A stretch of DNA of 64,000 bases from Takakia lepidozioides. Its lineage: Eukaryota > Plantae > Bryophyta. The first letter of the stretch is position 1. Every line of letters starts with the position of its first letter. Under the pieces are notes generated by a model. That model was not told where the DNA came from, did not search any database, and saw nothing but the letters and a program-made list of their open reading frames with translations. Shown here in pieces: positions 1 through 64,000 of this stretch. Both the position numbers and the translations under genes were made by a program. The stretch spans positions 4,030,001-4,094,000 of the forward strand of contig CM060731.1 in assembly GCA_030704615.1 (NCBI GenBank), given 5' to 3'.

Positions 1-1188
1 ACACAGGGATGGGTAAAGGTCCTTGAGAGATGTACTCATTGACTGTTCCCTATGAACTTTGGCGTTGAGGTACCCTCAGGCATCGTCACGCCGGATATGC
101 CTCTCTCTCAGTCAGTTCTGGGATTTCTATCCGCCACGGTATGGATCCTCGGCCCCAAAACTTAGAACTCCATAGTGATCACGCACAGCAGCGCACGACA
201 ATCAGATAACAGGGTATTCAGTGTCCAAATATTTGCTGGTATACATGCATACTACAAAGGACAAGAACTGCCAATTTGACATTTGTAGCTTTGATTGCAC
301 TGGCAGTCTCGCTCTGGGCACATAGAGCGGCGGAGGGAGAGGCTAGTCCTACAGGCGATTGGGAGCTGCTAAGATTGTGTGGTTTGTTCCTTACGTGCAG
401 GCCAATCAAGAGGCAAAGAACAACTTTTGCATGCGTTCATATCGGATCCTTTTCAGTGGTGGGACAAGAGGTCTGATAGGGTGAGGCCTTCTATTTTTGC
501 CGAGTTATTTCTTGCTCTTGGAATATTATGTTCAAGGTCTTGTTTCTGAAGGAAGTTGGTACAATGATGTCCTTTTGTGGACTTGGACAATGTCAGTTTG
601 GATCTTTCTCTGACCCCTCCTGCAGTGGTTGTTGTTGGATCAGGATTGTGAATCCATAGCATTGAAGTTGGTGTCCTGAAAACTGTTGCCTGTTGTGGAC
701 CCTTGGTGATTGTTGCCTGGTCTGTATGAGGCTGTGGTGGAAAATACCTTTGCTCAGCTGCACACTCGATGTTTCCACAGAAAAGTCCTAAGTTCACCAG
801 ACTCCAGACACAAGTGCACAAATTACGTCCTTTGGTTTGAGAATCAGTCAAATCGTTCATGGGTAAAAGCAGAGCCAGCTGCCATGTTTCAAGGTCAAGC
901 ACAATTTGGTGATGGTTTGAGTGGCGATGTACACCTTGGAGCTCCAGGCCAAGAATTCAACAGGTATTGTCTGGATGATTCAAAGGGTTCAACTCCAAAA
1001 TAGAGAATGGGTACAGTTCTTCTCTTGAAATAGATGACTGCAGTAGATGTATCACCCTATTGCCATCGGCAAGAAGTCTGTTCACAGGGAAAGATCATCC
1101 TTTGCAGTGTTTATGAGCTTTAGGATCTGTCCTATAGTTTGTGAAGTTTTGTAGATAGGAGTTTTACGGGCTGACAAGGCAAAATTGT

Positions 1189-3099
1189 TTGATGGACACT
1201 AGAGTTGCAGTAAGAGTTGCAGCTCCACCATTTCCATTTCTTTTGAAAGAGGAGCCAAAGGAGGGAGTCAATGAGTTGGCTGGCACTTTTGGGGATGTGA
1301 AGCCACTTTGTAAAGCAGATCAAGTGAAAACTGCACTGCAAATTTTGTACCAGCAAGGTGTTCAAGCCAACTCCAATACTTACATAGGTATCTTGCAAGA
1401 GTGCATTGACATGAAAGACCTAGCAGGGGGAAAACAGGTACACCACCACATAATCCAAAGTTCCTTCAAACCAAGTATTTTCTTACTGAACACCCTTGTC
1501 AACATGTATGTTAAGTGTGGGAGCATTTTGGATGCATGGGATGTGTTTGACAAAATACCTGAACGAGATATGAGTACATGGAATACAATGATAGCTGGGT
1601 ATGTGAAGCATGGGTGTGGTCGGGAGGCTCTCAAGCTCTATGAGCAAATGCAATGGGAAGGGGTTATGCCAAACAGGGTCACGTTCGTTTGCATCCTCAA
1701 TGCTTGTGCCAGACTAAGAGCCCTGGAAATGGGCAAAGAGGTCCACGCTGATATCATCAAAGCTAGAGTTGTGCAAGACATTACCCTGGAGACTGCCCTT
1801 GCTGACATGTATGCCAAGTGCGGGAGCATGAAAGAAGCTCGTCAAGTCTTTGACAGTATGGCTAAAAGAAATGTAGTGTCCTGGACTGCCATGATCACAG
1901 GATATGCCCAGCATAGGTGTGGTAGTGAGGCTTTCGGGATCTACAAGCAAATGCAAGGGGAAGGGGTGACGCCCAACAGGGTCACGTTCATCTGCATTCT
2001 CAATGCGTGTGCCAGATTAGGAGCCCTGGAAAATGGCAGACAGGTCCATGCTGACATCTGCAACAGTAGAATTCCGCCATGTGTGAGTTTGGGGACTGCC
2101 CTTACTGACATGTATGCTAAATGTGGCAGCATGAAGGATGCGCGCAATGTGTTTGACAGTATGGTTATACGAGATGTGGTTTCATGGGGTGCAATCATCG
2201 CAGGGTATGCGCAGCATGGTTGTGGTAGGGAGGTCCTCCAACTTTTTGAACAGATGCAAAAGGAAGGCTTGAAGCCAGATGGTGTCACCTTTACCTCACT
2301 CCTCTCTGCATGTAGCCATGTGGGCCTGGTGGAAGAAGCTCATCATTACTTCGATTGCATGCGGCAGGATCATTGTGTCACTCCAACAGTGGAGCACTAT
2401 GGTTGCATGGTGGACCTGCTTGGCCGTGCAGGGCAATTGGATGAGGCAGTGGACTTCATGTCCAAAATGCCTATCAAACCAGATATTGGGGTGTGGATAG
2501 CCTTGCTTGGTGCATGCAGAATTCATGGCAATCTAGAGAATGCAGAATGTGTGGCAAAAACCCTGCTCAAGTGTTACCCACAGCACCCTGCAGCTTATGT
2601 TCTGCTATCAAACATGTATGCTGCAACTGGCAGGTGGGTCGATAAAGCAAAGATAAGAAAATTGATGGAGGATAGAGGTGTCAGAAAGGAGCAAGGGCAC
2701 AGTTGCATTGAGGTGGAGAACCGGGTGCATAAATTTGTTGTACAAGACAAATTGCATCCACAAATTGACGAGATTCATGATGAGCTCAAGAGATTGTTGG
2801 AGCAGATGAAGGAGGCAGGGTACATCCCTGACACTCGCTTCGTATTACATGATGTTGAGGAAGAGCGAAAGGAAATTTTGCTTTGCCACCACAGTGAGAA
2901 GCTTGCCATTGCTTTTGGACTAATCAGTACACCCCCTGGGACTCCTATCCGTGTTATCAAGAACCTGCGGGTGTGTGGTGACTGCCACTCAGCCACAAAG
3001 TCCATGTCAAGGATTGTTGGGCGAGGAATTATTGTACGGGATGCAAACCGCTTTCACCACTTCCAAGATGGGGTCTGCTCTTGTGGGGATTACTGGTGA
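1189..3099 (+). CDS. PLS-class PPR protein with E1-E2-DYW domains (organellar C-to-U RNA editing factor)
   Basis: Uninterrupted 636-aa ORF with about 11 motifs (L-S-P-L-S-P-L-S-P2-L2-S2), then E domains, PG-box-like [10 protein letters not shown], zinc-binding HSEKLA and CGDCH, and C-terminal CSCGDYW. First ATG is at 1192. A spliced 5' exon is possible: donor AG|GT at 963/964 and an in-frame acceptor at 1178. Confidence 0.96.
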
Positions 3100-4805
3100 A
3101 AAAGCAACATTCATAAAGGTGATGCTTCAAGCACAAGAGCAGAACCACGGAGAAGGGTGCTGGATATCTCTATGAAGATGAAACCTGAAAGAATTGATTC
3201 TTTCGCCGAAGAAGACAGTTCTGTACATCATCTACATTGATTATTTGAACCTCTTCGTAGGAATGCAAGCTTACAGCATGGTCATCCACAAGGATGAACA
3301 CATCCTTAATACATCCACATTCTCGCTAGATTTCATCATTACATTTGGCATATTATAACAAATGCATGTAATCCATGCCAGCCTGCCATATAGGTTGTGA
3401 CTTGTGATGCAAGTCCTGATGATTGAGTTGAGGTTATGGAGCCTTCCTGTTCTTTCTGATCATTTAATGCAGAAATTGCCCCAAAACAGTACCTTCATGC
3501 TCTCTTTCTCGGTTTTTTCCACTTCTTGTTTCCCTGCCCTCTTTACTATGAGATCCACTCTTTACTATGAGATCCACGGAGACTCAACTGTCCTCACAGA
3601 AGTCTTCCATTCGAGGATCCGAAATTTCAATGAGAGCAAATAGGATAGGAGAAAATACAAGTCATTGTCTGCCTTGGGGAGAGAATATCAGACTGCGATG
3701 GCTGGTACAGACTCACACATGCATAAAACTATTCATGTAGGGATTTCATTCATTTTTAGATATGGATGAGATATTCCCATTGCACCTGTATTAATCTAAT
3801 TCGAAACTTAATCGCAAGCATCAAAAACCCTTTTCCTTAGAAAGGTAGGGCCAACAAAAAGAAAGGGTGAGAATTTTCCCATGTGAAGTTTGACCAAGCA
3901 TTTCTGGAATGTTATGGATTTGTCATATGAGAATGTCCGATTGCATATGCCATGGCATCTACAAGGTGTTGTCTCTAAATTTGAGCCCACCCTTGAAGAA
4001 TTTGGGGGTTGTTTAAAGTGCTTACTCGACTAGTTAGTTGGACAAAGCACAGACAGATGCCTTGTCGGGTGTGGTATGACCTTCTCCCCCTTCCTTTGGG
4101 CAGTGTCCAATGAGCCTTGTGCTCGGCCCCATTGCAGGTAGTCGATGGCCGAGATTCTCTTAGTTCGACGGCTCCAACAGGAAGAAACTTTCACGGCGGG
4201 AAGTTCACCCTGGCCGACAAATTCCATTCCATCCCCCCTAACAGCCTTTGGGGGTGAAAAAGACCATAATTTTCAAAATTCTCTCTTAGACATATATATA
4301 CATATAGGTTCCGGGATGAATTGTATCCACTTTTTTACTTTCATCCAAAGAAGTTTTAACCGTGGATGAAATGTCCGTTGGGGCACTTGAAGTGTGAATA
4401 CATCGGAATGTGGGATAAGAGGGGTGTATCGATGAGTGGGGAAAGTAAACTCGTCGTGGGATCATGAAGAAGGGCGTTTGCAGTTTGCAGTTTGAACCCT
4501 AGTCTCATGGGCCAATGCACACAGACACCACTAGACAGAAAGGAAGTATGGAAATCATATTTGTCACGCAGAATGCCACGTAAGTACAAAGATGAAAGTT
4601 GTCTTTCCCCATTCGCATGAAGGGGTAAATAGTTGAAATGTTTTAATATGATACATACACAAGCGGTAATTTACGATTTGATACACATCTTTGCGGGCTA
4701 GTTGTACGTGGGCGATTTAATATGCCCAACGTACAGTGCTGCCCAACACAGTGAGAATGAGAATCGGTATGCGCACAACTGTGTTCATGTGCGTGCAGGT
4801 CTAAC

Positions 4806-6156
4806 TTAGACGGCGGAGGCAGCAGGGGTGCCGCCATAGTTGTTGCCCTTTCCAGTCAAGCCAGCGCCCGTGCCAGTGCCATTGTTGCCATACCCACCAG
4901 GACCATATTGGCTACCCAAAAGGCCAGCGTGCAATGTCAGCAAATACAGCAGTTCGAGGAAAGCCAGTATGATTATGAGTGCTTCCAACGCTTTCTGCAC
5001 ATTACCAGTAGTTTGAAATCAAGAGAATGGATTAGCTCGGAAAGCTCAACTATCTCATGTCCACCTATGTGAAGTCGCAAGCACTTGCAAGTCCTGCAAG
5101 TCTTGGAGAACTCGCACTCTCATGAGAGAACCTACGGAAATAGAGGATTTGCGGTTTATCACAGATTTTCTTTGAAAGAAGTACCGACAGGCCCTAAAGA
5201 AGACAGTTGCCAGAGGGAAACAGCCTTCTTACCAGCCTTTTGGGTCGAACTCCACCCATGTGAATCTCCTTGCAAGCAAGTCTGCACATATAAATAACAC
5301 ATTTAGTATAAGGTACTTTTAGCGCATATAAAGACCTCCACCTCCATCTGGTTGAAGGTGCGTGTTTCATACTAAATGTTACAGCTTAATCTTACAGAGG
5401 TGGTATGAGAGCATGGGGAACTTTCTCAAAGAATTTACCCTAAAGCAAGAAGGGTGAGGAGCCACGCAATCAAGGAGGTGGCAGTTGCAGCTGCCACGGT
5501 ATCATTGCGCCACACACGCACATGATGGATGCCGGCAAACACCGAGGCCAGACCCACCACGCTGGCTAGGAGAGCAAGTGGCAAGAAATAGCTTGACACA
5601 TTTCCGAGGCCTGCACAAAACCTCAATGCTGTTAAGACTAAATTCCCCGTGAAAGCTAAACTTGAAACCTAGAGACGTCAGTAACTTTCATCATTCTCTC
5701 ATTCTGGAGTGCCGCAGATAGCAAACAGGCCAGAGCTGAAACAAACGACACTTGGCATCTGTAACACCCACTATAAAGTATCGTTCAGCTTTGAGCAACT
5801 TTAAGATTTTGTTATAGCTAATCTAGACCAGAAAAAATCGCAACATACAAATGCTCAGCAGAAGTATTCAAAACTACGTCAAAAAATGTGTGACAAACGG
5901 AGAGGACAGATAGTAATTCCAAGAAGAGAAGCTGGACCGCCAACGCTAATTTCACTGCCTACATGACTTCGGTACTCAATACCAGGTGCCAAGAAAGTTG
6001 GCGTAGCGTACCTGTAACACTTCCTTCACCCGCGCCAACGGAAGCGTCGATATTTCTGTTCACAGCCCATCCTGCTAGAGCGGCAGCAATGAGGTATAGA
6101 ATGAAGTTCAGACCGAGTAGTGGCGTAGACAAACCTCGTCCAATTCCGAAAGCCAT
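4806..6156 (-). CDS. AWPM-19-like (PM19-like) ABA-induced plasma membrane protein, 4 exons
   Basis: Exons 6156-6012, 5610-5439, 5281-5233 and 4994-4806 splice in frame with GT-AG ends. The protein contains PLLGLNFILYLIAAALAGWAVN, GN..SYFL..ALLASVVGLASVFAGIHHVRVWR.DT, LALGLACKEIH and RLKALEA..IILAF.ELLYLL.LHAG, the typical AWPM-19 motifs, followed by a Gly-rich tail. Confidence 0.92.
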
Positions 6157-6454
6157 TACGTCTGACCTTTTCAAGCTTACACGGATCTGTAAATTGTGAA
6201 GATATTTCAGAGCAGGAAGAAGAAGGCCTCACTCCCCAGTGCAACCCCCTTGCTGGCTCGAACAATCTACACAACTCGGAGAAATCTTGCCACAGAGGGG
6301 ATTGTAGAACAAGATTACAGCTCGGGAGAGATGAGAAATTGCTAACAAGGCTGCTACACTGTCCTAATGCGCGCGTTATAAAAGACTGCGCAGCTAACTT
6401 GACCTTAGTTAGTTTCTAACCACAGCTGGCTATGGCATGGCCCCCATCATTCCC

Positions 6455-6550
6455 TTGCCATGCTCCCATTGGCTGACAATTCCACGATCCTGCATGAGTC
6501 CGACATGGTATTTCCCTCTTCTTACACGTGGCGGAGGCGAGGTATGCATG
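6455..6550. promoter_or_regulatory. Candidate ABA/desiccation-responsive cis-element cluster upstream of the PM19-like gene
   Basis: G-box/ABRE CACGTGGC at 6525-6532, RY-like (T)GCATG/CATGC motifs near 6455-6495 and 6545, and a CCGAC (DRE/CRT core) near 6500. A TATA-like tract lies at about 6376-6383. Confidence 0.5.
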
Positions 6551-6889
6551 GACCTCCATCTGTCCAATGCCACCTGTCCTGCCTCCCTGCTTTTTGTTCT
6601 ATCCTACGCGCTCCTTGCTACCTGCCATCCTACACTACAGTTAGAGAGGGTACCAGGTAGAGAGGCCGGTAGGTAGGTAACGGATAGAATTGCCGGCTGG
6701 CCTCCGACACAACCTACCTGCACACACACTGTCCTTGAGTTTCGCCCCAAGTATCGCCAGCCCTTTTTCCTCGGTGACTTATCCTAAACTGACGACTATT
6801 CCATTTTTAAACTGAGAACAATAGCAATAATGTAACAACTTAATTCAAGCGTGCCATCCCTGCCACCAACGGTAAGCCAGTTGCCAGCC

Positions 6890-9800
6890 TATCAAATCTT
6901 CCCCACCACCTCCTGAGAGTGACACCAGCCACTGGACTGATACGGAAGGATCGGAGTGACACTAGGAGTTGGAGTGACATTGGACACCAGAGTGACTCGG
7001 AAGGGAGTGTAACTCCAATTAGTGTAATTCTGTCGAAAAATTTGATAGTCCAGAGAGGAAGTTATATCGGAGTGAGACGGATTGGGGTGACACTCATTGG
7101 AGTGACACAAGTTTCAAATAAATCCATCGAAAATTGATTCCGGTACCTCATAGATAACATCACCATTGGCTCACCAGCAGATTACTCATTGCTCCAATAA
7201 TAAAGTAAAGATCTATAATAGTAAGTCTGGGATAAGAGGGGAGTGGGGAGAATTTGACAGGGGCTTGCCGGAGGACACACCACACGCCTTCTGTTCATAT
7301 AATATTCCTATTGTCTTTATTTTTAAATCGTTTTCCTTTTTGTTCGGAGAATTGAAATTATTGGATGTTGAATTGAAAGGGGGTCCAAAATTTCCCCCCT
7401 TCTCTGTACCAACTTGGCCCGGCCAGAATTGTGAGCTGTCGCTCCCTTACTAAAAATATATAAGATATATATATATTATTATTTCTACTATTGTTAATGT
7501 TCCAAAGTTAGTGGATGGCCCACGCCAATCATGGATGAATGTCAGTAGCTGCCAAGTGTAAGAACAACAACGAGGAAAGGCACGTGGTCGGGTAGGGAGG
7601 GCACACGTGGGCCAGACAACGTGCTGTAGGGGTAATCTGTGGCACCGGTGATTGCCGGTTGCATCTGCGATTGCGTTTATATACCAAAAATAAAATCTGA
7701 AGATGATTTCATATTGCCCGCACTCCGCTTTGACTGCCCGCGCCTGTGGTGGCGCCACGCGCCCAGCAGTGCGCGGCCTGCACTGCTTGCCACCGTCGTC
7801 GTCCTCCCTTTTTTGGGGTGGCTTTTGCATGTTGCGCGGGCAGAGGCTTTGGCGCTTGGTTTCATTGAGAAGCTTCCTGTCGAGTGTTCTATTCCGACGA
7901 CAACCAAGTTGTAACCCAGTGGTAATGGGCACATACCACCTCAGAAGTGGGGCTGTGGGTTCAATGTTCAATCCACCAATCGGTGTCACAAAGGTGTCCA
8001 CCTTTCCACCGGAAACCGGTAGCCTTGTGGGTAATTTATGCTTCTTTTGGGAGACGTCATTCGCCCACTTTTGTATTCCGACATTTGTGGGAATATGACA
8101 AGGCAGAAAGAAGAGAAGAGGAGAGAAGACTGAGAGAGAAGACTGCAGCGCAAGCTGGCGTAACTCAGAAGTAACTTGGAAGCCACTTCACCTTGTTGGC
8201 CCCTTAAGGTCGCTGGGTTCCGTGAATGAATAGAAGTAAAAAGAGGAGATCCAGAGTTCCCATGGAGGTATCTTTTCCCAGGAGTTGGTCTGCTCCAGAG
8301 TCCTGAAGTAGAAGGGATGCCTTGCTTTCATCTCTAGTGAATTTGGTTCAAAAAACATGATAGCTATGCAGGGTTTTTTTTTAAGGATTTTGAAATGGGG
8401 TACAAGTGGCCCACTCTAGGTAATTTTCCTCGAATTGGTAGGCTACATATATTACCACTCTTGTCATATTCTACGAATCAAATGGATGTTGATGAGCAAT
8501 AGAAGGCAAAGTACAGAAATAGTTGAAAGCCAGAATACACGAATGGAGAAAACCGTAGGCTAATTGGTTCAAATGAGGTGTATAGTTGTGGCAAGGCAGG
8601 CGAGGAGCAATCTCCATGGGAAGTGGAGGAGGCCCCACAACCCTGAACCCACTCCTCATCCCGGCCGTCAGATCATCCTGCATGGGCCTGCCATGGCAAC
8701 ATTTGTGCCCCTTGGTCCACGGGCGAGGACCTTTTCGAGACCCCCCACTTTTTGGCGAAAAATGCCTTATTTGGCCCTGCCTTCCTATGGCATGACTACG
8801 CAAAGGTTTCAGCTGCTTATCGCTGCTCTAGCACCCGTACTTTCGATTACTCTTCCAATTCGATTACTCTGCCACCAAAATATTCTGTCCATATTTTTAA
8901 TGAATGGCATCCTCTGGATGAACAGTTCATGGTCAGAACTAGTTTTGTTTGGCCTTTAGGTCTGGAGTTCAACTTCTTGTGCATGCCATAAATGAGGATA
9001 TTACCCTACGTGCCACCCGGGTGATTCAGGGCTCAAATCCTGTTATCGCGATATTTATTAATAAACATTGTGTGATCTTCCAGATTTTTATTATCTAGTC
9101 ATAATTATTAGAGGGCAGGGCTTGCATGAATTGGATGCATTTGTTTTGTTTCATTCACCAAGGGGATTTGGCCAAAGGGCGAAAAATCGCCAATAAATAA
9201 ACGATGTAGCTAAGTGTACATTCTTGGCTTGGGTGGTGCATTTGTTGAAATATGATCAACTTATACCGTCCCTTAACAACGGATTAGGCAATAATTAATT
9301 CAAAATAAAAGTGCCTAACGAATTCTATGAATTTCTCAGATTTAAGCCTAATTTCGGGAAATTATGGGACCAAAGCGCCTAATGCCCAAAAATTCCACCA
9401 AAAAACTTGCAAGCCTCTTCTCATGTTGTTTGTAATAAGATCAATATTTCTTTGAACAAAAATCAATACAAATATATGCGTGCGGAAATAACTTCCTACA
9501 AATCACAATCTATTTGCGAGAGCTCCATGTAACTTCGAAAGGCCCTTGCATGGACTCGACAATGTCATGGGAATGCTCAAGTCACTCAGGTCATGCTCAT
9601 GACAGCATGTACCAACGTGCCTACACTAGTGTGGAGTATCAATATTGAACTCATCTAAAGTGATAGAGCAAAGGGAGAGCTTGCATGTACCAGCTTGAGC
9701 CTTGGAGCACCGCGTACAACAAAGAGGGGCATTTTTAGGGTTTCAAAGGAAATGAAAGGTAGCTGGAGCTTGGAAGGGCCCATGGGCATTGGATGTCTAT

Positions 9801-10712
9801 TTTTGTAATTTTATTCTTAAGAAAATAGATGTTTTCTCTTCTCATGTGCCTAATTCTAAAAATTGTAGCATGCAATGCCTAATTTGAGAACTTGTTTTCA
9901 AAACATGCCTAATTTTTTGATTGATTAAGTTTGGATTTAGGCGCAAAAATGCCTAATCCGTTGTCAAGGGACGGGTAGTATGAATCATGGTAGATAGTAA
10001 TGCTTCTCATTATAAGATTTATAGTGTCTTCAATGCATGCATGGCCCCAGGTATGGTGGAGCCACAGGTAGCCCCAAGATAGGCCGACCTAGGGGGTCTC
10101 TGCTAGGAGGGTCTCCTCGTCGGACCGGGGGAGAGTGTCTCATCCTGCCACCTCTTGCCTAGGCTGTCCAAGGCCAGAAATGAAGTTTCTAGGGATAATT
10201 TGGTTTTACTGGGTAGCTTAGCGAGAAAGATACTAGGAATAATGTAAGAATTTAATGGACGCGCTCGATCTGACGGTACTTTTGCTGGGATTCCGGCAGC
10301 CTAAGCTCCTACGGCGGGGACCCTGTCAAATCCTCCCCACCCCCTCTTAACTCTGTTTCACTATTATAAGAATCCAAGTGGGTTTCATGTTGTGGTGGGT
10401 AGTGTGATGGTAAGGTGATAGCATTGCAGGTGGCAAGATTCTTTGTTTGATTCTTGATGGGGGAAGGCTCTTGTAGTGTGGGTCTCTCATGTACTCTCAT
10501 GTAACCCTGGTTTCTCCATTTTCTACTTATTCAAATTTCAAGACCAAGTGTGAGTGTAACTCCACTCTGTGTAACCCTGAGTGGAGCCACACACCTCGTC
10601 GCGTAACCCAATGTAACCCCAAGTGGCTTTACACACCTCGTCATGTAACCCAGTGTAACCCCGACTGGAGTTTACACTCCTTCAGTCAAGAGAAGGTGGG
10701 GAAGATTTGACA
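6890..10712. mobile_element. Non-autonomous TIR DNA transposon (~3.8 kb) with subterminal repeat arrays
   Basis: TCAAATCTTCCCCACC (6892-6907) is the exact reverse complement of 10695-10710 and extends imperfectly to about 28 bp (TATCAAA.../...TTTGACA). GGAGTGACA-like repeats at 6915-7110 mirror TGTAACCC-like repeats at 10500-10665. There is no transposase ORF, and the TSD is unclear (AGCC vs TGCC). Confidence 0.7.
9266..9975. mobile_element. Tc1/mariner-type (Stowaway-like) MITE nested in the TIR element
   Basis: TIR CCGTCCCTTAACAACGGATTAGGCA (9266-9290) pairs with the reverse complement of 9950-9975. TA dinucleotides flank it at 9264-9265 and 9976-9977, and GCCTAA(T) subterminal repeats are present. 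Confidence 0.8.
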
Positions 10713-10782
10713 TGCCGGAAACCAGCATACCATCCTGTGAAAGGTTGCACGTGTGCATTAAGTTCTTACATTATTCCTATTA

Positions 10783-11529
10783 CAGTCTACCCTGGATAAA
10801 TGTTACCTCTATAAACGTCAAACTACCATAAATGTTAAGAAAATTTTACTCCCCTACTTGTGCACACTAGCAAATGTTAAGTCTTATTTGTTAACAATTG
10901 GTTACTCCCCTCTTTGTTAACTTGCCCTCCGTAAATGTTAAGTGTACCATAAAGGCTTCACCTAAGAGGAGAAAGTAGTATAAGTTCCAACTAGATTATG
11001 ATAAGATTCCATCTTAAAACATAACCAATCGGAAGACCAGAAAGTAAGTGGGAGGTACTACTAAAGTGAATAGTGAAGCAAGTGTATATACAACATATCG
11101 AGACTTGATATGGAGGTTATTTCTGAGATACAACGAATGTATGTTCAGCATTTTGAGACTTGACATGCAGGATGTTTTCGAGAGACGAGATCACATAAGT
11201 TATGTGGTAGTTGTACCTGCATTAGCTATTTTGCAAGTAGATGGTATCGATTGGTCTTTAGTGAGTGTAGTTAAAATATTCTTGAAATACCTATGCAGTT
11301 TTCTTTTTGGTTGTTGATAGGTAGGCCCACCCACATACAATTAGATAGATGTGTTGTACTAATAAGTTAGATATTAGGTGATTAATAAAGATGAAAGACA
11401 ACTCACAAACAAAGAGAGAATAGAATATATTACACTTTATTTCATAAGTGTTACTTTCATAATTTTTACATTTGTTAAATGTTACATTCTGTAAATGTTA
11501 ATGTGTTACAACTAACCCCTTCATGACTG
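10783..11529. mobile_element. Possible degenerate TA-flanked (Tc1/pogo-like) element
   Basis: TA|CAGTC ... GACTG|TA termini (only a 5-bp inverted match), AT-rich interior, and AAATGTTA repeat clusters at both ends. Confidence 0.3.
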
Positions 11530-12686
11530 TATCTTCCATTGGAATGTTGTGCACCCTAAACCTTTTGCAGAATTTATAAAAATGCATTGATTGCTTCTGC
11601 AATACTATACAAACTGACATGTCTAAATGGGTCCGGCCAGGTGTTAGATTACCATTAGTGCAACAGGCTAGAAATTAAAATTTTGGAAGACCATAGTCTT
11701 TGGAAAAGTGGATGGCAAGAGGGGTTGCTTCATGTTGATCTTCATGTGGGAGCCCTCACAACTTAGGCTCAGTTGATCCTGGTGGGACAGAGGTGTAATG
11801 CAGAAAAACAATTAAGCAATTGTGCCCGAAGAAATGAAAGAGCTATTCGTCTATTATGCTTTCATCATACCTTCAACTTAGAGCTCTGATCACCTGTTGC
11901 CTAAGTTTGCTTGTGGGTATAATATTGAAAAGTGAGAGACAGAAGCTGGGAAACCCCATTCATGAATGTGGTGTCCCTCCTAACAGGGAAAGTAGTGTTG
12001 GGGCCAGTAGCATGCCGGGTTGGTGTAAAACAGCACAGGACTGCGTGTCTATGTTCTTTGAAGTTTGAACTTGTGGTGAACAGAGGGAACAGGAGCTTCT
12101 ATGAAGCTCAAGATCAGCACTTTGGGACTCTGAACAAAACAGCGTGCCTAGTCTTGCATGGGTGTGTGAAGCCAACCCAATATAAATCCAATTGCAGACA
12201 TTACAATTAATACACTGTTGTATGGAGGGATATAGGTCACTACCCCTCTGACATCCATCAACCTTCAATCTCTCTGCTACCTCCTAGGTAGATAGGATAA
12301 CCCTGAAGTAAAGATGATACAATTCATACTTAATTACTTCCAGGTCTGCTAGGAGGCCCACTCGCTAACATCTTAAGTGGTAAAATCAATGCCAACATCT
12401 TTACTTGTAAATACAAAGGTTTGCACTGAACAAAACATAAAACCCAAGTTTATTCAACAACCCTACATCTGACAGGCAATATGCAAATCAAATACTGCTA
12501 CAAACCTTGCTCCTCATCACTTCTTTGCTTCCTCTATGTTCTCGCTGTATTTCTCTCTTCCTCTCTCCCTCCAGTTTTCTCATAAGACTAATGCCAGTAA
12601 AACCTCAATAATATACTCACCCAATGATCCATCTTTCTCCTTCCACCTCTCTGGAAAAACATGGACAAAGATTGGGCTACTTTTCA

Positions 12687-15600
12687 TCACTTATTCCGTT
12701 TCCCACTCCCTGTCCTCTTAGCCTTAAATATCTTGCGATTGCCCTTTGTGTCTCCCCCTGATGACCCAACCGCAAACCCGCCACCAGCAAAGTCAAGTGT
12801 ACTGCCAGGCTGTTGAGGAGCCCCAGCAAATGGGTTGGCAAGAGGTTGTGCAAATGCATTTGCTACTGCAGGATTGGATTGGCCCCCGAAGTTGAAGACT
12901 GGAGAGGGACTTGCTGCTGCATTGCTGGATCCGAATAAAAAGCCCGAGCCTGATGCGGTACCAAAAAGATGAGGGGGCTGCTGCTGCTGCTGCTGCTGCT
13001 GCTGCGAGGGAGAGACACTGACCATTTGAGATGGAGGTTCTTCTGCCATGCTATCCTCCATGTTGGTCTGATCATTTGAGTCACTAGCCATGGCACCATT
13101 TGGCAAACTCCCAAAAGCTGGTCCCGAGTTTCCCAATCCAAACACAGACATTGGCTGTGGCACAGGGGAAGTAGCAGACTTTGACCCAAAAGCGAAAGGA
13201 CTGGCAGATGAGGAACTGGACAGTCCAAATGAAAAACCACTGGTGGACGCACCGCTCCCAGCCCCTGCACCAAATGCAAACGGGCTTGAGGTGGCTGCAG
13301 ATGTAGCTCCGAAAGTGAATAGGGAGGGGGAAGGGCTGGGGCTTAGATTGGTAGGTGGCCCAAATCCTGAACCAAACACAGAAGGTGGGGGTGAAGGTTG
13401 CGGGGACAAATCAGTATTGAAAATCCCAAAGGTCGACTTGGTAGCATTTGATCCACCAAAACTTGGGGCACTTGATGCCCCTCCAAATACGGGGGGAGGA
13501 TTTGCATTCCCTGTTCCAAATGTGGAACTCGTCCCTGTTCCAAAGAGTAACCCAGTAGACCCTGAAAAAGGAGGAGGGTTGCTACCAAAAGCCAGAGGAG
13601 AGGCTGTGGTAGCAGAACTAATGCCTGGAGCAGAAGGGCTCGGAGATGAAGCTAGGCCAAAAGGGGATGCCATCGAAACAGCTGGGACAGGAGAGGACCC
13701 CTGGGTCGGGGCACTGGTGCTTTGGCCAAATCCAGCTATGGAGAAGGGCGCTGATGATGCAGTTGAATTGGCATTCAGCCCTGAGAAACCACCAGATGTT
13801 AGACCTGGGGAAGGCATCAAGGTCATGGTTGGCGCAGAGCCAGTCACCCCAAAAGTTGTTGATGAGACCATTGCACCTGTTGAGACAAATTGGCTTATTA
13901 GGTCAAGAATGCAGTTGCTCGCCTACATAAAATTGGAGAAGAAAAATGTCCACAACAATATAACAAAATGCTATACAAACCTGAGGCCTCAATCGAGCTT
14001 TTGCTAGCGTCCTGACCAAACACTGGGAATGGTCTTTTGTGAGGTCGGTCAGCATCAACCGAACTTGTTGAGGGGGCACTCTGTGAGGATGGAGCCATGA
14101 TATCATTCCCTGTTGAGCCAGATGATCCAAATTGGAAGAAAGATTTGCCCTGCCCAAAGGCAGCTGGGGCACCAAAAGCGAAAGTGGGCGGTGGCGAGGC
14201 TACTGATGCATTGCCCATTGTACCAAAAACACTAGGGAGGGGGGGAGTCGCTGAAGATCCATCATTATTTGATGTGCGTGTATCCAACCCAAATATGTTG
14301 CTTGGAGCTGGACTCCTGCTTTGCACAGAGATTGACAACCCGCAGGAAGGGGAACTGGCACTTGTTGTCGTGGGAAACCCTGCAAAAGCTGCAAACAGTG
14401 CTCTGATTATCAGTTGTATCTCCTCATGTACCCAAAATGGCAATCCAAGATCAATGCGCTCAAGTACAAACAGTTGCAGCAGTACCAAGTTTCCAGGTTT
14501 AAAATATATATAAACACAAAAAACATCTCTGATACTCCGATATGGATATCAGTCGCCTGAACGCTGAAGCCTACAATTGCATTTAGACACAGTAAAGACT
14601 AACCAAGCTCGATAACTGACCAAAGCACACTATAGCCTCTCAAATTTCAACCAAACAGTAAGAAAGATTCACGGCAGAGCCCCTTACAGCCTTCTAAATC
14701 AGCCAAGAAGTGACTCTTACAAGTAGATGGACTAAAAGACTTGCAGGTGTCACAAACCACTGTTTGACTCAACCAGCTACATAAGTTTAAAAATATATAT
14801 AAAATTGAACCTTTTAGACTTCCCTGTTGAAAATTCAGGAATACAAAACTTTTATGCTAGGACCCGTCTTGCCAGCTTTGGTATTTCAGACTTTCAAGTA
14901 GCTAGACATGATCCATCAGGTGGATGTGGAATCTTTCTCCATGCTTCAGAACTGAGACTGTAATGTCTCCCCTGTATCAGTCTATCCCTTCAAATTGGAC
15001 GTCAGGTGTACCATGGTGTACTATGAAGTCTAATCACCTGGCTTAGCTCCTGCACCAACAGCAGATAATGTTGATGCCAAGATCATGGAGGTTGTACCTG
15101 CGGCGGAAGCGAACGGAAAGGGTGAAGAAACGGGGGCAGAAACGCCAAACGTCACAGTAGGCACATTATTGGGAACGACGTCGGGAGCCTTGGATGTCCC
15201 CAGGGCGGGCTCCAAATTCCCAAGTGGCTGAGGTGCCAAAGCAGTGGCAGCTGCAGCAAGACTGCAGTCAAGACAACAGCATCCATCAGTCATGGATCTA
15301 CCATTACTCAATACTACAAATAAAGCAGGCTTGAGTAAGCTATGTACTTTCAGGATGAAGCTGTGACAACACCAGAAAGAGTTGTATGCAGGACCATAGA
15401 TGTCACCAAACTAGGATTGTGCTGACAGAACATGAAGCCATGAAAATACATCTTTCTACACATGGAAACCACCCCCAATGATGCCATTCCCAGGCTAACT
15501 TGGGAAGAAAAACACAAACCTGAAAGCAAACTCTGGCTTGCTCTCGGACTTGAACTCAAACTTAGGTTTGACTAAAGCAGCCTCCAGGTCCCCAGATGCC

Positions 15601-18600
15601 CCCCCTGAAGGCACTGTGAAAAACAAGCTTTTATCACCTGTAGATCCTGTGCCGAAATCAAAGGATGGACGAGCACTCTGGGTGGTTGCAGGTGGAAACC
15701 CTGAAAACGAAGGAGAGGGCATTGCCTTTGGTGTCGGAGGGGGCTCCAGTAAGGCAACTGGCGGCGATGAAGGAAATGTGAAACTACCTGAGCTTGGCAT
15801 ATTTTTGGGGGACAAATCTGAGCTGGAAACATTTCCATCTGCTGTAGGGGATACCGCCTCCGAAGTGTCCGGACTACTAAATACCGGTGCAGCGATAGTT
15901 ATTGACCTGATAGCTGTGCCATCAGAGGACAGCAGTCCCGTAGCAGTCTCTACCATGGAAAGAGGGTTTGTCGTAGGGATGCTTGCATCTTGTGTACCAG
16001 TGTTCGATGCTCGACCTTCATCATCTGACAAGGATTCCTGAGTAGAACAAAAAACAATGAGCAGCCAAAGGAGAAGTGAGAAAAATGGTGAGGAGTACCA
16101 CCATGGTGAAGTAGGCAGATGCACATAATCACCTACCTTCCCTTCTCCCTTCCAAAATGCACATTGCACTTTATCACAATCTCAACTTCATTGGGCACCA
16201 GGTCTATGGCCACAAGCCTAAGACAGACGTCTCATCAGTACATTCTCTCTCTATCTGTCTCCCAAGATCAACGTACCTCAAAGACAGCACTCATCCAGAA
16301 TCCCTTCCCCTTGCCTGCAGTGGGACCAGCACCAGCAAGCACTGCATCGGTCTCTCCCGACCTTGCCACCGTCTCTTGCACATACCCTGCAGCTGTGCGT
16401 GATCGATCTACTGTATACTCTGCCATCAAGATGGTGGCAGTAAGTGCATAGATCCCTTCCCTTTCTATGCTGCCCAATAAAGTTTTTGTCTTCCTTCTCT
16501 ATTAGAGCATGCCTGGCATGATATCATGCAAAAATTAACTTTAACCTTAACTGCCAAGTTAAAGTTGGTTTAACATCCAGCGAATCTACAGAGCCTACTG
16601 CCCAATGGTGAAAGGCCAACCTTTGAGCCCCCACAGATTGTGAATGCAAGCGCCTATATACAACTACGGAACAGTAAAACTGTTGTAAACTGTGACTAAC
16701 ATACTTGTGGATCCAGCAGACCACACAGATGCTGACCTTCCTTTCACATATGCTTAGAGTAACAAATATGATGCTCGAGCACACTTAAACCTTTTAAGTA
16801 TTTGGAAATTTCACTGAGTTTTATAAAGCAATTTCGAGACTACCTGGACTTTTTGGTTGAGGCGCTACTGAGAGGCCTCCAAAAGGAACTTTGCCTTTCC
16901 CCTTGCCTTCTGTACTATGATCAGCTGCCTTCCATGGAAATCCACCAATGCTGGATGATTCAGTCCCTAAGCCTGGACGTGAAGGTCCAGCCTCTTCCCC
17001 TTGGTGGGAAGCTGGAAACTCCCAGGTCTACATAAGCAAATCACCCAAGCTGTTCACTGAAGGAGCAAGCTCAATTACAAAGAAAATTCAGAAGCAAAAA
17101 CTGTCATATACTGCAGCCCTAACAGGTCAGTGTAACTGATGATAAGCTGAAAGGTTCATACACATTGTTGTACCAACAATATCCCTACTTATCTCATGAC
17201 TGAAAATTAAGATCTTTCAAACATGTCATACACAACTTAAGGTGGATTTACATTGACATTATATTGTTACATGGCATGTAATGCAGAGTGCGCATAAGAG
17301 GACATAATACTGACTTTGACATTTACAAATACTGCATGAACTCTGTACTAGAACACAGAGAGGTTGATATATTGTAAACAACAGTGAAAGTCCATAACAA
17401 TACTAAGCACCTTCATTCGACAAAGCTGCCCGTAATATACCGCTGGCATCACGGTATGCACTGAGGGAGAACCCTGACCTGCATAGTTCGGCGAGCATGC
17501 TCATTTATCATACTTGGAGTGAGCTCAGTAGGTGGATGTTTCCTGACAAGAGCAAGTTCCTCTTCCAATGACTTGCCCTTGGGAGATGGAGTCATCCTCT
17601 CCAAAGTCTCCAAAATCTTGCGCGCCGTCTCACTAGACTGCACAGGGACACATGCAAGCCCCCTGGGTCCAGCATTCCTCCTTCTTTCCTCTTCCCTTTC
17701 GTTCTGCTTATCGCCACCAATGATGCCCCTCCCCTTGAATTGCCAAATTCAGAACCAACATCCAGTCATTATTCATGAAGCTCCTCTCTATGTTACCCTA
17801 CGATGGGCAAGAGAGCTAGAAGAGTTTCCTTGACTTCCATAACCCATAGAAGATGTCGTGGAGCAACTGAATAGCAATTTATCAAAAGAAAGGTGCATCA
17901 TTCCCTACACATCATCGAGCTTGAACTGAGCTAGCCACATACCTCTAACTCACTGACCTCCCCACCACGCTGTTTCCTGTCCATTGGTGGAATGCTAAGT
18001 GTTCTCACAGGCGGGGGTGGGTACAAGCCCAACCCTCCCCTCCTCGGCAGCCCATTGCCTGGACTTGGAGAGTACAATGAGGACCTCTGTCTTGTCCGGC
18101 GAACAGGACCACCAGAGGAATATCCGCCGTCATCCAGTGCTGTACTCCCTCGCTTCTTCACCCCCTGTCAGGTCATCATTCCAACCGATTGACAGTTTAG
18201 CCCTTTATGAATGTCAGTGCCTCTATGTGAAAGCCCAGCCAAGTCAAGCCCTGCCAAACATTAAAATGGAGATTGTGGGCATCCCAAATTAAAGCCAAGT
18301 GAAGCATGAGTACCCACCATAATGGCCGATACATGCATGGTAGGGGACCCAGCATGATATGTTCCCGGATCAACCATGCACAAAATGTCCTTATCATAAT
18401 GCAGGACAAACATAGAAGAGACATGCCCAGAACATGACATTAATTCAAATAGCAACAATAGGAGAGAAAGCTGGAGACAATGCATCAAGAGGGAAACAAG
18501 TTCAGCCTAGTCGAATTCGGTGAGTCAGCGAAGGACAGAGGGAGTACTCTAGTTGACAGTACCTCTCCCAATGAGAACTGCAGAGCCGATCCAGGTGGAG

Positions 18601-20902
18601 AGCGAGAGACAGGTGGGAGACGGCTCAACGTGTGTGGGGCAAGTGGCGTCCGCAACTTGTCTTCTACTACAACCTCTCTTATTCCCCGGATCGCCAAAGG
18701 TTGTGGAAGGCCCAGTGAACGTGCAACAGGAGGTGACTCAGGTGCAACAGAAGAAAGACCCCCAGGTGCCATCCGCAGCTTGTCTACTCTAGCATCTCTG
18801 GACATCCGCATCGAATTTCGCGTGCTTGATTGGTATGGTGAACTTCGAAGAGGGGTTGCAACTTTCTCTCTTGTGATCGTTACGCGAGAGGTAGGCCCCA
18901 CTACTCGAGTAACACGCTCACCCATATAGGCCCTAGCAAGATCTACTGGCGAAGAATCCAGACCTTCATAACCCTGGAATAGAATGGTGCAAAAGACCAC
19001 ACGCAAAGTCAGGGCAATGTGGAAATGTTAACCTCCATCAATGCAAGTCATCTTATGAGGACTTGAAAAATAAGAAATTTGAGTTGCGCGGTAAAGGTTA
19101 CCTCTGAGTTCTCCCCCAAAGAAGGTGAGCCATTCTCCTTTCCAAATCCACCAGACCAGAAAGGAGCCTTCTGTTCTTGCCGGGCTTTCGTGAGCTCCTC
19201 CCTCCACCTTTGCGCATCAGATTGGGGGCCATTGTTTGGCTGAACCTCATGACCAATAACTTGGTTAGTTGTCATGGCCTTGACGTCATGGTTCAAAGCT
19301 GCTGGCTTCTTCGTCTCCACTCCATTGTCCACCACTGCCGACCTCAAAATTTCTATCAAGCGATCAGCTTCCTCCCTGCGATTGACAGTATTATGTACAA
19401 ACAAACTTCAACCCTCAAGCAAGAATTGCAACTAACTAAAGACAAACGTCTGGCACATTCTGAAGTAGACGTGCTGGCACGGAAAAGCCAGATCCCACAC
19501 AACAACCATCTGCAAGAAGGCAATAATGGTCCTTGATGCTGTCAAGCCATCTATTGAAGATCAAGGCTTTTGTACTATGTTTGGCAATTTGGACACTACA
19601 ATCTAATTACAGCTTCCTGTTCATACATTTGTGCATTCTGTCTTCACTTGTTCGGCAAAGAGGGACATAGCATTCTAGAAGTCTTCATAGAAGGAAACAG
19701 TTTATGGAACTTCAGAAGCCTTGACCCACCAAGGAAATGGCACACTTTCCACCCAGTAACCCATGCATCCCGAATCTGATAAGTTGCTCGTGGTTGGTTT
19801 CAGGTGCTATTAATTAAGAATACAGTGGCAACTGGACATTACATTACATACTCAAGAGTCTACAACTTGTTAAACCTCCCCAGCTACTAGCAGATCATGT
19901 AACCAAAGAGCCAACCTGGGAAATATTCTCCTCTTCATCCAGCTCTCGATTTCAGAGATCTTAGAGCTGCCATCGTCCTGTCCTCTGTCTCCTTCGCCAT
20001 GGTCAATTCCAGCTTCCGTAGACTCCTGCAATAAAGGTGGCGTTCAATCTAACACATCGTTTCCAACATGCCCATGACAAACAGGAGGGAAAGGTACAGT
20101 ACATTTCATGAATTGTGCTACTTTCACCTTTTCTGAGTTAGGATAGTAATACTTTTACAGTAATTGGCGAGGGACAGCATCGTGGTCAAAATTGGGAATA
20201 CAAATGGTGTACGCCTCGGAAATCTGAAAAAGAGCAGAACAGAGTGCACAACAAACATGGTAGATTTGAGAGAGCAAAGACCTGTGGGGTAGGTGGGATG
20301 TTGGGGAGAGAGAGAGGGAGAGAGGGAGAGAGAGAGAGCATACAGCTTCAGCTGCCGATGGCGATGCTTCTGGTTGCCCATCGAGGATTTCAGCTGCGGG
20401 CACACACACAATGGGATGTCAGTGCGGTCTAGAGTTTCTGGGAGATTGGGTTACCGTTGCTAGAGATTGAGGTGCTTTCTCTTGGTGGCGAGCTAGCACC
20501 CGGCAGCCTGTAATGTAGTTCCTGCTGGATTAGCAGAAAACCCATAACGCATGCGAGCTAAGGCCACCCACCAGATGACCATAAAGAGTTCTCAAAAGGA
20601 AACATACCAGTGTTTTTCTCTCCCTCGGTGATCAAAAGTGGGAAGTCCCGGCGCCGAAACAACGAAGAGTACACATGTCCCACAAACTTTGAAGCCGACC
20701 CGATCAGACCTGACCCCAGCCATGTCCCCTTTCTTGATCCGTCTGGGGCACCAACTCCATTCATAATAGCCGCCGCCTGCGGCCCGGCTGAAGCATGCCG
20801 CCCCACTGCAGGCCTTTCATAGGGAGTGGATCGTCTAACCTTGGCCACTCTAATCTTCCCCCCGACTCCTACACCGTATGGAGAGCGGGCCTCCATTGCC
20901 AT
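12687..20902 (-). CDS. NUP1: Nuclear pore basket FG-nucleoporin NUP1/NUP136-like, multi-exon
   Basis: N-terminus MAMEARSPYGVGVGGKIRVAKVRRSTPYERP. Conserved internal blocks SSPVDLARAYMG, KKRGSTALDDG..SGGPVRRTRQR and QSSETARKILETLERM.PSPK. Long Ser/Pro-rich FG/FxFG region and C-terminal basic motif RKIFKAKR. Internal exon boundaries were not all resolved. Confidence 0.9.
12977..13005. repeat. (CTG)n microsatellite encoding polyQ in NUP1
   Basis: Uninterrupted ctg/gct run, translated as QQQQQQQQQ on the minus strand. Confidence 0.9.
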
Positions 20903-21786
20903 TCTCGCAACCGCCTCCCCCGTCTCCTCCTCTCTTTCTTTCTTCCTCCCTCCCTCCCTCCCCTCTCCTAACCCTTGACTAAGCCACTCAGCGTCGCGCA
21001 GGCTAGGGTTACCCCGAGAGAGGAGACCCATCCCCGCGCATGACCCAATACCGTGCATATAGATAGCTATGGATGTTCTACACAAGCTTGCTCTCTATTC
21101 AAGTTTCTCACAGGCTTGTAACGTTGATAAGAACATTGGGATTTTTTTGAGAGGAGAGGGGAGGAAGCCCTGACTTTCAAAGGGAGGCAACAACTATAAG
21201 GAAGCAAATGGAAGAGGTAATACAGGATCATATGCACTATGTACTCGTTGAAGAAGAGCAACTGAGCCTGAAGTACTTGGAGGGAGAGGTTGAAAGTTCA
21301 GATGTGCTTTGACCTTTGGGTTTGAATTTTTTTCTATGCAGCCAATTTTTTGTTTTTTATTTAAGAGAATTCTTTCCTCAGAAAATCATAGTATTAGTGC
21401 AACAACAAAGACGGCTGGTTTGGTATATAAGAGTTCCAATAGCTAGATGAGGAAGAGAATAGGACTCAAGAGGAAGTGATTTACTAAGAATTCCACCCAA
21501 CCATAGGAATTAAACAAAAGACGTTGTTCCATCCTCCGAGCTCTCCCCTATTCATACTCAAGGCCCATGTCAACAATAGTTGAGATAACTATAACTATAA
21601 CTATAACTTCTTCTTTTTCATTTTTAGCATATGGACCCCAAGAGGAGATTTGCCTGCTTACACTAGCCACCATCCTTGTGTGTCTCATGTGTGTCATACA
21701 TGCAATATAAACTTGTATCATATGGGTAGTATGAACTATTACTGTTATGGTATTAGGGACATTTTCCACATACCAGCTGGGTCTAA

Positions 21787-22930
21787 GGGCTGCGTTACAC
21801 TAGGGCCCAAGCCCAAGCCCAATTTCTACCACTCTTGGGCTGGTCTTGGGCCAACTTCAATGGTCATGATCAAATAGTCATGATCGCACAAAAACAGTCT
21901 ATTTTAATACCAAACTTCTTGCGAAGTTGGGCTCAAGGACACCATGCGGTTTCATTGCACCCTAGTTTATTTCACTGTAATGATGACGTGTCTTCATAGG
22001 AATGATGCGGGCCTTCATTGTCGTCGAAGATGGCCGAGGCCGGGTAATGGTAAGAGGCGGTGACGACGATCATGAGAGTAAGTGATGAAATGAGTAGGGG
22101 AGCATGGGGAGCTTGACAATGGATAAAAAAGAGGAGTGGGCTGGTGGGAGGGTCGGGGGAATGGGGTATGGGGGATGAGCGAGCTGGAATGACAATAGAT
22201 TGCGAGAAAATGCAGCATGGGATTATGGGAAGCGGGGCGTGTTTAGGGTAACAAGGGATAAGGGATGAGGTGAGCACGGGATTGTCAAGGCAGGGGGGGA
22301 GCAGCGGGCGGGTAGCCATGCAGCCAGACCGCGGAGGAAAAGGGCCAGGGGGCGGTGAGACAAACTCATTATTTTTCCATACTTAGTAGAGATAACTATG
22401 TAACAACTTTTACTTTAGACTTTATTTCCAACTGCTATTTTGGTGCTACGCCTAATATATCCGGCTGTTATTCTGGTATTACTAACTGAGGCTAACATCA
22501 ATGCTATCAGAGTAATTCTGATTAGAAGTTGTAGTCCAACACCCACAAAGCTAATATCATTAAATAGAAAAATATTTTAATATCCGCGAGCCAATTCCAG
22601 GTTAATACCAATTGATTTTGCCTACCTATTGAGAGTTTGACCCACTATTGACACCGACTAATACTATCAAAATCCTTTTTTTTTTTCTCAAATGCTTAGG
22701 GCCGCTTTACACTAGGGCCCAAGCCCAAGACTAAGTGAGAATGGAGCATTCCCATTGGCGGAGGCCTGAAAATTGGGCCCAATGGATTTACACTACGCCC
22801 GAGCCCAAGAAAATGGAAGTGGGTCATTTGCCTACATGGCACCTACATGAGCCCAAGAGTTGGAGAGTTGGGTCTCCATTCTATGAGGCCTTTTTCTTGG
22901 TCTGGCCCAAGAAGTTGGCGCCAAGGCTGA
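21787..22930 (+). mobile_element. Two related PIF/Harbinger-like MITE left-end fragments
   Basis: TAA|GGGCTGCGTTACACTAGGGCCCAAGCCCAAG at 21787 and TTA|GGGCCGCTTTACACTAGGGCCCAAGCCCAAG at 22699. They share downstream GAAGTTGG..CAAGG blocks. No matching right ends were found. Confidence 0.5.
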
Positions 22931-23979
22931 CAAAATATGGTATTGGACATCGAGGGTGCTTTGGCTGATTATCCTAGATAACCAATATTGGTATCTAGAC
23001 TCATTGGCAGAAACACAATATGCTTGAATTATGGCACAATTGCAAAGTTTCATGCGATACTCCATTTGAAACAAATTTAATTGCTTGATATAAATGTGCA
23101 AAGATTGCAATGAATTGTGCATGCTCTCATGTATGGTGTAAACAAAGCTTGTATGCTCCCTCCACATCGTCGACGCTTGTTTTGGCAAAAGTCTTTTTTT
23201 TTTGTGTCTGTTGTATCCTTTACATATATTCTAACTATCTTCGATTCATGGTGGAATGGCATACTTGAAGCATACATTGATTCTGTAATGAACAAGATGT
23301 TTGGCATTGTTCCATGGCTTAATGCAATGATGCATTCCCTCCTTAAAGCCGAACCTCATTAACAACCCAACGTCTTTATTGTTGATGACACTGATCCTAA
23401 AATCAATGTCATTCGATAAATTCCATAAGTGTCTACATGATTGTTGTATCATAGTTCTCATGTGGGAGGTACTTAATGTTGGCATCCTCCAGCATATGTG
23501 CCCACTATTGGTGACATTCCTAACGCTGAATTGTATGAATTTTGCTTGAAAAATATTTGTCATGGTTTCATCACAAATCCTAATGATGTGATTGACATCC
23601 ATCCAATGTTACACGACCTACATCAGGGCAAGGATTGGTATACCGATCCAAACTAAAATCACTTTGTTCTAAACAAAGAGAGGCAAACAGTTAAGGTAGA
23701 AGGCACATTTCGACATAAAGTTCATGAACATTGTATTTTATGAGAAATGTCCATTAATTCCAAGCTTCCCAGACTTTCAGAAGCGGGCAAGCGCTTGAAA
23801 ACCATGAAAGTCTCACGAGGTGAAAGGATATGTGAGCAATGTATTAATCTTAGTTATCTACAAATAAATGAGTTGATTGAGTCCAATAGAATTTGGGAGG
23901 GACGGTGTCAAGATGCTGAATGTTGCATTGACAAGAGCTTTGAAATCAGATGATTATTTTTCAAAAGCTCTAATTTGTT

Positions 23980-24465
23980 ATGTCAGAGGGTTCACTTCCT
24001 GAAATTGCAGAGGTATTTCGACGAGCATCAAATGCAGGAGTCTTTAGTCAGCGACCCGTGTTGTACAAATTGTTAACAGATGTTGCTTCTAATCTTCTTT
24101 CAATCCAGAATCGAGGTTGTAAAGGTAATGGCAAAAGTATCCTCTCAGTATACTCAAAATATTTTAGATTTTACAAAATTTTGATGGACCTGCAGCTCAT
24201 AATTTTCTTAGTCGAAATTTGGTTGGGCCTGTCCTTAATACAACTAGGTCACAATTTCGAAAAGATGGTTTCATATATTCAGTTGGAATCGATGAGCTTA
24301 CATTTTCGTATATTGCTTCAGTCTTGAAAAAATGCAAAGAGAAACTCAATATCTGAGGTCCAGTACCATTTGAGTGTGTAGAAGATGAGACAAAATGCAT
24401 GGAGTTGGCCACATGGAATAGGAGATTGGACCAATACCTCGATGGATTTTGTGGTTTGAAGGTTA
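23980..24465 (+). pseudogene. Degenerate transposase fragment, possibly P-element/THAP9-like
   Basis: Frameshifted translation gives ...LLTDVASNLLS..GNGK../..LQNFDGPAAHNFLSRNLVGPVLNTTR....GPVPFECVEDETKCMELATWNRRLD..DGFCG. This resembles the HTH region and first catalytic Asp region of P-element-type transposases. Stops and frameshifts are present. Confidence 0.4.
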
Positions 24466-26243
24466 CACTTGAAGAATCGTAAACATCAATGCATTTTTTT
24501 ATCCTAAACCATCATAAGAAAGCACAGGTTCCAGAATGCTTCTGGAGTGTGAAAGAGAAGGATAAGAAAATTGGTTCTTCTAATTTCAGTCCCAGTGAGG
24601 ATGGAAATGCTAGCTTTGGCAATACACGAGAAGGAGATACGATTGGCGCCTGAATTGAAGGGTCAATTGACGATACTTGAATTGTGTATTACACGAAAGC
24701 GAGGAGGGTGTATCGTGGTTGCACTTCAAAAGAAAGGGATATGGGGTATGAAGGAGTCCCCCATCAGAAGGGTACATCAGGCTAAAGCCCGGGCGGATCG
24801 AGCGGCGATGAGAGCAGCTCGTCGAGCGCTGATAGCCGCCCAGCTGGCTAAGCGGGGAGACCACTCCATCATTTTTACCCAGCGGACCCCGCCGCGGCGG
24901 TGGGCCGCGGGTTATGCTGTTACCCGCGGGGTACCGCGCCAAGGACCGCTGGTCCTTGGCCATGGACTTTTGAGGGTGGCGCGGCGCGGATATACGTATC
25001 ATACATACGTGCCATGTAAGCAAATACATACCTGACTGGCATATATGACTAGCATAGTGGTTATGACCGATGTCCAAGATGACATGGCCTTTACATCAGC
25101 ACTAACTTGCAGTCACAAATGGCAGATCTCACGGCCAAACAATCATAAAAGCTAGTCATAAAAGCCGCAAACTGTTGTTGTGCCATGTGGTCTATCAAAC
25201 TACTAGGGTATGTTGGACTATCACGCGATAGAGACCCATGACTGTCCACAATGATAATATGCCACATGTGGTATGGGCAGATTTATATGTATCTATGACC
25301 ACACATCGACAGTTGCCAATGCTTTGAACGGTTATAAGCATGTTCCATCTAGTATGACACTATACCTTTTTAAGATGAAGAATGTTTATATAAAAGTAGA
25401 ATGTTGAAACTTATGCTCTTAAATGCTCTAAATATTGTGCCACAAAAATTAAACATGGGTATTACTAGAGGTATGGGTACTACTAGAGGTAGCCGGAAGG
25501 TGAAGTGGCCATTACTTACGCCGGCTTTGGCCGCAATCTTCTCCTTCTATTTAGGTACTAGAGAGATCCAATGACATCCTCAAGCTAGACTTGAAGAAAA
25601 AGTTGATATGGAAGCTTGAATAATAAAAGCTTTGATCATTATCCTAAAGAGAGAGAGAGAGACTCCGGCCATAACCAGCGTAACTCCGGGCCACTTCACC
25701 AGCTTTATGCTACTGTCCCTTTTCGGGAGTGGGCCATATAACACCATCTTATACATGTAGGAGACGGATAAGCTCCAATTTGGAGCGATGCAAAGAGGAA
25801 AAGGCCATCTCGGCTGGTGTAACAAAGAGTCACTTTACCTTAAATCAGTTACTGCCCTCTTTAAGGGAGCAATGCATCAATGTTGGGTGCCGTTGGGTGG
25901 TTATTTCCATTGCTAAAAAATATAAGCAACATCTGTTACTCTTAACAACATCGATCATCTAAGGACTTCAAAACTTTGGTCAACATTTGTGTCCCATTCG
26001 CAGATTTTTGTCAACACTTGTTTGAACTATTAATGCATTGCAATACCAATGGTTGTATCTACCATGTTCTATATAGTAAAATCAACTAGTGTGTATCGAA
26101 AACATATGGTGGAAATGACATCTTGGTCTCTATATCGGTTCTACGTCAATTTCATGTATTAAACTAGATTGGGCGCTCCCCCAAATAACTACTTTTGTTG
26201 CGCACCTCTCTTTCGTAAACTCTCATTCAAATCATAGCTACTC

Positions 26244-26330
26244 TGTCGTGCACCTAAGCATCGTGCCACAACATACATCGCTGTCCACCATACATTCTAA
26301 GCACACAATCCTAGAAAGCTATGCCACAAT
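26244..26330. repeat. Terminal repeat Y, outer copy (87 bp)
   Basis: Matches 26698-26784 with 2 substitutions. Confidence 0.95.
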
Positions 26331-26695
26331 GATAATGAAAGTGAACACAAGGGAAACACTTCACTCATGAATCCACTCAATCACATAAACTAAGTCAAGC
26401 CAAGGGCACCCTTGCTAAGGGAATCCACCCTACAAAGCCCTCAACACACTCCCTCTCAATACCTAGAGCTATGGAGGTGAGAGAGGCTCATGGAGGCTCA
26501 ACTACAAGAAGATGAGCCCTCCTCAACGCTCACAAGGAGAAAACCCATCCCCATGTCCCAAGTGAGGTTTGACACCTCACTTGGTATGTGAGACCAAATG
26601 AAGTCCCAACACACAAAATGCAAATATAAATATCCAAAATGTCCTAGTTAACTAGAAGTAGGTAATTCTAGTTAACCATGACTAAAACCATGACA
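26330..26695. repeat. Terminal repeat X, inner copy (366 bp)
   Basis: Matches 42495-42860 with 8 substitutions by manual alignment and no indels. Confidence 0.95.
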
Positions 26696-26697
26696 AC

Positions 26698-26784
26698 TGT
26701 CGTGCACCTAAGCATCGTGCCACAACATACATCGCTGTCCACCATACATTCTAAGCACACAATCCTAGAAAGTTATGCCGCAAT
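26698..26784. repeat. Terminal repeat Y, inner copy (87 bp)
   Basis: Direct repeat of 26244-26330, separated from X by the dinucleotide AC (26696-26697). Confidence 0.95.
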
Positions 26785-27037
26785 CGCCCACCTAGCTGGT
26801 GATTAGGTCCCTCTACCGGATAGCTGACAAGTATCCATCTCAATAAGATCATCGTTTGGTCTTCAATCGCACATGTCCCAATTTTTTAAAGTATATGAAT
26901 CAAGAGGTCAGGTGCAACGAGAGCCCCATCGTTGATCGCCTACTTGCAATCCATGATCTTCAATTGAGTATCCATAGCGTTGAGCTCCTACAAGCTAGAC
27001 CTTGGATCACTTGTCAACTCCACCATTGTCATGCCCA

Positions 27038-28429
27038 CTACATATGTCCAAGGCATCGTGGACACAACCATTCTCCACTAGGAACCTCCTCAAGTGGCGG
27101 TGTCAAGCATCCCATGTGCCACCCGCTTGGGCATTTGTCACACACCAGCATGGTTACGGCACCACCAGCATGCCCACATAGCATGCAACGCAACCCTGCA
27201 GGTACCACTGCAAGGTTGGGATCTATCATCCCATCCACATGTGGAAGGTGACATGGCGTACAATTGCGCACATGGTCCTTCCATACCATGCCATCTCGAC
27301 CCTCCAGAATCAACACTCCTGAAGGCAACACCTCCCGGACCCTTAGAATCACATGCCCTGCTGTGACATCCAAAGTCGTAGGCGCTGTCTGCTGCAGATA
27401 CACATAGTCCCCAGGGTGGAAACGCCGAACACCTGGCCGATATCCCCCTCCACGTACAGTGACATACCTCAATGTGTCTCGGTGTTGGGCAATAGCAAGG
27501 TTCTCAAAAGCCATAGGCATGACTCTCTTGAACAACTCTGCCCGCTGGGCACATGCTTGTGTCCACACATCCGGATCATCAAGGTTGAGGACTATTGCAG
27601 TCTCCCTGCGAATAGATGCAGACAAATGTGGATCTCGGCGAAAGAGAAGGAAATAAGGTGAGAATGAGGCAAGTGAAGCTTGTTTGCTGAACTTATAGCC
27701 CATAGCTAGCCAAGGCAGCTGAAGGTCCCAATCTCCTAGGTGTCCCTTCTGCAAACCGTACTTGCGCAAATCTCTCTTGACTGTCTGAACAACTCTCTCC
27801 GCCAAGCCATCAGCCTCGGGATGATCCCGAGAAGTAGTGCGGTGATCTATCAAGGCTTGCTCATACAAAGCCTGAAACTCCCCCAAGAATTCTCTCCCCT
27901 GGTCCGTGAGTACCTTGGCTGGAGCACCAAAATGGCTAAGCACTCGATCTAAGAATGCATACACAGCCCCTTCACTTGCCTTGTCAGGCAATGCCACCAG
28001 TTCAATCCATTTGGAGAAGTGTTCCACCATCACCAGCACATACTTGTTATGGCGAATCATCAGTAGCAATGGGCCTGCGAAGTCAAGACTCCAACGATAG
28101 CCCAAACCCATAATGGGTAAATGATGCAATTGTGGAGTAGGGGCGTTGAAAGAAGCCTGCACTCTATCACACACCATGCACCTTGCCACTAACTGTTGCA
28201 CATCCGTGTGCATGCCCCGCCACCAATACTGCCCTTGCAGCAAACTATGAGTGCGCCGCACCCCAAAATGTCCCAACTCCTCATGGGCATGGCGTATCAA
28301 TCGCGCTCGTTGTGTTGGATGAGGGACAATTCTCACTCGTCCATCCTCCCATACCCGGAGTAGGTGAGTCCCTTCCCACTTGAACCTCTTGGCTTGTTGT
28401 AGGATCCGATCTCTTTCCTTAGCAGTCAC
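27038..28429 (-). CDS. Retrotransposon DDE integrase with C-terminal PHD finger
   Basis: HHCC zinc motif (HAHEELGH...CMVC) and catalytic SLDFAGP / LTDQGREF / ADGLAERV. C4HC3 PHD finger CMLC..CDKC..WHMGC..WLCPRC at 27053-27187. Confidence 0.95.
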   Translation of the reverse strand: MTAKERDRILQQAKRFKWEGTHLLRVWEDGRVRIVPHPTQRARLIRHAHEELGHFGVRRTHSLLQGQYWWRGMHTDVQQLVARCMVCDRVQASFNAPTPQLHHLPIMGLGYRWSLDFAGPLLLMIRHNKYVLVMVEHFSKWIELVALPDKASEGAVYAFLDRVLSHFGAPAKVLTDQGREFLGEFQALYEQALIDHRTTSRDHPEADGLAERVVQTVKRDLRKYGLQKGHLGDWDLQLPWLAMGYKFSKQASLASFSPYFLLFRRDPHLSASIRRETAIVLNLDDPDVWTQACAQRAELFKRVMPMAFENLAIAQHRDTLRYVTVRGGGYRPGVRRFHPGDYVYLQQTAPTTLDVTAGHVILRVREVLPSGVLILEGRDGMVWKDHVRNCTPCHLPHVDGMIDPNLAVVPAGLRCMLCGHAGGAVTMLVCDKCPSGWHMGCLTPPLEEVPSGEWLCPRCLGHM

Positions 28430-28504
28430 ACTGGCTGCTGTCTCTCATGTACGAAGGTAGGCCAACACTGCTGCATCTTCATGCACATCCTTAGCACCAC
28501 TAAG

Positions 28505-29929
28505 CTACTCACTGATATCTGGATCGTCATGCACACCATCTACTTGACCAATGCTATGGGATGGACCAGCTTGAGCTCCCATTGCTAGGATGCACAAAAA
28601 GACAGATGCATGCCATCCTGGCACCATCTCCTCATCTGTCTCACCATGCCACCGAGCTCCAGTATCATCATGCTTGCTCGTGCATGGATTACGACTCAAT
28701 CCATCTGCATCCCGATTGACAATACCGGCTCGATGCACCACCTGGAAGTCGTACTCTTGAAGCATAAGTGCCCATCGTGCAAGCTTCCTTGTAAGCTTGT
28801 CTGACTCCATCAACCACTTCAATGGTTGGTGATCCATGACAAGGGTGAAGAGATTGTTGTAGAGGTAGCATCTGAAATGTGCAACTGCCCATACCGTAGC
28901 TAGACATTCCCCTTCATATGAACTATACTTTGTCTCGGCATCATTGTTCGAGCGGCTAGCATATGTCACTACGAACTCTCTTCCCTCATCATCCACCTGT
29001 GTGAGCACTGCTCCAATCCCCAGTATACTCCAATCCGTATGTAGCTGGAATGGCCGCCCCCGAATAGGCCGCCTCAGAATAGGTGCAGAAGTCAATCCAG
29101 CCTTGAATTCCTCAAAGGCTTCCTCCTGTTCCTCCTCCCACTGCCACTCCTGACCCACCTTGGTCAACTTGGTAAGAGCCTTTGCAATGGTGCTAAATCC
29201 CTTGACAAACCGTCGATAGTAGTTTGCCAACCCCATGAAAGCATGAACTCTGCTAACATCTACGGGGCGTGGAATGCGTGCAATGGCCTCCACCTTCATC
29301 TTTTGAACACCCAATTCTCCAGGGTATATCATGTGGCCCAAATACTCAATCTGGTTGTGGAAGAACTTGCACTTCCCAGGGTGCAATTTCAACATGTGCG
29401 CTCTCAAGCGCTCAAACACCACCTGAAGGTGTCTCTCATGCTCCTCAACCGTAGCACTAAAGACGATGATGTCATCAATGTAGCACCAGGCGAAGTCTAG
29501 CCCCGCAAGAATCCTATCCATGACCCTCTGAAACTCTGTAAGAGCATTCTTCAGGCCAAACGGTAAGAACCGCAATTGGTACAAGCAATCCTTCCCATGA
29601 TGATCAATCCCCCAGAATGCCGTCTTTTGCTTGTCAGCCTCTTTGATTGGCAACTGGTGGTAACCGGATCGCAAGTCCAATGTGCTAAACACCTTTGCAT
29701 GCCCAATGGCATCAAAGATCTCCTCTGGAGTTGGCATGGCATATCTATCGGACTTAGTCTGACGGTTCACATGACGATAGTCCCCACACATCCTTCTTTC
29801 TGTCCAATTGCCATAGATATCCTTCTTAGCTGGCATCACCGTTGCCGAGGCATACTCCCCGCCTGACAACTCCACCAATCCAGCTTCGAGCAACTCCATA
29901 GTCTGTGACTGGATCAATGACCTCTCCAT
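28505..29929 (-). CDS. Ty3/Gypsy-type reverse transcriptase and RNase H
   Basis: RT motifs RMCGDYR, FSTLDLRSGYHQ, LPFGLKNA, YIDD and YLGH. RNase H motifs LHTDWS, EGECLA, DHQPL and ADGLSR. Separated from neighbouring domains by disrupting lesions. Confidence 0.96.
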   Translation of the reverse strand: MERSLIQSQTMELLEAGLVELSGGEYASATVMPAKKDIYGNWTERRMCGDYRHVNRQTKSDRYAMPTPEEIFDAIGHAKVFSTLDLRSGYHQLPIKEADKQKTAFWGIDHHGKDCLYQLRFLPFGLKNALTEFQRVMDRILAGLDFAWCYIDDIIVFSATVEEHERHLQVVFERLRAHMLKLHPGKCKFFHNQIEYLGHMIYPGELGVQKMKVEAIARIPRPVDVSRVHAFMGLANYYRRFVKGFSTIAKALTKLTKVGQEWQWEEEQEEAFEEFKAGLTSAPILRRPIRGRPFQLHTDWSILGIGAVLTQVDDEGREFVVTYASRSNNDAETKYSSYEGECLATVWAVAHFRCYLYNNLFTLVMDHQPLKWLMESDKLTRKLARWALMLQEYDFQVVHRAGIVNRDADGLSRNPCTSKHDDTGARWHGETDEEMVPGWHASVFLCILAMGAQAGPSHSIGQVDGVHDDPDISE

Positions 29930-30532
29930 GTCACTATACCGGTAGGGCCTTCAAAAGATTGGCGTATCACTTGCCAAATCAATACAAATCTCCTGACCCT
30001 TCAAACTCCCAAAATCCTTCAAACCGAAGGCAAAGCAATTTCTATAAGCCCTTAGAAATCGCTGGATCCTCCGTCTCTCCTCTCCGGTGAATGTAGGTCC
30101 AACATCTGGTTCCCAATTGTCCTCAGTGACTGCAACCTTAGGTACACCACGCTTGGAGGTAGGAGATGAATCCTTTGGTTGCTAGATAGCAACCTCTTGG
30201 GCCTTGTCCGCCCAATCTGACTATGGCGTAGCCTCCACTTGCTCCACCATAGCCACCTTGAGAACTTCCTCTGAGCAAGAAACATTCTCAACCTCTTCAA
30301 AAACCTTAGTCACCTTGGCCTCCAACTGATCCTCAGTGTATGGCTCTCCCCACTCCTCATACTGCTGCTTGAGAGATCTAATGACTCTCTCTTTGCGCAT
30401 CTCATCCCACATCTGCCATGGGTGTTTGCACCCCATGATCTTGTGCTTGCCCCCACTCACTGCCTCCACTGTCCCGGTTGGCAGAGATGATGCAATATCT
30501 AATGGAAGTGCAGAAGTAGCCACCAATGCTTG

Positions 30533-31497
30533 CAATCTTCGTTGTTCAGCCATGCACAAGCCAATGACCCATGTCAAGCAATTGAGATCCATTGCTTGAC
30601 CCAACACCTGGCGTCGTGATGCCTCTGACAGAGCTGGCACAGCTGTAGTGCCCGTGGCAAACCCCATTGCCCGCTCGCACTCATCCGCATTGGGCTCCAC
30701 CAATTGCTGTAGCACACTGTCCCAAATCAACCCAGGACCATTGTCTCGAAAAGCATGAGATGAGGGAAAGCTCATGAACGTAGGCAAGGTTGTACGTGGC
30801 TGCCCCACTCGATTGACCACTACTAGAGGTGGATGGTCATCATGTCGCACCCTCTGTGGTTGCCTCCCTTAGTCCAAAATGCCCTCAACCGTGAGATTGG
30901 GTGGCCGTTGAATGGAATCATATGCTCTCTTGAGCGGCTCTGGTGGTGCAAGATTGCTCCACCACAATCGAGGTCGATGCGTGCGTGATCCCACCGCTGC
31001 TGCATCCAATAGCATCGCCGATCCAATCCAAGACCGCACCTGATGCACACTGGCCATAACCCTGGCCCGAGAGTCCCCCATAAGATGAACATTCTCCAAG
31101 ATATAGGCTAAAGGTGCTTTGTCTGCAACTCACGCAACACTCTCAACATCTCCCAAAATAAATGCGATCGTGCATCATGGAAGCCATTCCCATGACTTGC
31201 GGGAGAGTGTCCCTGGCAAGGCCATCCAGCTATCACCAAGTCAATGGCACCATGCCGGTCCAAATCATCTGCCCCCAGCATGGTAATGTCTGCTGGCAAG
31301 GCCTTTTGGTACCCTTGAATTGCTGAGAGAGGCAGCAACTCAGGGTACTGGTGTGTGAGCAAGGCAACGTGGCGCATAGAAATACGCCGAGCTATCTCAT
31401 CCTTCTCCTCATACAAGTATTTTTATACTTTAATCCCAGCTTGCAACACTCCTGCAAGCCCAGTGCTCATGCCTCCAAACAGGTCTAGCAAACAAAT
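30533..31497 (-). pseudogene. C5 cytosine DNA methyltransferase domain (DNMT3-like) inside the retrotransposon pol, disrupted
   Basis: Motif I LLDLFGGMSTG, motif IV DLVIAGWPCQG (PC at 31221-31216), motif VI YILENV, motif VIII HRPRLWWSNL, motif IX ECERAMGF.TGTT and motif X RRQVLGQAM, all in canonical order. Stops at 31423 and 30869, and one frameshift near 31110. Confidence 0.93.
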
Positions 31498-31879
31498 CCC
31501 TGAGTCAGGTGGTTGCCAGGTAATGGGCACTGTGTCCAAAAGAGCTAACTGAGGAGGTCCAAGTGATGTCACTAAACTCCCCTCACTCACCAATGGAAAT
31601 GCCTCTTGCCATGCTTGGTGCACACACTCGCATGCTATTCGATGCAAATTCCCAACTGTACCCCACAGTGGAATATGAACAGGCACATGAGGAAGCAAAT
31701 CAGCCTTGTATACCAATTGTTTGTCCTTATCAGGTGGTGGCCTATCATCTGCATGGCTATTGCCTTCCAAGAGCTCACCACCCCAAGCCACCACCCCTGA
31801 GAATGCAGCCAATGTGGGCATCATGTTCCTATGATCCACCGCTATATTCCCAATAAACCGCACTGGGAGCAGTGCACGT

Positions 31880-32215
31880 CGACCATCCCCTGACTGCCAT
31901 TCCGGCATATAGGATGTCGTTTCCTCCCAAAAGTCCAAAGTAAAGCCCATCGGGTATAACACAGCCCCACCAACAAGCACATCATAAGACATCGCGTCCG
32001 TAACAATGGCTTTAGCTCTCATGACTGAGCCATCCGTAGGATGATCCGGCTGCAATCGAATGAAGAGCTCATGGCGTGTAATCCCTCGTGCCTTCTCTGA
32101 ACCGCCCAAGGATATTGAATTTGGAAAGGGCAAGGCTCCAAATCCGCCTCTGTAAGGCCCAAGCCTGCAATTGCTGCTCTTCCCAAAATCAATGGCTGTG
32201 CTCCTGACTTGCAGA
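31880..32215 (-). pseudogene. Degenerate retroviral-like aspartic protease
   Basis: SGAQPLILGRAAIAGL near 32165-32207, where the catalytic D of D-S-G is apparently lost by a deletion. SYDVLVGGAVL matches the C-terminal D-x-L-x-G protease motif. Confidence 0.7.
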
Positions 32216-32825
32216 GGCCTATACCTCTTCACGGCTGGGCCACCCAACTGAAACACACCATCCTGATTGTCCTTCCAGCTAGTGGTAAGAGAATGTCATG
32301 GATTGACTCCCGACACTGGCAATGCGAATTAGAGCAGCAAACGCAACCCACAAGTGAGCATCTGGTCTGAGACTTCAAACCGTTGCCGATGCTTGACTTG
32401 GTAACAACTATCTGCACCTTGTTTTGCAGCACCACCCACTGGCATATCCTGAGCCACACCAACTCTCCCCACTGGCACTCGTGGCTCTACCTCTGACACA
32501 CTTGGGCGAGCGGGTACCATCGATGGCGTAGTTGGCACTGTCTCAGCCAATGTGAAAGACTATGGAAGTCTTGTCTGTCGACTTGCTTCCCCCCTTTGTG
32601 GATCAAAATCCACATCTGCTCCTCTTGGCTCAGGAGCACGCGTTGCTGCTCGAGTGACAGCAGCTGCAGAGTCCACATGCAATGGTCCTGCAAGCGCGGC
32701 TCCACACATGAAGCCCATACCAATCTGGTCTTCCCTAGGCATAGGAGGTTGTGCAGGTGGGGCTTGAACCTCAGGCCTTGGAGCTGGTGCAACATGAGTA
32801 GTGGCCATGGTAGCAAGACGTTGCT

Positions 32826-34146
32826 CTAGCTGGGCAAGCCTATGTCATGACCTTGACCGTGACCCTGTGCTCCTTGGTTTTGGTTACGCCCTCCACCACG
32901 ACCTCTGTCTCCTCTACCTCTCTGGACTACATTGCCTCGTCCTCGGCCACAATTGTTCCTTTGGAACTGGCCTGGCTGTAGCTCAGGATGCAAGTCATAA
33001 CGATGGGTCTCTTCATGCCCATACTTGCCACAATGCCTACACTCTAGTTGTGTAGGCTGTGCCTGTGCCGGCCCTTTGCCTCTCTCCGGGAAATCTCTCT
33101 TAAGATGGGGTCCTCCACAATCCCAACATGTCACTCCCGACTGTTGTTGGCCTGAGAATGAAGGAAGTGACCTCTGCAATTGAGATCATCTCTGTCCTTC
33201 CCTGGCTTCGCCTGAGCCCCTTTGTTGCCTTGATCACGTTGGGGTAGTGGTTGTTGTTGGCTAGGAGCCCCACTTCGTTGTGTCTCCTTACCAAACCCCA
33301 CCATGACCACTCGCTCCTCCACCATATTGAGCTCTATCCGCTCTGCCAGCAAAAACACGTTTGCTAAGGTGGGTTGGGCCACTTGTAGGAGAGTTGCATC
33401 CCACACCCTTCTCCTCAACTCCTTGTCCAAAATCCCATACCAGAATTGGACTGCTTGAGCTTCCGTAACCCCTTGGGTTACATTTATCAATCGCCTCATG
33501 CGCGTGTAAGCCTCCCTTAAACTCTCGGCAGGCTTTCGTCGGAACTCTTGCAAGCTCTGCAATTTCTCCGTCCTTATCCCCTGGTAATTTCTCCTTAACT
33601 CCTCGAAGAACTCCACAACTGGGTTAAAGGCAGGCACGGGTGTTGGTGCTGCAGCAAGAGCTTGGGTGGACTTCCCAGCTCCTGTTCCACTTGACGTCCC
33701 ACTGCTGCTTGCAGAAGCTGCCGGTGTAGCTGCCGGTGTTACCACTGCCCTTGTGCCTCTAGTGATGGAGACATAGTCAGGTGACCAATATACCCGCCAT
33801 TCCTCAATCTCCACCTCATGTCCCCGCCTAAACTCATGGTAGTCATCCATAGGCGGCCCCTCAAGGTGCTGAAACAGCCCCTTCCATGCCATAAAAGGCG
33901 TAAACAGTTGTGGATTGCGCATCTACTGCAAATCACACCAACTATCAAACTCCTGTATGAAATCATCAAGCACGATGGTGCCCACAGCTCCAGAGTACCG
34001 ACGTGGCCTCTTGGTAGCTCCATACGTTTCCTCCATCGTATCCCACAACAATGGCACGGAAATGGCTTGCACCCTCGGCGAGAATCCTCTTAACTTTGAG
34101 TCTGAACCTTCCTCAGAAGACACTGAAGGTGAAGGTGGCCTAAACC
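32826..34146 (-). pseudogene. Retrotransposon gag with two degenerate zinc knuckles
   Basis: LDDFIQEFDSWCD, EKLQSLQEFRRKPAESLREAYTRMRRL (retrotransposon gag core), and knuckles CWDCGGPHLKRD and CRHCGKYGHEETH. The frame continues for about 30 codons on the far side of the nested insertion (40037-40125). Confidence 0.85.
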
Positions 34147-35074
34147 CCTGGGGGGTGCACTCCTCATTAAATGTACCAGGCACGTGTGTGCACAGGAGGG
34201 AGTATTTTAAACCCCCCCATGTACAACATTATATATATAGAGGAGGGTTTGAAACACCTTAAATATAATTTTACAGGAGGGAGTTGTTGAGTTTTAAGGG
34301 GTAGTGTAGTGGTAAGAGCAACGTTTAGGCCGCGACTCACTGCGAGATCAAATTGCGGGATCTTCTTTTTGTTTTTTTTTTTTTTTTTTTCCTATCCGCG
34401 ATCTTTCTCCCCTTCCCTCCCGCGGCTTTCTCTTTTCCCTCTCCTCCTCTCCCGCGATCGCCTTCCCTTCCGCGGGCTTTCTCTTTTCCCTCCTCTCCTC
34501 TCCCCTCCTCTCCACAGGGCATGGTATTCTTCCTGATGTTTACAAGGTTTAGGGGAGAGTGAGCTTGGTCTTAGCATGCCATTTTGTGGTGGTTTCTCAA
34601 AGACCAATCCGACATTATCTGACTACAGACACCAGCAGCACACCGAAGCGATCCTTTTGGGTTGATGGGAGGGCAAATCCTCCATGGGTCATGACACAAG
34701 GTCAAGGACAATGTGGTGAGGGCACCTTCTTCTTCGACCTATTTCAGCCTGTCTTGCCCTCTCATCAGAGTCGGCCCTGAAGTTGCAGCACTGAGCAGAC
34801 CTGGCATGAGTTTTTAGAAGATTGACAATGGTGGGACAACTGCAATCGCAAGGTGTGGCGTTTTCTTAAGGTAAGAATTTTTTCCATCCTGCTATTGCAG
34901 GCTCTTGCCTCCTGTTAGTACCTGATTTGGTATTCTTCCAGATGTTTACAAGGTTCTTGGGAGAGTCAGCTTGGTCTTAGCAGGCCGTGCTCAGCTGCAA
35001 CGTGGTGGTTCTCACTGACCAATCCGTCGTTACCTGACTACAACACAAGTAGGCACACACAAGAGATCCTCTTT

Positions 35075-36510
35075 TGATCTCAGTCCAAACCAGGAAGTGG
35101 TCAGAGGTACCAATATCAGTTCTGTCGATCAACACATTGGCACACTGGGGGAACAAATTTTTGTCCATTATGATATAGTCCACAATGGAACGTTCCCCAG
35201 TTTGGGATTTCTCACGAGTCCACTGCACTTGGTCACCTGCAGTTGAAGTCCTTGCCCTTGGTTGTCTTCCTAGAGCGCCCCATTGAATCACCAATGACTA
35301 AGACCGCTTTCCAGCCAGTCAAGGGATGAACTTCTTTGAGATTGAATTGATGTGGGACTCTATTAGAAGCACTTTTGGTCATTGCAACCTTCAACGTACA
35401 CATGTTATCAATGAGAGAACCCCGGACAGTGTATCAGAAAATGAGTACTGTCTTCAGATTGCCCACACAATGGGAAGTGCACTCTCCCTTTCCTCTCTGC
35501 TTCTGTTTGCTGTTCAAAGGTAGGCTTCCTGCCCTGAGTTTAAATTTCAGTCTAGTGCCGAGAGTGGGTGGACCCTTGAGGTCATCCAAGATGTCCTCCC
35601 CCATGTCACTGACTGGAAACAAGTTCAGGGAAGTTTTCTGCCTAACTTCATTTTCATCAGACAATCTCATGGCAACAGACATGGCTTTGGACACTACAGC
35701 CTCTAAGTTGGATTTATCCAACAGGGTCAAGACTTGCGGATCCAGGTCCAGGTCCTTGAGAATCTCTTCTACTCTGGTGTTGGGAAAACACCTTTGGATC
35801 TCAGTCCAAACCAGGAAGTGGTCAGAGGTACCAATATCAGTTCTGTCGATCAACAGATTGGCACACTGGGGGAACAAATTTTTGTCCATTCTGATATAGT
35901 CCACAATGGAACGTTCCCCAGTTTGGGATTTCTCACGAGTCCAGTGCACTTGGTCACCTCTTGTCCTGTTATTCAAGGTCAAAAGCTGAAGCTTTTCCAG
36001 ACAGTTAATTAACCGTCTGCCATTAGAATTCAGCTCGTCCTCACCAGAAGGCCCAATGATATCATCCTGATGGAGCCCTTTGCCCACCCGGGCTTTTGTC
36101 TGCGTCAGCACTAAGGGTCCCCTCTGTGGGCATGTAAGCACAACCCACAAAGAGGTCCTTCGTACTCATGCCGCCCTTCAGATTCAGTTTAGCCAGATAC
36201 TATGCTCGTACCTCAAACCCTTGTTGATAATTTCACAATTGTCAAACAAGAAATCACAGACAAAGAATCCAACCCCTTTTTGACCGCATTTGGCAGAGGC
36301 GCCTTGAGAGTACACATCTTACCTGCCCATTTATAATCATTGACATCTCCAACCAGTTTATCCGACGTTTCCCATGTTTCTTTCCCAACACAGATATGAA
36401 TATCATTAGTCCGAAGAACTTGTCCCACTTTGAGTTGTTTCCTTTGGTTGGTCAACCCTGAGAAGTTGAAAGTGGCCAGCTGCAATCCAGCCCTGTGCAT
36501 GTGAATTGTT
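35075..36510 (-). pseudogene. LINE ORF2 fragments: AP-like endonuclease and C-terminal Cys region, RT missing
   Basis: LATFNFSGL, ICVGKETWE, NSNGRRLINC..LLTLNNR, SIVDYI and GTSDHFLVWTEI (APE motifs, the last segment duplicated), followed by GTRLKFKLRAG...CTSHC. Confidence 0.75.
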
Positions 36511-36949
36511 TGTCGTCTAGGTAGCTTGTGATTGCTCCTATACGGCCAACCGTTCTGCAAAGGGGGGACAGTTACCCCATGGATTCAACCTCATCCAGAG
36601 CATCAAACCGATTAGAAACTCTCAAGTTGAAGTCCTTGCCCTTGGTTGTCTTCCTAGAATGCCACATTGAATCACAAATGTCTAAGACCACTCTCCAGCC
36701 AGTCAAGGGACGAACTTCTTTGAGATTGAATTGATGTGGGACTCAATTAGAAGCACTTTTGGTCATTGCAACCTTCAACGTACCCCTGTTATCAAGTCTC
36801 GAGATGGAACCATTAGCCATGAAATCCAAGCCTAAGCTAGAGCATGTAGTTTTAAAGATATAGAGTCGATGTTTCCAAGATATAGAGTCGATTAACTTAG
36901 GATATCTGGTGTTGGACATATGTTGTAGCTGACCCCACCATCTGACCTT

Positions 36950-39320
36950 TGAATTCATTTGTGTGCGTTTGCAGTGCGTGTGCAAGCCTGCAGCCATGGA
37001 AAAGGGCAAAGAGGTGCATGGTTGCATCACCAAAGCTGGAATTGTACCGGATGTGATTATGAACAATACTTTTGTGGACATGTATGCCATTGTGGGAGCA
37101 TTGAGGATGCGGAGGGAGTGTTCAACACTATGGCTGAATGAGGTGGTGTCGAGGAACACGATTCATCCAAGAGGTCGATTTAAGACACAAGATTACTTCT
37201 GATTCCCTGCGGATCAATAGCTACAAGAAAACTGCGTGGGTAGATGGTCAACTGGAAACAGCAGCGGCAACAGTGCATTTGGTAGGACAAGGCGCTGCTA
37301 ATGAAGGTACCTTCTTCAACACATTTCAGCCTGTTTTTCCCTGTTATCAGAGTTTTTCCCTGTTTTTTCCTGAATGAGCATGGATAGAGTGTGGGTCCAG
37401 ATTCATCCAAGAGGGCTGGACTTCAAGCTCCAGATTACCTTGATTCCATGTGGGGGTCAGTAGCTACAAGAAACCTGCATGGGTAGATGGTCAACTAAAG
37501 GCAGCAGCTGCAGCGGCACAGTTGATAAAATCAGGCACCTCAACCATGACCAGAGCTTCTGAAAGAGGATCAAGAGAGGGAGTCCACAATGCCTCTTCTG
37601 GCACTTCTGGGCATGTGAAGATACTTTGTGCGACAGCCTAACAGAGGCTCTACAGACTCTAAACCAAGCAGGCAGTTCAGCAGATTCAGATATGTATGTC
37701 TGTCTCTTGCTTAAGTGCATCAAGATGGAAGGTCTCAAAGCTGGAAAGCAGGTGCACACTCACATTATCCAAAGTGGATTCACGCCAAATGTTTTTCTAC
37801 TCAACACCCTTGTCAACCTGTATGTTAAGTGCCGGAACATCAGGGATGCTCACCAAGTGTTCAACAAAATGCCTCAATGATCTTTGATCACGTGGAATAT
37901 TATGTTGAAAGGATTTACCAAGCATAGGTGTGGTAGGAATGTTTTGGAGACATATGAGCAAATGATGTGCGAAGCGGTGAAGCCCAACCACATCACATTT
38001 GTTTGTGTTTGCAATGCGTGTGAAAGCCTGGGAGCAAGCTGGAATTGTACCAGATGTCATCTTGAACACTGCCCTTGTGGACATGTTTGCCAAATGTGGG
38101 TGCGTTAAGGATGTGAGGGGAGTTTTCAACACTCTGGCTGAACGAGATGTTGTGTCGTGGAACGTGATGCTTGCAGGGTATGCACAACAAGGGCACGGGA
38201 TGGAGGCTTTGGAGACCTATGAGCAAATGATGGGGGAAGGGGTGAAGCCTAACCAAATCACAAGGCATTTCACCAGATTCAGATATGTATGTCTGTCTCT
38301 TGCTTAAGTGCATCAAGATGGAAGGTTTGGAAGCTGGAAAACAGGTGCATACTCACATCATCCAAAGTGGATTCACATCAAATGTTTTTCTACTCAACAC
38401 CCTTGTCAACATGTATGTTATGTGCGGGAGCATCATTGATGCTCACCAAGTGTTCAACAGAATGCCTCAACGATCTTTGATCACGTGGAATATAATGTTG
38501 GCAGGATGCAATGCGTGTCCAAGCCTGCGAGCTCTGGAAAAGGGAAAAGAGGTCCATGGTGACATCGTCAAAGCTGGAATTGTACCAGATGTCATTCTGA
38601 ACACTCCCCTGGTGGACATGTATGCCAAATGTGGGTGCATTAAGGATGCGAAGGGAGTTTCCATGGCTGAACGAGATGTGGCGTCGTGGAGTGCGATGCT
38701 TGCAGGGTATGCACAACAGGGACGTGGTATGGAGGCTTTGGAGACCTATGATCAAATGATGGGGGAAGGGGTGAAGCCCGACCACATCACGTTTGTGTAC
38801 ATTTGCAATGCGTGTGCAAGCCTGTCAGCTCTGGAAAAAGGAAAAGAGGTCCATGGCGACATTGTTAGATTTGCAATTGTATCAAATGTCATTCTGAACA
38901 ATACCCTCGTGGACATGTATGAAGGGAGTGTTCGACGGTATGGCTGAACGAGATGTGCTATCGTGGAATGCGATGATTGCAAGATATACACATCAAGGGC
39001 GCGGGATGGAGGTTTGGAGACCTATGAGCAAATGATGTGCGAAGGGTTGAAGCCCGCGCTTTGCATTGCATGATGTTGAGGAAGAGCTTAAAGAATCGTC
39101 TCTTTGCCACCACAATGAGAAGCTGGCCATTGTTTTTGGGCTTATCAACACACCCTCTGGGATGTCTTTGGGGATCATCAGGAATCTTCGGATGTGTGGT
39201 GATTGCCACACAGCCACCAAATTCATCTCAAAGATAGCTAAGCAAGAGATTGTTGTACGGGATGCAAACCGCTTTCACCACTTCCAAAATGGTGTTTGTT
39301 CTTGTGGGGAGTATTGGTGA
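36950..39320 (+). pseudogene. Scrambled DYW-PPR pseudogene captured in the Pack element
   Basis: Multiple frameshifted L/S/P motif fragments ([41 protein letters not shown]) fused directly to a truncated DYW domain [20 protein letters not shown]...CGDCH...CSCGEYW (39066-39320). The P2-L2-S2-E region is deleted. Confidence 0.92.
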
Positions 39321-40899
39321 AATGAAATGCTTGTCACCTAATTGAATGTATTGAACTCTGTCAGCTGCGAGTCAGGTTGGACTCCTACAGTGGCAGCAAA
39401 GGCGCACGAAATCTCTTTTTGGAGAGGAATTCTCAACAATAGGTTTTGAACATAATTGGACCTTGCGAAGGTTGAAACTATAGACCAAGTTCAGAAACTG
39501 TCCTAGTTGATGAACAGAGGTGCAATGACTAGGTTTTGATGGTCTTCAAGAGGGTCACTCTCTGATGAAAATACCCAGGACTGTATATCAGAAAATGGAA
39601 ACTTTCTTCAGGCCTCTTGCACATCGGGCATTGACAATGTCCCTTTCCTCTCTGCATCAAATTATTGTGCATCTGATTATTGTTCAAAGTGAGATTCCAC
39701 AACAAGTTTTATCGAGGGCAAACAATTTTTTTAAATTAATTTATTAGATTTTGTTCTATTTTTAAATGAATAAACTTGATATAATATAAAAACATACATA
39801 TACATATTTGAGGGTATTTTTAATTATTGAAAAGGGAAATATACATACAGTAGGGGGTACTTTTTTAAAATTACAAATTTCTATATATTTACAGGAGGGG
39901 GTTTTATAATCTTCAAAATGTATGTACAGAGGGGGTATAAATGATCCAAGGACCCGTATACATGGGGTTTTTTAATTAGGCGGCGAACGCACGTGATACG
40001 GACATTTTATAAAGAGTGCACCCCCAGGCCTAAACCGCACACCTCGTCTTGTATACCCACTAGTATCGCTGGAGCTCGTACCGGCACTCTCCTCAGCAAC
40101 TGGTGGCACCTCCGTGTTGAAAACTCACAACCACACATGTCGTAAACCTGTCTCTAATCCCCCTTTCCACAAGATAACCGGGTAGAGAACCTGTTGCGGC
40201 TTATGGCTTAGACTACTAGGTTCGTAACATAAACCTGCACCTGCATCCACCGCAAGCACTCCTATGGTCTGCTGGTCATCAACCCAGCCTTACCATAAGA
40301 GAAACAATGATGGTCTGATTGGTCATCACCCCAGCTTCACCACCGACAGCACGCTCTAGGATTGACCGGTGATCAGATCCGGACCAACCTCCTATGAAAA
40401 CAAGCGCCCACACAAAGCTAACATGGCGCACAGTCAAGCATGCAGGTGTGGAGGGGATCCAAACACAAGAAAATCAAGACAACAACTCCCCCACACCAAG
40501 AACACTCCACAGTGTCGCTCCTGCAATGACACCCTAGCCCAAACCCGAACTGACTCTTGCCTCCACCTACGGAAAAGTTTTGGCCTACAGAGAGGGTGAA
40601 AGACTACAAGGAAGAGAGACTAAAGCAATTCCTAATCCCAGCATGCCTTCATCCCACTACCCTATCTCCACACTCTCTTGCTTGAACAATAGACAAGACT
40701 ACCTTTCAAGGGTCTCTCAAATAACTCTCCAGGAGCCCTCAAGAATATGTTTCTCAAACAATCTTACTAAGGCTCCCAATCCTTGCACAATGGGACTCCA
40801 AAACAGTACACCATGGCCCCAAGAGCCTGCCAAAACTTAGCCCTCGAGGACCCCAAATAGTCCCTCACACAAGTCGCCAAAGACTCCTCAAGCTTGCCA

Positions 40900-41045
40900 A
40901 ATATTGGCCTCCAAGGACCCCAAACGGTCCTCCAAAGAATTCCAAATGGTCCTCTAAATGGTCCTCTAAATGGTCCTCCAAACAGTCCTCCAAGGACTCC
41001 CAATGGTCCTCCAAGGACCCCAAACAGTCCTCCAAGGACTCTTCC
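40900..41045. repeat. Degenerate 11-12 bp tandem array (GGTCCTCTAAAT / GTCCTCCAAGGA) in the retrotransposon 5' leader
   Basis: Directly visible tandem units, followed by TATTCCC and GCCATTTCCCCC repeats to about 41270. Confidence 0.85.
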
Positions 41046-42494
41046 TATATCACCATGTTCCCAATGCGTTCCCAAAGTTCCTTAGGAATATTCTTGAGAA
41101 TATTCCATAGTATTCTCCCAGTATTCCCCTGGGCCTATACGTATTCCCCTTGTATTCCCGCCATTTCCCCTTGGTATTCCCATTGGAATAGCCATTTCCC
41201 CCTCATAGAGTAGTTCATTCCTCCAGGGTTTAGCCATTTCCCCCTAGGCTTTAGCCACTTCCCCCTCTATTTCCTTGAGGTTTAGCCCTACCAAGCTAGG
41301 GTTTGTGCTCCTTGGGGCTCTATGCTTAATCCCCTCAAGCATCCATGAATTCTATGGGGTACCAAGGCAAATTCCTTTGATCTTCTTCACCTTAAGCTAC
41401 TCAAGTTTGTCTCCAACTCAACAACTCAATATCAAGCTTGTAACTCCTTTGGCAAGCCACCAAGCCTTGTCTCCTCTCAAGCCTTGGTCATTCAAGCTCC
41501 ATTCACTTGCTAGCTCAAGAGCCACTTCTCTCCAGCTTGAAATTGCAAAGCTCAAGCCAAAAGCCTGCTCCACACATGCATCACCTCATACACAAGGGAA
41601 TCGACTTGCTTCCTTTACTTTCTAGCTATCCTCAAGCTTGAAATTGGAAGCCACACTTGGGAAGCATGCTCCACATAAACATCACTTGCTTGATCAACCA
41701 TCCACCACAAAACTTAAGCCAAAAGGGAATGAATACATGAGCTTCACCTTCACCTTCCCCTTCCTTTTGTTGTCACATGCTAGTCTATGGTTGAAGTTGC
41801 TATGCATGCCTTGAGCCACAATCTCTTTTCTTCATGAAGACCACCTCCAATGATCTCCTACATGTGCTCCAAGCTCTTCAATGCTCTAGGCTTGGTTTCA
41901 CATCATCATGGATAGAATTTTCACCCATATGCTTCCCTTCAAACCTCTTGAGCTTCCTAATGCTCTCCAAGTGCTTGCCCTTGTTGTCTTCAAGCCCAAG
42001 CCTATGTAGCTCCTTGGCTTCTCTTCGACAACATCCACACTTGAGCTTGCTTAACCCTAGATTGATAGTGAAATGAGTACTAACAATCATTTAGTTGCTC
42101 TCCACAAGCCATGGCACACACCATTGACTCCATAATGCATTGACAAGATTATCAAACCCTAGAATCCATGCTTCCACACACACAAGACTTCCCTCTTGCA
42201 ATCTTTGCAAATCTTGTGGCAACAAGTTCTTTCTTGAGCTCTTCAACACCTTGGTGTAACACCACAAGTAACTTTCCTTGCAACCCTTGTGATCTACAAG
42301 AGCTCCATCTTTGAGCTCTCCACCTCCTTAGGGCAAAGCAATATCTCTCAAAGCCCTAACACCAAAAGGATTTTTCTTTGCAATATATGCAACACCTTGC
42401 AACACAAGAACTATCTTCCCAAGCTCTTCAACACACAAGTGCTAAACTAACCCTTACACTCTGCACTCACAAGCATAAGGTGATCTTCTTGTAG

Positions 42495-42860
42495 TGATAA
42501 TGAAAGTGAACACAAGGGAAACACTCCACTCATGAATCCACTCAATTATATAAACTAAGTCAAGCCAAGGGCACCCTTGCTAAGGGAATCCACCCTACAA
42601 AGCCCTCAACACACTCCCTCTCAATACCTAGAGCTATGGAGGTGAGAGAGGCTCATGGAGGCTCAACTACAAGAAGATGAGCCCTCCTCAACGCTCACAA
42701 AGAGAAAACCCATCCCCATGTCCCAAGTGAGGTTTGACACCTCACTTGGTATGTGAGACCAAATGAAGTCCCAACACACAAGATACAAATATAAATATCC
42801 AAAATGTTCTAGTTAACTAGAAGTAGATAATTCTAGTTAACCATGACTAAAACCATGACA
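42495..42860. repeat. Terminal repeat X, outer copy (5' end of the retroelement)
   Basis: About 98% identical to 26330-26695, ending CATGACA followed by ACTC. Confidence 0.95.
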
Positions 42861-45800
42861 ACTCACTAGTACGCAAGCCTAACTCCCCAACTGGCGACAT
42901 CGCTATAGCTTTAGGAAAGGGAAACCTAAAGCTCAATTATCCTTTGATCAGCTAAACTCAAGTGCAATAGCTAAATTGATTTAGCTACCTATTTTTTCTC
43001 CTCTGCTACTTTATCTTTTTGAACTCTTGATTACGGGCAATGTCCATTTTGTTAGCCTTTATGGCTCCTTACAAGGTTATTTTTTCCTTGTGCTCAATTA
43101 AAACTCAACGTCAAACATTAAACATCACATAAAAATAATAAGTTGGCAAGGGTTGTGGATGACTGGAAATACTCAACACCTATTTTGGACCCCTCTCCTC
43201 TTAATTGATGTACATGTACAAATTTTCTTCAAATTTTTATTTTATTTTATTCATATTTAGTAAAGCATATCTCGAGTCCACCTTGCAATGAACTTTGAAT
43301 GGATGAAATTTGCTGAGCACTTCATCTGATATGGATGAAAACATCCTTAAGTGTATGATATTTAGGGTTGGATTTCGATTATACATATACACATATATCT
43401 ATCTTAATGCTTTGTTCTGTTGGTTTCATCCATTTAGTTAACGGTCGGCTAGGCCCAAAACGGGCTCGGCAACTACTCAATCCATCAACGGTCTTCAGAT
43501 TTGGATGGTTTCACAAGATTTTTAAGACATTGATGCCCTTGTCATGTGGGACCACTTAGCACATAGTTGATTGGATCAGGAGCTGCATGGGAGAAGCTAA
43601 TGTGGAGCCAACGAAGAGGAGGAAACCTTGCAAATGCTCCATCTCTGGGGAGCTCTTTTCCTCTGTGCAACATGAGAAAGTGAGTGGTCCAAGTGGAACC
43701 ATGCCTTGACTAATCACCTAATCTTGCAGATTTATCCAGATGGCCCCATTCAGCGGCTATGAATGCTTCATGTGGCAACATAGACTCTCAAATTTTGGGC
43801 TAAAAGGATTTCATCCCCTAATTCAGAAGTAATTAAAACTAGAAATTAACATCTATCATGTAGTGAAATTGCAAATCTTCACTTCCAACGGTGGAGATTT
43901 TTCAGATCTTGATCGATTGTCTTGCAAATTTGTGAGCAGACCGCTATCGCTCTAACTATCATTACTCCCCAAACTGGAGAATGGTTCAATGCACCAGCTT
44001 TGCTACCTAGGCTCCATTTGGGGGGCTTTCTTGCTCTTTCTTGCTGTGGGCCCGGATGGTCGTTACCAACTTTTCCTATCGAAGTTTGGCCGAGTGTCGA
44101 ATGCAAACCTTTAAGACACCGGAACCTTTAAGACTGCGCGGAGAGAGTACCTAAACTCTAAGGATATCCATCTACCTTCATCCCTCTTTGTGGCCATTCA
44201 TTTGTGGGGTCTTCATGGTTTATTTTACTTAGTTATTTCTTATAACCCCCCTTGTCTATTTGCCATGCTTAATATGATGGTGTTTTGGGGTGGTTGTTTT
44301 TGGACCTTTGATAGGAGTTTTTTGTTTTTGTTTCTAAGCTGTCATTTCAAGCCTACCTTTGTTACTTGAAGTGCCTGCGGCCAGCAGCCTCTATACTGAG
44401 GGAGGAAAGATCACACTTTTAGAGTGCAGGCTTGCAGGGTTTGAAAGGTAGAGGATGACCTTTCCAACCAACACCTAGCATATCCTGATGTAGCATGGGG
44501 CGGTCATGTCTTTCCTGGACATATTTTCTGGATTTTATAGGTATTTTTCATGTCAGGGGTATCCTTTTTCAAAAAAGTCTGCAAAAAGCACTGGGCATTT
44601 AAGGGTTAAAGGCAGGTAGGTGTTGAGGCACCAATTTCTCGGCGCACATACTTGGGCTTAGTATCTGTGCAGCTAGGCAACAACTTGCCAAAAGGATTTG
44701 GTGCTTGCCTCAGCGCCACTAGAGCTGGACTGTTAAAGACTGTAAATGCAGTCTTTTGTAATCTTCAAATGTTTCTGGTCTCCAGTGATACAAGCCCATC
44801 TAATTAACAAACGACTCCTTTACAACTGAAATTATAACACAATTCTGAGTGTCCTGCTCGAAATCTCAAAGCTACACATGCCATCCCTGAGCAGCGGATA
44901 ATAGTGCTCATGGCCACAGTAATATTGTTGACTTCACTTCAAACAGAAAGTCTTGTATTATGATCAGGTACTCAAATACCATCAGCTCCATGGCGGAAGG
45001 ATGCCTGGTTGGTAACAAAAAGACATTCTCCCGAAAACAATTTAACCTTAGAAAACCACTAATGTATAAGCCCTGTATACTAGCGACCTAGAGAGAGTCC
45101 ACTTCCATTGCCACCAACCTGGGTTTATGGCTATGGTCATTCCTGATGACAAACACAACATTGAGAATACCAAATCTCCACGTGTACTACATAACCAACA
45201 TAAAAGAACCTCCGGCCCACTGCTCATCTATGTGTAGTGGACTCCTAGAGACTTGGAAAGTTGTCTACGTGGGCTCACCCCTGCAGAGCAAACGGTGTAA
45301 CAACACAAAAAAAATAAGAGAAGCAACAGAGCTGAGTCCAAGCTGAGCCCAAGCTGAGCTAGTTGAGAGAAGGCCCAAATGTAACGTAGAAAATGGACTG
45401 CCTTATTTCAAGACAACAATGGAAGGTTGTTGGAGGTCACAAGGCACATCCAGCTTCTGCTTTGCACTTGCAGTCAACAGCCAGGTGGGCATCAAAGCAA
45501 AGGATAGAACCTGAATGCTTGGCCAATATAAGGATGACAGTTTTCACAAAAATCCTCCAGACATGCAAACACTCTGTAGGAATAAACAACCTTACCGAAT
45601 CTCCTACTGAAAAGAGTTCTGGTTGCCACCTCAAATATGTTGTAGAGAGAAACGGTCACGTTTGCTGGTGCAAAGACCCCTCTGATATGTAAACAAAGAG
45701 CTTGAAGAGATCCTCTGATGCGTGTCACTCCATGCCAAGCGCTGTCATCATCAGCTGGGCCGCATAACGTAGCACGGTCCCATCATCAGTCATCATCCAA

Positions 45801-46371
45801 GAAAATCACTCCTAGCTTGTGAGTTTCACCTCAATTCTCTTCTTAAAAAGTGGTCAACATTAAGGCTAGCTCGACGGTACAAACTCCAAAAAGTCTGACT
45901 TGGTTTGAGCACCTCAACGTGCTCTCTGTAGTACCCAGCAGACTACATCGTAAATGTACACCCAAACCACACAGTTTCAGGATGCTAAAGCACCAATTGA
46001 AGTTCTGTAGGTTGCTCACCAGATATTACAGCTGATTCTTAGAGATAGACACATTCCTCTTCCTTTTTGGGTCCCAGATGGCAAGGCTCCTGTTCAAGCG
46101 AGCAACAACGGTCACTGCTGATCTGTACACTATAACTTCTGCCAATACACCTTGTCCGAATAAATTCTTGGTCATTTTGATGACTCCTTGGATCCAACTG
46201 TTTGCAGCTGAAAACCTCAAAGAACTGTCTGCCATGTCTGTCTCTAACTAATTCTTTCCACCAAAACCCTGTCCAAGACGTCATTGAACTGAATGCCAGC
46301 TCACATTCATCAGTGACAAGGATTGACCTTCAAAATTTCGGACGATGTGCCAAATGAAGCTGGTAGTGGTT

Positions 46372-49300
46372 TCACTCAACCAGAAAGTTAACCGCAAGAT
46401 CCCAGTAGTGTACAACGCCAGCATCTGAAAGGTACTTCCTTGCAGCAGCTGCTGAACGGAACTGTTGAATAAGGAATTTGTCAAAATTAGGTCGGGCCAC
46501 ACTTCCCTGCCAAACAAGTTCACATTTATTCACACATCGAGGCTTGACTTCCATGCCTTCCTCAGTCTCTTCCTTCACAGCTGTTGCCCAGTTAATCCGC
46601 TGAGTCATTAACTTGTTGTAGCGCTTGATGGATTTGGCTCCGCCTTCAACAATAACCACAGACATGGCATCGGACATGACCACACAGCCAGTAAGTCGGT
46701 TTTGTCGTGCATTCATATCCACTTTGAAACGTGTCTGCTTGTGCGACATATCCAAGACACGGTAAACACAGACGATTGAGTCAATTGTTGTGGTATCATC
46801 AAACAATTTCTTCTCCTTCTTTTCCTTGCGTTCAGCAGGTGTGAGCTTGCGGGCAAGGTTTCGATCAGTGTGAGCTTGTTCTCGCTCAGCAGCTGCACTT
46901 CGAATCTCTTTCTCAAGCCGCGTGGGGTCCTGAGTGGCCTCGGCCCCTAAGACCTTCATCAAATTGCTCATTTTAACCTTGGGTTTGGGGGGTTCCAATA
47001 GGCCTTGGCGTATCATCTCCTGCCTGTCCTTCTCCTTTGCTAGCCGACGCTGTGTGCGCAGTTTCTTTTGTTCCTTCTTTGTAAGCTTCAATGGCTGTGG
47101 GGGTGGAGGAGCCGGTTCGGCAGGAGGGTCTATTGGCACTGGGTGCTCCACAAAAAAGGTGATCCTCTCTACCTTCACTTTCCCGTCGGCAATGTCCTCA
47201 TAACTCTTAGAGGGTAGGAACCCCGCATCCCTACATACAGTACAGACGGTGTTTTACACATGGAAAAAGATATCAAGCTCATTGTCAATATTCAGCATGA
47301 CGAAATCAGCCCGAGACCTTCTCGAATCCAATCTTTGGAGAATTATGCAGTGCCGGCCTGGGCAGACTAAAAGCTAGACAAGCTTACAAATCATAACATT
47401 AATTTAAAACCAAACTCTAGTGACGAAGGTATAGTTAGAGAGCATATACATACCACCATTCAAGGTCAGGAATAGGATCCTTCAGTTTCTCCTCGATGAC
47501 AGGAACTCTGTCTGAGACTTCGATCAAATTAGGATTGATATCTGACTCTGCCTTTGCCTTAGAGAGTGCTGCTTGCTTAGCCTTCATTTCCTTGGCTTTG
47601 GCCTCCCCATATTGACTCTGCACATATATTACTTTCGACCATCAGGGACATATCAGCAAGTAAAGCTAATCGGGTAATTTCATCAAAAGATAATGATGTG
47701 GCTGGACTGTGGCATATAGGAACTTTAGCAACAATGAGACGACAAGGAGGAAGAGAATTTTTCGAACATCTGAAAAGAGCTCCAAGAGGGTACAGGGTAG
47801 GGGGAGAGGAGGGAGATATTAGGGGTGAGGAAACTTTACTAGGATTAGATAACACATTATCTTCAACAACAGAGTTGCTAGATGACAGAAGGTCCCAACA
47901 AAATCCACTTCCAGAAGGTATGACTGAGGACTCATACCCGTAACTTCTGTATCTCAGCGTCCTTGGTCCACTTTCCCTCCTCAACAAACTGGAAATTTGA
48001 CCTCTTTGGCCGTACCAGCTTCTTTTTGTCAATGCCCACACGCGGATCAAAGAAGGGGTTACCAACTGGATCTTCATCTAACTCTGGCCGCAATATTTGA
48101 AACGCCTCCTTCTTCTGCTTGTTTATGTTCACCTGCACCAAGCCAGTCAAGGCCAACAATTGTCACATCCAACTCAATTGCCAAAATGGAGGTAAATAGG
48201 CCAAGCAGAAGTAATTCTAATAGGATAGGCAGCTAGGAGGACCCAAGATACCTGAAGATGCATTGTTGACATTGTCCCACAGCTATACATATATATATAT
48301 TTCACTGCAAGAAGTTGAGAAACTCCATATCCATGACAGAAACAATAGCAAGCCACCAGCCTCAAATGCATTTTTCTCACTCCTAAGAGGATATGTAGCA
48401 CAAAATCTCCTGTTTACCTTCAAAGTGCTGAGGTTTGTGATCTTGGGCCGATCTACAATGTTGCCATGTTCATCAATCTCTCTTCCCTGAGCATCGAGAC
48501 GCAGTACTGGGGCCTTCACAGTCTTTGGTTGTCCTGAGAGCCCGCCCATATCATCGGGACCTGGAGTGGGTATCATGTTGGGCAAAAACTGCATACCTCC
48601 TAAACCTCCTGGAAGCTGATGAAACCCATACTGAACTGCTATCTCATGGGCACGTTTAACAGCTTCATAATTAGATATTGCCCCAGGGTGAATGAGACCA
48701 GGCAATCCAGGTATCATTCCTGGGATATTGAAAAAGGTCCCACTCGCAATCATACTTGGAGGAATTGCTCCTGGCAATGGCAAGACTGGCTGGGTGAGTT
48801 GGGTCGGCATTGGCAATGCTGCTTGAGGCAGCGTAGGGGCAGGGGAAGCTGAAGATGAGGGGGGGGCAGTAGTGGTCGTGGTTGGTGTCTTGTTCAACTG
48901 CAAGAAATCACAAGTTAGATACTTACTCTGACTAAAAGAGTCGACCTCATAATCTCCTAGCAGCAGGATATTGTAAAAAACTATGGGGGATATTTACCAG
49001 CAGACGCCAACTTTGCAGAGTCTGAAACTTCATAAAATCAAAAGATCGATAAATAGTGATTGTGCTTTTGATTTATTCCTCTAGAAGATTGCGGAGAAAT
49101 TGAGGTAAATTTACTTTTCTTGAAGTTTTGCGACTTGTCAGGTCTTGTTTAAGAACCATTTTGAAGCTTCATTTGCACTTGTAGGTACATAACTGTATAT
49201 ATCCTGTGTGGCATCACTAACTGCAGGTGGGACATATCTGTTGTTCACACTTGGTCAAGGCTATCCCATGTGGAACAGTTAATTGCCACAAAGGATAGCT

Positions 49301-51434
49301 GAATTTAGGGAGAGCTGTGGCAGGTAGCACCGTAGTGTAAATATACAACTATCTTAACCTGAATGCCAATAGGTTAAGCAAATAATTTAACCATGTGCAG
49401 CTTGCCATGTGGCAATCTGTCACAGATGTAAGGGAAATAGCTATCTGCTAGTGCAAATGGAGCTTTAGATGAATGTATCACCTGAGGCAGCCTCTTCAAT
49501 TTCTCGTCAAGCCCTTTCCGCATTTCCAGAACTCGTCTTGCTTTTGCCAAAGCATCAAGGCTCATATTTGGGGCTTTCCCTGGCTGTTGTATAGCTGCCT
49601 CTTCAGTTGAAGTTGAAGCCTTCTGAGAAACTCCATCGTGTGAAGAAGAGTTTTGAAGGCGGGAAATATCCACACTGTCACCTGTGGCACTTGCCAATAC
49701 CAATGTGGGGACAGCTGGTGCACCTCCAGCTGAGAACAAAAGTGAGCCAGGAACCATCACTGCTGGAGATGGGCCTGAAGCACTGGTAGATCCACCCTGA
49801 CATTAATGCAATGAAACAAAGAAAGCTCAGGCCAAGTAGAGGCAGATAATGAAGCAATTCAAGTCAAGCGAAGTGCCACAAAAAGCCTTTCTGCTAGGTC
49901 ACTCCCTCCTTGCCCCCTCTTCACTCTGGCAATACCGACCAGAGAGAAAACCTGAGGAATCGAACTCTTGCGAAACCACAGTGCATAGTCTAAAAGTAAA
50001 CAAGCACACTGGCCCTCATGATACAAATTAAGGGACATGAAAAACAGAAATTAAGTGCAAACACAACCAGTTCACCACCCTAGTAACAAAATTTACTGGG
50101 GTTCAAGACCTCAAGATAGGGAAATCGGAGAAAATACGCACCATTGCAGACAAAGACACTCCATTCTCATTCAAAGGCACACCATTCCCATCCTCTCTAC
50201 CAGCTGAACTTCCATTGGTAGCCCGCTGTTGATCAGTTTCCCTTGTCTTAGCAGCAACAGCCACAGAAAACCCTTTTGCATTCTCACCCTTCTCTTCCTT
50301 AGGACTGTCCTGCTTGACAATCTCCAACTCATCTTCAGGGCCAGACACTTTCCGTTTGACCCCACTGCGGGACTCCCTCTCATACCCCACATTGTTGCTC
50401 TCCCTCTCTCTTCCAACGTTTTTATATCCAGAGACCTCACTAGATTTATCGTCCTTCTTCATAACCTCTTTGTCAGTCTTGCTTTTCTGGTCCTTACTCT
50501 TTTCCTCCCTACCCGAGTCTTTCGATCGCTGGCCATCCCTCCTAGCTTCCTCATTGTCCCTCACTCTACCTCTGCGGCCATCCCTTCCGTTTTCCTCCTC
50601 CGCATGCAGATGCTTCTGTTCTTTCAGGGTGCCTCTGTCCCTGTCTTTATGGCTGTCTTCATGACGGCTCCTAGCCTTTCGGTCTTCCAACCCATCTGTC
50701 TTTCGGTCATCAACACCCTCCTCCATCCCCATTCGCTTTGACGGTTTCCATTCTGACTGGACCCTATCAAAATCACGGTCTTCCACTCCCCTCACAGATG
50801 ATCTCTCCTTTCCCACATGTCCACCATGGTGACTGTGTCTTTCCCTCTCGTAAACACCGTCAGCTAATCTTTCCTTAGCACTTTCCCGATCTTTATGATG
50901 AGAATCCTTGGTGCTCCGCTGATGTTTTTTCTTCTCACTTCTGTCTCTCTTGGCTGCAGTCTCATCGAGAATCTCATCCTCGTGATAATGCCGCTCCTTC
51001 TGCCCCTCACTGCAACCAAACAAAGAGGAGAGAGTGCCAATAAGTTCGGCCAAACACGAACAAAAAGAGGCAATTGCTCAAAAACCACCTCAAGTTATAA
51101 CCTAAACATCTTCATATTTCGATGGAATACTCTATGCAATGTCAGTGGAGTCTCCCTTTCCAGACTAAGGTGAGGGGACTAGGGGAACAAGCCATGGGAA
51201 AAATGGAGGGCACGAAACGTCTCATGATAATCTTCAGTTTCGTGTCTCCCTGCTTTTAGGGTTAACAAACCCCTCGTGGTTTGGACAAGGGAGTGCAACA
51301 GAAAAAAACGGAAACATGCATAATGAGCGAAAGAAACCATACCTTGCACGCAACTTCTTCAAATCAGGTACCGACACTTCGGATTCTGCACGCTGTCTCT
51401 TCCGCTTCACTGTTGCGTCCATCACATGCGACAT
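46372..51434 (-). CDS. PRP3: U4/U6 snRNP splicing factor Prp3 (Arabidopsis RDM16 homologue), multi-exon
   Basis: PVLRLDAQGREIDEHG, STLKVNINKQKKEAFQIL, FQFVEEGKW, PIPDLEWWD, VEHPVPIDPP, LKLTKKEQKKLRTQRR, GLLEPPKPKVKMSNLMKVL and the C-terminal domain ending HYWDLA. Charged N-terminus. Exon 1 (51434-51343) splices in frame to 51009. Confidence 0.95.
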
Positions 51435-53464
51435 GGTAGATCCAGCGCAAGAGAGATACAATAAATCCTTGTAACACAAACTCCGATGTTGCGAGGCACG
51501 CTAACAAGAAAGAACGATCCAAATCAGAGTGAGGACCGGCCCCGCGGCAGCACAGGCGGTGGGAGAGACACACACACACACCTAGAGGAAGGGGATGGAG
51601 GAGAGAGAACACGGATAGAACACGGATGAGAAAACTCAGATAGATGAACAACGTTATGCCATCCACTATTCCAGTGTATCCAGATGAATGTTGGGTGGAT
51701 GTGCTAAACATGGATGTATTGTACCGCACGTGTGCTGCGTTTTTCTGCGCTTTCATGGGCAGTGCTCGGAGGGAGACGATGGCGGAGGTCCTGTTTTCGC
51801 CTTGCGCTGGACGGGGGCCAGGGTTAACGTCATGCAGCATATTAACGGGGCAGACTGCTGTGGAGCTGATATGCAGATTAGCACTTCCAGACCCGAGACC
51901 CTTGAAAACGATGGCTATGACTCCAGGGCAGTCGAAGCCAGGTATATACAGAGAGTCAACTTTTTTGGGTCTGCAAAGTACGACACCCAGGTTTTCTTTG
52001 TGCTTGATTTACTCATAAATTCCACACACTTGGGTCGAAGTAATTCATGCAAGGTTTCTAGAGGAATGTGATTGTAATCGACACTGTCTTCCATCGAGAT
52101 GTGACACACATTGCTGTGGTTCCCCCCTGAAATACAATTGGAAGTCATACCGAGGGCTGGGTAATACATGGGATAACTTCTGTGTAATACTATGAAATAA
52201 CAAGTTTATATGCTTGGATTTTTTTGATTTGTCACGTGAGCCGGATGAAGAAAAAGTTTCACATACGGTTCCATGGGGGGATAGACATTCTCAGTGACTG
52301 TTCCCTTCCAATTCTTGAGGACGTAGTGCCTGCAGGATATTACTCCAGTCAGAGCCAATTGTGTGGACTTTAAACCAGCAGGTTATGGCTCAGCCCGGAA
52401 ACCAGTGGTATACATAATCCCATTACAGGCAATTGATTTGGTACACATGTCATGCTAGACAATTCAATGTCTATCTCAGCACTACTGCAGTACCCCCAAT
52501 TGAGACAGCTGTCACACTTGTCGCTGTGATGATTATGCCGCTGCCAGTCACATTTTGCTTGAGAAAGTGTCTCTACTTAGGGAGATAGAAAAGAGGATAG
52601 TCTAATGCCACACGAACACTAGCATTTCTTAATACAATCATTTGGGGCTGCTTAAGGTCTACGTTGAACTGGTGTTTGCATTCAGGCCAAGCAGTAAGCT
52701 CAGATTGGCTGTGGCAGGAGTCCATGTCAGATGCTTCACAAGGGTGGGACAACAGATTTTATAAGGTGAGGCTATCTCTATTGTTACCCTCATCACTTGT
52801 TGTTCGGAGAGTCAAAATGACGTTGATGTTTTCTCAGTGACCTTGGTATGATGATGTTCATTGGTGTACTGGGCCATGGTTTTTGTGCTTTGATGATGAG
52901 TGAGAAATCAGTCAATTGGCAACCAATGTTAGCATTGAAACTAGTTTAACTTAAAAGATGGGGTGTGTAGGTTGATTTGATGCTTGTGGAGTGTCGGTGG
53001 CTGTATCCTGGTCTGCACAAAGGCTGTGGTTGAACCTATAGCTTCTCAGCTGCACAATCATGTTTCTTTCAGAGAAATCCAACATCACCAGGCTTCAGAC
53101 ATAAGCGAACAAAGGAGGTCCTTTGCCTTGAGAGTAGTTCGAACCCTCCTTGGGTAACATCAGAGGTAGCTGCCAGGATGCAAGCTCGAGAACAGTTTGC
53201 TGATGGTTGTAATGGTGACGTGCACCATGGAGCTGTACGCCAACCTCGGGTATTGGTTTGATGACCATTCAAGGGTTCCCACACAAACATATAGAAGTGG
53301 TACAGTTCTTTCTCAACTGCAGTAAAGTGTAACACTGTCAAAATTTGGCAAGATGCCCGTCTTTGTGGAGAGAGCTTTCTTTGAAGTATCTAGGTGCTTT
53401 GGGTCAATTATAAACGAAGGTTTGTAACAAACTTCTGAGTCATGCAGGATGGCAGGGTGCACAG

Positions 53465-55684
53465 TTGGTCGTTGGACATCAGATCAGCGGCAGGGTTTGC
53501 ACCTCCATGCTTACCACTGCATTAGAAGGGGCACCAACAGTGCAAGTCAACAAGCAGTCTACTGTTACTTGTGCGGATGTGAGGACACTATGTAAGGCAG
53601 GCCGACTGAAAGAGGCTCTGCACTTGTTGAACCAACCAGGTATTCAGGCAGACTCCATAACTTATGTCACTCTCTTGCAAGAGTGCATTAAGATGAAAGA
53701 CCTAACAGATGGAAAGCAGGTGCATGCCCTCATTTTGCAGAGTGGATTCAAGCCAACCATCTTTCTGCTCAACACCCTTGTCAACATGTATGCCAAGTGT
53801 GGGAATGTGGGAGATGCACGCCAAGTGTTTGACAATATGCCTGAACGAGATATGTTCACGTGGGCTACAATGATAGGAGGGTATGCCAAGCCAGGGCATG
53901 CTGACGAGGCTTTCAATATTTATGAGCAAATGAAAGGGGAAGGGTTCATGCCTGATAGGGTCACTTTCACCTGCATTCTCAATGCCTGTGCAAGCCTAGG
54001 AGCCCTGGAAAAGGGTAAGGAGGTCCATGCTGAGGTCATCAAAGCCAAAATTGCGCCAGATATCATTCTGGAAACTGCCCTTGCTAACATGTATGCAAAA
54101 TGTGGGAGCATGAGTGATGCACAACAAGTGTTTGACAATATGGGCGAACGAAATGTGATATCATGGAATGCAATAATTACAGGATATTCTCAGCATGGAT
54201 GTGTTAAGGAGGCATTCCGCATCTACAAGCAAATGCAACAGGAAGGAATGTTGCCAAACAGGGTCACATTTATTTGCATTCTCAATTTGTGTGCCAGACT
54301 AGGAGTCCTGGAGAAGGGGAAAGAAGTCCATGCTGACATCGTCAAAGCTCAAATTGTGTCAAACTTCACTTTGGAGACTGCCCTTCTTGACATGTACATC
54401 AAATGTGGGAGCATAAAGCATGCTCACCAAGTGTTCAAAAATTTGGTTGAACGGGATGTGGTCTCATGGAGTGCGATGATTGCCGCATATGCTCAGCATG
54501 GGTGTGGGAGGGATGCACTCGATATGTATGAGCAGATGCAACGGGAAGGGGTGATCCCAAATAGGGTAACATTTATTTCTGTTCTTAATGTGTGTGCCAG
54601 CTTAGGAGCCCTGGAAAAGGGCAAGGAGGTCCTTGCTGACATCCTCAAAAGTGGAATTGTGCCAGATATTGTTCTGGAGAACACAATTGTGGACATGTAT
54701 GCCAAATGTGGGAGCATGCAGGATGCACTTCAAGTGTTCCACAATATGGCTACACGAGATGTGTTCTCATGGAGTGCAATGATTGCAGCATGCGCTCAGC
54801 ATGGCTGTGGTAGAGAGGCCCTGCAGCTATTTCACCAAATGCAACAAGAAGGCTTGAAGCCCAACTGTATCACCTTTGTATCTCTTCTTTATGCATGTGG
54901 CCATGTGGGTCTAGTGGATGAAGGCTGTTACTACTTTGGTGTTATGAGCCGACATCATGGCCTCACCCCCACAGTGGAACATTATGGCTGCATGGTGGAC
55001 ATTCTTGGCCGTGCAGGGCGATTGGATGAGGCAGAGGACTTCATTAACAAGATGCCAATCCAACCGGATGCTGGAGTGTGGAGAGCTTTGCTTGGCGCCT
55101 GCAGAATTCATGGCAATGTCGAGGTAGCAGAACGTACAGCAAATTGCCTTCTCAAGAGTGATCCACTCCATTCTTCAGCTTATGTGCTGCTATCAAATAT
55201 TTATGCTGCTGCTGGCAGGTGGGATGATAGAGCAAAGGTGAGGAAAATGATAGAGGACAGAGGTGTTAAAAAGGAGCCAGGACGTAGCTGCATTGAGGTG
55301 GGCAAGCTGCTGCATACGTTTGTCGTGGAAGACAAATTGCATCCACAAATTGAGGAAATACATGCTGAACTGGAAAGATTGTCCGTGTTGATGAAGGAGG
55401 CAGGATATGTGCCTGACACCCGCTTTGTGTTGCATGATGTTGACGAGGAGCAAAAAGAAGGTTCACTTTGCCATCACAGTGAGAAGCTGGCCATCGCTTT
55501 TGGGCTCATTAGCACGCCTCCTGGGACACCTGTCCGGGTCATAAAGAACCTTCGGGTGTGTGGTGACTGCCATACGGCCACCAAGTTCATATCAAAGATT
55601 GTTGGACGAGCAATTGTTGTACGGGATGCCAACCGTTTTCACTCTTTCCAAGATGGGGTCTGTTCTTGTGGGGATTACTGGTAA
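53465..55684 (+). CDS. PLS-class PPR protein with E1-E2-DYW domains (RNA editing factor), paralogue of 1189-3099
   Basis: 739-aa ORF with about 14 motifs (L-S-(P-L-S)x3-P2-L2-S2), KEPGRSCIEV, HSEKLA, CGDCH and CSCGDYW. First ATG is at 53507, and upstream spliced exons are possible. Confidence 0.96.
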   Translation: MVVGHQISGRVCTSMLTTALEGAPTVQVNKQSTVTCADVRTLCKAGRLKEALHLLNQPGIQADSITYVTLLQECIKMKDLTDGKQVHALILQSGFKPTIFLLNTLVNMYAKCGNVGDARQVFDNMPERDMFTWATMIGGYAKPGHADEAFNIYEQMKGEGFMPDRVTFTCILNACASLGALEKGKEVHAEVIKAKIAPDIILETALANMYAKCGSMSDAQQVFDNMGERNVISWNAIITGYSQHGCVKEAFRIYKQMQQEGMLPNRVTFICILNLCARLGVLEKGKEVHADIVKAQIVSNFTLETALLDMYIKCGSIKHAHQVFKNLVERDVVSWSAMIAAYAQHGCGRDALDMYEQMQREGVIPNRVTFISVLNVCASLGALEKGKEVLADILKSGIVPDIVLENTIVDMYAKCGSMQDALQVFHNMATRDVFSWSAMIAACAQHGCGREALQLFHQMQQEGLKPNCITFVSLLYACGHVGLVDEGCYYFGVMSRHHGLTPTVEHYGCMVDILGRAGRLDEAEDFINKMPIQPDAGVWRALLGACRIHGNVEVAERTANCLLKSDPLHSSAYVLLSNIYAAAGRWDDRAKVRKMIEDRGVKKEPGRSCIEVGKLLHTFVVEDKLHPQIEEIHAELERLSVLMKEAGYVPDTRFVLHDVDEEQKEGSLCHHSEKLAIAFGLISTPPGTPVRVIKNLRVCGDCHTATKFISKIVGRAIVVRDANRFHSFQDGVCSCGDYW

Positions 55685-56640
55685 ACACATAACATGCATC
55701 AAAGAGATGCAGCCTCCCAAACCTGAGGGGAGGAAGGCTGTCATTTTTGCAAAAAAATTTGTGAGCAAAGAGTAAAGATGAACCAAGAAATTTGTGTTGT
55801 TGATTTCAACAGTCACACAAGGTGATGATTCACAAATTATCTCTGAACAGGACGCAGAAATATCTTCATAGTATACCTATTTTCTGGATATATTTCAGGG
55901 GACAAGAGGCTGAGGAAATCTCCTCAAGGTAGAAAGTTTGGCAGTGTGATCACCAATCACTGACGAAAGCTTGGGTATTTAGGCTGTGAAGAGGGCTTTC
56001 TCAAGAGTGACTTGGAGACATCAGTCTCTCTACAAATGTCGTCACTGCAGCTTCCACTGAAACCTTTCCTTTACTCTACTGTGCAAGAGGGGCTTAACCA
56101 TTGAGTTCAGTTTTACAGAAGATTATATGTGGCGCCCTTTTCAATTAAATGAGCAGGGCCGGGCGGGTAGGGGGGGCACTGGCGGAGCCGGGAGAAACGG
56201 CGGGTCATGCGAGAAGGGACGGCCGCTGCAAGTTCGGGGAATGTTCTTGACGCCGTGCGACGTGCCGGCCCGCGAACGTGTTGGATGGATGACTCTCCGT
56301 CCGTTCGGCAATGCGTTAGTAACTTGAACGCTTTTCATCTTGTCTATGCAACGACTGTAAACCCTGCGGGGTTTATAGCCCTGCAAAACCTCGGGAGAGG
56401 AGCTCTACCGCCATGGCGCACAGAAGTGAATGATATAAAGTATGTATTGTCTCTCCGTCTGGCAGGGATGCACGAGGATGGAGAGCACGCGGATTACGAC
56501 GGACGAGTGCTCGAAGGGGGATGACGTACAGAGGGTAGGGGGGAAGCAAAATGTAGCTGAAATGGGGTGCACTACGAGTTGCCTGGGGGATGCAAATGAG
56601 GAAGCCATGCCGTGAGATGTATCATTGAGTCCCAAGGAAC

Positions 56641-59600
56641 ATGGATTGGCAGCAGGGAGTCGCCGCACCGAATGTTGATGCGGTAAGGGTGTCTGGTAGT
56701 AATGTGGATAGAGGAGAGGAGGGCCGCGATACTGCTATGCTTTTGAGAGAAGACATCGAGCACGCCTCTCCAGGTACCGGGCTTGAGACTGAAATGTTGC
56801 AAGGACGGGAGTCTGAGGTTTCCTCAGAAAGTTTACGGGTTCCTGTGGTGGATGGATCCGCGGAAATTGATGATGCGCAAACGAAAGACAATGAAGAGGT
56901 CAACAATTTCCTTGACTTGCAGTTAGGAGTAAAAGTAGCACAGCCTGAGCAGGATCTCATGAGCACTGGAAATGAATCTGAAGTCGGGGTACCTGTGTCT
57001 AGTACGGATGAAGTGAAGGGCAGCACTGAAAGTGCAGCTAATGAGGAAGCTAGAGAAGATGCCAACAATTTCTGTAATATTGAGAAGGAATGTTTTCGAG
57101 GACAAAAAGAAGAGGTCTTTCTTGGCATTGGGGAGGTTTCTACAGGGGACACTTTTGCGGATGAAGATGTGAAGGGTGGATACATTGAAAAATTCTCAAG
57201 CAAATTTGGAAATGCGGAGGAGATCCCCAGGCAGCTCTATGAAACCGCTGAAGTGTCAGATGGCCAAAATCGAAGGGATCCAGCTGCTGCAATGCAATGC
57301 TCTGGAGAAGTGCCACTGAGAAGCTCTCCAGTTTTATCCCTTGAATCACTTCCCACAGTCATGGATCCGTCTACTGCTGCGCGGAGTGTGGACCAGGTAG
57401 CCTCACACAGTGCACACCTATCGACTGAGGAGTGCAGTAGTTCAGACGAGTCTCGCAGTACTGTCGGGGAGGGAAGGGCTATGGATAATTATAACGAAAT
57501 CTCTCAGCATAAAGATCAATCAGCTGGAAATGGTATGTCGGGGGCATGGACTCAAGAGACTTCACGAGAGGGGAGCAGCTGGCTACTGTCAACTCCAACT
57601 GGAGTGGAAACTCCGGAGAGCAAGGAACGCTTGGAAGCGTTCCCATTGCTCGAATCTGGGTTCGGCTCATTATCTAGTTCAGGAGCTGGGGCATCTCGAC
57701 TAGCAATTACTGCTTCAGACGGTCAAGGTGCAATTGATACAGAGGCCAGCGAGGCATTGTATATGAGTTTGTCACAGGATGAGCACCAAGAGATTTCTCC
57801 CACCACTGAAGGGCGGCAAGCGGCTACCAATGGTGGCGGATTGTTCAGTGCCTTTGAGGCAACGGGAAGGCAGCTTCTGAATAGAGATGTGGTGATTGAA
57901 GAAGAATACAGTGGAAACTTGATGCAAGAGTTGAGTGGAGGCCTAGTTTCATCCAAATCCTTGAATTCCAACCACCAAGGCTCCTTTTCCTCCGACCATA
58001 GCTTGTCATATTCATATCATGAATCAGGCTTATCGCCCACCCCACAGGGCTCCCCACTGTTGCAAAGAGAAGAATCGGTGATGACAAATGCATCACCAGA
58101 ACTCATGCATTTGATCTACTCTGCAATCCAGGGGTCAGATCAAGTCAGTGTGCAGAGATTAAGAATGCTTGTAGGAGGTGAGGAGGGCCTTGTGAAAGAT
58201 GGTAGAAATGTCGAGATGGAGAACGTTGCAGGACTTGTGGTTGATATCCTAATTGTGAAGATGGGGGGAGTGGATGGTTTGGATGAGACCAAGGAAAGTG
58301 CAGCTCCTAGTATAATGCTCAGTGCACGCGCAGCTGTTGTAGCAGGGGAGCTTCTTCCTTGGCTTCCCTGCGAGGGCGATGATGGGATCTCTATGTCTCC
58401 AAGAACTAGGATGGCAAAAGGCTTGGCGCTGGTGCTACAAGGTTGCACCAGGAATCGAGCAATGTGTTCAACAGCTGGCCTTCTGCATGTCCTTTTGTTG
58501 GCAGCTCAATGCATTTTGACTCAAAAAGTGGAGCAGGAGAAGGAGGTCGAGAGCTGGGATACAGGTCCCCTTATAGATTCTATCGAAGCTCTTGGATCCC
58601 ATTGTCTGACTGTGTTGGATCTTCGAGAATGGCTTCACACTGCTGGGATGACATTGTCAACAGGGAAATCATTGGATCTCATCCTCACTTTGGAAAGGAC
58701 AATGCTGTCTGAGGAGACTCGTGGCCCCTCTCATACTTTTGAGTTTGATGGGGAAAGTTCAGGATTACTTGGTCCTGGGGAGAGTAAGTGGCCGTTTGTA
58801 AGCGGCTATGCATTTGCAACGTGGCTGTACATTGAGTCTTTTGCGGATACAGTCAATATGGCTGCAACGGCTGCTGCAATTGCAGCAGCTGCAGCTGCTA
58901 AGATGGGAAAATCTTCAACCATGTCAGCTGCTGCTGCTGCTAGTGCTCTGGCTGGTGAAGGGACAGCTCACATGCCCAGGCTCTTTAGTTTCCTTTCAGT
59001 GGATAATCTGGGAGTGGAGGCTTACTTCCATGGTCAGTTCTTAGTTGTGGAGAGTGACAATGGTAAGGGAAGAAAAGCTTCGCTACATTTTACACATGCG
59101 TTCAAGCCACGGCACTGGTATTTTGTGGGCCTTGAACACACTCACAGGCAAAATCTTCTAGGAAAAACAGACAGTGAGATGAGGCTATACATCGATGGGC
59201 GGCTGTATGAATCCCGTCCCTTGGTGTTCCCACGCTTGTCTAGGCCCCTGGGTTTCTGCTGCATTGGCACAAATCCTCCTCCTGCTATTGCTGGCTTGCA
59301 GAGACGCCGGCGACAGTGCCCTCTGTTTGCTGAAATGGGGCCTATCTATATCTTCAAAGAGCCCCTTGGACAGGAAAGAATGGCGCACTTGGCTGCAAGG
59401 GGGGGTGATGCTGTTCCCTCTTTTGGAGCAGGGGCTGGAGCTCCTTGGTTTGCCAACAACGAGCAGGCAATGTCAGCTGCTGAGGAGGGGGCGGCCCTAG
59501 ATTTGGAGATAGGTCCCCGTCTTCACCTTCTTTACCATCCGAAGCTACTCAGTGGTCGACTGTGTCCAGATGCTTCAGCCTTTGGGGCCTCAGGTAAGAG

Positions 59601-62600
59601 TTTTCTTTCAATACCCTCACAGTTTTCCAATTTTGTGATACTGCCAGTGTTAACTCTTTCTTCATAAGAACAAGAACAAGCGTTATTGCAGGCCTTGTGG
59701 ACTGTCTGCGTGGTTCTGTTTTCTGCTATACTGTGATTGTCTTGGCCTCACTGCAATATCAGTGACCCTAGGCTGATGGCTAATTTAAATATAGTATACT
59801 TCTGATGGTTTTGAGTTTTCCAGGTGTACATAGGAAATCAGCAGAAGTGCTGGGGCATGTCCATGTTGCTGCAAGGATTCGTACTCTTGAGAGCATTTGG
59901 GCAATGGCGGAAGGGGGCCCCATGGCTTTGTTGCCACTGACTGTTGGTGCAGTGGATAAAGATACATTACATCCTAAAGTTGGGAAGGGAATGGTTTCAT
60001 CTTCAGCTTCTTTGCTCTCTGCTCCAATATTCAGAATGCTGTCCGTGACACTTCAGCATTCTGGAAATGCTGAAGAGATTGCAAGAAGCTATGCACCTCG
60101 ACTACTGGCACATTTATTGGGACACCTGGTCTGTGTTCCTTCTCCAGGAGATCCTGAAAGGAAAGCTTTTGAGCAAGCAAGGACAGAAGAAAGAGATGAA
60201 GAACTTGTGGTTGCTGTTGTCTCTCTTGCTCAGGCACCCAAAAATCATGTAGCTCTGAAAGTGCAGCTGTACAGCAGTTTACTGCTTGACCTGAAACTAT
60301 GGAGCTCTTGTTCCTATGGGCTACAGAAAAAACTTCTTTCTTCTCTTGCTGACATGGTTTTCACTGAAGCAGCTACGATGAGGGGTGCAAATGCGGTTCA
60401 GATGCTATTGGATGGATGCCGCCGGTGTTATTGGCTAATTCCAGAGTCAGACTCCATACATATGTTTGCGGGAGGGAGATTATCCCGACCTGCGGGGGAG
60501 TTGAATGCCCTGGTTGATGAACTTATGGTCATTGTTGAGCTCTTATTGGGATCAGCCCACGACCCAACACTTGATGCTGATGTGTGTTCTCTGGTACAAT
60601 TTGTACTTGATTGCCCACAACCTAACCAGGTTTGTCATGGTTCTAACCCTTGTTTCATAATGTCTTTACTTGCACAACTCCTAGCTAGACTTCAACAACG
60701 GATTTGAAGGTATTTGATCTAATCTGGTGTAAAAAGGTTACCAGACTCTTTTGGACAACTAGCAAAGCTGAGGTGGTTGTTTATGTGGGGTTGTACTAAT
60801 CTGGAAGAATTATCGAGCTCCAGTATTGAAAGGTTAATAGAGCTGCAGGGGCTCAAGTTGATCGGTTGCATGAGGTTGCAGAGAGTTTGCCACCATCAAT
60901 ATTCCATCAACGGATACGCCTGCAAGTGCTTAATTGAGCGAATTGTCAGAACCTGAAAGAGTCCGTGAATCCATTGGGCAGCTACGAAGTCTGACGACAA
61001 AAATCACTAAATTCTGGGAAATACTTGAGAAACATTATAACCCTTTGGGCATGGGATCACACATCAGAGGGTAATTCATAACCGTGGATAACAGTTGGTA
61101 TCATGTCAAACTTGGACATGGAAACCATTCAGTGAAAGTTTAAATTTCTTCCAATTGTGCAATACAGCAGCACATCCCATGGGGAACATGGTTTAGTGTT
61201 GACTCTACTGGCAAGTGATGGTTGTTAAAGTGCGTGTCCTGAGGAGGTGTTTTCTCTTTGCTCAGATAGAATAGAAGCAACAATATTGCACATTGACTTT
61301 CAAACAGTGTGATTTGTTGCTGATGGCTTTTCCCTTCACGAGAAACTGAGTCGGAGGGGTTGCAGGTTGTAAAGCTTGATGTTAGATTCATAATATGCGT
61401 TGATTTGGCGGCTGAACCTGAAATTTAGTTGGCAGGAGAGGTGTGGAGTGATAAAATATGAATGCGAATCTTGCACTTCAATGTGTGAAGCTCAATGCTG
61501 ACTTTATGTTTCAACCAGGTTGCACGGGTTCTGCGTCTTATTTATAAGTTGGTAGTACAGCCCAACACTTCAAAGGCATCTGTCTTTGCAGAGACTCTCC
61601 TTGCCAATGGTGGTGTTGAAATGCTGCTCACTTTGCTGCGTCGTGAGGCGGAGTTTGGAGAGATAGACCCGAAAACGGGTCCAGAGGTGAAGAAGGCCGA
61701 AAATGTTACTGATGTTGATCCGGTTACTATGCATAAAGTGCCAGATGGGGATGTGGTAAGAGATAGTGTTGACAGGCTGGACACAAAAAGCAAGGGTGGG
61801 TCAGAAAATCCAGCAGTTCCTTTGTGTGTAGAAAGCTCTGGATTATGTAAACTAAAAGTTAATGATCATCGGCAATGGCCTCTCCCCACCCAAGAGGTTG
61901 TATCAGCTGCTCGCTCATCTGCCAAAAGATCACGATCAGGAGGAAATTTGGGCGGCATAAGCTTGTCAATCAGTGCTGACAGGGCACGGAACAAGTTTCG
62001 GAATGTGGATTCTGGGGATGGGATCATGGTGGGCATTGTGAGCCTGCTTGGTGCACTGATTTCCGGCAGCCACTTAAAGGTTGTAAGTTTTGCTCTGGCT
62101 GCATCTCAACCTCTGGTAAGTTCATCTGGTTCTGGAAACTCCACGTCAGGAGAAAGCACCCCTGGCGTTGCAGCAACAGCAGTAGTATGGCTTCTATATG
62201 CCATGGAAAAGGCATTTCAGGCGGCACCAAAGAGACTCATGACAGTCAATGTTTATGCTGCTCTCTTGCCTGCCGTAATAAGGTCCGAGGTGAGCAACCT
62301 AGTCCTTTTACCTTGCAGGTCCATATTTTTATTTGAGACTTTTGCACCCCTTCAAAAGCAAATCACAAAGTGGGAGGACATGAGAGAGGAAGCAAATGTA
62401 GGGCTGTCGTATCTCCTTTGGGCACCTCATGGAAGATGGATGAAAAATAATGCAAGGTCATCTGATACCGTACAAAGGTTGCTGCTAACAAAGGACAATT
62501 GGACTGCCCCATGTGAGCTAAGGTGTAGATGTAGTTGATCCTTACATGGCAAGTTCGTGTAATATGTGATTGGCCACCGTGGTGCTGTAAGTGGGGTATT

Positions 62601-63862
62601 GATTTGTTGGTTTCAAGCTCCATTGCTGAGGTCTTGTCTTCTTCCCAGTTCCGTGTAGTGAACTGCTGGCTTACCTGTGTCTCAACTCCCTTATGATTAT
62701 GTTCCATAGATTCTTGATACTCAAAAAGGCTTGAATCCGTTTAGCTGCACAAAAGCGAGTTACTGTTCATGCCAACCGGCCATGTTTGTTTTGCAGGCCT
62801 TGGCTGGAAAAAGGGATATCTCCCAGTGCAGTCATACTGGGAGAAGTGCCCCTTTACAAGGAACTTATAATCTGTAATTCTATCTTTGAAGTCAATATCC
62901 ATCAGTATGGGTTAAAACCATTTGTTGGGGATTGTTTGAGGAGCAAACCTCAAGGATTATCCTGAACATCGACTGTTCAAAGGGATCTAGAAAGGCTGGT
63001 AACTTTGGACTTCTACTATTTTTTAGTAGCGAACTTTCCCCATTCACGAGATTTGCATTAAATACTGCTTTCTGTTGCAATTTGGGATTTTACAGGTTGG
63101 GACTCTGTCATCAGAAGATCGACTTGCACTCTATGACTCTGGACACCGCTTTGAACACATTCAACTTCTGCTAGTTCTTTTGCGTTCCCTTCCCTTTGCT
63201 CCCAAACAATTGCAGCTTGCCGTTCTCCAGGTGAGGGACAGCCAATTCCCCATGTTCCCCTGTTGTGGCAGGCTCTTTTCTATTTCATGTTGCCTAAACC
63301 AATGTGGTGTGAAGTTGTCTGTGTTTTTATTAGCACTAGATGTCCATGGTCATATTCGTGTGATGGCTTTACAGAATGGTACAGTTCTAGAAGAATGCAG
63401 CAATGCCTTGAGTTGGTGATGACGAATTAGTAGCTAACTCACTGCCCTTTAGAAGTAATTACTTTACCTTCTCTGTGCTTCTACTTTATAGTCAGCACGG
63501 GAGTGAACTGTCACTGTTGAGCTTGTTCAAGTCTGTGAATTACCTGCTCTTACTGTGGCAGTCTCTCCAAAGAAGTTCTTCTAGGATAGTTGGTAACTTC
63601 CTTTTGTTACATTATGCATATGGCTTCAGGGATGGTGTGGCTTCTTCATTAGATGATCAATCCACTTGCAGTCATATCTAGGGTGGTTCCTTGAATCAGG
63701 AGGCTGAGGAGGATGTAATGTCTTATGCTATGCAAAATTCATGGGCATTTCTTGCAGGATATACTTTTGTTGGCATGTACACATCCAGAAAACAGGACAG
63801 CACTGACCACAATGTCTGAGTGGCCAGAGTGGCTCCTTGAGATCCTTTTCTCAGAGTATGAG
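56641..63862 (+). CDS. BEACH-domain protein (plant BchC / BEACH C2-like), 5' part, running off the window
   Basis: Exons 56641-59593, 59824-60629, 61519-62289, 63096-63230 and 63758-63862 with GT-AG ends. Conserved [58 protein letters not shown] and [28 protein letters not shown]. The start codon is uncertain. Confidence 0.9.
60704..60997 (+). pseudogene. Degenerate NLR-type leucine-rich repeat fragment inside BEACH gene intron 2
   Basis: Frameshifted translation [65 protein letters not shown]....[22 protein letters not shown] fits LxxLxLxxCxxLxxLPxSxGxL. Confidence 0.75.
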
Positions 63863-64000
63863 GTGGGCTTTCTTCTTGTCCTTAAAAGCTTTGTAACAAG
63901 GTTGAATTTTTTCTATCCGTTCTTATATTCTATTCGTTCTTAGCAAGGGTGAAGATATCTGATGCATCTTGCATGTTTGGTGATTTTATCCCAGAATGAT

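Follow-up and report, generated by a model that had tools for sequence, protein, structure and literature searches.

The window analysed here, a stretch of 64,000 nucleotides of Takakia lepidozioides DNA, contains a Ty3/gypsy element of 16.6 kb (10.7 kb without a nested insert), which runs on the minus strand from 42860 to 26244, begins with TGTCATG and ends with CACGACA. The region around the element contains genes: the 3′ exon of Prp3 (46372–51077) is about 3.5 kb away, and the other gene neighbours are two PLS-type PPR-DYW genes (1159–3099 and 53414–55684) and a neurobeachin/BEACH-type gene (56629–62538). On the minus strand at 12687–21094, the translations also look by eye like exons of a nucleoporin gene with FG repeats (Nup1/Nup136-like), with no Pfam match.

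Read along the minus strand, the domain order of the element is gag-PR-DNMT-RT-RH-INT-PHD. The gag part with its zinc-knuckle-like region is broken (approximately 32826–34036) and is followed by the aspartic protease region (approximately 31900–32200); in ORF1 of the relative L007, the match to Asp_protease_2 lies below the Pfam cut-off. The catalytic motifs of a DNMT3-like C5 cytosine methyltransferase are visible at approximately 30620–31500 (PF00145, E = 1e-10), in a broken frame that has two stops (31425 and 30871) as well as a frame change near 31120. The reverse transcriptase and RNase H (28505–29950) share their frame with the integrase, with stops at 29953, 28507 and 28447. Finally, the integrase frame (27038–28444) encodes an HHCC zinc finger, the D-D-E core motifs, a beta-rich C-terminal domain and a PHD finger, and is matched by Integrase_H2C2 (E = 2.6e-17) and rve (E = 4.3e-13); no Chromo Pfam match was found in this frame of this copy. 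The AlphaFold model of the window integrase (16 rows) had a pLDDT of 56, and the fold search was done in its place with the L007 integrase model (pLDDT 81), which matched the PFV and Ty3 integrases, integrases alone being present among the matches listed. With stops in gag, DNMT and pol, plus the frame change in the DNMT, this copy is dead. Two sequencing runs, guessed to be RNA, cover the element patchily and at low depth, a pattern not used here to argue for or against its expression.

The repeats of the element are split, in the order A1 ... polypurine tract–B1–2 nt–A2–B2, all on the minus strand. Repeat A1 (42495–42860), which forms the 5′ end of the element, is identical to A2 (26330–26695) at 358 of 366 positions, and B1 (26698–26784), which ends with CACGACA, is identical at 85 of 87 positions to B2 (26244–26330), which forms the 3′ end. 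A polypurine-tract-like stretch adjoins B1 (26785–26800) and the 2-nt spacer follows it (26697–26696). The element is flanked by a 4-bp target-site duplication, ACTC on the plus strand (26240–26243 and 42861–42864). Two separate solo LTRs are ruled out by this matching duplication and by the same layout in relatives.

A 5.9-kb insert is nested at or just before the start of gag (34147–40028). It resembles a non-autonomous DNA transposon, having terminal inverted repeats (39 nt at 77%) and an 8-bp duplication, and carries pieces of PPR-DYW pseudogenes as well as endonuclease-like fragments, parts which are very deeply covered in host contigs. As a Pack-type carrier, the insert could help editing-type PPR genes to spread in the host plant.

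The PHD finger and its predicted ligand

Translation of 27053–27187 (minus strand) gives a stop-free, 45-residue C4HC3 finger which has all eight ligands and ends with CPRC. Pfam PHD (PF00628) matches it with 40.5 bits (E = 2.7e-10) against a cut-off of 24, and the finger ends 4 residues ahead of the stop of the 468-codon integrase frame. The first-pass annotation had placed an intact C4HC3 finger at the integrase C-terminus, where chromoviruses carry their chromodomain, and both its identity and its terminal position, in one frame with the integrase, are borne out. At E ≤ 0.001 the finger is matched by 87 PDB sequences, the best 60 of which include CHD4, PHF12, KDM5 PHD1, BHC80, AIRE, UHRF1, DPF, BAZ1B/2, KAT6, TRIM24, ATXR5 and ORC1b, while no ING, BPTF, TAF3 or DNMT3-ADD entry is found among these 60. 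The integrase-PHD join is no accident: in a highly redundant collection of 80 related metagenome loci (20 clusters at 90%), found with patterns from the integrase core and then ranked against the entire frame, 72/72 loci that extend to that position have the finger after the integrase. This is a true PHD, typical of its element family.

It could be argued that the element retains the PHD from its algal ancestors as a neutral passenger, as this copy is dead and the fingers of many relatives have lost ligands through decay. However, two near-intact relatives, L007 and L011, give dN 0.092 and dS 1.98 over 55 PHD codons, i.e., a dN/dS of about 0.05, similar to that of RT and INT, and the finger is present in every testable locus; a passenger is hardly credible against this evidence. 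For the DNMT of the same pair, dN is 0.166 and dS 1.38. On these values, PHD and DNMT are both under purifying selection.

The roles of PHD residues in H3-tail contact (A1 pocket, R2 aspartate and K4 contacts) were mapped on KDM5A PHD1 (10.1101/715474) and compared in 17 fingers of the near clade and 91 others. Since the alignments of the window finger with KDM5A/B PHD1 are gapless, the KDM5A residue roles map directly onto it. The pocket for H3 A1 is kept in the near clade (P in 16/17, G in 15/17 and W in 17/17, all present in the window), and so is the aspartate for H3 R2 (17/17, including the window finger). On the other hand, the equivalents of KDM5A D292, E305 and D306 are Ala, Ala and Val in the window, and the acidic K4 wall is found in 0/17 near-clade fingers versus 60/91 elsewhere. 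The mean net charge is +2.0 in the near clade versus −3.6 in the rest, the window's own finger having −1. In fingers that read methyl-K4, the tryptophan is located two positions before the His ligand. This position is Gly in the window and Trp in 1 of 108 family fingers, and H3K4me3 reading is rejected on account of this missing aromatic-cage residue, whose role in methyl-K4-reading fingers has been described (PMC5415848).

Judged from these residues, the window finger resembles readers of the unmodified H3 tail (KDM5A PHD1/BAZ2A type) in its A1 and R2 pockets. As the two pockets are kept whereas the K4 wall and the tryptophan are missing, the finger is predicted to grip a free H3 N-terminus through A1-R2-T3, with little K4 read-out in the near clade. 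Such a grip would tether the intasome to nucleosomes via the free H3 N-terminus, helping to steer new copies onto chromatin. The earlier description of the PHD as a chromatin reader, from a class that commonly reads the methylation state of H3K4, is thus upheld only in part: the likeness to unmodified-H3 readers agrees with it, but K4-state reading is doubtful in the near clade, because the acidic K4 contacts of the KDM5A/BAZ2A type are missing from all of its fingers.

The same residues allow a different reading, in which the finger of the land-plant clade has exchanged histones for another partner, be it DNA, a host protein or a protein of the element; it might, for instance, help the integrase to hold the circle junction or linker DNA. 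The loss of the acidic wall throughout the near clade and the positive mean charge of its fingers would suit this shift, and BAZ1A-PHD, which is without such acidic residues, binds DNA (PMC5636791). Indeed, acidic-contact loss and basic charge may mean that histone binding is weak or does not occur, which counts against the tether. Yet the A1 pocket and the R2 aspartate persist in the very sequences that have lost the wall, and the net charge of the window finger is negative. We consider a shift of ligand unlikely, albeit the alternative that deserves the most weight.

PHD and DNMT across the element family

Among the metagenome loci, PHD is present in 28/28 testable loci whose upstream part encodes a DNMT (a further 5 such loci end too early), and a DNMT is present in 30/34 loci with at least 3.5 kb upstream, the exceptions being L004, L069, L077 and L080. 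A protein search with the integrase tail returned 62 proteins, 58 of them annotated with PHD, a proportion biased by the PHD contained in the query itself, and a word search with the DNMT region returned 4 proteins including the query. The protein survey rests instead on a DNMT-only selection, namely the best 150 of 2,956 representatives retrieved with the L007 DNMT. PHD is found in 41 of the 43 proteins of this selection that reach the integrase tail plus 60 residues, P0125 and P0160 having a DNMT without PHD. Conversely, P0028 has PHD without DNMT (protease-RT-RH-INT-PHD), and P0025 and P0031 have PHD and no DNMT between RH and INT, their upstream parts being incomplete. Far from being absent from most DNMT-bearing copies, the finger accompanies the DNMT as a rule of this element family, as judged from the sequences surveyed; these counts are not independent, because the family members share descent. 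The pairing of the two domains in one element, as put forward in the first-pass annotation, is seen across the family; the DNMT of this copy is broken.

The best 29 of the 45 PDB matches of the intact L007 DNMT are DNMT3A/B/C, and the catalytic residues C, E and R-x-R vary little or not at all across 35 aligned sequences. The domain occupies two different positions within the family. In the window, L007, P0011 and Klebsormidium KFL_009030040 (P0061), it precedes RT, and these members stand together on one side of a branch with SH-aLRT 94 in a quick integrase tree of 71 rows with a midpoint root only. In the other members, Chlamydomonas eustigma (P0057) among them, it follows RNase H and precedes the integrase (hereafter type B). 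A single frame contains the DNMT and the integrase in 42 relatives (40 clearly), the DNMT being placed after RNase H and ahead of the integrase or immediately ahead of the integrase, and a DNMT-INT-PHD product is possible in these one-frame relatives.

Other features vary as well. Motif IV of the DNMT is often GWEC, not GWPC, in the L024-type subfamily and in most type-B proteins, and in P0029 the DNMT-like region lacks the motifs. Type-B relatives (P0082, P0013, P0125, P0059; 52 long tails) continue past the PHD with a Tudor/chromo-like domain and an adenine-methylase-like region containing PFAG-like and SPP-like motifs, assignments with weak Pfam and Atlas support (the Atlas search of these tails gave scores of 0.81 only).

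In the window subfamily, a conserved stop lies between DNMT and RT. The window has an in-frame TAG (30184–30182, minus strand) and then CAA-CCA, a CAR-YYA read-through context (30176–30184 as a whole). L007 consists of two frames, Gag-PR-DNMT (1,369 codons) and RT-RH-INT-PHD (1,047 codons), with one in-frame TAG between them; the junction of L011 is the same, and no other stop separates DNMT from RT in either of these near-intact relatives. Where the junction can be seen in the near clade, 20/20 loci have a stop with CAR-YYN after it (18 TAG, 2 TAA), which is in frame with RT in 17 of them, the 3 offset cases all being decayed copies. Strict CAR-YYA occurs in the window, L007, L011 and L020; the L001 group has CAA-CCC/T after TAG, and 15/20 near-clade junctions have this form, which is not strict CAR-YYA. 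Across all loci, CARYYA follows 21 of 10,952 TAG triplets.

A junction TAG arisen through decay is ruled out on two grounds. Between subfamilies, the upstream flanks are unalignable (15–24/60 identical, which is the background level) whereas the junction 9-mer keeps 5–9/9. Moreover, no variant at 5% or more is seen at 30176–30184 in host-family contigs (two runs, 427 and 26 contigs), unlike the nearby stop at 30223, which is replaced in about 97% of the depth in such contigs. The stop is not universal, being absent from the L032 subfamily, P0011 and Klebsormidium P0061, which run through the junction.

The window junction matches exactly the TMV-type sequence rule UAG-CAR-YYA, the CAR YYA signal giving about 10% read-through in vivo (PMC2754532), and the stop is likely leaky by this rule. 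Most ribosomes would stop after Gag-PR-DNMT, and a minority would read through to RT-RH-INT-PHD. With Gag-PR-DNMT abundant and RT-RH-INT-PHD scarce, the DNMT would be packaged at the Gag level and INT-PHD at the Pol level. Because a conserved and likely leaky stop separates them, DNMT and PHD would act at different steps rather than as one unit.

This bears on the proposal of the first-pass annotation that the element converges on the logic of DNMT3-ADD. In such a coupling, the PHD would sense H3K4me0 and recruit or activate the element DNMT at the integration site. The co-occurrence of the two domains fits this mechanism as well as it fits shared descent, and thereby weighs against our own reading, as does the stop not being universal; the purifying selection on both domains and the conservation of the catalytic residues are likewise in keeping with it. 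Coupling would be more plausible in type B, which has an acidic finger and a DNMT immediately followed by INT-PHD. In the window subfamily, however, the stop stands between the domains; furthermore, the DNMT has no fixed position within the family, each domain is found alone in some members, the best PDB matches of the finger contain no ADD, the K4 contacts are missing in the near clade, and shared descent reduces the independence of the co-occurrence counts. ADD-like coupling is therefore improbable, and the claim of convergence is not sustained. The term reader-writer describes the element as a whole, but probably does not describe how it works.

We favour instead, with a probability of a little under 60%, the reading in which the window contains a decayed copy of the KnitGypsy-Dnmt3 kind, whose PHD is likely to anchor the integration complex at the free N-terminus of H3 and whose DNMT3-like enzyme would act on cDNA. 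The DNMT would methylate the element cDNA in or after the particle and would not be switched on by the finger; methylation of cDNA has been proposed for retrotransposon DNMTs (PMC5890265).

Replication and integration

The 12 nt directly after A1 (42483–42494, minus strand) are a perfect complement to 42678–42667 inside A1 and constitute a predicted self-priming site. Self-complementarity of 12–20 nt at this place, with differing sequence, is present in three subfamilies (L001, L032, L036, L038, L056, L075 and the window); it is clear in 7/11 copies, ambiguous in L002, L040 and L042, and absent in the truncated L016. In the L032 type, the priming complement is found ~32 nt after a TATA box. 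The window geometry is that predicted for self-priming as described for Tf1/Tcn1, the Tcn1 clade being known to self-prime (PMC6317226). The element RNA would thus prime itself as in Tf1 and, with the purine tract placed before B1, standard reverse transcription would yield a linear cDNA bearing a B-NN-A repeat at each end.

The split layout A1..B1-A2-B2 is common to the window, L032, L038 and L056. The B1-A2 spacer is 2 nt in 20/20 pattern-matched cases and, by eye, in the other two of the 22 examined, and the A2-B2 join is variable: among 18 far-subfamily loci, it is blunt in 6, lacks 2 nt in 7 and takes another form in 5. Exact 4-bp duplications flank 5/7 copies with both ends resolved, L075 being excluded because its start is unresolved; the duplication matches at 3/4 positions in L056 and at none in L038. 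Three of the five, L002, L036 and L040, are of a short integrated form, A-internal-B, which could derive from one-repeat circles or from later B1 × B2 recombination.

The two forms, A-int-B-NN-A-B and A-int-B, can be viewed as circular permutations of two- and one-repeat circles, respectively, opened at CA-NN-TG. The constant 2-nt spacer and the variable A2-B2 join fit circle ligation followed by a cut at CA-NN-TG, and the repeat junctions suggest integration from LTR circles. The integrase would open one- or two-repeat circles at the internal CA-NN-TG, which would give the two integrated forms seen. LTR circles are normally regarded as dead ends, and circle opening at an internal CA-NN-TG is IS3-like.

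A more tentative proposal, possible but well short of probable, is that a whole green-lineage gypsy clade combines Tf1-like self-priming, a DNMT3 placed at the Gag level by a leaky stop, pre-methylated cDNA circles opened at CA-NN-TG, and aiming by the PHD. If true, a DDE integrase of retroviral type would integrate from circles, the methyl mark would be in place before landing, and the life cycle of a widespread green-lineage gypsy clade would have been undescribed until now. Among the new points, the read-through stop, the self-priming and the circle-type ends lend themselves better to testing. The conserved stop predicts the DNMT:integrase ratio and bears on what retrotransposon-borne DNMTs methylate, the repeat anatomy predicts integration from LTR circles, and the near-intact natural relatives L007 and L011 supply domains for testing such predictions.

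Relation to known systems

In DNMT3A/B, a single chain contains the ADD and, next to it, the catalytic domain, which the ADD autoinhibits. The window element resembles these enzymes in that one genetic unit encodes both a PHD-type fold and the catalytic domain of a DNMT3, but its finger lies about 1,150 codons downstream of the DNMT, past the stop and likely protease cuts, and belongs to another class, like the KDM5/CHD4/BAZ fingers. Chromoviruses carry a chromatin-reader module at the same integrase terminus and, in the Tcn1 clade, self-prime (PMC6317226); the window element differs in its PHD in place of a chromodomain, its split repeats and its DNMT. Reader and methyltransferase modules are also united in one LTR element in EpiLTR (10.64898/2026.05.21.726589). 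There, however, they are a chromodomain, DAM and a DNMT4-sister enzyme, instead of PHD and a DNMT3-like domain, to which type-B relatives add, on weak evidence, a Tudor-like and adenine-methylase-like tail.

PHD-bearing integrases had been attributed to Selgy elements in the first-pass annotation. The paper that defines them (Neumann et al. 2019; PMC6317226) gives an average of 5,044 bp, a tRNA-Ala primer site and no extra domain; the word PHD is absent from its main text and the Selgy row of its supplement has no extra polyprotein domain, so this attribution finds no support there. The window element shares with Selgy as described the status of a non-chromovirus Ty3/gypsy of a seed-free plant and the 4-bp duplication, but differs in its length, its self-complementary priming site, and its DNMT and PHD. 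Membership of Selgy is rejected, as neither the tRNA-Ala site, nor the ~5 kb size, nor the lack of extra domains applies to the window element.

REM1 has a PHD plus a chromodomain in a separate antisense frame. REM1 and Gypsy-7a_cRei, gypsy LTR elements of Chlamydomonas whose PHD has been proposed to guide insertion (PMC6673714, PMC9940879), are the printed precedents for PHD-bearing elements, and PHD in retrotransposons is known also from bioRxiv 2021.11.30.470311. REM1 and Gypsy-7a_cRei are likened to the window element by description; Gypsy-7a_cRei has an intergenic bias, and no DNMT appears in its figure legend (PMC9940879). For the family of the window element, the literature covered, which lay outside subscription papers, theses and Repbase entries, yielded no report of a PHD paired with DNMT3, of the read-through stop or of integration from circles.

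The closest described system is KnitGypsy-Dnmt3 (de Mendoza et al. 2018), which has a DNMT3-like domain in gypsy pol before RT, DIRS-like repeats and a DNMT under purifying selection; expressed in yeast, this domain gave no methylation, an outcome that the authors call inconclusive (PMC5890265). The name 'Gypsy-DNMT3' of streptophytes is used in a preprint (10.64898/2026.05.21.726589). The word PHD is absent from the text and three supplement files of PMC5890265. The window element shares with KnitGypsy-Dnmt3 the DNMT3-like domain before RT, the DIRS-like split repeats and a DDE integrase, and has its domain order and integrase clade (SH-aLRT 94, quick tree) in common with Klebsormidium P0061, a partial model that ends before the PHD position. 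It differs in its host, a land plant with editing-type PPR genes, and in the stop that splits DNMT from RT-INT, whereas P0061, P0011 and the L032 type are continuous. By these sequence features, the window element is of the KnitGypsy-Dnmt3 kind, a stop-split variant within the family, and its PHD-DNMT pairing extends both the described element family and the known PHD-bearing elements.

Follow-up and report, generated by a model that had tools for sequence, protein, structure and literature searches.

Why should a DNA cytosine methyltransferase lie between the protease (PR) and the reverse transcriptase (RT) of a plant retrotransposon, and what would it do there? The question is raised by a 64,000-nucleotide stretch of the Takakia lepidozioides (Bryophyta) genome (contig CM060731.1, positions 4,030,001 to 4,094,000), which is called the window below and whose numbering is used for all coordinates. 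An earlier note, made from the sequence alone, had described a DNMT3-like C5-methyltransferase (DNMT) in this position. Here, the locus is identified as a dead copy of a Ty3/Gypsy-PHD retrotransposon, and its family is a land-plant branch of the published KnitGypsy-Dnmt3 type (PMC5890265). The overall explanation, an old green-lineage element that methylates itself, relies on readthrough and integrates from a circle, is given a little better than an even chance as a whole.

The element in the window

The element spans 26244-42860 on the minus strand, which carries all of the parts described below, and has the layout A-coding-B-A-B (A and B being repeats) with a 4-bp target duplication. Its coding order is gag (two zinc knuckles), PR, DNMT, RT, RNase H (RH), integrase (INT) and PHD finger. 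The RT is of the Ty3 type, and with the RT/RNase H of a relative (L075) as the query, the best solved relative is Ty3 Gag-Pol (E 3e-98). Gag (32500..34138; PF03732, E 5.5e-4) has its knuckles at 33105-33128 and 33015-33041, contains several frameshifts and stops and aligns at 57-63% to Marchantia proteins. This is followed by the aspartic protease region (31900..32290), whose N-terminal part is frameshifted and which aligns at 49% to the Marchantia protein P0004; an Asp_protease_2 match is present in ORF1 of L075. On the far side of the DNMT, ORF2 starts with RT and RNase H (28508..30181; PF00078, E 1.7e-29; PF17917, E 6e-34) and continues into a DDE integrase with an H2C2 zinc finger and rve core (27221..28444; PF17921, E 2.6e-17; PF00665, E 4.3e-13), the C-terminus of which bears the PHD finger (27041..27220; PF00628, E 2.7e-10). 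The closest solved relatives of the latter are the PHD fingers of CHD4, PHF12 and KDM5A/B. ORF2 in the window has private stops at 29951-29953, 28505-28507 and 28445-28447. A chromodomain was not found in the integrase by the domain scan, the PHD finger being in its place, and the ORFs scanned gave no match to a tyrosine recombinase, the rve/H2C2 integrase being present instead. Summed contig depth is about 1e5 over the DNMT versus about 60 on single-copy contigs, a figure that suggests many copies and is not itself a copy number.

The start of gag is split by an unrelated, nested insertion of 5.9 kb (34147..40028), bounded by the 8-bp duplication CCTAAACC at 34139-34146 and 40029-40036, and this is the reason for the unusual length of the element. 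The 5' gag piece beyond it (40037..40160) reads ...SGYTRRGVRF and is similar by eye to P0043; across the insertion, the gag reading resumes with RPPSPSVSS at 34138. The insertion has 15-bp matching inverted ends, imperfect further in, with an alignment score of 128 compared to a shuffle maximum of 117. Inside it are a PPR-DYW gene, broken and on the plus strand (36900-39320), and LINE-endonuclease-like pieces; the insertion is highly repeated in read runs and is taken by us to be Pack-MULE- or hAT-like. The 8 kb between gag and A1 was also considered as cargo of the element itself, which was ruled out as this is a nested insertion with its own duplication.

Of the host genes around the element, two are PPR-DYW editing factors at 1269-3101 and 53414-55684 with a 303-bp repeat spacing, the second of which is unbroken and encodes 756 aa. 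PPR-DYW genes mark the host as a land plant, and the DNMT tree suggests that it is probably a non-seed one. Other host genes are a PRP3 splicing factor gene (46372-51077) and a large plus-strand gene (56629-63419), presumably BEACH-like, the first exon of which has no Pfam match.

The methyltransferase domain

The DNMT comprises 30530..31500, as defined by motifs, PF00145, homolog alignment and profile. All six of the motifs listed in the earlier note are found, in the canonical, unpermuted order: I (LLDLFGG, 31471-31491), IV (AGWPCQG, 31210-31230), VI (YILENV, 31088-31105), VIII (HRPRLWW, 30959-30979), IX (ERAMGF, 30659-30676) and X (QVLGQAMD, 30587-30610). As was also claimed, motif I shares its frame with the protease C-terminus and an intron is absent. 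The PF00145 check that had been suggested returns a match at 31111-31422 (E 1e-10, 42 bits versus a cut-off of 22 in the Pfam scan), which bears out a C5-methyltransferase between protease and RT. The C-terminal half alone has no Pfam match, and aligns at 58-72% to homologs.

The proposed likeness to DNMT3 holds as well. When a profile built from 12 homologs is compared to solved structures, DNMT3A comes first (E 2e-16), with DNMT3B at 8e-14 and DRM at 6e-10, and DNMT2 and the bacterial enzymes HhaI/HaeIII only at about 1e-5. Consistent with this ranking, the AlphaFold model of the unbroken L075 domain (pLDDT 96) best matches DNMT3A/B/C (E 1e-20, TM 0.70/0.80-0.84). The ESM Atlas gave nothing beyond generic C5-methyltransferase clusters for this domain.

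The window domain is decayed: two stops (31423-31425, 30869-30871) and a frameshift near 31110 interrupt it, as the earlier note had counted. A further in-frame stop at 30182-30184 does not belong to the decay, as it is conserved in the family. At the stop positions 31423-31425, 30869-30871 and 30221-30223, another letter accounts for 88-100% of the read depth from other copies, so that these three stops are private to the window copy.

Distribution, selection and descent

DNMT homologs with 64-73% identity come, among the matches listed, from Marchantia, Calypogeia and Sphagnum (M. polymorpha, M. paleacea, C. fissa, S. troendelagicum and S. tenellum are named); the best matches listed include no host DNMT3 sequences. 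Of 333 candidates in a metagenome scan, 111 were confirmed, from which 80 loci were kept (numbered L); 81 loci collapse to 66 groups of near-identical sequences, most of them one family. Among metagenome loci with enough flanking room, 61 of 66 have PR upstream of the DNMT and 56 of 63 have RT downstream; none of the 80 has RNase H or RT upstream. The viral contigs yielded only one distant, phage-like DNMT (L081). One family member, P0321, is recorded as part of a bacterial MAG (Candidatus Obscuribacterales) and is probably plant or algal contamination. In L061, two further divergent DNMT-RT elements (200-4540, minus strand, and 17576-18719; 37-40% identity) lie beside the main family.

A profile search for the DNMT recovers 642 clusters at 50% identity (E up to 1e-30). 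In the best 150 of these 642, the DNMT follows RNase H or precedes integrase in 94, follows PR or precedes RT in 15, and is a DNMT-only piece in 41. Most matches are unnamed; where a name exists, the first kind comes from chlorophytes (Hariotina, Scenedesmus, Cymbomonas) and the second from streptophytes (Mesostigma, Klebsormidium, Closterium). The chlorophyte-type clade, with the DNMT between RNase H and integrase, consists of P0073, P0150, P0242 and 91 more of the best 150. Nested in this DNMT clade is P0085, a Copia-type protein with the same DNMT between a Gag knuckle and protease, which is likely a swap between superfamilies.

The DNMT tree was built by FastTree from DNMT-bearing elements only, excluding host DNMT3 and five short domains, and its root is distant. 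The window DNMT and the Marchantia-Calypogeia-Sphagnum group are sisters (support 1.0), and both sit inside a clade of stop-containing elements (0.98). The one K. nitens DNMT in the tree is not sister to the land-plant clade, the deep nodes being weak and the root distant. The same groups also emerge from the RT tree (0.999), and the two trees agree over 68 elements (Mantel rho 0.64, 0/999 permutations). To judge from sequence, DNMT position and tree pattern would fit one old capture followed by a later shift in position.

The selection check that had been proposed gives a DNMT dN/dS of 0.10-0.19 in eight between-family pairs, which is purifying, with PR being similar at 0.12-0.27. Among four pairs of close dead copies the DNMT value is 0.47-0.80, and these copies, together with the broken state of the window copy, are what would be expected had a fragment of a host DNMT3 been captured once and decayed neutrally since. 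That history deserves virtually no credence, and is already refuted by the same DNMT position in liverwort, moss, Klebsormidium, Mesostigma and Closterium elements, the low between-family dN/dS, the 642 clusters and the congruent DNMT and RT trees. The earlier note had allowed for other copies without the domain; instead, liverwort, moss and algal elements retain it in place. It is conserved across copies and families and belongs to the element.

A conserved stop between DNMT and RT

A single ORF running from PR through DNMT, RT, RH and INT to PHD had been anticipated, which is not what the family has. Instead, a conserved stop closes ORF1 after the DNMT, with RT-RH-INT-PHD then in frame. In the window the stop has the readthrough-type context TAG CAA CCA (30176..30184), which fits the CAR-YYA consensus (PMC2194720). 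A stop plus CAR is found at one spot in 54 of the 58 loci with an RT start (37 TAG and 17 TAA; 52 in frame), as well as in the window, 126-147 nt ahead of the RT anchor. The four misses are two deletions, one TAG TAG CCA and one frameshifted locus. The stop is kept across families just 49% identical in the DNMT, and its consensus, TAG-CAR-YYN, separates Gag-PR-DNMT (ORF1) from RT-RH-INT-PHD (ORF2). In unbroken L075, these ORFs are 1369 and 1047 aa, respectively, separated by one TAG, and full-length ORF1 proteins from Marchantia and others end at similar distances.

CAR-YYA is the TMV-type readthrough signal; in MuLV, readthrough occurs at about 5%, and Tca2 illustrates that such stops can be bypassed by another route (PMC2194720). 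UAG followed by CAR-YYA is exact in the window, L032, L075, L076 and L077, where no ATG comes after the stop; in the main metagenome family the stop is followed by CAA CCC, the last base being off consensus, and then ATG. A stem 3' of the stop is weakly predicted (z of +0.2 to -2.5). RT and integrase are thus likely to be made via stop-codon readthrough, as far as codon context can tell. Because the conserved readthrough-type stop lies after the DNMT, the enzyme would likely be made at capsid (Gag) levels, one per Gag. Closterium and several unnamed relatives have the DNMT fused to RT without a stop, and chlorophyte relatives have it within Pol, so a high DNMT dose is not needed everywhere.

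Ends, split repeats and the internal junction

Single-copy contigs break off at 26268 and start again at 42836, and the element termini are TGTCATG...CACGACA. These ends and the split repeats between them (26244-42860) were missed in the earlier note, and they say most about how the element works. The target-site duplication, ACTC, is at 26240..26243 on the left and is identical at 42861..42864 on the right, the fifth base not being shared. Repeat A1 (42495..42860, 366 bp), which starts with TGTCATG, forms the 5' end. The 3' end consists of B1 (26698..26783, 86 bp), A2 (26330..26695, 366 bp, TG...CA, 8 mismatches to A1) and, joined directly to A2, B2 (26244..26329, 86 bp, ending in CACGACA, 2 mismatches to B1); A1 and the B-A-B block were found by self-comparison. 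Between B1 and A2 is the internal junction CACGACA GT TGTCATG (26689..26704), in which the 3' end, a 2-bp spacer and the 5' end of the element follow one another. Two equal LTRs with a primer-binding site (PBS) and polypurine tract (PPT) directly inside are therefore absent: the 5' end has A only, the 3' end has B-A-B, and the PPT precedes B and not A. The element is a structural variant of a Ty3/Gypsy LTR retrotransposon and works like one.

The complete A-coding-B-A-B layout is present in the window, L035, L041, L061 and L069. Nine loci were compared for the 4-bp duplication, which is exact in the window, L041, L069, L033, L050 and L051 and matches at 3/4 positions in L035 and L028, the ninth being L061. 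The B/A junction of the window is shared with ten loci (L010, L012, L034, L035, L041, L047, L061, L069, L075 and L076), and the consensus over all of these, which include families 49% identical in the DNMT, is CACGACA-NN-TGTCAYG. Short A-coding-B forms also occur: of 18 loci with post-PPT B, 10 are short, 7 are full and 1 is at a contig end. These forms were considered as evidence for a one-LTR circle, which they fit, and dropped, as they could equally arise by B1xB2 recombination or by collapse in the assembly. A different PHD-Gypsy in L034 (14700-17324, 46-51% identity, 5' part absent) has the same B-A-B end, its junction reading CATGACA GT TGTCATG, and the split layout may thus be wider than the DNMT.

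Directly before B1 is a G-rich, PPT-like site (26784..26797) with a small hairpin ahead of it, which would serve as the plus-strand primer; the tract, AGCTAGG(G/T)GGGCGA-like, is conserved in the window, L075, L076, L041, L061 and L069. Directly after A1 is a candidate PBS (42483..42495), which is not of the tRNA type and is a 13-nt perfect complement of 42666-42678 within A1. The latter is the predicted self-primer, that is, the 5' end of the transcript, by analogy to Tf1/Tj1 (PMC4600332). The pairing was reached in 1/5000 shuffles. In the main metagenome family the sequence differs and the pairing is kept, with 13 of 24 rows having 14-19/20 matches; the primer site there is 146-160 nt inside A and about 30 nt behind TATAAA. 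In the other 11 rows the primer site is missing from its expected location, in two of them through a deletion, and L075/L076 have no usable A1. Repeat A in L035 and L041 has deletions centred on the primer site, and L051 contains an A fragment (13282-13570) that begins right after the predicted self-primer, like misplaced strong-stop DNA.

The A/B join at the 3' end unites the PBS-defined end and the PPT-defined start exactly. It is clean in six of eight cases (the window, L012, L035, L047, L061 and L069). In L041 the join still contains 3 nt of the PPT, along with a 17-nt insert, and in L051/L052, which are one rearranged locus, it retains 9 nt of the PBS; these remnants resemble ligated cDNA ends.

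Three CG sites in CGA context lie in the last 40 nt of B (26698-26740 in the window). They recur in L041, L061, L069, L075 and L076, that is, across divergent families despite general CpG loss, and are candidates for integrase contacts or DNMT targets.

Proposed replication and integration

Starting from ORF1 and the in-frame ORF2, readthrough of a few percent would supply RT and integrase, and the DNMT, one per Gag and cut out by PR, would be packaged in large excess. The RNA 5' end, which pairs with the PBS after A, would prime its own reverse transcription in the manner of Tf1. Plus-strand synthesis would begin at the PPT before B, and the linear cDNA would have B-NN-A at both ends. Joining of these ends would produce the A/B join seen at the 3' end of the element. 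The integrase may then cut after each CA of the near-palindromic CACGACA-NN-TGTCATG inside one LTR, leaving 2-nt 5' overhangs, and insertion with a 4-bp duplication would yield A-coding-B-A-B. Here, B reaches the right end only by end joining, and this is why a circle is inferred: the geometry would be that of a two-LTR circle opened inside one LTR. Integration from such a circle is favoured by a narrow measure. An overhang of this kind is the form of a processed retroviral end, and the two-LTR-circle route was disproved for retroviruses (PMC11054761).

The main rival to the circle route is a template model of the DIRS/PAT/Ngaro kind, with the same role for the DNMT. The transcript would run into B2, the internal B/A junction would be the template for restoring and joining the ends of single-stranded cDNA, the integrase would open the new junction, and the A/B join would be inherited. 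In its favour, the repeats are arranged as in DIRS-type elements (PMC5890265), and an internal template model exists for DIRS-1 (PMC7192593). In addition, inheritance through RNA predicts the six clean A/B joins out of eight equally well, which counts against the circle. However, such replication leaves unexplained why A ends exactly at the self-priming PBS and B starts exactly after the PPT, and why PBS or PPT remnants occur in L041 and L051/L052; the lack of a tyrosine recombinase and the 4-bp duplications, which fit a DDE integrase, also speak against it. A DIRS-like mechanism is therefore considered unlikely.

What the methyltransferase does

The position of the DNMT in the Gag-PR polyprotein points to packaging, with cDNA as the substrate, and the likely activity of the enzyme is methylation, in the particle, of CG sites in newly made cDNA of the element. 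Dnmt3 from Symbiodinium DIRS elements methylates CG in yeast, and the Klebsormidium DNMT gave no methylation there, a result termed inconclusive in the same paper (PMC5890265). The CpG observed/expected ratio of the element is 0.45, which is no lower than the 0.34-0.41 of host genes in the window, and CpG depletion is therefore uninformative. As to purpose, CG methylation maintained by MET1 takes part in transposon silencing in Marchantia (PMC10952607), and because of this, evasion of silencing is doubtful. Methylation of extrachromosomal DNA by the packaged enzyme, either for its protection or for delivery pre-marked as quiet heterochromatin, is more likely. The PHD fingers of CHD4, PHF12 and KDM5 read the histone H3 tail with unmethylated K4, and by analogy the PHD finger of the element likely guides targeting, steering integration by reading the H3 tail.

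The DNMT could instead act on host chromatin, methylating the neighbourhood of the insertion or sister copies, which would dampen the activity of its own family and make the element a self-limiting parasite. The large amounts of enzyme that an ORF1 position yields, the silencing effect of CG methylation on Marchantia transposons (PMC10952607) and the host-benefit reading discussed in PMC5890265 would all suit this role, which is nevertheless distinctly unlikely, since a part of the Gag polyprotein is placed for packaging and the chlorophyte position between RNase H and integrase is that of a cDNA-associated factor. More improbable still is a domain kept as a nucleic acid-binding or RNA-methylating module that does not act on DNA. 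Inactivity of the Klebsormidium domain in yeast (PMC5890265) and the change of PC to EC in motif IV of Closterium and Mesostigma proteins point that way, the latter affecting only the residue before the Cys. However, the catalytic Cys, the Glu of ENV and both motif-VIII Arg residues are at least 90% conserved over 41 diverse domains, the fold is that of DNMT3 and not DNMT2, and the related Symbiodinium enzymes methylate CG (PMC5890265).

Returning to methylation of the element's own cDNA, this may be combined with the circle route into one reading, held tentatively and at somewhat less than even confidence. An integrase-bearing clade found throughout the green lineage would prime itself, close its cDNA end to end as a two-LTR circle, and integrate by cutting a palindromic att junction hidden in the LTR. 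A co-packaged DNMT3, made at capsid level ahead of a leaky stop, would methylate the circle, and methylation of the conserved CGs at the att ends may choose which junction is opened. The capture of the DNMT would predate the chlorophyte-streptophyte split.

Novelty and implications

DNMT-bearing Gypsy elements as a kind are already known (PMC5890265), and PMC12344493 repeats the DNMT-retrotransposon finding for streptophytes and dinoflagellates. What is new here is the conserved stop that splits the polyprotein, and the split ends with a self-priming PBS, a PPT and an internal junction. The accessible text of PMC12344493, PMC11982613 and PMC9406493 has no account of land-plant members, the stop or the junction. 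More generally, the literature consulted contained no account of a land-plant DNMT-Gypsy, readthrough stop, self-priming or junction; parts of this may already be described in Repbase, in theses or subscription journals, or in the large PMC5890265 supplement.

DNMT-carrying Gypsy elements would thereby turn from an algal curiosity into an old, diverse lineage with members in the model plant Marchantia, in which a transposon's use of a silencing enzyme can be tested directly with methylation mutants and long-read sequencing. If the circle route is true, an integration pathway that was given up for retroviruses in the late 1980s would still be in use in these elements. There are also consequences for annotation: ORF1 products are annotated as Marchantia host genes (for example, Mp_4g09160) and may make DNMT counts too high, and LTR finders that require two equal LTRs miss the split repeats.

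Comparison with known systems

The nearest known system is KnitGypsy-Dnmt3 of Klebsormidium nitens (de Mendoza et al. 2018, PMC5890265), which shares with the window family a Ty3/Gypsy backbone, an intronless, unpermuted Dnmt3, purifying selection (Ka/Ks under 0.2) and a DIRS-like repeat layout, the last being noted in a figure legend without a mechanism. A relation to the Klebsormidium elements is supported. K. nitens GAQ93235.1 (P0251) has the same Gag-knuckle-PR-DNMT order, is 29% identical over 569 aa to Marchantia P0004 and, as known from the protein alone, ends 8 aa after the DNMT. KnitGypsy-Dnmt3 was described as an acquisition of the K. nitens lineage with the DNMT in the Pol ORF, and the text of PMC5890265 does not describe the target-site duplication, PBS, PPT or junction. 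In contrast, the window family is found in land plants, forms a well-supported separate subclade and has a DNMT that closes ORF1 at a conserved stop.

Several parts of the design occur elsewhere. MuLV, SIRE1, Tca2 and TMV have an in-frame stop between ORFs, with the TMV-type CAR-YYA context (PMC2194720); in the window family, by comparison, the stop follows an accessory enzyme, and PR and DNMT are on the abundant side. Tf1/Sushi elements and plant Tcn1 chromoviruses, a type that occurs in mosses and club-mosses, have a self-priming PBS complementary to the upstream LTR, as in the window, but possess two equal LTRs and a chromodomain in place of PHD, DNMT and split repeats (PMC6317226, PMC4600332). 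Gypsy-7a_cRei of Chlamydomonas reinhardtii has a PHD finger, and its left LTR stops 8 bp short of the end of the right LTR, these 8 bp possibly being a minimal B; compared by description only, it has no DNMT among its listed domains (PMC9940879). DIRS/PAT/Ngaro elements, including SymbioDIRS-Dnmt3, share A-coding-B-A-B, an internal two-end junction and methyltransferase cargo, and differ in using a tyrosine recombinase (PMC5890265, PMC7192593). The window element has a DDE integrase, TG...CA ends and a 4-bp duplication.

In IS3, IS21 and IS30, which are DNA transposons, a DDE enzyme opens the abutted ends of circle junctions with a 2-3 bp spacer. It is this opening of abutted ends by a DDE enzyme that the proposed route has in common with these elements and with the Panganiban-Temin two-LTR-circle model (PMC11054761 for the retroviral part), the retroviral circle junction having 4 spacer bases versus 2 in the window element.

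Follow-up and report, generated by a model that had tools for sequence, protein, structure and literature searches.

A Pack-TYPE transposon with a scrambled cargo of PLS-DYW PPR and LINE pieces, nested in a DNMT-bearing Gypsy-type retroelement of Takakia lepidozioides

The thousands of PPR editing factors in seed-free plants have been credited mainly to retroposition, and the PPR expansion of hornworts, a moss and lycophytes (1,583-3,256 PPR genes) has been described as one of dispersed duplication and retroposition (PMC13386178). For the PPR cargo of the grapevine CACTA element Cactavine-5, a regulatory antisense role has been proposed (PMC2528002). KnitGypsy-Dnmt3 of Klebsormidium combines a Gypsy pol carrying a C5-DNMT with DIRS-like repeats (PMC5890265). 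Among literature titles and abstract openings, a scope outside which lie subscription papers, genome-paper supplements and Repbase, no DNA transposon with DYW editing-factor cargo was found. Here we describe a terminal inverted repeat (TIR) element from a 64,000-nucleotide stretch of Takakia lepidozioides DNA (hereafter the window). We consider it probable that this is a transposase-less TIR element carrying a scrambled, non-coding PLS-DYW and LINE mosaic, likely assembled by template switching and likely mobilised in trans.

The element lies within a Gypsy-type retroelement on the minus strand (26244..42860), which has gag-like, C5-DNMT, RT, RNase H, integrase and PHD regions, split direct repeats and a 4-bp target site duplication (TSD), ACTC. 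The DNMT domain (PF00145, E 1e-10) is a C5-DNMT inside the Gypsy pol, and its region is broken into several frames. The split direct repeats are DIRS-like (A, 42495-42863 and 26330-26698; B, 26697-26784 and 26243-26330) and 97.8% identical, with 8 differences in 369 positions, all of them transitions; the first-pass annotation had put this identity at about 98%. Domain content and repeat structure mark the host as KnitGypsy-Dnmt3-like, here in a land plant. The TIR element adjoins the upstream side of the host's gag-like frame (33131-33922), and the insertion is located within the host's 5' coding part.

The TIR element itself spans 34147-40028, with ends CCTGGGGG(G)TGCACTC and subterminal repeats. 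An exact 8-bp TSD, CCTAAACC, flanks it at 34139..34146 and 40029..40036, as had been reported. Because this 8-mer occurs six times on the plus strand and once on the minus strand of the window, the TSD match alone is weak; the insertion is nonetheless solid, since an empty site was found in other Gypsy copies, where loose ends before 40027 match the window's left flank (32 X1, 3 X5 and 2 X6 contigs). The earlier claim of nesting inside a DNMT retrotransposon is supported. A 10-bp TSD reading was dropped because it would require asymmetric ends; X1 record 7 matches to 40028.

TIRs of about 45 bp had been claimed. The pair exists, but it is not a clean 45 bp: a near-perfect core of 15/16 bp with one G indel is followed by an extension of 77% identity to ~39-43 bp, and past ~40 bp the similarity is reduced to short subterminal motifs. 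The left TIR (34147..34189, plus strand) consists of the 16-bp core CCTGGGGGGTGCACTC and its imperfect extension, and the right TIR (39987..40028, minus strand) has the core CCTGGGGGTGCACTC, with X1 records 6 and 7 matching to 40025 and 40028, respectively. Repeats resembling TACAGGAGGG stand at 34191, 34238 and 34272 in the left subterminal region (34190..34339, plus strand) and at 39846, 39890 and 39925 in the AT-rich right one (39710..39986, plus strand); five of the seven matches to TACAGGAGGG with at most one mismatch in the window are inside the two element ends. A search of the window for the TIR pattern with up to three mismatches gave four matches (2.93 expected), of which only the two element ends are meaningful, and a 26-letter TIR pattern had no match, and hence no autonomous partner, in metagenome contigs.

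The element is a Pack-TYPE, non-autonomous TIR element, and its superfamily is left open by an 8-bp TSD with CC..GG ends. It has TIRs and a TSD, it contains internal host-gene fragments, the same ends occur at other loci, and no transposase family scored above the Pfam cut-off in its 103 frames or in the 94 frames scanned from the rest of the window; in this respect the Pack-type reading of the first-pass annotation was right. Sub-threshold matches to PF13963 (21.6 and 17.9 bits, cut-off 27.7) sit on PPR frames, and weak matches below cut-off to Transpos_assoc, Toxin_19, E1_dh, TPMT and DUF7609 were taken as chance. MULE TIRs are ~100 bp or more, with TSDs usually of 9-11 bp and G-first termini. 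The MULE-type label given earlier is unsupported by the ends of this element, which depart from Pack-MULE in both the TIR (core of 15/16 bp, 77% to about 40 bp) and the TSD and termini (8 bp, and CC in the symmetric reading). The 8-bp TSD and the short imperfect TIRs with subterminal repeats agree with hAT, but hAT termini start with (C/T)A and those found here are CC..GG. Long TIRs are expected of MULEs (PMC8903248, PMC12973397), Pack-hAT members carry 8-nt TSDs (PMC8903248), hAT elements have short imperfect TIRs plus subterminal repeats (PMC10368747), and KDZ (Zisupton/Dileera) elements have an 8-bp TSD (PMC12730594). The 8-bp TSD, being common to hAT and KDZ, is therefore not diagnostic of either.

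The cargo is a scrambled non-coding mosaic of PLS-DYW PPR pieces and LINE pieces, not an intact gene. The first-pass annotation had reported PLS fragments and a DYW deaminase end, which Pfam confirms (DYW_deaminase, E 1.6e-40; PPR matches in 5 of the 103 frames), and had read them as a mobilised DYW-PPR gene, for which a mosaic that is one third LINE must be substituted. Its pyrimidine-rich, 5'-UTR-like tract is present at 34340-34520, but this CpG-retaining sequence (34340..34519, plus strand) is likely part of the element's own left arm: its CpG o/e is 1.2 vs 0.3-0.45 in the cargo, its summed contig depth resembles that of the TIR end and differs from that of the PPR cargo, and it has no match upstream of either intact DYW-PPR gene in the window. 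Two rearranged PPR-family 5' leader pieces follow (34520..35070, plus strand; alignment score 140 against the PPR1 upstream region, shuffled maximum 86), and then intron-like sequence after a donor-like site at 34852|34853. The AAG|GTAAG noted earlier near 34870 does occur, at 34870|34871, but the conserved donor is the AAG|GTGTGG at 34852|34853. This site is shared with both intact genes and lies exactly 23 nt from the start of the motif GGTGGGACAA, which is found only three times in the window, upstream of each intact gene and in the cargo.

PPR N-terminal and PLS motif fragments (36933..39054, plus strand) are deleted, duplicated and frameshifted, and the longest ATG frame, of 220 aa, is PPR only. 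The duplicated and deleted PLS motifs come from diverged templates, and the coding sequence is broken by several deletions, by frameshifts and by two TGA stops at positions that read CGA in sister motifs. A P motif is joined straight to the DYW deaminase (39055..39320, plus strand), which lacks its first residues, ends in EYW and is out of frame with that motif; the zinc motifs HxE and CxxC are retained (HNE, CGDC). As to E1/E2/E+ and the PG box, the element gave no E or E+ Pfam match, and both intact genes have E and E+. The 3' region of the DYW gene, common to many copies, follows at 39321..39498 (plus strand). A functional PLS-DYW editing factor was rejected on the grounds that there is no continuous in-frame PLS array with DYW and that E1/E2/E+ and the PG box are missing; the DYW piece in this element copy is dead.

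Antisense LINE sequence, absent from the first-pass annotation, makes up 1.9 kb (33%) of the element. At 35071..36800 (minus strand) it forms a patchwork in which, among ORF2 features, the AP endonuclease is joined straight to the C-terminal zinc region and the reverse transcriptase is deleted; the tblastn map onto P0137 jumps from ~residue 380 to 1098, and the P0137 reverse transcriptase is at 704-951. Pieces of 168 bp and 171 bp are duplicated in this patchwork, with identities of 97.6% and 93.6%. A second C-terminal zinc-finger fragment (39499..39709, minus strand; zf-RVT, E 0.0024) has a 15-bp tandem duplication that is not in the X5 contig. In a full HMMER search, the LINE frame had 112 relatives at E<=0.001, and all six long relatives scanned were EN+RT proteins. 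Word-index searches with this frame found nothing, and a PDB search gave chance matches only (E 0.73 or more). A GDS motif, read by eye, may point to an esterase ORF1 (CR1/L2/RTEX type); Pfam gave no confirmation of such an ORF1, and the LINE clade is thus left open.

Identity of the cargo to the two intact window genes is 79.9% and 79.2% over the DYW and 67.8% and 72.7% over the first repeat, and these values of 68-80% rule out either gene as donor. The relationship to these genes claimed earlier holds as one of family relatives only. At 85% identity or more, the PPR cargo has matches across a very large PPR clade. X7 records 27 and 28 are candidates for the donor and no more. Metagenomes supplied 22 DYW loci (39-67% protein identity), none of which has the TIR or a match to either element end.

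The comparison of contigs took in five of the ten runs X1-X10: X1 (which may be the window's own source), X5 (a second study, P2), X6, X7 and X8, the last two being RNA by guess only. X7 gives no cover at 39680-39949, to which no meaning was attached. Summed contig depth serves as a rough gauge and not as a copy number; a lone X1 contig has a depth of ~64. In the arm at 39337-39604, summed X1 depth is 2.5-4.5k at the lowest listed places, or ~40-70 lone-contig units, and over the DYW 3' region (39321-39498) it is 3.3-8.1k at the listed places. One X1 contig identical to 39555-39654 has a depth of 1334. An X5 contig covers 39258-39701 with seven differences, and from there a tiling of overlapping X5 contigs reaches 39982; among the listed contig pieces, the DYW is bridged to the TIR by such a tiling path only and by no single contig. 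None of the contigs compared amounts to another complete element with a TIR at each end and PPR cargo. An X6 contig over the DYW junction (depth 13.9) was set aside because its depth averages over high-copy DYW. By this gauge, the summed depths suggest that the family has several hundred element ends, that about 40-70 copies, known from contig pieces, share the DYW-3'-LINE arm, and that DYW ends overall number 1,500 or more. Sharing among copies is seen for the right arm only (DYW end, 3' region and LINE zinc finger), and the central stretch of cargo may be unique to the copy described here.

From the summed-depth estimates of element ends and of the DYW-3' arm, it is most likely that the element carried the DYW piece along when it moved, yet that piece represents only a few percent of DYW copies (the arm subfamily has ~2-5% of the DYW-end summed depth). 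The EYW end likely marks the element-borne lineage, since the X5 arm contig keeps it, going by its seven listed differences, while 78k of the 99k X1 depth at 39311 has the letter that gives DYW. The possibility raised beforehand, that no other copies carry PPR cargo and that the pieces entered later, is not what was found for the right arm, which is present in many X1 copies and in the X5 contig. It is very unlikely that the TIR element was empty, or bore LINE sequence, when it inserted and that PPR pieces later filled gaps at the locus, independently of transposition. Most single-copy Pack-TIRs arise in this way (PMC8277862), short sequence overlaps are seen at junctions such as 35071 and 38035, and two PPR genes lie within 31 kb; those genes, however, are merely 68-80% identical to the cargo, the right arm recurs in a second study, and most internal duplicates predate the host repeats.

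We also regard it as quite unlikely that the arm became multi-copy through retrotransposition or segmental duplication of the whole Gypsy element with its insertion. The host family is of high copy (summed depth 316k at 40073), and filled junctions could be present among 2906 contig pieces beyond those listed. First, however, the contigs listed include no bridge from TIR to Gypsy. Second, those Gypsy contigs among them that cover this site carry the empty allele, and the right TIR is also found elsewhere: two X1 contigs at the depth of lone contigs (58.9 and 60.1) match the right end and then run on for 1828 and 410 nt of sequence that differs from the window. Third, the insertion interrupts the host in its 5' coding part.

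Another reading assumes a master copy with an intact or spliceable PLS-DYW gene under a left-arm promoter, some of its siblings encoding working editing factors. The cargo is collinear on one strand (leader, N-terminus, PLS, DYW and 3' region), HxE and CxxC are kept, and X7 contigs (RNA by guess only) cover the left end and the DYW-3' junction. We consider this unlikely: in this copy E1/E2/E+ and the PG box are missing and the DYW does not follow in frame, the leader is separated from the coding part by 1.7 kb of antisense LINE, and the arm has so small a share of DYW-end depth. Both X7 junction contigs, moreover, differ from the arm. The letters of one have an X1 depth of only 0-191, and the other has a 57-nt insert with a depth of 70 in X1, so that they look like low-copy paralogs and not element copies. 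Because the arm subfamily makes up no more than a few percent of DYW-like ends by summed depth, TIR-element transduplication, put forward earlier as a route for amplifying editing factors, is not demonstrated.

For the transposase-less element with a non-coding mosaic, we propose that repeated template-switch capture inside an earlier copy likely assembled the cargo, and that a transposase made elsewhere likely moved it. Capture would have been at the DNA level, given that intron-like sequence is kept after the leader donor and that the DYW 3' region has no poly(A) after it. Internal duplicate pairs are 6.4, 8.6 and 10.1% apart, compared with 2.2% for the host repeats, which argues for capture from several paralogs before insertion; one pair is only 2.4% apart, so that part of the rearranging may be of the same age as the insertion. 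The probable reason why PPR and LINE pieces were captured is their abundance, which is among the highest of any sequences in the genome. The outcome would be a set of scattered PPR-DYW pseudogenes, a side route of minor weight compared with the main gene family. It is highly improbable that the copies persist because antisense RNA or siRNA from them adjusts the PPR family, or because the PPR cargo hides the element from silencing. Such roles have been proposed for the grape CACTA-PPR (PMC2528002) and for maize captured genes (PMC13317346), and the match to a large PPR clade would suit them, but the PPR cargo has no inverted repeat and tens of copies are explicable without selection.

The evidence thus points to pseudogenes that make up a few percent of DYW ends. 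In a genome of this kind, a DNA transposon too acquires PLS-DYW sequence and likely spreads it, and PPR and DYW counts there may include element-borne debris. The TIR, the EYW marker and the shared arm offer a testable handle on the element family. PPR specificity is set motif by motif, and a carrier that joins motifs of different paralogs could therefore in principle make new specificities. There is a slim chance that the CC..GG, 8-bp-TSD family, belonging to a superfamily as yet unassigned in plants, repeatedly captures and recombines PLS and DYW sequence from paralogs, some copies being intact or feeding genes, as DNA-based shuffling beside retroposition. If so, a family of tens to hundreds of copies would open a route to new editing specificities in a plant that has more than a thousand DYW genes.

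Among described systems, the host resembles KnitGypsy-Dnmt3 in its C5-DNMT within a Gypsy pol and its DIRS-like repeat structure, and differs in that it occurs in a land plant with DYW-PPR genes and has its DNMT broken into frames (PMC5890265). The TIR element is like the Pack-TYPE transposons (Pack-MULE, Pack-CACTA and Pack-hAT) in being non-autonomous, with TIRs and a TSD, and in shuffling host gene fragments; those are described from Arabidopsis, rice and maize (PMC8903248), whereas this one is from a non-angiosperm land plant and has CC..GG termini and editing-factor and LINE cargo. Like Cactavine-5, it is a TIR element with partial PPR coding sequence and a 3' UTR. Cactavine-5 is described with two copies, a transposase ORF and PPR sequence antisense to that ORF, in an account of the element that makes no mention of DYW (PMC2528002); the present element lacks a transposase, combines several PLS paralogs with a DYW, and probably has tens of copies. 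The multicopy Pack-TIRs of the FoSTeST model likewise involve template-switch capture with microhomology and subsequent spread by transposition, but in those animal elements Ssk-FB4 kept a near-whole coding gene (PMC8277862), and the cargo here is broken. Finally, the lineages of PMC13386178 also have dispersed PPR and DYW copies beside transposable elements. That study credits retroposition and LTR flanks, the word 'transposon' being absent from its main text, whereas in the present case capture was likely at the DNA level and the carrier is a DNA transposon.

The TIR DNA transposon at 34147-40028 (5882 bp) is bounded by two copies of CCTAAACC. Its termini are CCTGGGGGGTGCACTC and CCTGGGGGTGCACTC, and beyond this core the inverted match extends at 77% identity to approximately 40 bp; a TACAGGAGGG-like motif recurs close to both ends, where five of its seven window matches (with at most one mismatch) are located. 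As the 8-mer CCTAAACC occurs seven times in the window (both strands counted), external proof of the TSD was required. Following comparison with contigs from five of ten listed public sequencing runs, Gypsy contigs were found that cover the right flank and have, before 40027, a loose end that matches the left flank of the window. Such empty sites were present in 32 contigs of run X1, which may be the source of the window itself, and in three contigs of X5 and two of X6, both from separate studies. They prove the 8-bp TSD proposed in the first-pass annotation and also bear out its claim that the insertion is younger than the retroelement, specifically with respect to the host lineage. In two X1 contigs (depth 58.9 and 60.1), the match to the right end stops at 40025 and 40028, and the 1828 and 410 nt that follow do not resemble the window; the element end is therefore present at other sites. 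The element is real and multi-copy.

The interrupted host is a Gypsy-type retroelement (26244-42860, minus strand) with a 4-bp TSD and TG..CA ends. It encodes gag-like, RT, RNase H, integrase and PHD domains as well as a C5-DNMT domain (E-value: 1e-10). Its repeats are split direct repeats: one pair (42495-42863 and 26330-26698) differs at 8 of 369 positions, all transitions, and the other (26697-26784 and 26243-26330) at 2 of 88. The host appears to be high copy, with a summed depth of 316k at 40073 (a rough value).

The first-pass annotation described the cargo as a mobilised DYW-PPR gene. PPR-DYW sequence is indeed carried, but "gene" is an overstatement. N-terminal and PLS sequence (36933-39054) comprises approximately nine blocks. 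Between them are deletions and single-base frameshifts, and at one point the order jumps back to the first repeat; duplicated blocks are 8.6% and 10.1% apart. The DYW domain (39055-39320, E-value: 1.6e-40) retains HxE and CxxC and terminates in EYW; it follows a P motif directly but in a different frame, and the E, E+ and PG box are all missing. The longest plus-strand ATG frame in the element is 220 aa and contains PPR sequence only. The cargo in this copy is a pseudogene. No transposase was found above the cut-off in 103 frames of the element or in 94 frames elsewhere in the window. The two intact DYW-PPR genes of the window, which are PG-type, share 68-80% identity with the cargo, against 75-84% between themselves, and both were therefore rejected as donors. 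The first PPR repeat of the cargo is only 68-73% identical to these genes.

A third of the cargo, overlooked in the earlier annotation, is LINE sequence: an antisense piece at 35071-36800 (minus strand) and a zinc-finger piece that lies with the DYW 3' region in 39321-39709. The frame at 35437-36165 has 112 relatives (E-value ≤ 0.001), and all six of the long relatives scanned are endonuclease-RT proteins. When mapped onto one such relative, P0137 (RT at residues 704-951), the antisense piece covers the endonuclease and then skips to residue 1098, such that RT is absent. The endonuclease is thereby fused to the C-terminal zinc region in one open frame. The source LINE family is very abundant, and this internally deleted LINE may be a non-autonomous family in its own right.

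To the left lie two pieces of PPR-family 5' leader (34520-35070; alignment score 140, shuffled maximum 86). Two leader motifs are each confined to three places in the window, namely the cargo and the region upstream of each intact gene. A donor-like site at 34852|34853 lies 23 nt away from where the first motif begins. At 458-1150 and 52743-53400, upstream of both intact genes, the leader and a donor-like site at fixed spacing are conserved several hundred bases ahead of the first ATG of the long frames; these regions may be exons that precede the long frames or regulatory leaders common to the whole family. The pyrimidine tract of the left arm (34147-34519) is likely part of the element itself, as it retains CpGs (o/e 1.2), has no match upstream of the two intact genes in the window and has a depth resembling that of the element ends.

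Summed contig depth is not copy number and is inflated by overlapping contigs, and the following values are rough ratios to a depth unit of 64 (the mean of six of eight listed X1 pieces, two being omitted as multi-copy at depth 1334 and 129). The terminal 140 bp at both ends reach ~420-910 units, the inner right subterminal region ~80-120 and the DYW-3'-LINE arm 39-70 at the lowest of its listed places; for DYW ends at ≥ 85% identity the figure is ~1,560-2,510, compared with ~3,870 for the first PPR repeat. Over 37535-39320, contigs at least 85% identical to this repeat total, as a rough ratio, thousands of lone-contig units, and this depth points to a PLS clade in the genome that is both young and very large. 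A single X5 contig covers 39258-39701 with 7 differences from the window copy over ~429 letters, which is near the host repeat divergence. This contig lacks a 15-bp tandem duplication of the window copy and retains the EYW end; at 39311 most depth gives DYW. Additional X5 contigs tile to 39982, a tiling path only, as no single contig compared bridges DYW to TIR. An X5 loose end before 39760 represents a family member with another interior. The DYW-3' junction is also found in two contigs of X7 (a run that we guess to be RNA), which differ from the arm and match low-depth variants in X1; the loci behind them are candidate donors only. PPR-DYW sequence most likely travels with the element. A bolder reading, in which new editing factors arise at the DNA level through this element family, is improbable.

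Under the mechanism that we favor, an earlier copy of the TIR family most likely acquired its cargo in several template switches, from PPR paralogs and from a LINE family, both of which offered abundant template DNA. Short overlaps at the junctions fit this course, for which a capture model is outlined in PMC8277862. Capture probably took place at the DNA level, as intron-like sequence follows the leader donor. Most of it probably came before the present insertion, as the age of the internal duplicates exceeds that of the host repeats, although one pair is just 2.4% apart. One cargo arrangement would then have been multiplied by transposase acting in trans, and one daughter copy would have inserted into the present Gypsy copy. 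Counting against this mechanism, no second full copy was found among the public contigs compared, sharing among copies was shown for the right arm only and the depth ratios are crude.

Ordinary neighbors in the window include an AWPM-19-like gene (4809-6228, minus strand), a PRP3 splicing-factor exon (46372-47253, minus strand) and a long plus-strand gene (56629-62538) that presumably encodes a BEACH-domain protein. Among the matches listed, no named flowering-plant protein exceeds 78% identity to the PRP3 exon, and its six best matches are 78-86% identical, which suggests that the DNA comes from a seed-free plant. The 0.7 kb element at 9264-9976 is bordered by TA and has inverted ends of 25 bp (96%); by resemblance it is presumably a Stowaway-like MITE. 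Nested inverted repeats at 6820-10782 (6871-6916/10686-10731, 7214-7262/10321-10368 and 10231-10263/10750-10782) are probably further non-autonomous elements; no Pfam transposase was found there in frames of at least 70 aa.

MULEs have long TIRs and usually 9-11-bp TSDs. With short TIRs and an 8-bp TSD, the element lacks these features, and a MULE label is not supported. hAT termini begin with (C/T)A, which is missing here. The 8-bp TSD and subterminal repeats are nonetheless hAT-like, based on PMC8903248 and PMC10368747, and 8-bp TSDs are also attributed to Zisupton and Dileera in PMC12730594. With TIRs flanked by a TSD, fragments of host genes, no transposase above the cut-off and its right end present at other sites, the element has features of the Pack-TYPE elements described in PMC8903248, and by analogy works like one. 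A literature search (subscription papers, supplements and Repbase outside its scope) returned no report of a DNA transposon with DYW cargo. TIR capture of PPR sequence has been reported before: PMC2528002 describes two grape CACTA copies with captured PPR coding and 3' UTR sequence, for which an antisense role was proposed. PPR expansions of seed-free plants are credited to retroposition in PMC13386178. The host may surprise more than the transposon. Both its combination of Gypsy domains with a DNMT and its split direct repeats, which are DIRS-like, match KnitGypsy-Dnmt3 as described in PMC5890265. KnitGypsy-Dnmt3 is reported there from a charophyte alga; the present host is from a land plant.
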